In this document: positions 1-64,000 of the stretch, one piece after another
Layout of the letters: every line of letters starts with the position of its first letter
Position numbering within the stretch: position 1 is the stretch's first letter
DNA from: Asterias rubens
Lineage: Eukaryota
Length of the DNA stretch: 64,000 bases
Assembly: GCF_902459465.1 (NCBI RefSeq)
Contig: NC_047064.1
Coordinates: 22,134,001 to 22,198,000 of the forward strand
Direction: 5' to 3'
Position numbers and translations under genes: made by a program
The notes under the pieces: generated by a model
The model's database searches: none
The model's input: the letters and a program-made list of their open reading frames with translations, nothing else
Told to the model about the DNA's origin: nothing

Positions 1-10
1 TTCGAGCGCT

Positions 11-188
11 NNNNNNNNNNNNNNNNNNNNNNNNNNNNNNNNNNNNNNNNNNNNNNNNNNNNNNNNNNNNNNNNNNNNNNNNNNNNNNNNNNNNNNNNNN
101 NNNNNNNNNNNNNNNNNNNNNNNNNNNNNNNNNNNNNNNNNNNNNNNNNNNNNNNNNNNNNNNNNNNNNNNNNNNNNNNNNNNNNNNN
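11..188. other. Assembly gap (run of N)
   Basis: 178 consecutive n characters. Confidence 0.99.
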
Positions 189-1439
189 CCATCAGTGTAA
201 AAAACACTGTTCACCCTGAGGGCTCTGTAGAAGAGCAAAACACAGAACAATATATAAACAAAACATTTGGTATTTTGAGAGTTTTTGGCCGGTGCCACGC
301 CCGTACAAAACCGCGTGTGGAGAAACCTGAAATTATTAATTCGGCTGGTTTCCTTATTAATGTAAGCCTAATTTTGCTCTGCTTAGCTACTATTTATGCT
401 TAATCGGCTCTCTAATGTAAGTGGAAAAATGTTTGATGTATACAGAATTTTATACAAATTCTCCAGCTGAGAAAACAAAGCAGCTGCTGATCAAGACCCA
501 ATTTTATGAAGCTGCTTTTTTTTTCAAGCATAAAAAGTTATGCTTTCAAGAATCAGGTTACCATCTAAAATACTATTCTACATAGAACAGAATGTAACTG
601 GTGTCCTGCTTAGTTGTGCTTAGAGCAGCAAAATGCAACTCTTTAAAATGGAGGGTCCTTTCCTACATGTAAGTTCAGCAGTAAAAAAATACAAGTCTCA
701 TGTGAATTTGTGACATCCTCTGGCGTATAATATTTATAAAGTAGTGTATTCTGTGCGAATAACTAGTGAAACAATAAGAAGAACTTGACGTTTAGGTTTG
801 CAGTGAAGATCGCAGTAATTCGATTATAATTTCTTTGTGTTTCATGTCAATGAAATTTCTATTCATACGCATCCGCTGTTTGTCAGGTTTGATGGTAGTG
901 AACATACCGCGGTGTGGAACGTAATTACCTTCAAACTTTAAAACAAACAACACCTTCAACATTTGCTGAAACATAGCTGGGTACATGTATATACGTACAG
1001 GATGGATAGGAAATTATAGATAATTGGGTCACGTCTTAAATTATTGGTTGTTTCTTCACCTTGAACTTGGACCTTGATCTTTGTACATTCTTAGGAAGGG
1101 AAACTTCCTCCTTGCCAGCGCCCACCCCCCCCCCCCATTTACGATGATTGCCCTTCCGCATTAAAGAACTATATCTTATGTCCCTTCCAACAGAATGTAC
1201 ATGTAAGCAGGTTTTGTTGTAAAAATACACAATTTGCAAGATTTGAACTAGACATGGAAGGAAAACACAGTGCCATTATTTAAAACACAGTGCGGTCCCT
1301 TAACAGCACATGACTGTGCTTAGACTGCCCTCAAACGGGGATTTGGAAAGAAAGTGACGAGTGAAACGACCACAAAGACAAAACGGGTTTAAATACGAAG
1401 ACCTGGAAAGCACTTCATAGTCTAGCCCCAGTACATAAA

Positions 1440-1660
1440 AGAGACATAATGTGTACAAACCATCTGGGATCCAATCTGAGATCATCAAACAAACTACTAT
1501 TGAACATGCAGACATGTAGATCTCATTCTTCATCAGGAGATAGAAGCTTTGTTTCATGTGCACCAAAGCTATGGAACAATCTCCCTTATCATCTCTATAA
1601 ACTTGACTCCTTCAAGATCTTCAAAAGACAGCTTTAGACTCATCTCATTGAATCTGCTTC
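1440..1660 (+). mobile_element. Degenerate LINE (L2/CR1-clade-like) ORF2 3' fragment
   Basis: Translation LRSS..GDRSFVSCAPKLWNNLP..DSFKIFKRQL resembles the C-terminal tail of L2/CR1-type reverse transcriptases. Recognised by eye, no search run. Confidence 0.6.
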
Positions 1661-2067
1661 TATTTAGTCCATTGCACTTGTCTTCTCCACATGAAATTGT
1701 GCAAACTTTTGTCTTAAATTTGTCCTTTACTTTGCTATGGCGTCTCGGAATAGGCACGTTAAATCGGTGGTTCCATTTTCAAATCTTGCTCCAGTCGGCT
1801 TGTCCTTGTTGTTTTTAACTTGTCTCATACTTGTATAAAGCATTAGGGCTATTACGACTAATTCTGCTGTTTCTGATTCATCAAAGCCACAGCCTTAAGA
1901 TTTTCTATTTCTAAAGTTTGTGGTATGAAGAGAACATGACTGGAACTTGTCTGTTGGCAAGATGCCTCAACTGTATATGGTGTGTCTTATGATGAATTAT
2001 TTTTTGTCTTCCAGACAACCAGTGTAGAAGCACACAAACAGTCAAATTCCTTGGCTCCCATGACACT

Positions 2068-22036
<19,969 letters not shown>

Positions 22037-23688
22037 GACAATAAGCATTTCAAATCCACCCCCATCCAACCCCCACCCAACAAACTCCCGAGTTTGTCTT
22101 GAAAAGAAAACTGTTTGCCAAACGGGGCCAACCTCACTATTGGCACCTGTGTTGATTAAGCAATATTTTTGCTTCGCAAAATTTGATACCGGCCAAAATC
22201 CCATGTAGTGAGTTTCATTTGTGGCTGGCTCCCTACTATGTTTTGCTTAGTGAGTTATTGTTGAGCTGTAAGTGCAAAGTTCTACATTAAGCAGTGCAAT
22301 GAAGTTGGACACAGGCTTGAAATGTGGTCCTAAACAATTGGGAAATGGCTTTGGAGAACAATCAGAACACCCTACGCCTTTTTGAAGCCATAGCTTGTGC
22401 TTGAGTTCCAGCTTGGCTGGGATCCAAACTCTGCTTACCTCGGAATTCTGTGTTACTGAGCCTCGTAAAGCACATTGTTCTACTGGCTGTAAGGCAAAAA
22501 ATTAAGTGGTTAGCGGAGCCATGAAATTGGGCCCTATCTGAAGATGAGTAATTACAGCGCACATTTTCCAAATAACTGAGGGAGCCCAAGCCCCACTCCA
22601 AGCAATAAAAATATTGCATTGAAATGATAATTTTGAAAGACGCGTTACGCATTTTTAGCAGTGGACTTGGAAGTTTCTCAATGCTTTTGTCTCAGTCTGT
22701 GAATATTTTGTAAACAAATAAAACAAAATGGTTTATTCCTTGTAAATAGATTTGAAAAACACATTGTACAGTTCATCCTTCTCTTGTTTTTTGATGTGAT
22801 TTTGATTGTTATTATTGCAAATATGATGGTATTCTATATGTAGCCATAAATGTAACCGCTTTTTTAAAGACTTGTTTTTACATCTATTGAGTAAGACACA
22901 TCAAGACTTTGAGGTCTCGGTGATTACTGGCGAACCCGTTATTTCTTGGACGAAACTCCAAAAGGAACGGTAAATACTTGATGAATTGTAAATTGATTGG
23001 TTTAAAAAAATGATGAGTTGACAGTTGGAATCTGACTTTGCAAGAGATGTTTTCTTGGCATTGGTGCCGTTGTGCGGAGTGTATTTTTGGAAACTGGTCA
23101 CTTCTGATGACATAGTGTTGTGTATTATTTTATTTTTTCTCTGTCGCTATGTTGCTGTTTCCGAATGTCTGATTTTGAAGAGTATTTGTAAAAAAATAAA
23201 AGGTTGAAAGTTTGTATCAATCCAACTTTATTTTCACAGTAGATTAATAATTGGAATAAATATAGATTAGTCACCATGGAAACATGGTATATTAGACACT
23301 TCAAAAGTTGTCTCATCGTGTTGGATTTGATTTTGCCAAATATCAGTTGAATATGTTGGACATTAGTGTGAGATAAGTCATGAATTTGGGGGCATTATTT
23401 TAAAAACATGATTGCATTTTCTTCTTTTTTGTGGTTATTAGGTTTTGCTCAAATCAAGATGGGCACTGTGGGTGGGGTGGATTTATGGAGAGAGTGGGGC
23501 GATGGGTTAGTGCAAAGAAACCTTGAGGCTTCCGGTAAATACAAGTCCAAACTTTGAGACTATCGTTTGATAATGTAGCTTTGATAAACCTTGATCATGG
23601 TTCGGCCATCTTGTTTGTATCCTACCATTCAATTAAACAAATCCAAGGAGGTGTGTACGAAAGGACGGCTTCAGCAGCCATATAGCAT

Positions 23689-24269
23689 GGGCCCTGTTTC
23701 ATTGAGTTGCTTAAGCAGTAAATATTGCTTAACAGTTGTCTGCTAAGCAGATATTATGAGCGAAGCACCAGTCACAATTTGTACATGTGACATGGTAGGT
23801 TGGCTGGTATTCTTAACCTGGAAAGCATAAATTTTGTTGTGCTAAGCTATTTTTGTGCTTAAAGGAACACGTTGCCTTGGATCGGTCAAGTTGGTATTCA
23901 AAAAGCGTTTGAAACCGTTTGTTATGAAATGCATATGATTAGAAAGAAATTTTAAAAGTAGAATACAATATCCACACACATTTGCCTCGACATTGCGTGG
24001 TTTTCCTTTTACTTTGCGAACTAACACAGTCGGCCATTTATGGGAGTCAAAAATTTGACTCCCATAAATGGCCGACCGTGCTAGTCGACGAGGTAAAAGA
24101 AAAACCACGCAATTTCGAGTGATACTTGTGTGGATCACTATATTCTACTTTTAAAATATCTTTCTAATCATATGCATTTTATAACAAACGGTTACAAACG
24201 CTTTTCAAAGACCAACTCGACCGATCCAAGGCAACGTGTTCCTTTAACCAATTCTATAAAACTGAGCCC
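23689..24269. mobile_element. Harbinger-like MITE interrupted by a nested Kolobok-like element
   Basis: Left end gggccctgtttcattgagttgcttaagcag at 23689. Sequence breaks at gtgcTTAA (23859) and a degenerate right end ctataaaactgagccc resumes after 24247. Confidence 0.6.
23859..24247. mobile_element. Foldback Kolobok/T2-like MITE (family K3), near-palindromic along its length
   Basis: TTAA-aggaacacgttgccttggatcggtc .. gaccgatccaaggcaacgtgttcct-TTAA; central perfect hairpin gtcggccatttatgggagtcaaa/tttgactcccataaatggccgac. Confidence 0.88.
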
Positions 24270-24841
24270 AGATTGCTAAAAACATTAATGGTGCAGCCTA
24301 TAGCTCGACCACAGCCAAAGTGAATCGATTCGTACATGGCCGAGAGATGAGTGCAAAATAGTCGGACTCCTTTTTGATAATATGCAAACCAGTATTTACT
24401 ACTGCCAGTGAACATTGGGAACAAGACAAAGATGGTGGCAACCATGATACAGGTTAACAGTACATGTTGTGTCATTTATTTGTTATCAGGGCCATTGTAC
24501 AAAATAAAACGCAAAATTATTTGAATGAACTTTTGTTAAATTTCAGTGGAAACTCTATTTATGTACTGTTTTAATTTAAAATTTTCTAAGTATTTGAAGA
24601 CCACACATTGAAAGAAACTGAACATGTCGGTTTCTATATTTTAATTAATTAATGAATTTAAGAATGGTTTCCATTTCGTTTCAAGGTAACATAAAGAAGA
24701 GATTATTCACAGAGCTGCCAACTCCCTGATTCTGCAGAGTTTTCCTTGAAAACCCCCCCCCCAATCCTTCCATGTTCTGTTGAACAAATTTGACAACCTT
24801 CCTGATTATGGAAACTTTCCCTATTATGTTGAATGTAATTC

Positions 24842-25229
24842 TTAAAGGCAGTGGACACTATTGGTAATTACTCAAAATAATTATTAAAAACAAAAATTTC
24901 TTGGTGACGAGTGATGGGGAGAGGTTGATGGTATAAAACATTGTGAGAAACGGCTCCTTCTGAAGTGCCAGAGTTTTCGAGAACGAAGTAATTTTCCACG
25001 AATTTGATTTTGAGACCTCAGATTTAGAACTTAAAGGTTTCGAAATCAACCATCTAAACGCACACAACTGCGTGTGACAAGGGTGTTTTCTTCTTTCATT
25101 ATTATCTCGCAACTTTGATGACCGATTGAGCTCAAATTTTCACAGGTTAGTTATTTTATGCATATGTTGAGATACACCAACTGTGAAGGCTAGTCTTTGA
25201 CAATTACCAATAGTGTCCACTGCCTTTAA
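24842..25229. mobile_element. Kolobok/T2-like MITE K1, copy c (opposite orientation to a and b)
   Basis: ttaaaggcagtggacactattggtaatt .. aattaccaatagtgtccactgcctttaa. Confidence 0.88.
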
Positions 25230-27140
25230 TATCTCCCTGCTTGTTGTACACAATCTTCCCGATTGGAAGATGCTAATGATGGCAGCTCTGTTTTGAACAA
25301 AGGATGGAGACCAGAGATTTGGAAACGTGTGCTACTTATAGCTCTATGAGTGGAACTGAGCACTGCCTAATGAGACCGCTATTTTAAACAAATGTTTGTT
25401 GGTCAATAATTTAACCTTAATATGTGTAAGCACCCATGAAAAAGTTCCAATTGTTTTGATTTGATCAGCGTCACATTATTTGTTAGAATAAAGCAGTTTT
25501 CATTCAGCCGTTCAGACATGCATCTTTATAATTTACAAAAAGGATAAATTGTCCCAGATGTTTGGCTCTCAATGATACAATTCCTTTGAAAAAAAAGGAA
25601 AGAATGTCGGCCGATGCGCTAAGAAGTTGCATGCCTGGTTGTTAAATACGACCCGAAGCCCCCTGAAAACCACAGTCTCTGAATTGTTAGAAAATTTGGT
25701 TCATACACACCCCCATCTGGTTAAAAGTACTGTGACTTGTAACATCTGGGCGGTTCTATTTCTAGATTAAGGGGGAGAGGGACCAGGCCATGTGGCCATT
25801 TTCTTGGAATGTTCACATTCGTGAATTTTTGTCCAAAGTGTCACCTTTATTCCATTGTTTCATTTTCCAGTAAACATTGTGTGGATTGACAATGAAATAT
25901 TAACAATTTATTTATTGTTTTGTGTATCAATAATAAATTAAAAACCAAACTGCCATTCCTTGGAGCATGTGAAATAAAAAGGACTCCTTAAAACTGGCAC
26001 GGAACTGTCAGACTTTTCCCATTTTATATTATTTATTATGACTTTTCGACTTATTGGATGGATCGAAACACATAGAGAATGTTTTGTGTTTGGTCAACAA
26101 AACAATGTGAATAATAATGACATTTGAAATGGTTTGCTATATTATTACTATTAAAAGTAGTTGAAGATTCTTCCAAGAGTAAACTTTAAAACAATTTTCA
26201 GAAATGGAGTAATTTTAATATTTTTTCGGATATTTGTACAAAGAGTAATAATATGTACTTCTGTGTAGGAACTTCTGGAAATTAAAAAAAAATTGTATTT
26301 GACTTGATAGGATTACTGTTGTTTTTGATTTAGTGTGATGCGTAAAGGGAAGGGTCATGGAGTGGCTTTTGTCAACGTAATGCTGATTTATGGGGAAAAT
26401 AATCATTGGGGGGGGGGGGGGGGAAGGGGAGGGAATACATTTTGGGAAATCTGTCTTAAGATAGTTTTTATATATTGTTAGCTTCAATTAGCTAGGGGAA
26501 AAAGTCAATCTTGTTTTGTTTCCAAATTGCTTTTATTATATGGAAAATCAAAATAATGCATAAAATTGACAAAATATACACCATTACTTGTCGGTTTCTT
26601 GGTCGACTGATGCTCTTTTTGAGTTCTACATGGAACACCTCGTCCTCCCAAAAAAGAAACTTGGTTTGAAAAATATGAGATGTGAAGATTAGGCTGTATA
26701 GAAAATTGCAGACTAGCGGAATTGGCAGACTGTTGCGTTTGGGTTAGTCAAGGTGGTCATTTACTTCAACGCATGATTGTGTCTTAGCAGTAGCCCCCAA
26801 TTCCGATGGCCTTAAATACAACACACACCAAAATATATATAAAAATAAGGTTAAACAAGAACAAATGGGGTGTGTTATACCATTCTCATACAAAATATAA
26901 AGTTTTTAAGGCACTTGAAATTTGAACTTTATAGCTCTTTTACATAATTCAACAAAATAATTAACCACATTTTGTTGTTTAAATCACTTCTCTGGTGATA
27001 GAAGCATAGAGAAATCTCCTTAAATGTTGATTTACATGGATTGTTCAATGACCCTGCTATGCCTGTACTGGGAATGCATAAAGTAAAAGAAATACAAAAT
27101 AATTAAATGGGTTCCATTTCACGAAGAGTGAAGAATGATC

Positions 27141-27522
27141 TTAAAGGCAGTGGACACTATTGGTAATTACTCAAAATAATTATTAGCATAAAACCTCACT
27201 TGGTGACGACTAATGGGGAGAAGTTGATGGTATAAAACATTATGAGAAACGGCTGCTTCTGAAGTGACATAGTTTTCGAGAAAGAAGTAATTTTCCACAA
27301 ATTTGATCTTGAGACCTCAGATTTAGAATTTGAGGTCTCCAAATCAAGCATCGAAACACACAACTTTGTGTGACAAGGGTGTTTTTTCTTTCATTATTAT
27401 CTCGCAACTTCGACAACCAATTGAGCTCAAATTTCCACAGGTTTGTTATCTTATGCATATGTTGAGATACACTAAGTGAGAAGACTGGTCTTTGCATTAC
27501 CAATAGTGTCCAGTGTTTTTAA
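27141..27522. mobile_element. Kolobok/T2-like MITE K1, copy d
   Basis: Same TIRs, TTAA ends and internal body as copy c. Confidence 0.88.
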
Positions 27523-27876
27523 GTGTGATACAAATCACTACTGTGACACTGACAACTCATCTTAAGATGAATCTTAGTATTTTATGAAATGAACTTTATA
27601 ATTTGAAACAAGATGAATAATATCAAGAAATAGAAACAACTTGGACAACTCAAATTTTGAAAATTGAAATACTTCACCTGGAAAATAACAATTCTAACCC
27701 TACCCCTCTCAACATCTAAAACAATGAAGGCCTGTATGAACCGAAAAAAATGCTTGGTTTTTCAACCCTTTCTGCACCTTTACAAAAAAACGTTTAAACT
27801 TAAAAAAAAGTGTGACCTTAAAATGAAATAAAGTTATCAAGCCATGTCTGAATTTGCAGCTTGATCATAGGCCCTA

Positions 27877-28072
27877 GGCCCAATTTCATAGAGCTGCTTA
27901 AGCAGAAAGTAATGCTTATAAAAAATATTGTCTGCTAAGCACAAATGAGCAGGATACCAGTCACAAATTGTACATGTGACATGGTATTTTGGCTGGTAAC
28001 CTTGTTCTGGTCAGCATAGTTCTGTTGTGCTTAGCTACTTCTTGTGCTTAAGCAGCTCTATGAAATTGGCCC
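27877..28072. mobile_element. Harbinger-like MITE (family H)
   Basis: TIR ggcccaatttcatagagctgcttaagca / tgcttaagcagctctatgaaattggccc; CTA on both flanks. Confidence 0.8.
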
Positions 28073-28208
28073 CTAGTCTGCTGGTCTTAAAAAATGATTG
28101 AATATATTCAAGACTTGAACGGTGTGTTCAACTCAATGTAAGTAAAAAAAAGTACTGATATTTTGAACCACAAACTTTGAGATGCCGATCAACAAGTCAT
28201 GGACGATT

Positions 28209-30256
28209 TTATAATTCATCTTTGTCGATTGGCACCCCCTTTCCGCCGACTTCTTTCCCAGAGCCTTTGCCATAGTAGACTTGGCTCTCGATTGATACTT
28301 CTTTGCACCTGTCCTGCTGTATGAGGAAATCTTTGATTTCCCATGCAACACTTCCGTCAGTCAGAAGAAAGATGACACGATCGCTACTCACAGGATATCT
28401 GCAAAGGAGGACAAAAAGGAACAGCAAATTAATTGTTTTGTTATAGGGCTAGATAGCTCAGTTGGTAAAGCGCAAAGGTTGTTGGTTCAAATCCTGCTCT
28501 CGTCAATTTCCAGCTGTTGGAATGGCTCTTTATTTTATATCTCAGTAAAGCAAAAGTGTATCTGTGAGAAGAAGCAGAGCCTGGTTTCATGCCCAAACAC
28601 TCTGATAGGAGGAACCATTTACAGTGAAACTTTCAAAACACACAGGGGCAAGCTACAGACCTACGGTGTGGGAAAGAGTCAGTCATTAGCAAGATCGATG
28701 GGACTGGCCAAATTACCTATTTATAACAAGAATGTTATAACAAGAATGTTATAAAAAGAGGGCAGCAAAACAAAGAAATACAGAGCAAAAATGAGATTGG
28801 GGACTTAAGAATGTAGTCTTTATATTTATAAGCAGAACCTCTTCTAAACAGAGTTATCTTTACAATGAGAGCAGACTGTAGTAAGGTTGATCCCAACCCT
28901 TTAACAAAATGTTTCTTGACTCGTCGAGACCAACCTCTGGAAGTAAGGTTGATCCCAACCCTTTAACAAAATGTTTCTTGACTCGTCGAGACCAACCTCT
29001 GGAAGTTGAAGTGAGCATTGAAAAGCTGACTCTGCCACCTGACTGTGATGTCATCAGTCTCTTCCTGGGTCGGATCACCTGACACGGAGACAAACATCAT
29101 CAACGTCTTGCCTTTCTTGGTTAGCTTCATGGCAGACTCAGGGTTACTAAGATCCATTTTAGACATGTCAATAGTCGGTGAAGGTCGCTTGTGCTCCGGG
29201 AGGTCGTCTGGATCATGTTCATCCTCAGCATCCTGTAAAAAATAGGGAAATGTAGAAGAGTTTATAAATAATACAATTTGGTTTCATCAAGAAAATCGGT
29301 TTTGAGGTCAATTTGGAACAACACAGTTGGGTTACAGTTTCCAATTATTAAATTGAATTTATGAACAAATCATTATCACTGTTGACAAAGCTTGTTGATT
29401 CCATCGATCATGCGTCATGTATGGCCATTTATTATTGTTTAACGAACCCACTTCTGTCCGACTATGATCTGACCAATCAATACGCCTCTCTTACGCCTCT
29501 AATTATGCATGACGTCATAATTCTTACCCAAATTGAGGCTATGGGCGAAGTCCCCCATCACTTGCAGTGGCTGCGCCCATCGCCTCGTTTTGGATTAGTA
29601 TTGTGATGTACCTCATGTGCATAAATTTTAAGAGAGGCGGATCATCCAGTGTGGTTTTGAATAATTCATAAACTATTCCAGCCTGCAATATGGTTACATA
29701 TAGTGAATGCATCAACACAGTGAGTAAAATCAACCCTCCAACTGCATTCATTACCATTAAAATTAAATTTCATCCACTGTTGTATTGAATTATACCAGTC
29801 TGCAAATAAATAGAACACTCATTAATTAGGGAGTTAATGAAACATCAGCAGTCAAACAGAAATTAATAAAATAAATTTTTAAGAAAACAAAACAATTTTT
29901 TCTTGGTTTTAATTATTAAAAATTATATAATAAAATTAATAGTATCAATAATTATTTTCTGACACTAAAAATAACATGACTGGCAACAAATCTCTAAGAA
30001 CCAGATACAAAGTCCAACCACAACATCCTGCTTTTTCAATTAATAAGGAATTAAACCAACTAACTTCCCACTCGTCGAAAAGTCTTTCCAAATCTGCATC
30101 ATTGTAGTCTCGAAGATCTTTCTTCTTCTTCTTCTTCTGTTTATCGTCGTCAGAATTCTTTTTCTTTTCAGCATTCACCTCCAGCAGAACTGCAAGAATC
30201 ATCATTACAAAGAAAACCGTCCATAGTTTCCTCAAACCGAAGTTCTCTTCTGCCAT
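28209..30256 (-). CDS. MESD: LRP chaperone MESD (Boca), 3 exons, 205 aa, signal peptide and C-terminal KDEL
   Basis: Exons 30065-30256, 28997-29232, 28209-28398 (618 nt, phases 0 and 2 consistent). Hydrophobic leader; KKKKDLRDYNDADLERLFDEWE; KKGKTLMMFVSVSGDPT; AWEIKDFLIQQDRCKEVSIE; ends IDKDEL-stop. Confidence 0.94.
28444..28510 (+). mobile_element. tRNA-derived SINE head in MESD intron 2
   Basis: A-box-like tagctcagttgg and B-box-like ggttcaaatcc, but no full cloverleaf; related copy at about 18790. Confidence 0.55.
28881..29004. repeat. 62-bp tandem duplication spanning the MESD exon 2 donor site
   Basis: gtaaggttgatcccaaccctttaacaaaatgtttcttgactcgtcgagaccaacctctggaa at 28881 and again at 28943. 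Confidence 0.93.
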
Positions 30257-30934
30257 TTTTCTGCTGACACACTTTCCAGCTTTCCTGCAGATGAAGTGAT
30301 ATGCAGACGATACGAGATATAATGTTTTGTTAAGGAATATAACGGGACCGTAAAAGCACCAAAATGACCAATCCGCGATAAGTCTACGTGTAACTAAACA
30401 ACTTAATTGACCCAATTTAATTGCTTAAGCAGCTATGCACACGTGTTCCACAGGAAACAGTGAATGACCAAAATGTAATTTCTATGAACTTGTCAGCTTG
30501 ATCGTTTGAAATCGGAAGGTCGTTCTTTGCAAAGTTGGAAGAGACGAAATCAAGAGATAAAAAAGATAATTTTCAGATTAATTATTTGTCTTTTTTTCTG
30601 CTCCAATTTGTAAAATAAACCCAGGCGTCTATCGTGACTAAGAATGGTAAACAATAAAAGATGATTTGGGGATCTGACTTATACTAGTCTGGTGCCAGTC
30701 CAGCTAGTGTGTGAATGGAAACGTTGAAGAAAAAGGTACCAGTCCAAAATGTTGCACGAATTTCGCTGAAATCAAAATTGCGTGATTGATGCTTTCGGCA
30801 CATTCTTGCGAAACCAGATCACATATCGACCTCCAGATCTCTCTCTGTCAATGATGCTTTTTCCTCCGTTGACAGGAATTTAATTGATTCGTCGATTCAA
30901 AAGGGTTCTCAAGTCTGTAAAGAATAGAACTGCC
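30257..30934. promoter_or_regulatory. Putative shared (bidirectional) promoter/5' UTR region between MESD and LNPK
   Basis: Divergent start codons 678 bp apart, with more CpG dinucleotides than the flanking introns. Transcription starts are not visible from sequence. Confidence 0.6.
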
Positions 30935-33900
30935 ATGGGGACATTCATTTCAAAGTTATGGGTGAGTATTTTCTGTTGATATTGAATATTTTCCGCTTCC
31001 ACATTCCATGATGACAATTAATTTCCTTCCTTTGCTTTTTTGAAATCAGATTCAGTAATTAGTATTTTCCACCCTTCGCACTAATTGCGTTTTAAACATT
31101 GGTGTTAATTTTCGTATTTCTAGACCTCCTCAACTTACATTTTTATGTGATTTCAAATACGGAAGTAAATCTGGTTTTTAAAGGAACTTAAATTTCCTTC
31201 CTCCCCATCCACATGTTTTACTCCAAGTCCGACCTATTCCATCTTGTGAGCATGATGGGGGGGGGGGGGGGGGGGAGTAGGAGGGGGAGGTGATGTGTGT
31301 AAACTTGTTGTGATAAGTAGTTAAACTCCAACAGTAATTTCGAGTGTCATTTATTTAGTTTAATTCAAAATCTATTGTATTTGGTAGACCCAGCTAGGGG
31401 CCGTGTACCACTCTTTGAAAATTGTGACATCTGCAGTCGATCGTCTGTTGATGAGATGTCAAAATAAACAAAATAATAAAAAAAAAATTATTTGCACACA
31501 TTTATTTCATTGCTGCCCTACATTTAAACTTACACATTTTACAAAGTTTTATAAATATATTCAAATTATGAGTAGTTTACAGTATTACTTAGTATCTTAG
31601 TATATGAAAGTTTACAATGATTTAGATAGTTATATATTAGGAAGCAAAGGCCAGGGATCGCAGCGTCAAAGAATAGCTCCTATAGTCAGAACAGTCCTGG
31701 AACTATATGAGATGAGGTTCATTCCTCTATCATCTATTGTGCGAAACAAACCTCTTACTCACTTTTTTATTCTGAGATGATTCTTTTTTTCCTAACCAGC
31801 GGAAGCAATCCACCATGGAGCAATTAGAGTCCATCGAGAAACGGATGGATACTCTCCTCGGCCTAAAGCGACGTGACACGCAGCGAGAGAAGCAGTATAT
31901 GGGGTCCTTGCTCCTTTACTCAGTCATCCTGTACCTCATGATGGCGCTGTTCTTCTATTTCTACTACGAAGCTAAAGATTGGAAAGGTCGCGCTACCCAG
32001 ATTCTACCGTTTCTTCTCTTTCCAGTATTGTAAGTAATTGGAGTCTTATTATAGATCATCATTCGGCAAAGACTTGTGTCCGTGTCTGCCTCATCCTCAA
32101 ATTGTAATGGGGGCGCATTCCTGGAGTCGCCCCCATCACCTGGTCTCTTTCAATTGAGCCTGCTCCTCTCAGCTCTCCTACGCTTTTACCACTCCACTTT
32201 GCCACATTGTCTATCCAGCACAGCTTAGGGCGACCTCTGCTTCGAATTGTACTCTTAGGCAGACCGTCTATAACTGCGCCGGGTTTACAAGGTGCTGCAG
32301 CGCACTTGGAACCACTGCCAGAATCACAGTAGCGAACCCAATTTCTTTTATATGTGCATTACACCACACATTTTACCTACAGCTTTACTTCCCATCGATA
32401 GGACAAAGGAGGACTGGTTAACTGTCTTGCCTAAAAATACACAGGTGTCGCGACTTGGACTTGAACCCACCCTTTGCTGATCAGAAATACCAGAGCTTGA
32501 GTTTGGTTCACTTGACAGCTCAAACACGTCATGCCACAAGTGACAAAGTTAAAGTTTAAAAGTCAATTCTGGGATCAGAAAGTCAATTATTAAGGGAAGT
32601 TGTGGCTGAAACACCAGATCAGTCATGATATGTATCCTATTGTAGTCCTGAGTTTTTATTTTAACGCCTAGATTGAAGCCGCCACAAGCAGAATAGCGGT
32701 CTTCGGAAGGCATGATGTGACTCTAACCTTAAACAAAAATGTTGAATCAATGAATTTTGTTGTCCTCTCTTCTCAGGATCTATCTAATAAGGAAGATACT
32801 TCAGTGGTATTTTGTGAAGAGAATTGCCAGGAATCGTAAGTGATGTTTATTCATATGGAAGGGGGGTTGTTGAATGTGGGGGGTAGATCTACAAGGCCAC
32901 TCAAAGGTTTTACTGGACCAGAATTTTTTCAAATTTATAAGGCAAAATCAAAATAAGAAACAAATAGGTCACGGATTTAGCCGTCGCAAAATGTTTAGAT
33001 GAAAAAAAGACATGTGTAATAAATTCAAAATGACCATCTAGTAAAGTACGATAGGATACAAAAAGTTTCTTCTGTTTGTACAGCTGTAATGAACCATTGA
33101 GTTGTGTATCATAGACTTGGATTTATTTGAAGTTTACATTTTATTCTTTTCTTTTTCTCAAGAAATGGCACTGGAAGACTTGAGAGCAGAGAAGAAGAAA
33201 ATTGTAAGTGAAACTGAGGAATTTGATTGAATTTCAAGGTTGACAAATGTATCCTATTCATTCATTCATTCAGTCGATGCGGAGCATCGGATGATGGCCC
33301 TCCAAATAATTAGATAATTACCATGATTGAATAGTATTATTTTCCCTTAAGTATATATTACTATAGTTAACTGCTTTTGTTATATATTATTTTTGATACA
33401 GCTTTTACCACTTTTTTTACTTTTCTCTGCATATCCACCATATAAAGAACCACTGTCTTTGTGTTTGTTTGTCCTGTTAGTGTTTGTCCATGTCTTTCCA
33501 TGTGTAACTTTTTGTGTGCTTTAAATATCCCAGGCATTGTTCTGAAAAAAAACTACGTTTGTATTTACTCACATCCCTGGGGGACTCCACCCTACAAGCT
33601 TGCTTTTGGGAGTCCTCCACCACTTAATCTATTGTGTATCTTTACTACTCTATGTTATATCTTGTCATCTGAAATGATTGAGTGGAAATAAAACTGAACT
33701 GAACTGAACTGAAATGTGTTGGTCCTCCATTGCTGTATGCAGCTCTTCCCGACGCAGTCCAGAGTCCCGGCGCAAGGTGTCCACATAGGTGGTTTGTGGT
33801 CTGCCTCGTAAACAGTGACCTTTAAGTAGGGGCCTGTTCACTGTGACTCCATTGAAGGCTTTACTAGGATCCTTCCTTACCCAACAAAATCCACCATCCT

Positions 33901-36900
33901 ATGGTAACTAAACACCCAAACTATTTGCCGCTGTCCATGGCATCCCTGATCCCATGAGTGATTTACTTGGATCTTTCCTTACTCATCTAACAAAATCCAC
34001 CATCATGTTAACTAAACACCCAAACTATTTGCCGCTGTCCATGGCATCCTTGATCCCATGAGTGATTTACTTGGATCTTTCCTTACTCATCTAACAAAAT
34101 CCACCATCATGGTAACTAAACACCCAAACTATTTGCCGCTGTCCATGGCATCCCTGATCCCATGAGTGATTTACTTGGATCTTTCCTTACTCATCTAACA
34201 AAATCCACCATCATGGTAACTAAACACCCAAACTATTTGCCGCTGTCCATGGCATCCTTGATCCCATGAGTAATTTACTTGGATCTTTCCTTACTCATCT
34301 AACAAAATCCACCATCCTATGGTAACCAAACACCCAAATATTTTGGTCTTGGACTCTGATCACTCCTGGTGGTACATGGTGGTATAGGCCTACCTGATTT
34401 GATGAGTGATTGACTAGGATACTTCCTGAATCTAACAAAATCCAGCACATCCAAGACGTTGGCCTCTGATTACGGTGGTCTACCTGATCCTGTGTAAAGT
34501 ATAATTGGTGCAGTCCTCAGTTCAACGGAATCGAGTAAAACGTAGAGGTGGATTCTGATAGGTTGGAGTAATTGGGGGAGGGTCCTGAATCATTGTGGAC
34601 TGAATACTTCACTACAACCTCCATATGAGAGAGGAGTTCTAAGTCATCACACTTTACCGTAAATCTTTTCAATGATCTGGGCCCAATTTCATAGAGCTGC
34701 TAACCACAAAAATTTGCTAAGCATGAAATTTCTTCCATGATAAAACAGGATTACCAACAAATTTTCCACGTGATTTTCAGGATAAGCAAACAACAGGTGA
34801 ATACCAGTAACACGCAATATGCAACAAATAGAAATTTGGTTGGAAATCCTGATTTTATCAAGGAAGAAATTTCATGCTAAGCAACTTTTTGTGCTTAGCA
34901 GCTCTATGAAATTGGGCCCTGTTGTCCTAAAATACTGGAAGCTAATTTTATATAATTTTTATTTATTTATTGTCCCTGATAGCTTGAAGAGGTTAAAGAC
35001 AAGGAGAGTTACAAGAAAGCAAAGGAGATTTTAGATCGATTCGACCCGGCCTCATCTCCCCCTCCTCTCCAACAAGCGACTCCGTCCACATCCAAAGCCA
35101 TCGCCCAACCAGGTTGGTTCAGTTATATCAATCGTATAGATGATCTTCCCATCAAGTGAACTTGGCAAACTCCCACAAGGGGATATAAACATTAAACTGG
35201 CAACAGCCAATCTCTCTCATACAAACATTGGTCTAACGTCTATGATTATGAATTGCACAAATCCATAAGTTGTGATTCAGTAACTAGATGACAATACTTA
35301 TTCTAGTCATTGTGAAATCAGTGGTTAGCTTGTAGTTAGAGCCTACAACCTTGTGATTGCAAGTCCTGCAGAAGACTAATCAGTGAACCACTGAGACATT
35401 AAGAAACAATTTCATCAGTCAAATTCATAAAGTGTATAAATTAATGAAGTTTTAAAGAATTTTCAGTTATAGCAAGATTTTTTTCTTGATCTGAAACTTG
35501 ATTTATTTTCTTTGTCCCTAGTTCCTAAGCTTCGGCAGAGACCAATGACAGCAAGGGGTGTAAGAACCCCAAACACACCAATGCAGAGACCGCCAGTCAG
35601 AGGCCCCCCTAGTATGGCACCTAGACTCACTCCACAGCAGCAACTTATGATGAGTGAGTATCCAACAGCCTGTTTCCACCAAAGACCAAAATGTCATATG
35701 CTCTTTTCAAAATCATGGCTTGTGTTGGGGCTGGCTTGGGCTGTGGCTTGGGTTGTGGCTTGGGTTCAATCTTGGTAGCATCCATACAATGGTCAGAGCC
35801 TAAGCCAGAGTCAAAGCCGAAGCTGAAGCCATGGTATTCCAAAAGGACCCACATATGACACATATTGTAATTTGTTATTAATTTTCATCTGTTTGGAATT
35901 CCAATCTTATTTAAGATCAAAACCTTCGTTTCGACCTGAAAGAAATTTGAGAATTGAGCATGCACGGTTGAAAATTGCCTTTTGAGTACCCATTATTGCA
36001 TCTTAATAAAGTGGTTGTGTCTTTCTTCATGTTCTTTTGTAGGACCCCAGACCACAGCTCGCCCCATCCTGCCCAGAGAGAGAGGCACAGTGGATAAACT
36101 TGTTGATTTCTTAGTCGGTGACGGACCATCCAGTCGCTATGCACTGATTTGTAAACACTGTTATTCACACAACGGCATGGCACTGCAGGAAGAGTTTGAG
36201 TATCTAGGTAAGAAGTGAACCCTTACTTGGTCTTAGCTAGATGGGATTGTGTGGATGGAGGACCACCACCAGCTATGATCATGGTCCAATTTTGTAGAGC
36301 TACTTTGGTGTGTTGTGTCCGAGCGGTCAAGTATACTGGACTCAAGCTCTGGTGTTTTTGATCAGGGTTCAAGTCCGGGTCATGACACTTGTGTACATGT
36401 ACTTAAGTAAGACACTTAATCATGATGCTTTGTCCTTTGGATGGAACATGAAGCCGTTGGTCCTGTGTGTTGTGTAATAACCCATAATAACATAATAAGT
36501 AAAATAACCCAGTTAGACTTATTGCTAAAAAGAAGGAGTTTCTGGCAGCACCTTGTTTGCCCGAGGCCAGTAAACTCAGGCCTGGACAAGTCTTGTGTTT
36601 TTCAATGACTAAAAGTACCACACTGTGTAATTTAAACAAGAAAATTATGTTCAATGTTGGCTTGTTGAGTCTGGTAAATATCTTCCAATTATGTTTGGTA
36701 TTAAAAGCAAACTTAATTCTTAGAACAAAAACTAATGAGATATTCTCTTAGTGTTTGTTCAAATAAAAATAGTACATTTTAAACTGTGTAGAAAATCTCT
36801 CATTACAGTGTGGTCTTGTATTATGCAGGTCCAGTATATATTGTTAACTACAAGCCCTGTCATCTGGTTGATTTTTCCTTTTTATTCTTTGAATCAAGCC

Positions 36901-37804
36901 ATGTAGTGTCTCAACGATCAGTCACCATTCTAGGTGCCATTCTGAGAATCTAGTAGACCCCCAGAGCATATCATGTGTTTTAATAATGTGTAAGAAGATT
37001 TCACCGTTGAACACTGTTTTTTATTGTTCTGTTTCTTGATTGTTTCAGCCTTCAAGTGTGCTTACTGTGGAGTATTAAACCCGTCCAAGAAAGTTCGTCC
37101 AAATGCTCCTCCACTCCCAGTTGCAACACCGCCTCCCCAGAGGCAAGGCTCTCCTCAAAGGGGTAAATATTCACAGTTTTTTCCTGTAAATCAATAAGAT
37201 TCTGAAATTCTCAGCCCCAACATCTGCTTTTCTGTGCGTTGGACCTTCCATCGTCTTCTCAGGTCTGTAAGGCATATGCTTTGGCACATTTTTGAGCTCC
37301 TGGTAAACGTAGTTTATTGATGAAGAAACATTAATTTACTACTGTAAAACATTTTTTTATTTTAAAATTACCACAAAGTTTTCATTCAATGACCTTTTGA
37401 TCACAATGAATATGAAACTAAAATTAATTACTTTTTCCCCCTCCACTTCACCCCCTCCCCTCATTGTCTTCTCTATTCACTTCTCACATACCCATTAATT
37501 GCCTCATTAACAATACACAGTCTCCGAGAACCAGCTACAAGCAAGAGGCAGCAATGCCAGTGATGGCGGCAGCCAATCAGATTCCGATCTGGGCTCGTCA
37601 AATCCCAGCACGCCGACCCCTGCCCCTCTCATGAACCCAGAGGCAGAAGGATCAACCCAGGATGAAGGAGAAGCGGATCATCCTGAGGACCAAGACGACA
37701 CCCCAGGGGAGGATGACACACAAAGTGACGCACCATCTGACGGACAGAGTGGGGCACCCAGTGATACACATGGTGTGGAAGAATCCTCATTAAGTACAAG
37801 CTGA
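30935..37804 (+). CDS. LNPK: Lunapark, ER three-way junction formation factor, 9 coding exons
   Basis: Exons 30935-30961, 31800-32029, 32777-32835, 33163-33203, 34983-35112, 35522-35653, 36043-36207, 37049-37162, 37521-37804 (TGA). N-myristoylation start MGTFISKLW; two TM segments; LEEVKDKESYKKAKEILDRFDP; ARPILPRERGTVDKLVDFLVGDGP; zinc finger RYALICKHCYSHNGMALQEEFEYLAFKCAYCGVLNP. An extra small exon in 35654-36042 cannot be excluded. Confidence 0.93.
32330..32540 (-). mobile_element. tRNA-derived SINE, minus-strand copy
   Basis: Minus strand reads actcaagctctggt..tctgatcag..gggttcaagtc..gacac(c)tgtgt..ttgtcct, shared with 36308-36480 (+) and about 63860-64000 (-). Confidence 0.6.
33862..34338. 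repeat. 104-bp tandem repeat, about 4.5 copies, in LNPK intron 4
   Basis: ggatct recurs at 33969, 34073, 34177, 34281 (period 104); first unit at 33867. Confidence 0.92.
34680..34918. mobile_element. Harbinger-like MITE (family H)
   Basis: ggcccaatttcatagagctgct .. agcagctctatgaaattgggcc, with CTG on both flanks. Confidence 0.8.
35145..35395 (-). mobile_element. SINE-like dispersed repeat (same family as 8493-8972)
   Basis: Shares ggcaaactcccacaaggggatataa..ctctctcatacaaacattgg..acaaccttgtgattg. Confidence 0.6.
36308..36480 (+). mobile_element. tRNA-derived SINE
   Basis: A-box-like tgtccgagcgg and B-box-like ggttcaagtcc; body shared with 32330-32540. Confidence 0.6.
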
Positions 37805-39269
37805 TAAAACAAACTTCATAACTTATTCTTTTCTTTCGGTTATTGCATGCATTTATTTGTTTTTTTCTTCAGATTTTGATAAGTTATTATGAATGATCGT
37901 CAATATTTGATTGGCAAACTGTGGAGATGTTTTTCTTGAGTGTCCTAAACTGGATTTATCTCAAATCTGCTCACAGACGCTTGCCTCGCCTTAGTGAAGA
38001 GTTCATTAACAACATAATTGATATTCTACTATGTCTATGCACTATTTCTAAAATAAAAAACAGTAATTCTGTCTGGCAATTTCAGTGAAAATGATTCAGA
38101 TTATATACAAAGCTCAATTGCTTGCCATGCCTGTGTGTCAGACTAAACCAAAACAAATAATTAAAAAAATCTTGCAAAACGCTTAATCCATGCAGTTTCT
38201 TGATGCTTGTAATGTTTTCTAGCTTGTCTTGTAATGCTTGTCTAGTTAGAACAATTACCAAAAATGCGCAAGATTACCGTTACATCTTGTTGAGATCGAT
38301 TTTAGGAAAGTTGATCTAAATTCATGTTTACCTTCTGAAACCCTACGGTGTAATTTAGATTGCTTTTCTTCTTTTTTGACGTTTTTTTTTTCTTCAGTTG
38401 TTTTCAACTTGTGCAAAGCCATGGTGTTACATTTGAACATAATCTAAAACAAACCTGCCAAATTTCAATCATAAAAATGGTTTGACATTAAAATCTTGTT
38501 TATATATAACTCGGCTATTGGTGGCCATTATTAGAGGCCATGTGTCTTTATTGTTTAAGATACTTGAAGACATAATGATGCCAGATGTATCCATTCATTA
38601 ATTTATCGATTGATGTGAATAATTTTTCTCACATTTTTTGTAAATAGTACAAGAATTATTTGATCATCATAACAAAATATTCACGGGTTATGTTGTTGTA
38701 AAAATGTGATTGTCATGTTTTGCTGTTTGAAACTGAGTAATTATTGTATCTGTAACTTGCCAAACGAATGGAATATATTGATGTCAAATGTGGTTTGATC
38801 TGTGAACCTTCTTGGAGGAACCACAAAAACATGTTTAAAAAAACGTTGCTTTTAAAAAAGCAAGGACAAGTTTATAAAAGCGTCCTGAAAGTATTCTTAG
38901 CATTTAAAAAAGCAAGGAACGTTATTAGTGTTGGGGCATAAAATGCAGTTTCTCACAGCCCAATAGTTTCTTAAACTCCTGTTGCGCACAATTTGATTGC
39001 AGTTTTTGAATTATAACTTAAATTTGGAATTACAATTGCAGTGTTAAATAAACAAACAAATCTCTTGAAAGTGAGCTTTGGTGCTTCTTTTTTGTTTTGG
39101 ACTCCATAACATACACTCTGAAGCTAATTTGATTAATAAATTGTGGGTGCTTTTGTAAAAGTCTCACATGCTTGAAAATTAAAAACAAGTGACATGTCTG
39201 TGAAAATTGTTTGAACTAGTGGTTATTTTTGCTTTAAGATTGTTTGTTATCAAATTTGTGTCAAAAATT

Positions 39270-42080
39270 GAAAAAATCACAAGGGGTAAGTCCAGCTTTT
39301 TCATCAAATTTTGGCTGAAAAAAAAAGAATAAAATCACAAGGGAAAAGTCCAGCATTTTCATCAAATTTTTGCCTTAAAAGGTTAAAATCACAAGAGGTA
39401 AGTCCAGCATTTTCATCAAATTTTTGCCTTAAAAGGTTAAAATCACAAGAGGTAAGTCCAGCATTTTCATCAAATTTTGGCGTAGAAAGGATAAAATCAC
39501 AAGGGGTAAGTCCAGCATTTTTACCAAATATTTGCTTAAAAATGATTCACAAGGGGTAAGTCCAGCATTTTCAACAAATGTTGGTCTAGAAAGGATAAAA
39601 TCACAAGGGGTAAGTCCAGCATTTTCAACAAATGTTGGTCTAGAAAGGATAAAATCACAAGGGGTAAGTCCAGCATTTTCAACAAATGTTGGTCTAGAAA
39701 GGATAAAATCACAAGGGGGTAAGTCCAGCATTTTCATCAAATTTTTGCCTTAAAAGGTTAAAATCACAAGAGGTAAGTCCAGCATTTTCATCAAACTTTT
39801 GCCTTAAAAGGTTACAATCACAAGAGGTAAGTCCAGCATTTTCAACAAATGTTGGTCTAGAAAGGATAAAATCACAAGGGGGTAAGTCCAGCATTTTCAA
39901 CAAATGTTGGTCTAGAAAGGATAAAATCACAAGGGGTAAGTCCAGCATTTTCAACAAATGTTGGTCTAGAAAGGATAAAATCACAAGGGGTAAGTCCAGC
40001 ATTTTCAACAAATATTTGCTTAAAAATGATTCACAAGGGGTAAGTCCAGCATTTTCAACAAATGTTGGTCTAGAAAGGATAAAATCACAAGGGGTAAGTC
40101 CAGCATTTTCAACAAATGTTGGTCTAGAAAGGATAAAATCACAAGGGGTAAGTCCAGCATTTTCAACAAATGTTGGTCTAGAAAGGATAAAATCACAAGG
40201 GGGTAAGTCCAGCATTTTCATCAAATTTTTGCCTTAAAAGGTTAAAATCACAAGAGGTAAGTCCAGCATTTTCATCAAACTTTTGCCTTAAAAGGTTACA
40301 ATCACAAGAGGTAAGTCCAGTATTTCAACAAATGTTGGTCTAGAAAGGATAAAATCACAAGGGGGTAAGTCCAGCATTTTCAACAAATGTTGGTCTAGAA
40401 AGGATAAAATCACAAGGGGTAAGTCCAGCATTTTCAACAAATGTTGGTCTAGAAAGGATAAAATCACAAGGGGTAAGTCCAGCATTTTCAACAAATGTTG
40501 GTCTAGAAAGGATAAAATCACAAGGGGTAAGTCCAGCATTTTCAACAAATGTTGGTCTAGAATGGATAAAATCACAAGGGGTAAGTCCAGCATTTTCAAC
40601 AAATGTTGGTCTAGAAAGGATAAAATCACAAGGGGGTAAGTCCAGCATTTTCAACAAATGTTGGTCTAGAAAGGATAAAATCACAAGGGGTAAGTCCAGC
40701 ATTTTCAACAAATGTTGGTCTAGAAAGGATAAAATCACAAGGGGTAAGTCCAGCATTTTCAACAAATGTTGGTCTAGAAAGGATAAAATCACAAGGGGGT
40801 AAGTCCAGCATTTTCAACAAATGTTGGTCTAGAAAGGACAGAATCACAAGGGGGTAAGTCCAGCATTTTCAACAAATGTTGGTCTAGAAAGGATAAAATC
40901 ACAAGGGGGTAAGTCCAGCATTTTCAACAAATGTTGGTCTAGAAAGGATAAAATCACAAGGGGGTAAGTCCAGCATTTTCAACAAATGTTGGTCTAGAAA
41001 GGATAAAATCACAAGGGGTAAGTCCAGCATTTTTACCAAATATTTGCTTAAAAATGATTCACAAGGGGGTAAGTCCAGCATTTTCAACAAATGTTGGTCT
41101 AGAAAGGATAAAATCACAAGGGGTAAGTCCAGCATTTTCAACAAATGTTGGTATAGAAAGGATAAAATCACAAGGGGTAAGTCCAGCATTTTCAACAAAT
41201 GTTGGTCTAGAAAGGATAAAATCACAAGGGGTAAGTCCAGCATTTTCAACAAATGTTGGTCTAGAAAGGATAAAATCACAAGGGGTAAGTCCAGCATTTT
41301 CAACAAATGTTGGTCTAGAATGGATAAAATCACAAGGGGTAAGTCCAGAATTTTCAACAAATGTTGGTCTAGAAAGGATAAAATCACAAGGGGGTAAGTC
41401 CAGCATTTTCAACAAATGTTGGTCTAGAAAGGATAAAATCACAAGGGGTAAGTCCAGCATTTTCAACAAATGTTGGTCTAGAAAGGATAAAATCACAAGG
41501 GGTAAGTCCAGCATTTTCAACAAATGTTGGTCTAGAAAGGATAAAATCACAAGGGGGTAAGTCCAGCATTTTCAACAAATGTTGGTCTAGAAAGGACAAA
41601 ATCACAAGGGGTAAGTCCAGCATTTTCGACAAATGTTGGTCTAGAAAGGATAAAATCACAAGGGGGTAAGTCCAGCATTTTCAACAAATGTTGGTCTAGA
41701 AAGGATAAAATCACAAGGGGGTAAGTCCAGCATTTTCAACAAATGTTGGTCTAGAAAGGATAAAATCACAAGGGGTAAGTCCAGCATTTTCAACAAATGT
41801 TGGTCTAGAAAGGATAAAATCACAAGGGGGTAAGTCCAGCATTTTCAACAAATGTTGGTCTAGAAAGGACAAAATCACAAGGGGTAAGTCCAGCATTTTC
41901 AACAAATGTTGGTCTAGAAAGGATAAAATCACAAGGGGGTAAGTCCAGCATTTTCAACAAATGTTGGTCTAGAAAGGATAAAATCACAAGGGGGTAAGTC
42001 CATGCAGCACAATTTTCATATTAATTTTGAGGCCACAATGAACAATGTCACAAGGGGTAAGTCCAGCATTTTCATCAATT
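39270..42080. repeat. 54/55-bp minisatellite, about 50 copies, with higher-order structure, between LNPK and HIBADH
   Basis: Unit aaatcacaagggg(g)taagtccagcattttcaacaaatgttggtctagaaaggata (period 54 at 39601/39655); variant units recur; degenerate flanking units. Confidence 0.96.
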
Positions 42081-43936
42081 TTTGGTATAAAAATCACAAG
42101 GGTCCTACTTCCTTGCATTATTTTGACTTTATACCAGTAGCATTTTAACTTACAAGTTTAAGTTTAACTGCTACAAAATAACACGCATGAATGACTGCCA
42201 TTGTAGCTCTTGATGGTCATGACGATATTATTTACAATACCAATGGTTGTCATGACAACATTGACCACATCATTGGATGCTGGTAATCTGTCAATAAAAA
42301 AGGATTTCATTACCATGACAATATAATTGAATCTTTTGCTCATTTCCGGTTTAATCAAATGAACTTGTAAAATACACAAAGCATGAGACAAAAATAATTC
42401 CCATCATCCAGACCCACTCTTCATGGCTCTGCTTACTAAAAAATTATGTGCCTACAGTCAACCAATATCTGCTTCCAAGATTTGCATCAAATTTCAGCAA
42501 TAGCTTCTAAAATTGAGAATGCATTGCAGATCTGCCAACTCTCAATGATCCTGCAGGAATTTCCCTGAAAATAAACAAATCTTTCTATGTTCTGATGAAC
42601 AAATTCTTAAATCTCTCTGGTTAGGAGAATTTATGTCCTATCTGGTTGATTTACGAATTCTCCCTCATTGCAAGATACATATTTTGGCATCTTTGGGATT
42701 GCAACGCAAGCTAAAAACCAACAGTTCTCTTGTGTGAATTGGTCTGCCATTGTATGTGCTAATCTTCTTGTTTACAGAGCCATGAAACTGGGCAATTATA
42801 TTTTCAACTAAATTTACGAACACTTAAGATTGTTCAATACCATAATTATAAAATCAATAAAGTCAATCAAGGCAACTTGTAATTGTCAAACTGTCTGACT
42901 TAAAATTGATGAAAACACTTCATTATTATTATTTTGCATAAAAATATGGAGAGATTTTGCATATGTATCTACAAGATTTCATACGGTTACAGCTGAAAAT
43001 AAAAAAAATTCGACTTGAATAAAAAGTACAAATTCAACCTACGAGGCTTGCCAAGAAGCGGGTATCATAGGGGTGGGAATTTACACCAATAAATGAAAAG
43101 ATGTTAAGTTTGGCCTGAACCGTACCTTGAATGCATTAACATAGCATTAAAAAATACATAATAGAGGTAGCCAAGTCCTAAATAAAATAATTCCCACAAG
43201 TTTGAAAGTGGAATTGAACCCCAACCTTCATCCTGCATGAAAAATAAACAAACAAAAAACAGTCTATACTACCTTTAAAATACCAAAGATTAGTTGTTAA
43301 AGATTAAAAGTAATTTTGTTAAACCCTGTTTTATTTTCACCCATTTTGCCATGTAAGTGTAACAAAATAGTAACTCAGTTTTGGAGAAAGATCAGGGCCT
43401 AATATTCCTAGCTACTCTAACCTAGTTTTGGTTTTCAATACCCCCTCCAATAATCTATTACTAAAACCATTAATTGACCCTGACCAAAAGCAAAGGCACC
43501 AACAAAACTGCAACTATCATCAGTTCAGGTACGTTTTCTACAAAACATTCACGTTTATATTGTGTAGCACTTCAAATTTGGCACACCTCAACTGACACAT
43601 GACTTTGACAATTGTCTTGGAGGTGGAGGTGAATGATATTAGAATACCATTCCTTGAAAGTTTGGGACCATCATATCACGGCTTTCAATACCTGAGAGAG
43701 GAAGGTATAGTTCGTCATCGACCCACACAAAAGAGCCACAAAGCCTGGACTTGTAGGAAACATAAAATCTAACATTTTATTGAGATTGCAGCGTGCATTT
43801 TTTTCATCCAAACCTGATTTTAACAAAATGGCACATCTTGTTCAGCTGCTGTTTACAAAAATTGAGTTTAGGTTGACATTACTATACATGATGTAAAATT
43901 TACCATAAACTTGTTAGTATCTTGCCTGCCTGGAAA

Positions 43937-44049
43937 TGCCAAGGAATGCCCAAGGAATGCCCAAGGAATGCCCAAGGAATGCCCAAAGAATGCCCAAGGA
44001 ATGCCCAAGGAATGCCCAAGGAATGCCCAAGGAATGCCCAAGGAATGCC
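43937..44049. repeat. 11-bp tandem repeat, about 10 copies
   Basis: (gcccaaggaat)n. Confidence 0.93.
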
Positions 44050-44802
44050 CACGGTCTCTCTTGGTTTTAAACAGGGTGGTATGACCAGTGCACAGTGTTG
44101 AGGTGAAGTGTTAAAGACAAACAGGTTTGATGAAGCCTGACTCATGTTTTTCACGAATTACAAATATCCTTGCCCTGCAATGAAAAACCTTGGCAAAACT
44201 TGCTTTGTATTTACTTTTATGTGAAGTATAAACAAAACGAACAATGCTTCCTTTGAAGTTAAAAGTCGGGTCATAGATTGGTTTGTGTCAACCCAAAGCT
44301 GAATTATAGACAGAATTATTAACACAGATACAATAAAAGTCACCTGTGAAAGTTTCAGTTGAATACAGTGTCTACTTGCTGAGAATGAGCAATCAGCAAA
44401 AATAATTGCAACGGTATTTACACCAAGAGCGTTGAATCTTCCACAACTAGCAAGGTTGACAGTGAGTACGAACCACATCTCTGGCTGCTGCATTCATGAA
44501 CGTACATCACAGAAATGTCTACGATCAGTCAACCTTTAGAATTCTGAGAAACAAACCGCATGGTTCATTTCTCAGAACCATGCATCTCAGATTCATATGT
44601 TTTGGGAGGAAAAATATCCAAACCATAAATAATATATCGAAAGAAAAATCTTTCTCAAAATAGTTGATACTATCAACACACCTGCAGTGCTTCTTACAAG
44701 TAAGTTTTTATCAAATTAATTTTTGGATTATTTACCAATCTACGACCCAACCTTTCCAAGCTGCCATCTCGTCGAGTTGAGATGATTTCTTGGAGCAAGC
44801 AA

Positions 44803-47800
44803 TCATTCTTCTTCTTTGAGGTATTGGTAAGCAGATGAGAAGTCTTTATGACTGTAGCCTTTATTACACATGACTCTGTAGATCTGATGAGCTAATGATC
44901 CTAGAGGTGTTGGTGTCTTTGTGTTGGTCGCAGCGTTCTGAGCTAAGCCGAGATCCTGCAAAGAAGATAAATGATTTTCAATCATTTTGTTGAATAGTTT
45001 TTCTTTCAATCTGAGGGAAGATGTTGTTATAATATATTATGTAATAGATCCAAGGCGCCTCCAAAGGGACTGGCACTGTGACCGGTAGGCATGAAGATAC
45101 CTGTTATAATATATTATGTAATAGATCCAAGGCGCCTCCAAAGGGACTGGCACTGTGACCGGTAGGCATGAAGATACCTGTTATAATATATTATGTAATA
45201 GATCCAAGGCGCCTCGAAAGGGACTGGCACTGTGACCGGTAGGCATGAAGATACCTGTTATAATATATTATGTAATAGATCCAAGGCGCCTCCAAAGGGA
45301 CTGGCACTGTGACCGGTAGGCATGAAGATACCTGTTATAATATATTATGTAATAGATCCAAGGCGCCTCCAAAGGGACTGGCACTGTGACCGATAGGCAT
45401 GAAGATACCTGTTATAATATATTATGTAATAGATCCAAGGCGCCTCCAAAGGGACTGGCACTGTGACCGGTAGGCATGAAGATACCTGTTATAATATATT
45501 ATGTAATAGATCCAAGGCGCCTCCAAAGGGCCTGGCACTGTGACCGATAGGCATGAAGATACCTGTTATAATATATTATGTAATAGATCCAAGGCGCCTC
45601 CAAAGGGACTGGCACTGTGACCGGTAGGCATGAAGATACCTGTTATAATATATTATGTAATAGATCCAAGGCGCCTCCAAAGGGACTGGCACTGTGACCG
45701 CTAGGCATGAAGATACCTGTTATAATATATTATGTAATAGATCCAAGGTGCCTCCAAAGGGACTGGCACTGTGACCGGTAGGCATGAAGATACCTGTTAT
45801 AATATATTATGTAATAGATCCAAGGTGCCTCCAAAGGGACTGGCACTGTGACCGGTAGGCATGAAGATACCTGTTATAATATATTATGTAATAGATCCAA
45901 GGTGCCTCCAAAGGGACTGGCACTGTGACCGGTAGGCATGAAGATACCTGTTATAATATATTATGTAATAGATCCAAGGTGCCTCCAAAGGGACTGGCAC
46001 TGTGACCGGTAGGCATGAAGATACCTGTTATAATATATCATGTAATAGATCCAAGGCGCCTCCAAAGGGACTGGCACTGTGACCGGTAGGCATGAAGATA
46101 CCTGTTATAATATATTATGTAATAGATCCAAGGCGCCTCCAAAGGGACTGGCACTGTGACCGGTAGGCATGAAGATACCTGCTTAAAGAAATCAAACCAA
46201 GGGAGACTTTTATCAAATTGCTTACATAATTGGTTGGTGCACTTGGCTGCGGATCAAGAAGAAAAAACAAATTTCCCTGTAAAGATGGTGTAAATCAATA
46301 TTCAACAATTATGTAAGAGCGCCTCTTGTAACCAGCTACATCGACCCATATGTGACCACTGCCCGAGATCAAAGGCGCCTAATTTTCCTAAGAGGGGAAA
46401 ACCGGGAGCTCAGAAAAAAACCTAATTGCATAGGAGAACAATGACACATATGGCCAAACCAGGGCCAGGGTGGTGAGAGGCAAGTGCTTCACGCACAGGC
46501 CACAATTGTTAGCTTCTTTTTATAGAAAATTTGCCTTAAAATGAAGCTACCTTTGTCATGAGAGCTGTACTGAATCCACCCTTGTAGTTATTGCTGGAGG
46601 GGACCCCATCAAGCACCCCTGGTACTGGGTTATAGGTGTCACTAGACCAACTACGCCCACTACTGGTGTTTAAAATCTGGGCTAACATCATTGGGTCAAG
46701 ACCTAACCTGTAAATGGATGGAGAGAATGGCACAAATAATCTTCAAAATCACTTTTAATGATCAGTCATTATGTACTAATTTTGGTTCAAATGCTTCTAA
46801 TTGAGAACCAAGTTTTTTACGGCCATTAACCGAGCACATCATTCTCAGAAAAATTGCAACTTCAACAGAATATTTTGAGGCCTCGGAATGGAGAAGGTCA
46901 ATGTCAAATCCAAAATAAATAATTGTAAAAACTGAAAGAACCCACATACCTGATGCCCAAATTCATCGTCTCTGACGTTCCTATCATAGCTATACCCAAC
47001 ATCATATTGTTGCATATCTTGGCCGCCTGGAAATATAAAAATAATCAAAAATGAAATAAGATGTACTAGTTCTCTCTTGATTTCCATGTACTTTTATGAT
47101 CTTGGCCTTGTCCCCTATATGTAGCCCATCATGAATACAGATACCAATGTTATAACCATGAAGGTCAGTATATCGTCCCTCGCAGCATTCACATCTAAGA
47201 CAAGACAGTCCACTATAAAGCCAACCTACCTGACCGGTACCCACTGGTCCAGTGTTGACTACATTCTTCCCCATGCATTGTAGGAGTTCCTTGGCTGCTT
47301 CAAACTCTTCAGGCTTCCCTCCAACCATGAAGGTCAGTATAGCGTCCCTCGCAGCATTCACACCTAAGACAAGACAGTCCACTATAAAGCCAACCTACCT
47401 GACCGGTACCCACTGGTCCAGTGTTGACTACATTCTTCCCCATGCATTGTAGGAGTTCCTTGGCTGCTTCAAACTCTTCAGGCTTCCCTCCAACCATGAA
47501 GGTCAGTACAGCGTCCCGCGCAGCATTCACATCTAAGACAAGACAGTCCACTATAAAGCCAACCTACCTGACCGGTACCCACTGGTCCAGTGTTGACTAC
47601 ATTCTTCCCCATGCATTGTAGGAGTTCCTTGGCTGCTTCAAACTCTTCAGGCTTCCCTCCAACCATGAAGGTCAGTACAGCGTCCCGCGCAGCATTCACA
47701 TCTAAGACAAGACAGTCCACTATAAAGCCAACCTACCTGACCGGTACCCACTGGTCCAGTGTTGACTACATTCTTCCCCATGCATTGTAGGAGTTCCTTG

Positions 47801-50800
47801 GCTGCTTCAAACTCTTCAGGCTTACCTCCAACCATGAAGGTCAGTATAGCGTCCCTCGCAGCATTCACATCTAAGACAAGACAGTCCACTATCAAGCCAA
47901 CCTACCTGACCGGTACCCACTGGTCCAGTGTTGACTACATTCTTCCCCATGCATTGTAGGAGTTCCTTGGCTGCTTCAAACTCTTCAGGCTTCCCTCCAA
48001 CCATGAAGGTCAGTACAGCGTCCCGCGCAGCATTCACACCTAAGACAAGACAGTCCACTATAAAGCCAACCTACCTGACCGGTACCCACTGGTCCAGTGT
48101 TGACTACATTCTTCCCCATGCATTGTAGGAGTTCCTTGGCTGCTTCAAACTCTTCAGGCTTCCCTCCAACCATGAAGGTCAGTACAGCGTCCCGCGCAGC
48201 ATTCACACCTAAGACAAGACAGTCCATATTTATTTGTTTATTTCATTAACTATTCCTGTAGGTGCATTTTGTCATTCAACATTGCCCTCCACTGAAGGGA
48301 GGGCCACAGACCAGGCCCCATTTTCATAGAGCTGTTAAGAAAATACTCAAGCAAAAGTTGAGTGGGGCACCAGTTGAAACAATGAACACTTTATGAAATT
48401 TTGGCTGGTAACCAGTTTTTTTAAAGCAATTTTTGTCTGTGCTTAGCAAGTTTGTATGCTTATAGACTCTATGACACTGAGCCTAGCTGTTTAAGCATAT
48501 TTTCTGTGCTTACTATAGCAGAAAAGCAATCACTAGCAAATGTGTATTTTAACAATCCAGAAAATTTGACAGCCTAAATTTCTTGCTAACCTTTGAAAAG
48601 CAAGTTTCTCTAATATAGGTAGCACAAACATGTTTTGTGTGCTTAGGGTTAGCAGTGCTATGACTTGGAAACGCAGTAAGCACACAATCGGCTGTTAAGC
48701 AGCTCTATGAAATTAGGCCCAGAGAGTGAGGCCTTGTCCAAACTGGTGGTTTCTGCTACAGCTTAAACTGTTGCTCAAGTGTTGCTAAGGACATCCTAAA
48801 CTTCAAAGCATGATGAAGTGGTGGTCCAGCCGCAGCAGTAGCTACAAGTTCGTGCCTAGCCGAGTTGCTATCGAGATTTCAGCATTCATTACTTACCACC
48901 AGATACTGGAGCGTCTAAGTACACAGCGCCTTTCTTGTCTGCTTGAGCAGCGACATCTTTTGCAACTGAAGGATCAATGGTGCTGCTATCAATGATTAAA
49001 GTGCCTTTTTTCACAGTTCTGAAAAAGCGTAAAAATTTTTTTTTAAAGGTGTGCTTAACATTTGTTAAGTTGAAAGAGTTCACAGATTTACACCAAACTA
49101 AAAAAATAGTTTAAAGATGATCAAGGTGGAAAGCTTGCCTTAAAATATTTTTGCTTGAAATACTTTAGTTCTTGCAAAATGAGTAAAACAATTAGGCTTG
49201 ATCTTTCAAGTCTAAAATTCAGTTTTTTATTTAGTGATGGTTTTGTCACCCCATAAAACATCTTATTTATTGGAAGAGTAATTCATTTCAATTCGCTAGT
49301 TTCAAAACACACACCTCTAATAACACCATTAAAAATGTGCTACCATTATAGGTTGTCTGATTTTGATCAATATGAAAAATCTAGTGTATGGTTTAGGAAG
49401 TGATTTTTTTGCACATTTATCTTTTGCATGCTTCTTTTGATTGCATGGCAAATAAAATACGCAATGGTAGTTTGAGGATTTCCAATACTCACGATAGTAT
49501 GCCATTCCTGCTGTTATACGCCTCAAGAACGTTGGGACTAGACGGTAACATGGTCACGATACGATCAACTTTCTCAGCAACCTCTGCTGCCGTGTCAGCG
49601 ATCTGTGCACCCTTGCCTTGCAGCTCGCTGACAGCCTCTGGGTAAACGTCATGAACAATGAGCGGGTAGCCTTGTTTTATAAGGTTCTTGGCCATGTGGG
49701 CGCCCATGTTACCCAGGCCGATGAACCCAACAGGCGTCATGGAGGCCTGGAGAGGAAGAATTAAACAATCAATGATTAATAAATCAGAATTTACGAGGGT
49801 GGTCAGGTTGGCATACTGGTATCTTTCTTTGCCTTCAACCTCTAAGAATCATATCGGGGCACTGTGTGAGTTGGGTTTTCAGTCCCTACCTGACTGCATG
49901 GGTTTTCCCTCAAGGTTTTCCTCCCGCATCTAAAACTGAAACTTCTTCATTGTCTTCTCTGCATTGGGTTCTTGGTTAGTACAGTGATTAAGTTCATGTT
50001 TCTGAGGGTTCTTGGCTTCACAACAAAATTTAATAAACCATATGAAATTAATTATACCGAATTATGCTCAAAGTGCCAACCGAGACAAAGTACTCAGGAG
50101 GGGGGGGGGGACACCTAGGATTGTTACTCTCACCTACTGTACTAGAGGTCAAAAGGAGGTTGTATTTTTATTTATTTATAAAATAATCCGTATGAATCTC
50201 ACCTTCTGCTGTGAAGACCCTGGTGGGAAGAGAGTAAAATATATCAGAAATTTGGAAATGACTAATGACAAACACCAATAATTGATGCAAACTAGACCCA
50301 GTAACTGGGGCGCTGTACTCCTTTTTTCGAAATTTTGACCGAGAATGTAAAAATTTCGAAAAAAGGAGTACAGCGCCCCAGTTACTGGGTCTAGATGCAA
50401 ACTACATATTTTGTGTCTCTAGTCTAACATAATAAGAGTCTTAAATTCAAAACAATATCATTTGAACATAAATAAACCGATCGTCAGCCGTAAATGAAAA
50501 TAGGTTCTAAAGAATTTTCATGATACGGCTGACGATCGGCTTATTATGGTCAATTAATATACGTTTGAATGTGTGTGTGTGTACTGTAAACATTGCTCAG
50601 GTACCTTTACTTTTAACCAAGGGCTGGGCCCAATTTCTTAAATTAGCTTGCAATGTGTACACTGTACTGTGTAGGTAACTTTAATCACAAAAACTAGATA
50701 AGTACAGCAGAAAAGTATGGCCTTAAAATAAAATAACAGAATAAGGTTACCACCACAAGACTTATGACTTAACATTGCTGTGACTGGTGCAGTTTTTTTC

Positions 50801-51185
50801 TGCCCAACAGCTTTATGAAACTGGGCCCTGGTTTAGTTTTAGTGTTTAACCAAACATCTCCATGAACCAACCATAGCGCAAGTCTGTCCTTGCTATTATT
50901 TTACTAATAATAGACAAGGGCCCCTACGTACGTATGACTAATGTACATGATCGCAGGAATAGTAAAGCGAATATAATACGGTGAACGTATTATTAAACAG
51001 AATGAATCCCGGTTTTTTTTACAGGAAATCGAAATGATTTATGCCAAAATAAATTATGTCAAGCAACAATGTGATGCTCATTTACCTGAAAAGCCTCTAT
51101 GATTTTCATATCTCAGTTTCGTTTGGCCGAAAACAGTTACATTTTGCAGCACCCTTTGCGACGCGATCCTACACAGGGAAGCCAT
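44803..51185 (-). CDS. HIBADH: 3-hydroxyisobutyrate dehydrogenase, mitochondrial; 8-exon model in which exon 5 exists in six tandem copies
   Basis: Exons 51086-51185 ([14 protein letters not shown].., targeting-peptide-like), 50203-50219 (17-nt microexon), 49493-49746 ([12 protein letters not shown] Rossmann motif), 48897-49018 ([16 protein letters not shown]), one of 48075-48208 / 47906-48039 / 47737-47870 / 47568-47701 / 47399-47532 / 47230-47363, then 46950-47026 (AAKICNNMM), 46551-46707 ([16 protein letters not shown]), 44803-44955 (DLGLAQ..YLKEEE-stop). Confidence 0.94.
45026..46181. repeat. 77-bp minisatellite, 15 copies, in the last HIBADH intron
   Basis: Unit gttataatatattatgtaatagatccaaggcgcctccaaagggactggcactgtgaccggtaggcatgaagatacct; starts at 45026, 45103, 45180; 1156 / 77 = 15. 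Confidence 0.97.
47154..48226 (-). repeat. 169-bp tandem array = 134-nt HIBADH coding exon + 35-nt GT..AG spacer; 6 full copies and 1 partial
   Basis: Minus-strand unit: ..tcttag|(g/a)tgtgaatgctgcg..ggtaccggtcag|gtaggttggc..; period 169. Confidence 0.95.
48315..48719. mobile_element. Degenerate Harbinger-like MITE(s), family H
   Basis: ggccccattttcatagagctgttaag at the left end and ttaagcagctctatgaaattaggccc at the right; possibly two adjacent copies. Confidence 0.55.
50203..50219 (-). CDS. HIBADH: 17-nt microexon of HIBADH (encodes G-S-S-Q-Q-K junction)
   Basis: Minus strand tattttactctcttcccaccag|ggtcttcacagcagaag|gtgagat. It bridges the phase-1 end of exon 1 to the phase-0 start of the next exon. 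Confidence 0.75.
50293..50393. mobile_element. 101-bp hairpin MITE with 44-bp perfect TIRs and a 9-bp TSD (Mutator-like signature)
   Basis: TIR tagacccagtaactggggcgctgtactccttttttcgaaatttt (50293-50336) and its reverse complement (50350-50393); GATGCAAAC at 50284-50292 and 50394-50402. Confidence 0.85.
50461..50555. repeat. Imperfect inverted repeat (small foldback remnant)
   Basis: ataaaccgatcgtcagccgta .. tacggctgacgatcggcttat. Confidence 0.7.
50627..50827. mobile_element. Diverged Harbinger-like MITE (family H)
   Basis: ggcccaatttc .. gaaactgggcc, with CTG on both flanks. Confidence 0.65.
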
Positions 51186-52989
51186 CTTGCATACTGTTGA
51201 TGTTGGATGACCGTGTCATCGTGACCTCGATTGACCTCATCCAGGTCATGCATTATTCATTACAATAATCGACTGTGAAAAGTTCACACAGAAAACAAAC
51301 AAATTTTGAACTTATTCATAATATTGTGCATAATTAGGCACTTCACTTATGAATTTTTAACAGAAACGTATAATAGTTTTAAAACAATGGATTTTTAAAC
51401 AATTTTTGAGATTTGTTTTTACAATTGAAATCCTTGATATTTCCACAAAGTATTTGCAAATCATGAAGGACAAGAATTTAGGGCAATTAATTAATTCATC
51501 AATAAAAGTTGTTTGGGTTGGATTGACTAGAATGTCCGCAGGGAGCAAAAAATAATATAATTCCCCGGAAACATCTAGTGATTTTATCTGAATAAATAAA
51601 AACAACCTAAACACACACATCAGACAAAACCCAGCACACTTTAATATTTTATCATAAAGTCACGTTTTATTCAAAGTAGTATGTATACAGAAATATTGTT
51701 TGTACCATTATGAATTTATATAAGGCACTTTCTACTGTGAAATTACATGATGGAAAATGTGATATGGTTTTAATATTTTCCATAAAAAAAACTTTTTCCC
51801 CATACTCATCCTCTGGTAAAGGAAAAGTATATATATTCTGTTATACTGCACTCTAATTTTACTGCACTTCACTTGTGAGTTCGCATAATCGGCTAAATTT
51901 CCTGCCACTCATACGTGTTTTGTTTTTTTAAACCACTCAAATTGTTTCTAAAAAACTCCTCTCTAGAGAAAAATTTGAAGACAAAAACCTTGTAATATGA
52001 GGAAGCACTGTAGCATTATCATTATGATTTCCTTTCTTGGGGGAGGGGAGACACATCATGAGAATAACCTGGGTATGGCAATTCTTACGCACTTCAAAAA
52101 CTTAAATGGCAACAAGTTAGCAATCCTATACTTAACAAAACTATCGACTGAGTTATGTCTAACTATAATAATATAATAACTATTACAACAAAACAAATAA
52201 TATTTGTGAATTTTAATGGTATTTCATTACTTGAAAATGATTTCTTGTACGAAAAGTGTGAAACGCAATGGCAAATTCCATGGCAATTGGCAACTTCTTG
52301 AGTTGAAAAACAGTCAACAAAAAACCTTAATTTAAATAAGAATATCAGCTTCAAAGAGAAAATACATCTTAAATATTTTTTTAATAAACTGTATGTGAAT
52401 TGATTACTGATGGTGGTATTTGCAAACACAAATTAGTAGTTTATATTTCAAATTATTTGCATTGATTATTATATGTTAAAATTAAATTTGTATTAATAAT
52501 TGCATCATGATTATAACTTGAAAAGTACAAACTCAAAATCGGAAACGAAACTCCATCATCCTTTTTCCCAAAAGAGTAAGATTCTTCCAATCCTCAATTT
52601 TGTTCAGCCAGGATATATATAACAATTCCACCATGACCATCTTTTTACCATGACAGTTATGTGCAAATCGGTGAACATTATTTTCTATCTTACCAATGTG
52701 GTGCACAGCCTATAGGAACACTAAACAATAGCACTGGGTATTTTGTTGAAACTTTAATTTAAACTTTTATAAGCAATCCATTTCAATGACTATGCTTTTA
52801 TGGCAATATGTGGTGTACATGGTACATAGACAAAACAATAATATAAAAGTAGCAGACACTTATAACGCGCAACACCTATAAGAATACACCCTACTGCGCA
52901 TACGGACAATTTAAAATAAAAGAAACAAAAAATTCAAAATATTTCTTGTAATTGTGAAAACGAATCTAAAATAATGGAGCCTTTTGTGT

Positions 52990-53362
52990 TTAAAGGCAGT
53001 GGACACTAACTCAAAATAATTATTAGCATAAAACCTTACTTGGTAACAAGTATTGGGGAGAGGTTGATGGTATAAAACATTGTGAGAAACGGCACCCTCT
53101 GAAGTAACGTACATGTAGTTTTCAAGAATTGCTCGTATTTGATTTCAATACCTCAGATTTAGAATTTGAGGTCTCGAAATCAACCATCAAAACGCACACA
53201 ACCTCGTGTTACAGGGGTGATTTTTCTTTCATTATTATCTCGCAACTTCGACAACCAATTGAGCACAAACTTTCACAGGTTTGTTATTTTATGCATATGT
53301 TGAGATACACCAAGTGAGAAAACTGGTCTTTGACAATTACCAATAGTGTCCAGTGTCTTTAA
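52990..53362. mobile_element. Kolobok/T2-like MITE K1, copy e
   Basis: ttaaaggcagtggacac .. aattaccaatagtgtccagtgtctttaa; shared body. Confidence 0.85.
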
Positions 53363-54190
53363 TTTCAATGACACGGATTTGTCTTCAATTTACTGTTTTC
53401 TCATAACCTTTTTCTTGTTTTCTATTTACAAATATAAAAAAAATTCCCTTTCAATTTAAACGTTATATTTACACTTAATATTGAGCCCATAAGAGTATTA
53501 ACATGTGAAGAAAATTATCCTTATAGAAAACAGTTGCATGTTTACAAAATATATCAACGTTGGATATAAAAGTGTTAAAGATAATTTCCACAGATAATTA
53601 TGTTTTGTACAAAAACTACAAAATAAAACTATTACATATGATCCCGTTTGACATCCTGATGCTGATGTTCGCAATGTTTATTTACTCAGTGTTTTCAAAA
53701 GACCTGAAGGAAGAAACAATCTGCAGGCTACTTGGTTGGATTCGAACCCCCGACCCATGTCATTCTGGAGCTTGTTTCTTTACCACTTGACCACTGTGTG
53801 TAGTGTCAAGGGACCACATTGTGTGAGGGTATAAACCTGAAATCAAATCTTTATCCCTGATGTACTTTTTAAATCAATGAAGGCTGTGTCCGATTAAGCG
53901 ACTCTGGCTATACAGCTAAGGCTACGGCTATGGCTGGATCACAATGTCATCATGCATTGAAGTATAGGATGCCCTTAACAACAGTCGCAGCCATATGTAT
54001 AGCCAAAAATTTTGACCTGCATAGCCTTAAAACTATAAGTTGTTTATTCAATTTGTAAAAATCCGAACCAACACTTTTACTGGTGACTATTTAAAGGGAA
54101 TTTTCATTTGTAGGGCATTTGGTTTTGGGACTGTCACTATTGAGGCTGTTGTGCCATGGCAAGTGAGGAAATATGAGTTGTTCTTTATGT

Positions 54191-57100
54191 TTAGAAGGCA
54201 GCATTGTGTAACTCGGCAACCTTCCTCAGCATTGCTTGGTGACTCGCAAACAGACGAATATTGGAGCTGACTCGTTGCCATCGAACACCCTGAGCGTCAT
54301 CACCAGCCTGGGAGATTGGATGGAAAAAGAAAAACAAACTCATTCAAAAAATCTTAATGAGCAGGTATATCCCATCATAAATAATCTACAAAGGTCAGAG
54401 GTCATCTTTCTGAAGACGATCAGAGCATACTGATCGAAATGTTGAGTTGTCAATCACTGGTTCTTTTCAGAACCAATACTACTCAAAAGAGACTAAAGTC
54501 CGGTTTATACTTACTGCCAATGCCAATGCGATACAAAGTTTTACTTTAAAAATTTGCAGTGAATAATTCGCATCAGTTGAAATGTGCTCAACTCCAGCAA
54601 AATATTCGCTGCAAAAACAGAGACGCTTTACACATGGTGCTACAAGAAACCTGACTCCATTATACTCCCACCTTACAAAGCTTCAAATCCTATCCACAAG
54701 GAAACCTCATTCCATTATACTCCCACCTTGCAAAGCTTCAAATCCTATCCACAAGGAAACCTGACTCCAGTATACTCCCACCTTGCAAAGCTTCAAATCC
54801 TATCCACAAGGAAACCTCATTCCATTATACTCCCACCTTGCAAAGCTTCAAATCCTATCTACAAGAAACCTGACTCCATTATACTCCCACCTTGCAAAGC
54901 TTCAAATCCTATCTACAAGGAAACCTCATTCCATTATACTCCCACCTTGCAAAGCTTCAAATCCTATCCACAAGGAAACCTGACTCCAGTATACTCCCAC
55001 CTTGCAAAGCTTCAAATCCTATCCACAAGGAAACCTCTATCCATTATACTCCCACCTTGCAAAGCTTCAAATCCTATCCACAAGGAAACCTCATTCCATT
55101 ATACTCCCACCTTGCAAAGCTTCAAATCCTATCCATAAGGAAACCTGACTCCAGTATACTCCCACCTTGCAAAGCTTCAAATCCTATCCACAAGGAAACC
55201 TGACTCCATTACACTCCCACCTTGCAAAGCTTCAAATCCTATCCACAAGGAAACCTTACTCCATTAAACTCCCACCTTGCAAAGCTTTAAATCCTATCCA
55301 CAAGGAAACCTGACTCCAATACACTCCCACCTTGCAAAGCTTTAAATCCTATCCACAAGGAAACCTGACTCCAATACACTCCCACCTTGCAAAGCTTCAA
55401 ATCCTATCCACAAGGAAACCTGACTCCAATACACTCCCACCTTGCAAAGCTTCAAATCCTATCCAAAAGGAAACCTGACTCCAGTATACTCCCACCTTGC
55501 AAAGCTTCAAATCCTATCCACAAGGAAACCTCATTCCATTATACTCCCACCTTGCAAAGCTTCAAATCCTATCCACAAGGAAACCTGACTCCATTATACT
55601 CCCACCTTGCAAAGCTTCAAATCCTATCCACTAGGAAACCTTACTCCATTATACTCCCACCTTGCAAAGCTTCAAATCCTATCCACAAGGAAACCTGACT
55701 CCATTATACTCCCACCTTGCAAAGCTTCAAATCCTATCCACAAGGAAACCTGACTCCATTACACTCCCACCTTGCAAAGCTTCAAATCCTATCCACAAGG
55801 AAACCTGACTCCATTACACTCCCACCTTGCAAAGCTTCAAATCCTATCCACAAGGAAACCTGACTCCAATACACTCCCACCTTGCAAAGCTTTAAATCCT
55901 ATCCACAAGGAAACCTGACTCCATTACACTCCCACCTTGCAAAGCTTCAAATCCTATCCACAAGGAAACCTGACTCCATTATACTCCCACCTTGCAAAGC
56001 TTCAAATCCTATCCACAAGGAAACCTGACTCCATTATACTCCCACCTTGCAAAGCTTCAAATCCTATCCACTAGGAAACCTTACTCCATTATACTCCCAC
56101 CTTGCAAAGCTTCAAATCCTATCCACAAGGAAACCTTACTCCATTAAACTCCCACCTTGCAAAGCTTTAAATCCTATCCACAAGGAAACCTGACTCCATT
56201 ACACTCCCACCTTGCAAAGCTTCAAATCCTATCCACAAGGAAACCTGACTCCATTATACTCCCACCTTGCAAAGCTTCAAATCCTATCCACAAGGAAACC
56301 TGACTCCAGTATACTCCCACCTTGCAAAGCTTTAAATCCTATCCACAAGGAAACCTGACTCCAGTATACTCCCACCTTGCAAAGCTTCAAATCCTATCCA
56401 CAAGGAAACCTGACTCCATTACACTCCCACCTTGCAAAGCTTCAAATCCTATCCACAAGGAAACCTGACTCCAGTATACTCCCACCTTGCAAAGCTTTAA
56501 ATCCTATCCACAAGGAAACCTGACTCCATTACACTCCCACCTTGCAAAGCTTCAAATCCTATCCACAAGGAAACCTGACTCCAGTATACTCCCACCTTGC
56601 AAAGCTTCAAATCCTATCCACAAGGAAACCTGACTCCAGTATACTCCCACCTTGCAAAGCTTTAAATCCTATCCACAAGGAAACCTGACTCCAGTATACT
56701 CCCACCTTGCAAAGCTTCAAATCCTATCCACAAGGAAACCTGACTCCATTACACTCCCACCTTGCAAAGCTTCAAATCCTATCCACAAGGAAACCTGACT
56801 CCATTACACTCCCACCTTGCAAAGCTTCAAATCCTATCCACAAGGAAACCTGACTCCATTACACTCCCACCTTGCAAAGCTTCAAATCCTATCCACAAGG
56901 TCAGGACAATTTGTTTTAATCAGGGCAACCACACATTTGAGAAAGAATTTGTGAACAATTGCTTACCTGTAATTCCAGTAGGCTGACTGAGGTTCCGTCT
57001 TCATCGTGGAAGTTCATGGCCACGGTCTCCATCCACGCATTGTCCGTGTTCCGGGGATCATCAACATACCCTTTATAGATCTTCAGAGATTCAAAGAAAA

Positions 57101-60100
57101 TATCTCTATTTAAAGACAGCCACTAGACACTATTGGTAATTACTCAAAATGATTGTTATCATAAAACCTTACTTGGTAACAAGCAATGGAGAGCTGTTGA
57201 TAGTATCAAACATTGTGAGAAACGGCTCCCTCTGAAGTAACATAGAAAGAGTCTTTGAGAAAGAGGTAATTTCTCACTCAAATAATAAAAGACTTCAGGC
57301 CTGAAGCCTTTTATTAGGTATCTGATGAAAGCACATCAACTTGAACAACAGGGTGTTTTTTCTTTCATTGTTCTATTGCAACTTTGATGACCAATTGTGG
57401 CCGAATTTGTCTAGTAGGGCAGTTTAGACTGGTACATCTTTTGAAACATATTTTCTTCCTTAATAAACTAGCTTAGTCAGATAATCTTTCCATTTTTCCA
57501 TTTCTTACCTCCACACCATTGCTAAATAGATCTTCAATCTTCTTGGCTAACAAGGCAACCTCGTCCATTGATTTCTCCATTGATCCAAGAGCTTCTTCAC
57601 CGAACTCTCTCTTGAGTGTGGCACTAACAACATCTCCTGGCTCAACCATACCCTGAACAAAAAAACAAACAAATAATAATAATAATAATGGACATTTGTA
57701 GGGTGTCATGTCTGTCAGAAAGATACTCCTGGCACATAGAACAAAAAAGCCAAGACGGAACAAGTGAGATTTTAAGTGAGTTTTCAAGTTGGATAGAGTA
57801 TCTCTTAGTCTGAGGTTCAGTGGAAGGGCATTCCAAAGAGATTGACCAGCATACAAGAAAGAACAGTCTCCCCAAGTGTGTTAAGAACTACAAATAACAA
57901 GACTTACCCCTGGTATGGCCCACTGCTGATTATCCTTCCGCTGTACAGCAACAAACTCCAGAACCTTCTGTCCGTTGTCTTCAATAATTACGCCATCGGA
58001 ATTCTTCTTCCATCTTTCATGAAATAAAAACCAACAACACTTATTAATAAAATAATAATAATAATAATAATACCTAATCTCAATGGGCTTAACACTAGTA
58101 CCCTGGTCATTGGGCAATAACATTCCTTAAATCTTTCTCAGCTCCCTGGAGTGTACACAGCACTGAGCTGCCATATGGTGCTAGTAGCTTTTTCATACAG
58201 CTGAAGAAAACTCTTCAGATCTTGCAGAAGTTATAAACTAACCTTGTGACAATTGGATCTGCAGCGTGGTTGGGTCCAAATCGACCCAGCAGTCCGCGGC
58301 CAATCATCCCGGTGCGACCTCGTGGATTCCTGTGGAAATTGAGGAATGAAATAATATCAAGAATTCTTGTATCATCTTTAAAGTTCTAATACAAACCTTA
58401 TTTTTTTAGTTTATAACAATTTCAATCTGATCGTAAACCTTGTAAATAGTTCTTCATAAACAGTTTATAATAGTTTCAGTACAATTATAAACTTCATAAA
58501 CAGTTTAAAACAGTTTAAATCTGATTATCAATTTCACAACCTAGATAAGGTTGAATCTGATTACAAACTTTACAATAACAATCCTCCAGAGAAACATTTC
58601 TGTTGCACATCATCATAGTGTGATCACCAAAATTTGTTGACATTTGAAGAAATTGAGGTTGCACGATGTATTTATAGACATTTTAACAGATATTGAATTT
58701 GCTGTTATCATAAACAAGGACATACTTTCTCTTTTACAGACAACGAACAGGCCTGGAATTACATGCAGGCCACAGAGAGGCCTTGACCTTCATTGCTTCT
58801 AGTATTGGCCTTGGTGCCCCTTCAAAGGTTTCCCATTTGACTGAAAGATTTTCCAATGGAAGTGCCCTTTGCAAAATGAAAATGGCCTTGCATTTTTAAA
58901 GATGAAGTCCCAGGCCTGAACAAAACACTCCTAATTTGAACTTACTGTGGCACACCGTCCGTGACATTATAGTGTCCCATGAAACTCACACGGTCGTAGT
59001 TGACTGATTTGTCGAGCATGTTAAAGTTCAACATGGGTCTCTCGCTCTTAGAGTACTTGAGCAAGTCAATGTCGGCAAAATGTGGCAAGGCTAGAATGCT
59101 TTCGTGGGTGTAGCTGACTGGCTTGTAGAAATGAAAGCTAACCTGTGGGAGATTTGTTGACAAAACGTTGCACTGTTAAGGGTTTCTACTTTATTTTGTT
59201 TCACTTTATTTTACCATGCTATAGAAAAGAAAAAAAAACGTACATTGGATTCTATATATCTCCCAGGTGAGTTTTCCCAAGAATAAATCCTTGAGCAAAC
59301 CTTCAATAGCAAAGGATGTGTGTGGGTATAAGGGGTTCGGGTACATACCTCCCAGGGTACCTTCTCATCGGGTACCGGGGACCGACCAATGGCAGTTCCG
59401 GGATAAGGACTTGAGCGTGCCTTATGATGGAGAGTTATCCCAAGCTCTTCTAGCGTTGATGGAACCTTTCGTTCCTCACTCTCAGAGGTATAGTTCTCTT
59501 CCACTGGTGTATGAAAAACAAGATCAAGAAAAACCTTATTACCACCAAAATGTTTCTCCTTCTAAGAATATTTCTTATTTTGATTAAAACAGCTTCCCTT
59601 CAGAAAAGTAATTAATAAACAATTAAGATCATACAAACACAAACATTTCAGAATGAGAAAGATGACTTTTGAGGGTGCTATTGTGAAAATTTTTTGGGGT
59701 GGGGGTGCCATTTGTAAAAATTTAAGTAACCGTGTAATGTCTCCATGTGTCCTTTGTAAATTCAGATGTAATTCGGAACTTGGGCTGTGAGTTTTGAATT
59801 TTATTAATAAACCAGAATAATAATGATAACAATATGATCAATCACTAAAAAAAACAGTACGTGAAAGGGTTAAATAAAACCTACCTTCTCTCGGCTTGAT
59901 CTCTTTCAGCATTGGTGGACCTTCTAAGGATCCCAGTTTATGGTCACGAAGAGATGTTATAATCCAATCAATAGCCTGATTGGTCCTCTCCATCTAGGGT
60001 TAAAGGTCAGTCATAAAGGTTAGAGGTTAACAGTGGTCAAAATGAGTTCAACTCTCCTGAACAGCCTAATATGTCAAGTTGCTCTAATGCTTTTGGTTTA

Positions 60101-63100
60101 ATGTCTTACTAACTTCTCAAGTCTGTTTAATCTTTACCTTATAGCATTCTAGTCAAGTGACACTAACTTCCTTTACCCTAGACTTTTGTTTGGTTTCAAC
60201 CCCAGCCTTCTTAGAAAGTCACTGCAGAATCTCGGGTCTTACCTGGTCCTCCAGTCTATTCAATCTTTCCTCCATGGCCTTCTCACCAAGTAATCCTAAA
60301 GCTCTTGACGGCATCCCTGTCTCAGGATCAGCAAAGAGTTCTTCCATCTTCCCAAGTAGATCCTCAACTCTGGAAAGAAACCAAGTCTAAGATAAGAGAA
60401 TGGATTTGACAATGCTGGCATGGCATGAATCATTATGAGATGTGTAAACGGGTTGATGAAAGTCATGCTGCATCTTGTACGGCAATGCACTTTATCTGTC
60501 AATACTTGAATCTTAAATTGATAACTAAAGGGTACTGCACCTTGTCTGCCGAGCCCCTTGTACAACAGGAAATTACAATAATGAATTTCCAGCAAAGAAA
60601 CCAAAGGATCCTCTGAAAAGTAGAGGGAAAGTCAACCCAGCTCTCCCCGGTACTCACCTCTCCCCGGTAGTCATGACTTGTTTATTGATGTCACTTTGCA
60701 TCAGGCGCCTCTCCTGGGTGATGAAGTCGTCGCTTTGTATGGCTTCCCATAAAATCAACTGCCTCGCTTTAGAATCCGAGATGTGTTGCCCTGTTCAAGT
60801 CAATCCAAATTAAAAACATTCAACCACAAAATCTTCACAATTTATTAATCAAACTCATGTGTTCTGAACAAAATTATTGATGAGTACTTGATAGACCTTT
60901 CTTATGATAATTATGTAAATTGCACATACAAACCAAGTTTGCACTAACATTTGGTTCACAAACTGAGGGAACATCGTGCTGTTTTGTACATGTTGTGTGC
61001 GGCTAATGGTGACGTGATGACGCAGGTAGCGATTGTGCGTCTGCTTTGCCAACCAATAGGGTCTGAACGCATGCGTGAATGTATCCCCACTAGCATACTT
61101 CATGGGAAGAGTCTATTAACAAATATAAACTCTGTTTCAACTAACAATACCAGTAGTCTTTTTTAGTGCACCCATCGACCATCAAGTGCACCCATACCCG
61201 CAACCAAAAGTAGACTGGTAGTCTGCACCATGCAAAGGTGTGTAACTAATCACCAGTTTACCAACTCCCATGCATTAATATGGCAACGGTTTACATACAC
61301 TGGGCTTTGAAGGGCCTTCTACCGGCAAATAGGTTGTGAGCATTTTTCCCAATGTCACTCATGACGCTACTCACTCTTCTCAAAGATGAGTGCTGAATCA
61401 GGGGAGCTGAGTTGACGGAGTTAGAAATCAGATAGATGAAAAAAACGCTGATCCCATTGTAGTTACAATAATAGTAATGAGCCTTTCCATATCATGATGC
61501 TCAGTAACAATAAAAGATAGTGATAATTAATGAGCTACTGGAAAAAGGTGATTTTTTAAAATAGTTTTTGTTATGAGACATGGCATGTATCACAAGACTG
61601 GACGACCACTTCAAGGCGAGGGGTACACTGAACTGATTTGGGGTATCGACCCAAATCCACTGCCACCAGGGGCAAGTTGCTATCTACTCCTTGGGATGAA
61701 ACGGGGCACAGAGGGATTTGTGAATTTTTTGCATATCAGTCGAAATTTGCGCCTATCAGAACACAATTCAGGCGTATCGACCTGCTACACTAGCTTGTGT
61801 AGCTCTGCATAGGGAGACCTTTGATTTGTAGAGGGTTTGATACTTTTCTACAACTCACTCATCTGTCCACTTCGGTAAGAGATGCAGCAGCCGCAGATTT
61901 TCTGAATGAGGAAACGGCACAGGAAGAAGACGTGAGCTATGATGATGAAGGGAGGCACAATGGCCGGTCGGTTGAAGTACTCCTTAATCAGATCATAGCG
62001 TTGAAATCGCCAGTAGACGTCTGTGTTCTCTTGGACTGCTGAGAAGGTGTAGCTGTTGGCAGAATAAATCACAAGTAAATTTGATGCATGGTTTTAATGG
62101 CACTGCTGTAGGCACCCTGAGCTGCCTGCAAGCCGTCTGGTGCTGTGGGAACCAACTCATGGGGTGAAGCTGAGGAGAAGACAGAGGTTGAGCTATGGCC
62201 GTGTCTTGAGGAGAGATGCTGGGGCAGAGACCACAACAGAGTTGGCTGCCTGTATTCAGGACAGGAAAGATAGGAGACGCCACCAGGTGGGATCCCGAAA
62301 AACTAGCGAGCATGGAGCTCAATTAATAACATTTATCTTTAGTTTTAAAAGCCCTACTCTGTAATCTGTTATCATTATTATTATTTTGGGGGGTGGGGGG
62401 ATAAAAACAAAACAGTTTTTCTTTTTTAGGGCAAAACAAAATTGGAATTCCGTTTTAAAACAGAGGAATCACATCCCTGAACATCACAGGCATATTACTC
62501 AGGTGGGATTACCTAGATTTGTTTTAAGAAGGTTCCTTACCTAAACATAGCAATGAGTAGATTGAGTAGCAGGACATTGCTCAGCATCATGTACACTGCT
62601 AACAGAATGACTCCAATAGTTGAATACTCAGCACACCGTGGAGCGCCAGCTTCAATCAATGTTAAATCGTTAGAACAACCGTTGTTCCCTGTAGGGAGAA
62701 ACCAAAAGTAATCAGTCATCTGCAAGACTTAAAGGCACTGGACATGTTTAGTAATCAGTCAACATCTGCAAGACTTAAAGGCACTGGACATGTTCAGTAA
62801 TCAGTCAACATCTGCAAGACTTAAAGGCACTGGACATGTTTAGTAATCAGTCAACATCTGCAAGACTTAAAGGCACTGGACATGTTTAGTAATCAGTCAA
62901 CATCTGCAAGACTTAAAGGCACTGGACATGTTCAGTAATCAGTCAACATCTGCAAGACTTAAAGGTACTGGACATGTTTAGTAATCAGTCAACATCTGCA
63001 AGACTTAAAGGCACTGGACATGTTTAGTAATCAGTCAACATCTGCAAGACTTAAAGGCACTGGACATGTTTAGTAATCAGTCAACATCTGCAAGACTTAA

Positions 63101-63621
63101 GGCACTGGACATCATTAGTAATCAGTCAACATCTGCAAGACTTAAAGGCACTGGACATGTTTAGTAATCAGTCAACATCTGCAAGACTTAAAGGCACTGG
63201 ACATGTTTAGTAATCAGTCAACATCTGCAAGACTTAAAGGCACTGGACATGTTTAGTAATCAGTCAACATCTGCAAGACTTAAAGGCACTGGACACGTTT
63301 AGTAATTGTCAAAGACCAGTAGACCAGTGACTGAAAACACAAGAGCTTGGGTTCGTTGGGTTAGTTAGATCGCTTGGCCACGACACTCTACGTTTGGTGC
63401 AATAGATCTTATAGCCATGACATTCAATTGAAAAACAAAAACCTACCTTGGATATCTTCAAGGAACAGTTCCCCGTACATCTGGAAGTAAGCTTTAAAGA
63501 AGACACCAGAGATGACCTCATGAAAGCTGGACCCATTGGGGAAGAGGATTGCCTGGGATGCAACGCCGTAAGCAACAAGAAACACTGAGAGGATGGCAAT
63601 GAAGAAAGCAAGATCTACCAT
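54191..63621 (-). CDS. TRPM2: TRPM2-like cation channel with C-terminal NUDT9-homology (ADP-ribose pyrophosphatase) domain; 3' part only, 13 exons in window
   Basis: Exons 63447-63621 (S5/pore, [13 protein letters not shown]), 62541-62688 (S6, [12 protein letters not shown]), 61859-62052 (TRP box, [16 protein letters not shown]), 60658-60790, 60243-60369 (coiled coil), 59885-59993, 59349-59503 ([20 protein letters not shown]), 58946-59142, 58243-58329 ([29 protein letters not shown]), 57908-58013, 57509-57652 ([21 protein letters not shown]), 56967-57080 ([18 protein letters not shown]), 54191-54307 ([15 protein letters not shown]..stop). Phases are consistent; the 5' end lies beyond the window. 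Confidence 0.92.
54641..56900. repeat. 55-bp minisatellite, about 41 copies, in the last TRPM2 intron
   Basis: Unit aaggaaacctgactccattatactcccaccttgcaaagcttcaaatcctatccac. Confidence 0.97.
57110..57404. mobile_element. Kolobok/T2-like MITE K1, copy f (truncated)
   Basis: ttaaagacagccactagacactattggtaattactcaaa and K1 body; right TIR missing. Confidence 0.7.
57668..57856 (-). mobile_element. LINE (L2-like) 3' end with (TTA)n tail
   Basis: Minus-strand translation [32 protein letters not shown], followed by ctacaaatgtccattattattattatt. Confidence 0.65.
62707..63325. repeat. 46-bp minisatellite, about 13 copies, containing a K1 MITE terminus
   Basis: Unit agtaatcagtcaacatctgcaagacttaaaggcactggacatgttt. 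The last unit continues as gtaattgtcaaagaccagt, which is the K1 body. Confidence 0.93.
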
Positions 63622-63859
63622 CTAGACAAAATAAAAGAACACGGTCAAAGAACCTTGTATTATTTTATATTTTTGTTTATATATTTCTGGCAATAAATCA
63701 TAGATGTCTCATAAGTGAACTTTTTTTTTACTCACTGTAGCTCGCAAGCCTGAGGAAACTTGTTAACAAGGGTGCCTGCTATAATGAACCAGAAAGACTG
63801 GGGCTTTTCCCTACTCATCCACAGTACGTGCACAATAAATACTCATACATGCGACCTAC

Positions 63860-64000
63860 AGCTTAATATTCCATCCAATAGACAAAGCAATTATGGTAAA
63901 GCATCTTGTGTGCAAGGACACAAGTGCCTCCACTGGGATTTATACTTACATTCTGCTCATCAGAAACACCACAGCTTGAGTACTGTGTTCTTTATCGCTC
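63860..64000 (-). mobile_element. Partial tRNA-derived SINE
   Basis: Minus strand gagcgataaag..actcaagctgtggtgtttctgat..cacttgtgtcct resembles 36308-36480. Confidence 0.5.

What the first reader, a model, noticed from the sequence alone, without database searches (positions are those of the whole stretch)
30935..51185. LNPK and HIBADH adjacent and convergent: a candidate pre-duplication state of the vertebrate Evx/Hox flank
Seen: LNPK (+) and HIBADH (-) are tail-to-tail neighbours with no gene recognised between them. Established (from memory): in mammals LNPK is the first gene beyond EVX2 at HOXD and is transcribed away from the cluster, while HIBADH is the first gene beyond EVX1 at HOXA and is transcribed toward it. 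Merging the two paralogons gives Evx, LNPK, HIBADH with the last two convergent, which is the arrangement here. Inference: this pair is an ancient microsynteny reciprocally lost after vertebrate genome duplications. In this genome MESD-SIN3 occupies the side where Evx would be, so the Hox/Evx link was either broken here or acquired later in chordates.
Basis: partly seen in the sequence, partly recalled or inferred. Interest (0 to 1): 0.75.

Follow-up and report, generated by a model that had tools for sequence, protein, structure and literature searches.

The report
Ancient LNPK-HIBADH tail-to-tail gene pair
In this starfish (Asterias rubens) the lunapark and HIBADH genes lie tail to tail, and the same arrangement in a feather star and a brachiopod shows the pairing dates from early bilaterian animals. 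That makes it a plausible ancestor of the gene flanks beside the vertebrate HoxA and HoxD clusters.

Summary
LNPK (+, ATG 30935 to stop 37804, 9 exons) and HIBADH (-, ATG 51185 to stop 44803) are real, complete and convergent. The 7.0 kb between their stop codons holds only repeats.

LNPK maps at 100% identity to the Asterias rubens protein, so the window is from that starfish.

The same LNPK-then-reversed-HIBADH adjacency is present in the crinoid Anneissia japonica and the brachiopod Lingula anatina. Published gene order in the sea star Pisaster is consistent with it. The pair is therefore inherited from the bilaterian ancestor, not a mis-join or chance.

The pair is not seen next to LNPK in Ptychodera, Saccoglossus, two amphioxus species, the Pacific oyster or the purple sea urchin.

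No homeobox lies within 10 kb of LNPK in any locus inspected. Published tables put LNPK on the Hox-bearing chromosome in sea star, sea urchin and amphioxus. In amphioxus it lies 0.7 Mb from the Hox anchor gene MTX2 and is transcribed away from it.

The reading [quoted passage not shown] is the most parsimonious one, but it remains an inference. I found no paper describing it.

This is a new example of a known kind of phenomenon and is of moderate interest.

The parts
30935..37804 (+). LNPK (lunapark, an ER junction protein), complete. The nine coding exons are at about 30935-30961, 31800-32030, 32778-32834, 33165-33203, 34983-35111, 35521-35652, 36045-36206, 37048-37161 and 37520-37804 (stop).
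   Evidence: Exact mapping of A. rubens protein P0169. Pfam PF10058 on the zinc-finger exon. Splice sites read.
37805..44802 (.). Interval between the two stop codons (3' UTRs plus intergenic DNA). No gene was recognised.
   Evidence: Only repeat-borne ORFs. No Rfam family and no tRNA. No conserved non-coding match to the crinoid or brachiopod intergenic regions. The Pisaster annotation has a single gene model between LNPK and TRPM2.
39273..42002 (.). 54-bp minisatellite of about 50 copies inside the intergenic interval.
   Evidence: Tandem Repeats Finder, 93% matches.
44803..51185 (-). HIBADH (mitochondrial 3-hydroxyisobutyrate dehydrogenase), complete. Exon 1 runs from 51185 to about 51088 and exon 2 from about 49748 to 49493. 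Exon 3 is at about 49020-48892, and exon 4 is the repeated cassette at 47154-48226. Exon 5 is at about 47029-46946 and exon 6 at about 46700-46539. Exon 7 runs from about 44950 to 44803 (stop).
   Evidence: ORF translations. Pfam NAD_binding_2 and NAD_binding_11. Human HIBADH is the best solved-structure match, E 2e-29. Exon 1 and exon 5 read.
47154..48226 (-). 169-bp tandem array holding about six copies of HIBADH exon 4. Each unit is a 134-nt exon plus a 35-nt spacer that has GT and AG ends.
   Evidence: Lingula has one copy of this exon.
45025..46181 (.). 77-bp minisatellite (15 copies) in the last HIBADH intron.
30065..30256 (-). MESD first coding exon, head to head with LNPK. The two start codons are 679 bp apart.
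   Evidence: ORF. Pfam Mesd, E 1.5e-5. Same adjacency in Pisaster, g2610 and g2611.
2900..21515 (+). SIN3 (context gene upstream of MESD).
   Evidence: PAH repeats and the Sin3a_C domain.
57473..64000 (-). 3' part of a TRPM2-like channel gene (NUDT9-homology exons). Context gene upstream of HIBADH on the same strand.
   Evidence: ORFs with the REFGEEA Nudix box. Weak Pfam NUDIX hit. Pisaster g2613 is named TRPM2-like.

Best explanation
LNPK and HIBADH form a convergent (tail-to-tail) neighbour pair that already existed in the last common ancestor of protostomes and deuterostomes. It has simply been inherited in slowly rearranging lineages: asteroid and crinoid echinoderms, and the brachiopod Lingula. 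It was broken up in others: sea urchin, enteropneusts, amphioxus and oyster.

The two genes are unrelated housekeeping genes, one for ER shaping and one for valine catabolism. I see no shared promoter and no conserved non-coding DNA, so retention is most likely neutral inertia rather than functional coupling.

In the vertebrate stem the pair probably lay just beyond Evx on the posterior side of the single Hox cluster, in the order Evx, LNPK pointing away, HIBADH pointing back. After the two genome duplications LNPK survived only at HoxD and HIBADH only at HoxA, which produced today's paralogous 'first gene beyond Evx' positions.

Shown here: the gene models, and the adjacency with its orientation in three distant lineages. 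Inferred: inheritance, neutrality, the position beside Evx before duplication, and the reciprocal loss.
For: - Gene models and orientation in the window.
- Anneissia japonica: LNPK (+) 10001-15436, then a 341-aa NAD_binding_2/NAD_binding_11 gene (-) from 25212. Its last exon is 69% identical to the window's and is closest to human HIBADH.
- Lingula anatina: LNPK (+) 10001-15562, then a 335-aa HIBADH (-) at 20325-24881. The mapped exon segments are 55-73% identical, and human HIBADH is the best match at E 2e-20.
- Pisaster has the window's gene order with one gene model between LNPK and TRPM2.
- For two named genes, chance adjacency is about 2/N per lineage. That is about 1e-4 genome-wide and about 2e-3 even within one chromosome, so two or three independent origins in the same orientation are negligible.
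- Teleosts: hibadh lies beyond evx1 and lnp beside evx2, and both copies from the fish-specific duplication are still at their clusters (PMC2080641).
- LNPK lies on the Hox-bearing chromosome in sea urchin (SPU1), sea star (POC9) and amphioxus (BFL16, which is CM022901.1 at 19,152,309 bp).
- In B. floridae LNPK (9.99-10.007 Mb, minus strand) lies 705 kb from the Hox anchor gene MTX2 (10.712 Mb) and is transcribed away from it. The Hox cluster is 476 kb, and another gene sits at 11.02 Mb on the far side of MTX2. This fits the order MTX2, Hox, Evx..., LNPK.
- No conserved intergenic sequence and no RNA gene, which fits neutral retention.
Against: - The pair is absent next to LNPK in six of the lineages sampled:
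  - Ptychodera has a BTB/BACK gene 8 kb downstream.
  - Saccoglossus and oyster have nothing within 10 kb.
  - B. floridae has a retrotransposon.
  - B. belcheri has a Cys-rich gene and then an NFE2L-like gene.
  - S. purpuratus has MOCOS on one side of LNPK and lectin-like or uncharacterised genes on the other.
- Amphioxus, the best proxy for the pre-duplication chordate, therefore does not show the proposed state.
- I could not locate HIBADH itself in those genomes, so 'not adjacent' cannot be told apart from 'nearby but more than 10 kb away'.
- No homeobox lies within 10 kb of LNPK anywhere.
- In Pisaster the Hox cluster is at least about 1 Mb away.
- In Ptychodera LNPK is on PFL23, and the Hox cluster appears to be on another chromosome. 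The Hox-chromosome size given in the tables (29.0 Mb) differs from PFL23's 23.1 Mb.
- The mammalian gene orientations are from memory.
Confidence: 0.7

Rival explanations
1. The pair is ancient, but its position beside Evx/Hox is a chordate or vertebrate-stem acquisition. On this view the echinoderm arrangement says nothing about an ancestral bilaterian Hox flank. The pair simply travelled as a unit and landed next to Evx before the vertebrate duplications.
For: - No homeobox lies within 10 kb of LNPK in any invertebrate locus.
- In Pisaster ordinary genes fill about 1 Mb on the MTX2 side and about 0.9 Mb on the TRPM2 side of the pair, leaving no room for the 425-kb Hox cluster.
- In Ptychodera LNPK appears to be on a different chromosome from the Hox cluster.
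- The paper's authors report that the neighbours of Hox clusters are highly rearranged (PMC11175523).
Against: - LNPK is on the Hox chromosome in sea star, sea urchin and amphioxus.
- In amphioxus LNPK lies within 0.7 Mb of MTX2 and points away from it, as in vertebrates.
- The Ptychodera separation is explained by a hemichordate-specific chromosome split.
- Same-chromosome linkage is expected if all these genes were always in linkage group B2.
Confidence: 0.45
2. The pair is held together by selection. Possible causes are regulatory elements of one gene, or of a third gene, lying inside the other (a genomic regulatory block), or interplay between the convergent 3' ends.
For: - The arrangement has survived more than 500 million years in three lineages with the same orientation and a short gap: 4.8, 7.0 and 9.8 kb.
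- In mouse, Hibadh introns carry HoxA limb enhancers and Hibadh contacts them (PMC3873244). This shows that such bystander roles exist for this gene.
Against: - The pair is lost in most sampled lineages. Strong constraint would not allow that.
- There is no detectable conserved non-coding sequence between the starfish, crinoid and brachiopod intergenic regions. All hits had E of 0.007 or weaker over at most 38 bp.
- Both genes are housekeeping genes, and tail-to-tail genes share no promoter.
Confidence: 0.15
3. The matches are coincidence. Echinoderms and Lingula brought the two genes together independently, and the vertebrate 'first gene beyond Evx' positions are unrelated to this.
For: The distribution is patchy, with 3 of 9 lineages positive. 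Both genes belong to the same ancestral linkage group, which raises the chance of random adjacency.
Against: - Even within one chromosome of about 1,000 genes the chance per lineage is about 2e-3 before orientation is required.
- It would have to happen twice in invertebrates, and independently produce matching paralogous slots in vertebrates.
Confidence: 0.04
4. The adjacency in the window is an assembly mis-join inside the 54-bp array.
For: A 2.7-kb minisatellite lies between the genes. I laid no reads across it.
Against: The same gene order is found in the independent Pisaster assembly. The same pair is found in Anneissia and Lingula.
Confidence: 0.01

Closest known systems
Conserved ancestral microsyntenic pairs of unrelated genes (Irimia et al. 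2012, Genome Res, PMC3514665)
   Same: Two non-paralogous genes remain immediate neighbours in the same relative orientation in both protostome and deuterostome lineages.
   Different: That paper's main text mentions neither Lnp nor Hibadh, and its supplement is not held. Many of its pairs are explained by regulatory blocks with conserved non-coding elements, and none was detectable here. In vertebrates the two genes are on different chromosomes, so screens that require vertebrate adjacency would miss this pair.
The vertebrate Hox paralogon posterior flank (EVX1-HIBADH-TAX1BP1-JAZF1 at HOXA; EVX2-LNPK at HOXD)
   Same: The genes are the same. Merging the two vertebrate flanks gives LNPK and HIBADH side by side and convergent, as in the window. 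The teleost flanks were confirmed in PMC2080641.
   Different: No Evx or Hox gene lies near the pair in the starfish window or in any fetched invertebrate locus. MESD and SIN3 occupy the Evx side here. TAX1BP1 and JAZF were not seen, and TRPM2 follows HIBADH.
Bystander genes in Hox regulatory landscapes (Lnp in the HoxD digit landscape, from my own knowledge of Spitz et al. 2003; Hibadh in the HoxA limb landscape, Berlivet et al. 2013, PMC3873244)
   Same: The same two genes are the ones that host or border the 5' long-range Hox enhancers in mouse (for Hibadh).
   Different: Those roles are vertebrate features. Nothing in the starfish locus indicates developmental enhancers, and I did not test for them.

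Membership tests
Ancient (bilaterian) conserved microsyntenic pair | Two non-paralogous genes are immediate neighbours in the focal genome. | tested here: met
   LNPK 30935-37804 (+) and HIBADH 44803-51185 (-). Nothing was recognised between them.
Ancient (bilaterian) conserved microsyntenic pair | Orthologues are adjacent in at least one protostome and one deuterostome lineage. | tested here: met
   Lingula, Anneissia and Asterias (the window).
Ancient (bilaterian) conserved microsyntenic pair | The relative orientation is the same in all lineages that carry the pair. | tested here: met
   LNPK is on + and HIBADH on - (convergent) in L002, L008 and the window.
Ancient (bilaterian) conserved microsyntenic pair | The pair is widely retained across phyla. 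| tested here: not met
   Absent next to LNPK in Ptychodera, Saccoglossus, B. floridae, B. belcheri, M. gigas and S. purpuratus. Retention is patchy.
Genomic regulatory block (pair kept by cis-regulatory constraint) | Conserved non-coding elements lie within or between the genes. | tested here: inconclusive
   blastn of the intergenic regions against crinoid and brachiopod gave only chance-level hits. The distances are too great for a fair test, and no closer genome was available.
Ohnologous-region reciprocal loss after the vertebrate 2R duplications | The two genes occupy equivalent slots beside paralogous anchors (Evx1 and Evx2). | tested here: met
   Literature only. In teleosts hibadha lies 5' of evx1, and lnpa is the only other gene beside evx2 (PMC2080641). 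The mammalian positions are from memory.
Ohnologous-region reciprocal loss after the vertebrate 2R duplications | Gene orientations in vertebrates match the merged convergent pair. | not tested
   From memory, human LNPK is transcribed away from HOXD and HIBADH towards HOXA. No tool here gave vertebrate loci, and the look-ups were exhausted.
Ohnologous-region reciprocal loss after the vertebrate 2R duplications | The unduplicated chordate outgroup carries the merged arrangement. | tested here: not met
   Amphioxus LNPK is followed by other genes or a retrotransposon, and no HIBADH lies within 10 kb.
Ohnologous-region reciprocal loss after the vertebrate 2R duplications | The genes lie on the Hox-bearing linkage group in invertebrates. 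| tested here: met
   Shown for LNPK only: SPU1, POC9 and BFL16 in the supplement of PMC11175523, matched to my loci by coordinates and chromosome length. For HIBADH it follows only where HIBADH is LNPK's neighbour.

The most novel reading that the evidence does not exclude
The convergent LNPK-HIBADH pair is a bilaterian-age unit more than 550 million years old. It formed the first genes beyond Evx on the posterior side of the single ancestral chordate Hox cluster. If so, the 5' regulatory landscapes of HoxD (around LNPK) and HoxA (inside HIBADH) would be the two surviving halves of one ancestral bystander-gene scaffold. The starfish, crinoid and brachiopod loci would preserve that scaffold, apart from its link to Evx, in its undivided form.
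Probability: 0.4. Interest if true: 0.6.

Novelty: new member of a known kind. Interest (0 to 1): 0.45.

Why it matters
The flanks just beyond Evx are where the long-range digit and limb enhancers of HoxD and HoxA lie.

- If LNPK and HIBADH were one ancestral neighbour pair, that fixes the gene order and polarity of the pre-duplication posterior Hox flank.
- It also gives a concrete case of reciprocal loss between paralogous regions.
- It gives invertebrate loci (sea star, crinoid, Lingula) where the undivided arrangement can be studied.
- It shows that microsynteny screens which demand adjacency in vertebrates can miss ancient pairs that were split by genome duplication.

It does not change the current understanding of Hox regulation. 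The pair looks neutrally retained and is lost in many lineages.

Tried and rejected
- **Failed look-ups.** Four of the twelve contig look-ups found nothing on record. Two were isoforms: Ylistrum X2 and B. floridae X5. The other two were B. lanceolatum and Owenia. A scallop, an annelid and a third amphioxus were therefore not sampled.
- **HIBADH not mapped directly.** HIBADH is multi-exon, so I had no reference for a full-length protein, and I did not type one. I could not map HIBADH itself in amphioxus, hemichordates, sea urchin or oyster. "Not adjacent" there means "not within 8-10 kb downstream of LNPK".
- **Conserved non-coding elements.** Comparison with the crinoid and brachiopod intergenic regions gave nothing above chance.
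- **Other features.** The Rfam and tRNA scans of 30-52 kb were empty. A scan for the homeodomain WFQNRR motif in the window and all eight loci found nothing.
- **Literature.**
  - Ten full-text searches found no paper that links LNPK and HIBADH as an invertebrate pair.
  - The Irimia 2012 supplement and the Asymmetron supplement are not held.
  - Acemel et al. 2016, on the amphioxus Hox flanks, is not held.
- **Hox position in the stored supplement.**
  - I tried to place the Hox cluster on Pisaster POC9 and S. purpuratus SPU1 from the supplement of PMC11175523, but the Hox rows are in the part that was cut off.
  - I could only show that there is no room for the cluster near the pair.
  - A phrase search across tab-separated columns does not work.
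- **Reads not laid.** The interval is dominated by long tandem arrays, which that tool turns away, and cross-species evidence already excludes a mis-join.
- **N run.** The run of N at 11-188 was left untouched.
Full report
**What is in the window**

The window is from the starfish Asterias rubens. A search with the lunapark zinc-finger exon, followed by a full-length search, returned the A. rubens lunapark protein P0169. It maps at 100% identity onto nine + strand exons from ATG 30935 to the stop at 37804. The zinc-finger exon hits Pfam PF10058.

HIBADH lies on the minus strand. Its first exon starts at ATG 51185 and looks like a mitochondrial presequence. The exons that follow carry NAD_binding_2 and NAD_binding_11. 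Their best solved-structure match is human HIBADH, E 2e-29. The stop is at 44803.

The 6,998 bp between the stop codons contain a 54-bp minisatellite (39273-42002) and an 11-bp microsatellite. They contain no Rfam family and no tRNA. The only ORFs lie inside the repeats.

The wider gene order in the window is SIN3 (+), MESD (-), LNPK (+), HIBADH (-), TRPM2-like (-).

**Not an artefact**

A supplementary table of Lin et al. 2024 (PMC11175523) lists genes on chromosome 9 of the sea star labelled POC. Judging from the abbreviation, I take this to be Pisaster ochraceus, which I believe is an asteriid like Asterias.

| Gene model | Gene | Position on POC9 (Mb) |
|---|---|---|
| g2609 | Sin3a | 1.409-1.425 |
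| g2610 | MESD | 1.431-1.433 |
| g2611 | lunapark | 1.434-1.439 |
| g2613 | TRPM2-like | 1.455-1.499 |

Exactly one gene-model number, g2612, falls between lunapark and TRPM2. This is the window's order in an independent assembly. I could not see the name of g2612.

**Is the pair older than starfish?**

I fetched the LNPK neighbourhood, with 10 kb on each side, from other animals. HIBADH is present next to LNPK in two of them.

- **Crinoid Anneissia japonica.**
  - LNPK (+) is followed 9.8 kb later by the 3' end of a minus-strand 341-aa gene with NAD_binding_2 and NAD_binding_11.
  - The last exon of that gene is 69% identical to the window's and is closest to human HIBADH.
- **Brachiopod Lingula anatina.**
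  - LNPK (+) at 10001-15562 is followed 4.8 kb later by a complete minus-strand 335-aa HIBADH at 20325-24881.
  - The exon segments that mapped match at 55-73% identity, and the best solved-structure match is human HIBADH, E 2e-20.

Crinoids are, to my knowledge, sister to all other living echinoderms, and Lingula is a protostome. For two named genes the chance of adjacency is about 2/N per lineage. That is about 1e-4 genome-wide, and about 2e-3 even if both genes are confined to one chromosome of about 1,000 genes. The same convergent orientation is also required. Independent origin in these lineages is not credible. The pair was present in the protostome-deuterostome ancestor.

**Where the pair is not seen**

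| Lineage | What follows LNPK |
|---|---|
| Ptychodera flava | A BTB/BACK gene 8 kb downstream |
| Saccoglossus | Nothing called and no HIBADH by tblastn within 10 kb; there are assembly gaps |
| Branchiostoma floridae | A retrotransposon |
| Branchiostoma belcheri | A Cys-rich gene, then a convergent CNC-bZIP (NFE2L-like) gene |
| Pacific oyster (Magallana gigas) | Nothing within 10 kb |
| Strongylocentrotus purpuratus | The published gene list puts MOCOS on one side of LNPK and lectin-like or uncharacterised genes on the other |

Retention is therefore patchy. I could not locate HIBADH itself in these genomes, so I cannot say how far apart the two genes are there.

**Relation to Hox and Evx**

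No homeodomain motif occurs in the window or within 10 kb of LNPK in any fetched locus.

From the same supplement, LNPK lies on the Hox-bearing chromosome in three species:

- Sea urchin: SPU1.
- Sea star: POC9.
- Amphioxus: BFL16. Its length of 19,152,309 bp and the LNPK coordinates match my locus on CM022901.1.

In Ptychodera LNPK is on PFL23. The Hox chromosome size given in the tables is 29.0 Mb, whereas PFL23 is 23.1 Mb. The authors describe a hemichordate-specific split of the Hox-bearing ancestral chromosome.

On POC9 ordinary genes fill the interval from MTX2 (0.47 Mb) to the pair. They also fill the interval from TRPM2 to about 2.4 Mb. The 425-kb Hox cluster is therefore not within roughly 1 Mb of the pair.

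In B. floridae LNPK occupies 9.992-10.007 Mb on the minus strand. MTX2 lies at 10.712 Mb, and a recent paper uses MTX2 as a flanking anchor of the amphioxus Hox cluster (PMC13012124). The Hox cluster measures 476 kb. An unrelated gene sits at 11.02 Mb on the far side of MTX2.

The simplest layout is MTX2, then Hox1-15, then the Evx genes (reported to be adjacent to Hox15 in this species), then some further genes, then LNPK transcribed away from the cluster. That is the HoxD arrangement in vertebrates. This layout is an inference from coordinates, not a reading of the gene list.

**Vertebrate side**

A teleost BAC study reports hibadha immediately 5' of evx1 at HoxAa and hibadhb near HoxAb. It reports lnpa as the only other gene beside evx2 at HoxDa, and lnpb at HoxDb (PMC2080641).

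From my own knowledge of the human annotation, LNPK is transcribed away from HOXD and HIBADH towards HOXA. I did not test this here.

In mouse, Hibadh introns carry HoxA limb enhancers, and the Hibadh promoter contacts them (PMC3873244).

**Interpretation**

The most economical account has three steps. An ancient convergent LNPK-HIBADH pair lay beyond Evx in the vertebrate stem. It was duplicated along with the Hox clusters. LNPK was then kept only at HoxD and HIBADH only at HoxA.

The invertebrate orientation picks the order Evx, LNPK, HIBADH over the alternative head-to-head order.

The pair looks neutrally retained, for these reasons:

- Both genes are housekeeping genes.
- Tail-to-tail genes share no promoter.
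- No conserved non-coding sequence was detected against the crinoid or Lingula.
- The pair is lost in most lineages.

I could not decide whether the Evx link is as old as the pair or arose only in chordates. Same-chromosome linkage and the amphioxus position of LNPK favour at least a chordate age for the LNPK part.

**Novelty**

Ten full-text searches found no paper that treats the two genes as an invertebrate pair or as a split ancestral pair. Large microsynteny catalogues may contain it, but I could not check their supplements.

I rate this a new member of a known kind of phenomenon (an ancient microsyntenic pair with reciprocal loss after duplication), of moderate interest.

Noticed in passing
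window 47154-48226 (-): HIBADH exon 4 is present as about six tandem copies of a 169-bp unit. Each unit is a 134-nt exon plus a 35-nt GT...AG spacer. Because 134 is not a multiple of 3, only 1, 4 or 7 copies would keep the reading frame. Lingula has a single copy of this exon. This was also noted by the scan as s1-150133.
   Followed up: partly
window 30065-30961: MESD (-) and LNPK (+) are head to head, with start codons 679 bp apart, which suggests a shared bidirectional promoter. The same adjacency is seen in Pisaster (g2610 and g2611). In S. purpuratus and Ptychodera the two genes are megabases apart.
   Followed up: partly
window 1-30256; PMC11175523 supplement: The block methanethiol oxidase (SELENBP1), SIN3, MESD is kept in the same order in Pisaster (POC9, 1.39-1.43 Mb), S. 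purpuratus (SPU1, 15.79-15.85 Mb) and Ptychodera (PFL23, 16.14-16.23 Mb). This is an ambulacrarian microsyntenic block.
   Followed up: no
L006 20480-30479 (Branchiostoma belcheri): An NFE2L-like (CNC-bZIP) gene lies convergent about 10 kb downstream of amphioxus LNPK. As I recall, NFE2L2 and LNPK lie on opposite sides of HOXD in human. Between them in amphioxus is a two-repeat Cys-rich gene with no Pfam hit.
   Followed up: partly
PMC11175523 supplement, SPU1 27.92-27.95 Mb and 28.32-28.35 Mb: S. purpuratus carries the block ZNF830, MOCOS, LNPK twice, 400 kb apart. This is either a segmental duplication or an uncollapsed haplotype. SNX10, which I recall as a HoxA-side gene in vertebrates, lies about 58 kb from the second copy.
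   Followed up: no
L001 1-9518 and L004 1-9526: In both hemichordates a large WD40 beta-propeller gene lies head to head upstream of LNPK. This is a hemichordate-conserved neighbour that differs from the echinoderm and brachiopod neighbours.
   Followed up: no
window 12898-16824, 39273-42002, 45025-46181, 54642-56900, 62717-63306: There are five long minisatellites, with periods of 51, 54, 77, 55 and 46 bp and 13 to 77 copies. They lie in introns and intergenic DNA and cover about 16% of the window.
   Followed up: no
L008 1-9391 and L004 38263-40430: A BTB/BACK(-Kelch) gene lies next to LNPK in both Lingula (upstream) and Ptychodera (downstream). This could be chance within a large gene family, or a remnant of older synteny.
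   Followed up: no

What the first reader, a model, noticed from the sequence alone, without database searches (positions are those of the whole stretch)
47154..48226. Six-copy tandem exon cassette in HIBADH that appears built for forced mutually exclusive splicing
Seen: the 134-nt exon ([45 protein letters not shown]) occurs six times, plus a 41-nt partial seventh, each with an intact AG and GTAGGT and separated by only 35 nt. The shortest normal intron I found in this window is 198 nt. The exon is phase 1 to phase 0, so including two or three copies, or retaining the spacer, frameshifts to a stop. Copies differ in coding: 48075 and 47906 = G/V, 47737 = D/I, 47568 and 47399 = D/V, 47230 = G/I. 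The G-to-D change hits the second Gly of the conserved DAPVSGG motif. Established: spacers below the minimal intron size cause steric mutual exclusion, and mixed-copy products are removed by NMD. Inference: a nascent mutually exclusive exon cluster in a housekeeping valine-catabolism enzyme, giving up to four protein variants (half the copies possibly inactive), or a copy-number-dependent expression control.
Basis: partly seen in the sequence, partly recalled or inferred. Interest (0 to 1): 0.86.

Follow-up and report, generated by a model that had tools for sequence, protein, structure and literature searches.

The report
Whole-exon minisatellite in sea-star HIBADH
In the common sea star Asterias rubens, one exon of a housekeeping valine-breakdown enzyme gene has been copied six times head to tail by an unstable repeat; the messenger RNA still carries one good copy, so this looks like young, probably neutral repeat growth rather than a built-in switch between protein variants.

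Summary
A 169-bp unit (17 nt of intron, a 134-nt HIBADH exon, 18 nt of intron) occurs 6.3 times at 47154-48226.

The window is Asterias rubens (GCA_902459465.3). The array is not a one-copy artefact: independent ENA assemblies carry both array ends and an internal Asp-type copy. The figure of six rests on the reference assembly alone.

The sister species A. amurensis has one full copy plus the same 58-nt partial copy. So the array is an A. rubens-specific expansion of an older splice-site duplication.

Two RNA assemblies and the RefSeq protein each contain exactly one copy, always with Gly. In A. rubens-type RNA that copy has the first-copy haplotype. Asp replaces a Gly that is invariant in 78 of 78 representative homologues. 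One internal copy has also gained a GGTAAG donor. I read the internal copies as unconstrained pseudo-exons.

Steric exclusion applies only to neighbouring copies. Non-adjacent copies lie 204 nt apart and could be joined, so the frameshift stop, not the spacing, is what would remove such products.

The scan has already noted many splice-site minisatellites elsewhere in this genome. The closest known kinds are amphioxus "mirages" and tandem exon duplications. Interest is modest.

The parts
47154..48226 (-). 169-bp tandem array: six full units plus a 58-nt partial unit. Each full unit holds a complete HIBADH exon with both splice sites.
48075..48208 (-). Exon copy 1 (Gly/Val; haplotype G-C-G at unit positions 17/31/40). 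It is the only copy with a unique upstream intron and branch region. Most likely the exon actually used.
   Evidence: RNA contig X15 record 9 matches it with 0 mismatches. The RefSeq protein P0275 has Gly/Val.
47906..48039 (-). Exon copy 2 (Gly/Val; exon identical to copy 1). The spacer after it carries T>G.
47737..47870 (-). Exon copy 3 (Asp/Ile). A G>T at unit position 63 creates an internal GGTAAG donor-like site.
   Evidence: The T63 marker is also present in DNA run X1 (47317 C>A).
47568..47701 (-). Exon copy 4 (Asp/Val; haplotype A-C-G).
   Evidence: The same haplotype is the second copy in the independent contig L002.
47399..47532 (-). Exon copy 5 (Asp/Val; identical to copy 4).
47230..47363 (-). 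Exon copy 6 (Gly/Ile; haplotype G-A-A). This is the haplotype of the single A. amurensis exon.
   Evidence: The independent contig L003 has the same last copy.
47154..47211 (-). Partial unit: 17 nt of acceptor plus the first 41 nt of the exon. It is ancestral, because A. amurensis has it with the same end point.
48897..49018 (-). Upstream constitutive exon, ending ...DAPVSG plus the first base of the Gly/Asp codon.
   Evidence: RNA joints 49018/49493 and 48206/48895 (cut +2).
46950..47026 (-). Downstream constitutive exon ([25 protein letters not shown]-).
   Evidence: RNA joints.
49493..49746 (-). Exon with the dinucleotide-binding motif ([13 protein letters not shown]...).
46551..46707 (-). 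Next exon (LGLDPMML...ALMTK).
44803..44955 (-). Last coding exon (DLGLAQ...KEEE plus stop).

Best explanation
This is a young, Asterias rubens-specific minisatellite that expanded from an older 'mirage', a duplicated splice-acceptor edge, until its 169-bp unit spanned a whole HIBADH exon.

Shown: the ancestral state, still present in A. amurensis, is one full exon followed 35 nt later by a 58-nt partial copy of its acceptor and first 41 nt.

Inferred: these two 58-nt direct repeats, 111 nt apart, are a ready substrate for unequal crossing-over or replication slippage. That generates 169-bp units, and repeated exchanges between alleles built the present array. All four combinations of the position-17 and position-31/40 variants occur, which points to recombination between units.

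Shown: the mRNA contains exactly one copy, with Gly.

Inferred: the copy used is the first. Only its branch region lies in unique intron. Every later acceptor has its branch site about 14 nt behind the preceding donor and would be occluded when U1 sits there. Transcripts that still join non-adjacent copies hit a stop in the second codon and would be removed by nonsense-mediated decay.

Inferred: the internal copies are therefore intronic pseudo-exons under no protein-level constraint (Asp at an invariant Gly, a new GGTAAG donor). The array is neutral or mildly costly, not a designed isoform switch.
For: - The array and its variants are in the sequence.
- The window is identical to the A. rubens reference, and its exons match RefSeq XP_033625268.1 100%, with a Gly/Val cassette.
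- The A. amurensis chromosome assembly has one full unit plus the 58-nt partial unit with the same end point. DNA run X6 crosses the locus in one 2072-nt contig at flank depth with a single full copy.
- Independent ENA assemblies show flank, copy 1, then at least 73-87 nt of a second full copy (L001, L002). One of them has an A17-C31 (Asp-type) second copy. They also show previous-copy end, G-A-A copy, partial copy, flank (L003).
- In another sample the last full copy is Asp/Val (P0013), so array composition varies between samples.
- RNA contigs X15 and X18 each join upstream exon, one cassette and downstream exon, with Gly and 0 mismatches to copy 1 and copy 6 respectively.
- All 78 of 78 representative homologues that span the motif have DAPVSG-G. 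The motif is described as the substrate-binding site (PMC3642240).
- About 20% of the window is tandem arrays. A second array in the same gene (77 bp x 15) is also missing from A. amurensis.
- Mirage arrays in amphioxus vary in length and leave splicing intact (PMC3087553, PMC3902484).
Against: - No raw reads were available, only contigs, which hide minor isoforms. Use of other copies at a low level, or in other tissues, is untested.
- The genotype of the animals behind the RNA runs is unknown. 'First copy used' rests on matching haplotypes: the first copy is Gly/Val in the reference, L001 and L002, while the last copy is Gly/Ile or Asp/Val.
- Word depth of the array contig in DNA run X1 is only 1.6-2.0 times flank depth, against 3.9-4.4 expected for six copies. 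X1 looks like a Hi-C library and the unit has no GATC site, so its depth is biased. The number six remains unverified.
- The Asp change is a single mutational event spread by duplication, so it is weak evidence of relaxed constraint.
Confidence: 0.7

Rival explanations
1. A nascent, functional cluster of mutually exclusive exons. Individual transcripts choose one of the six copies. Choice is enforced by the 35-nt spacers and by decay of frameshifted products, and yields Gly/Val and Gly/Ile enzymes, with the Asp forms inactive or regulatory.
For: The copies have equal length and phase, with intact splice sites. Neighbouring copies are too close to be joined, and double inclusion gives an immediate stop. 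This matches two accepted enforcement mechanisms (PMC5740500). The Val and Ile forms both exist as working exons in Asterias.
Against: - The sister species has a single copy.
- Only one haplotype per RNA run, and a single RefSeq protein, were seen.
- Three of the four internal copies carry Asp at a Gly kept in 78 of 78 homologues.
- Copy 3 has a new internal donor.
- Non-adjacent copies can be joined through a 204-nt intron, so the spacing does not force exclusivity.
- Copy order differs between samples, as expected for an unstable repeat rather than a regulated cluster.
Confidence: 0.07
2. The array is real but its size in the reference is mis-assembled. Alternatively it is heterozygous or polymorphic, so that 'six copies' is not a property of the species.
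For: X1 array contig depth is 311.8 against 154-201 in the flanks. Six copies predict 3.9-4.4 times flank depth. Samples differ in which variant sits second or last. Mirage arrays are known to differ between haplotypes, and a genome draft has mis-assembled one (PMC3087553).
Against: - The six copies carry an ordered set of four haplotypes that random collapse or expansion would not produce.
- At least three distinct full-copy contexts are seen in independent assemblies.
- X1 appears to be Hi-C, with GATC insertions at junctions, so its depth is uneven. The tool itself warns that word depth is not copy number.
Confidence: 0.3
3. The array acts as a brake on expression. Each extra copy diverts some transcripts into frameshifted, degraded products, so copy number tunes HIBADH output.
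For: Five extra acceptor/donor pairs of identical strength lie inside the intron, and non-adjacent joining is sterically possible. This is inference only.
Against: No aberrant junction was seen in the RNA contigs. Amphioxus mirages are reported not to disturb splicing. Nothing suggests selection for such an effect.
Confidence: 0.1
4. Pure assembly artefact: A. rubens really has only one copy.
For: Nothing was laid on 47388-48164 from run X1. However, collapsed contigs are placed only once.
Against: - Independent ENA contigs run from the unique upstream flank through copy 1 into 73-87 nt of a second full copy, well beyond the 58 nt of the partial copy. One shows the A17-C31 combination, which exists only in full internal copies.
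- L003 shows the last copy preceded by another copy's end.
- The X1 contig stops exactly at 48226, where a repeat branch is expected.
Confidence: 0.02

Closest known systems
[quoted passage not shown]
   Same: Both are head-to-tail units of tens to about 160 bp that copy a splice site plus adjacent exon sequence. Length differs between haplotypes or species. Units recombine among themselves, and the normal mRNA is still made (PMC3087553, PMC3902484). The ancestral Asterias state, one extra 58-nt acceptor edge, is exactly such a structure.
   Different: Here the unit grew to include the whole exon with both splice sites. The extra copies are therefore complete, potentially usable exons rather than decoy edges. 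The host is an echinoderm, not a cephalochordate.
Tandem exon duplication as the origin of mutually exclusive exons (Kondrashov and Koonin 2001 and Letunic et al. 2002, recalled from my own knowledge; reviews PMC9013439, PMC5740500)
   Same: Homologous exons of equal length and phase lie side by side. Joint inclusion breaks the frame, and the donor-to-branch distance is too short between neighbours.
   Different: Known clusters are mostly ancient and diverged, and each member is shown to be expressed. This array is 98-100% identical, absent from the sister species and variable between samples. Only one haplotype is seen in RNA.
Steric-hindrance exon pairs such as alpha-tropomyosin exons 2/3 (recalled from my own knowledge)
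   Same: The branch point of the downstream exon lies too close to the upstream donor, so the two cannot be joined.
   Different: In tropomyosin there are two exons, and regulated factors choose between them. Here there are six near-identical copies, and copies two apart escape the constraint.

Membership tests
Mutually exclusive exon cluster (criteria of PMC5740500) | Tandem homologous exons of the same length and splice phase | tested here: met
   Six 134-nt copies, phase 1 to 0, 98-100% identical.
Mutually exclusive exon cluster (criteria of PMC5740500) | Every member is joined to the flanking exons in some transcripts (bridging junction reads for each exon) | tested here: inconclusive
   Only one cassette haplotype per RNA run: G-C-G in X15 and G-A-A in X18, the latter from a taxon with a single copy. 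There is one RefSeq protein. Contigs drop rare forms, and raw reads were not available.
Mutually exclusive exon cluster (criteria of PMC5740500) | No transcripts join two members, or joint inclusion causes a frameshift | tested here: met
   The second copy would read GTG TGA or ATG TGA. No copy-to-copy joint appears in the RNA contigs.
Mutually exclusive exon cluster (criteria of PMC5740500) | An enforcing mechanism that covers all members (steric, splice-site incompatibility or competing RNA structure) | tested here: not met
   The steric limit (under 50 nt from donor to branch site) holds only for neighbours, whose spacer is 35 nt. Copies two apart are separated by 204 nt, similar to real introns of 203 and 242 nt.
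Mutually exclusive exon cluster (criteria of PMC5740500) | Evolutionary maintenance of the cluster | tested here: not met
   A. amurensis has one full copy plus the partial copy.
Mirage-type splice-site minisatellite | Tandem units that span an exon/intron boundary with its splice signal | tested here: met
   Each unit carries the acceptor (CTTAG) and the donor (GTAGGT). The ancestral 58-nt partial unit carries the acceptor edge only.
Mirage-type splice-site minisatellite | Length or composition varies between haplotypes, individuals or close species | tested here: met
   There are 6.3 units in the A. rubens reference and 1.3 in A. amurensis. The second copy is G17 in the reference and in L001 but A17 in L002. 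The last copy is Gly/Ile in the reference and in L003 but Asp/Val in P0013.
Mirage-type splice-site minisatellite | The regular mRNA is still produced | tested here: met
   Full-length RNA contigs with one cassette. The RefSeq protein is 100% identical to the window's exons.
3-hydroxyisobutyrate dehydrogenase (beta-hydroxyacid dehydrogenase family) | Dinucleotide-binding motif, DAPVSGG substrate motif, NAD_binding_2 plus NAD_binding_11 domains, and similarity to solved HIBADH structures | tested here: met
   The exons encode GFIGLGNMG and DAPVSGG. Pfam PF03446 and PF14833 are recorded for P0275. The related piece P0004 matches human HIBADH 2GF2/2I9P at E=4e-25.

The most novel reading that the evidence does not exclude
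The array is a newborn cluster of mutually exclusive exons, still variable in copy number within A. rubens. In this reading different copies, first-copy Val and last-copy Ile, are really used in different tissues or individuals, and the Asp copies serve as built-in unproductive choices. That would catch the birth of mutually exclusive splicing in a wild population, before any divergence of regulatory sequence.
Probability: 0.08. Interest if true: 0.7.

Novelty: new member of a known kind. Interest (0 to 1): 0.35.

Why it matters
Textbook models say that mutually exclusive exons begin as tandem exon duplications that are tolerated because double inclusion is lethal to the transcript. Nearly all known clusters are too old to show that first step.

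Here the step is visible. The one-copy state with a pre-existing 58-nt edge repeat survives in A. amurensis. A six-copy state with 98-100% identical exons exists in A. rubens, and array composition varies between samples.

The locus could therefore serve as a natural test of how a spliceosome chooses among identical exons. It could also show whether spacing and nonsense-mediated decay are enough to keep a housekeeping gene working.

As it stands, the evidence points to an ordinary by-product of a very repeat-prone genome, with no sign of new function.

Tried and rejected
- **Run search failures.** The look-up of sequencing runs for RNA failed three times as busy before it worked. All runs offered were Logan contigs, not raw reads, so isoform ratios and copy number could not be measured.
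- **Copy number from depth.** The X1 ratio of 1.6-2.0 against 3.9-4.4 expected is not used as evidence against six copies. The library looks like Hi-C, the unit lacks GATC, flank contigs themselves range from 154 to 284, and the tool warns that word depth is not copy number.
- **JGI metagenomes.** A scan for the unit junction found nothing.
- **Fragment alignment.** Aligning all exon pieces to a full-length fish HIBADH misplaced the cassette and the last exon. I dropped those two pieces.
- **Profile search.** It was swamped by vertebrate HIBADH but did return the A. rubens RefSeq protein.
- **90% cluster.** It holds no transcript-derived variants, so it says little about Asp or Ile isoforms.
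- **Contigs without DNA.** Three ENA contigs (for one P0001 place, P0012 and P0013) came without DNA, so their upstream context is inferred from the called genes only.
- **Origin of the Asp base.** I considered that A17 entered the internal copies from the partial copy by unequal crossover. The direction cannot be told, because the A. amurensis partial copy has G there.
- **X6 partial copy.** As laid, the X6 contig lacks 13 nt of the partial copy, but the A. amurensis chromosome assembly does not. This is unexplained and may be an allele or an alignment effect.


Full report
**1. What is in the sequence**

Tandem Repeats Finder reports a 169-bp period, 6.3 copies, 98% matches and no indels at 47154-48226. 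Read on the minus strand, the units begin at 48225, 48056, 47887, 47718, 47549 and 47380. A 58-nt partial unit lies at 47211-47154.

Each unit is 17 nt of acceptor (GGACTGTCTTGTCTTAG), a 134-nt exon and 18 nt of donor side (GTAGGTTGGCTTTATAGT). So 35 nt separate one exon copy from the next.

The copies differ at five places, given as 0-based unit positions:

| Unit position | Change | Effect |
|---|---|---|
| 17 | G/A (exon base 1) | Gly/Asp |
| 31 | C/A | synonymous Arg |
| 40 | G/A | Val/Ile |
| 63 | G>T, copy 3 only | synonymous, but creates GGTAAG |
| 163 | T>G, spacer after copy 2 | non-coding |

The haplotypes at positions 17/31/40 are:

| Copy | Haplotype | Protein form |
|---|---|---|
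| 1, 2 | G-C-G | Gly/Val |
| 3 | A-A-A (plus T63) | Asp/Ile |
| 4, 5 | A-C-G | Asp/Val |
| 6 | G-A-A | Gly/Ile |

It omitted the synonymous change, the GGTAAG change and the spacer change.

**2. The gene**

The minus strand encodes a 3-hydroxyisobutyrate dehydrogenase.
- The exons contain GFIGLGNMG, then ...DAPVSG plus one base before gtaagt at 48897, then the cassette.
- They continue with AAKICNNM..., LGLDPMM... and DLGLAQ...KEEE.
- A related spliced piece matches human HIBADH structures 2GF2 and 2I9P at E=4e-25.
- The exon translations are 100% identical to RefSeq XP_033625268.1 of Asterias rubens, whose cassette is Gly/Val.
- The NCBI locus for that protein, GCA_902459465.3 LR699094.1, is letter for letter the window.

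**3. Is the array real?**

Only k=31 contigs of public runs could be laid, and these collapse repeats. Support came instead from an ORF that starts in the unique upstream flank and reads through copy 1 into the next copy. That exact 80-aa product is called on three contigs of independent ENA assemblies.
- L001 and L002 run from the unique flank through copy 1 into 87 and 73 nt of a second full copy. That is well beyond the 58 nt of the partial unit.
- In L002 the second copy is A17-C31, a combination found only in full Asp-type copies.
- L003 shows the end of a preceding copy, then a G-A-A copy, the partial unit and the downstream flank, as in the window.
- A further sample has an Asp/Val copy directly before the partial unit (P0013).

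So A. rubens DNA from several samples carries at least three distinct full-copy contexts, and their order differs between samples.

The number six is not verified.
- In DNA run X1 the array contig has word depth 311.8, against 154-201 in the flanks. Six copies predict 3.9-4.4 times flank depth.
- X1 shows GATC insertions typical of Hi-C, and the unit has no GATC site.
- The tool states that word depth is not copy number.

**4. History**

The A. amurensis chromosome assembly (L004) has one full unit (98% identical, G-A-A, Gly/Ile). It is followed at once by a 58-nt partial unit with the same end point, CATGGTT then ATAA. Its protein has Ile at that position.

A 2072-nt contig of DNA run X6 crosses the locus at flank depth with a single full copy.

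The arrangement of one full copy plus a 58-nt acceptor edge therefore predates the split of the two species. The expansion is specific to A. rubens.
- Flanking divergence between the species is about 5%.
- Copies within the array differ by at most 2.4%.

Two 58-nt direct repeats 111 nt apart are a natural substrate for unequal exchange that produces 169-bp units. This step is inferred. All four combinations of the position-17 and position-31/40 variants occur, and L001 adds G-A-G, which indicates exchange among units and alleles.

The window as a whole is 19.8% tandem arrays, ten of them. A 77-bp x 15 array in the last HIBADH intron is likewise missing from A. amurensis.

**5. What the RNA shows**

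Two RNA contigs were informative:

| Run | Contig | Depth | Cassette | Mismatches |
|---|---|---|---|---|
| X15 | 1472 nt | 51 | identical to copy 1 (G-C-G) | 0 |
| X18 | 1235 nt | 75 | identical to copy 6 (G-A-A) | 0 |

The X15 contig joins 49493/49018, 48897/48208, 48075/47026 and 46950/46707, and its exons match A. rubens. The X18 contig has the same structure, and its other exons carry amurensis-type differences.

In both contigs the first two cassette bases are GT, that is Gly. No copy-to-copy junction and no Asp form was laid.

In the three A. rubens-type arrays seen (the reference, L001, L002) the first copy is Gly/Val. The last copy is Gly/Ile or Asp/Val. The A. rubens-type mRNA and the RefSeq model are Gly/Val, so they fit use of the first copy (or the second in the reference) and not the last. 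This is an inference, because the genotypes of the RNA donors are unknown and contigs hide minor forms.

**6. Mechanism**

Each internal acceptor has one well-placed branch candidate, TTTAT, about 21 nt upstream of its AG. That puts it only about 14 nt after the preceding donor. Less than 50 nt between donor and branch point is the accepted criterion for steric interference (PMC5740500).

Neighbouring copies therefore cannot be spliced together. A U1 particle on each donor should also mask the next acceptor. Only copy 1 has its branch region in unique intron.

This favours the first copy but does not force exclusivity. Copies two apart are 204 nt apart, like the real 203- and 242-nt introns. 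The backstop is the frame: a second copy reads GTG TGA or ATG TGA.

I infer that the internal copies are silent pseudo-exons.
- Three of them carry Asp at the second Gly of DAPVSGG.
- That motif is described as the substrate-binding motif (PMC3642240).
- The Gly is present in 78 of 78 representative homologues that span it.
- Copy 3 has gained an internal GGTAAG.

**7. Comparison with known kinds**

The closest described kind is the amphioxus 'mirage'. These are minisatellite-like duplications of exon/intron boundaries that vary in length between haplotypes and do not disturb splicing (PMC3087553, PMC3902484).

The second comparison is tandem exon duplication as the source of mutually exclusive exons (PMC9013439, PMC5740500).

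The present case sits between the two: a mirage whose unit has grown to a complete exon. It meets the structural tests for an exclusive cluster. It fails on conservation, and on a mechanism that covers all members. It is untested on the key point that each member is expressed.

**8. Verdict**

This is a new member of a known kind and is of modest interest. Its main use would be as a possible natural model for the first step of exon-cluster evolution.

Noticed in passing
window 45025-46181: A 77-bp x 15 tandem array (98% matches) lies in the last HIBADH intron. The A. amurensis locus has no counterpart for window 46103-45106, so this is a second species-specific minisatellite expansion in the same gene.
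   Followed up: partly
window 48276-48830: The intron upstream of the array holds a very high-copy interspersed repeat. Summed contig depth reaches about 122,000 in X1, against about 170 in the flanks. Hundreds of contigs with loose ends map there, in the RNA runs as well.
   Followed up: no
window 47806-47811 (copy 3, unit position 63): A G>T change turns GGAGGGAAG into GGAGGTAAG. This is a consensus-like donor inside exon copy 3 and would cut that copy to 46 nt if used. The same base is present in DNA run X1.
   Followed up: partly
window 54200-64000, minus strand: The neighbouring gene is a TRPM2-type channel with a C-terminal NUDT9/Nudix domain. The A. amurensis neighbour is 1634 aa with LSDAT, TRPM2, Ion_trans, NUDT9_N and NUDIX families. 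Its introns hold a 55-bp x 41 array (54642-56900) and a 46-bp x 13 array (62717-63306).
   Followed up: no
window 39273-42002 and 12898-16824: Two large minisatellites, 54 bp x 50 and 51 bp x 77. Together with the other arrays, about 20% of the window is tandem repeat.
   Followed up: no
window 47154-47179 versus L004 7443-7500: The DNA contig of run X6 appears to lack 13 nt of the partial copy. The A. amurensis chromosome assembly has all 58 nt. This may be an allele, another taxon or an alignment effect.
   Followed up: no
ENA contig carrying P0012 (2595 nt, no DNA returned): This Asterias-like haplotype has a Gly/Val copy followed by the partial copy and shares the amurensis-type 7-nt insertion downstream. 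No further ORFs are called in the 698 nt upstream, so it probably has a single copy. It may be a third taxon or an introgressed allele.
   Followed up: no
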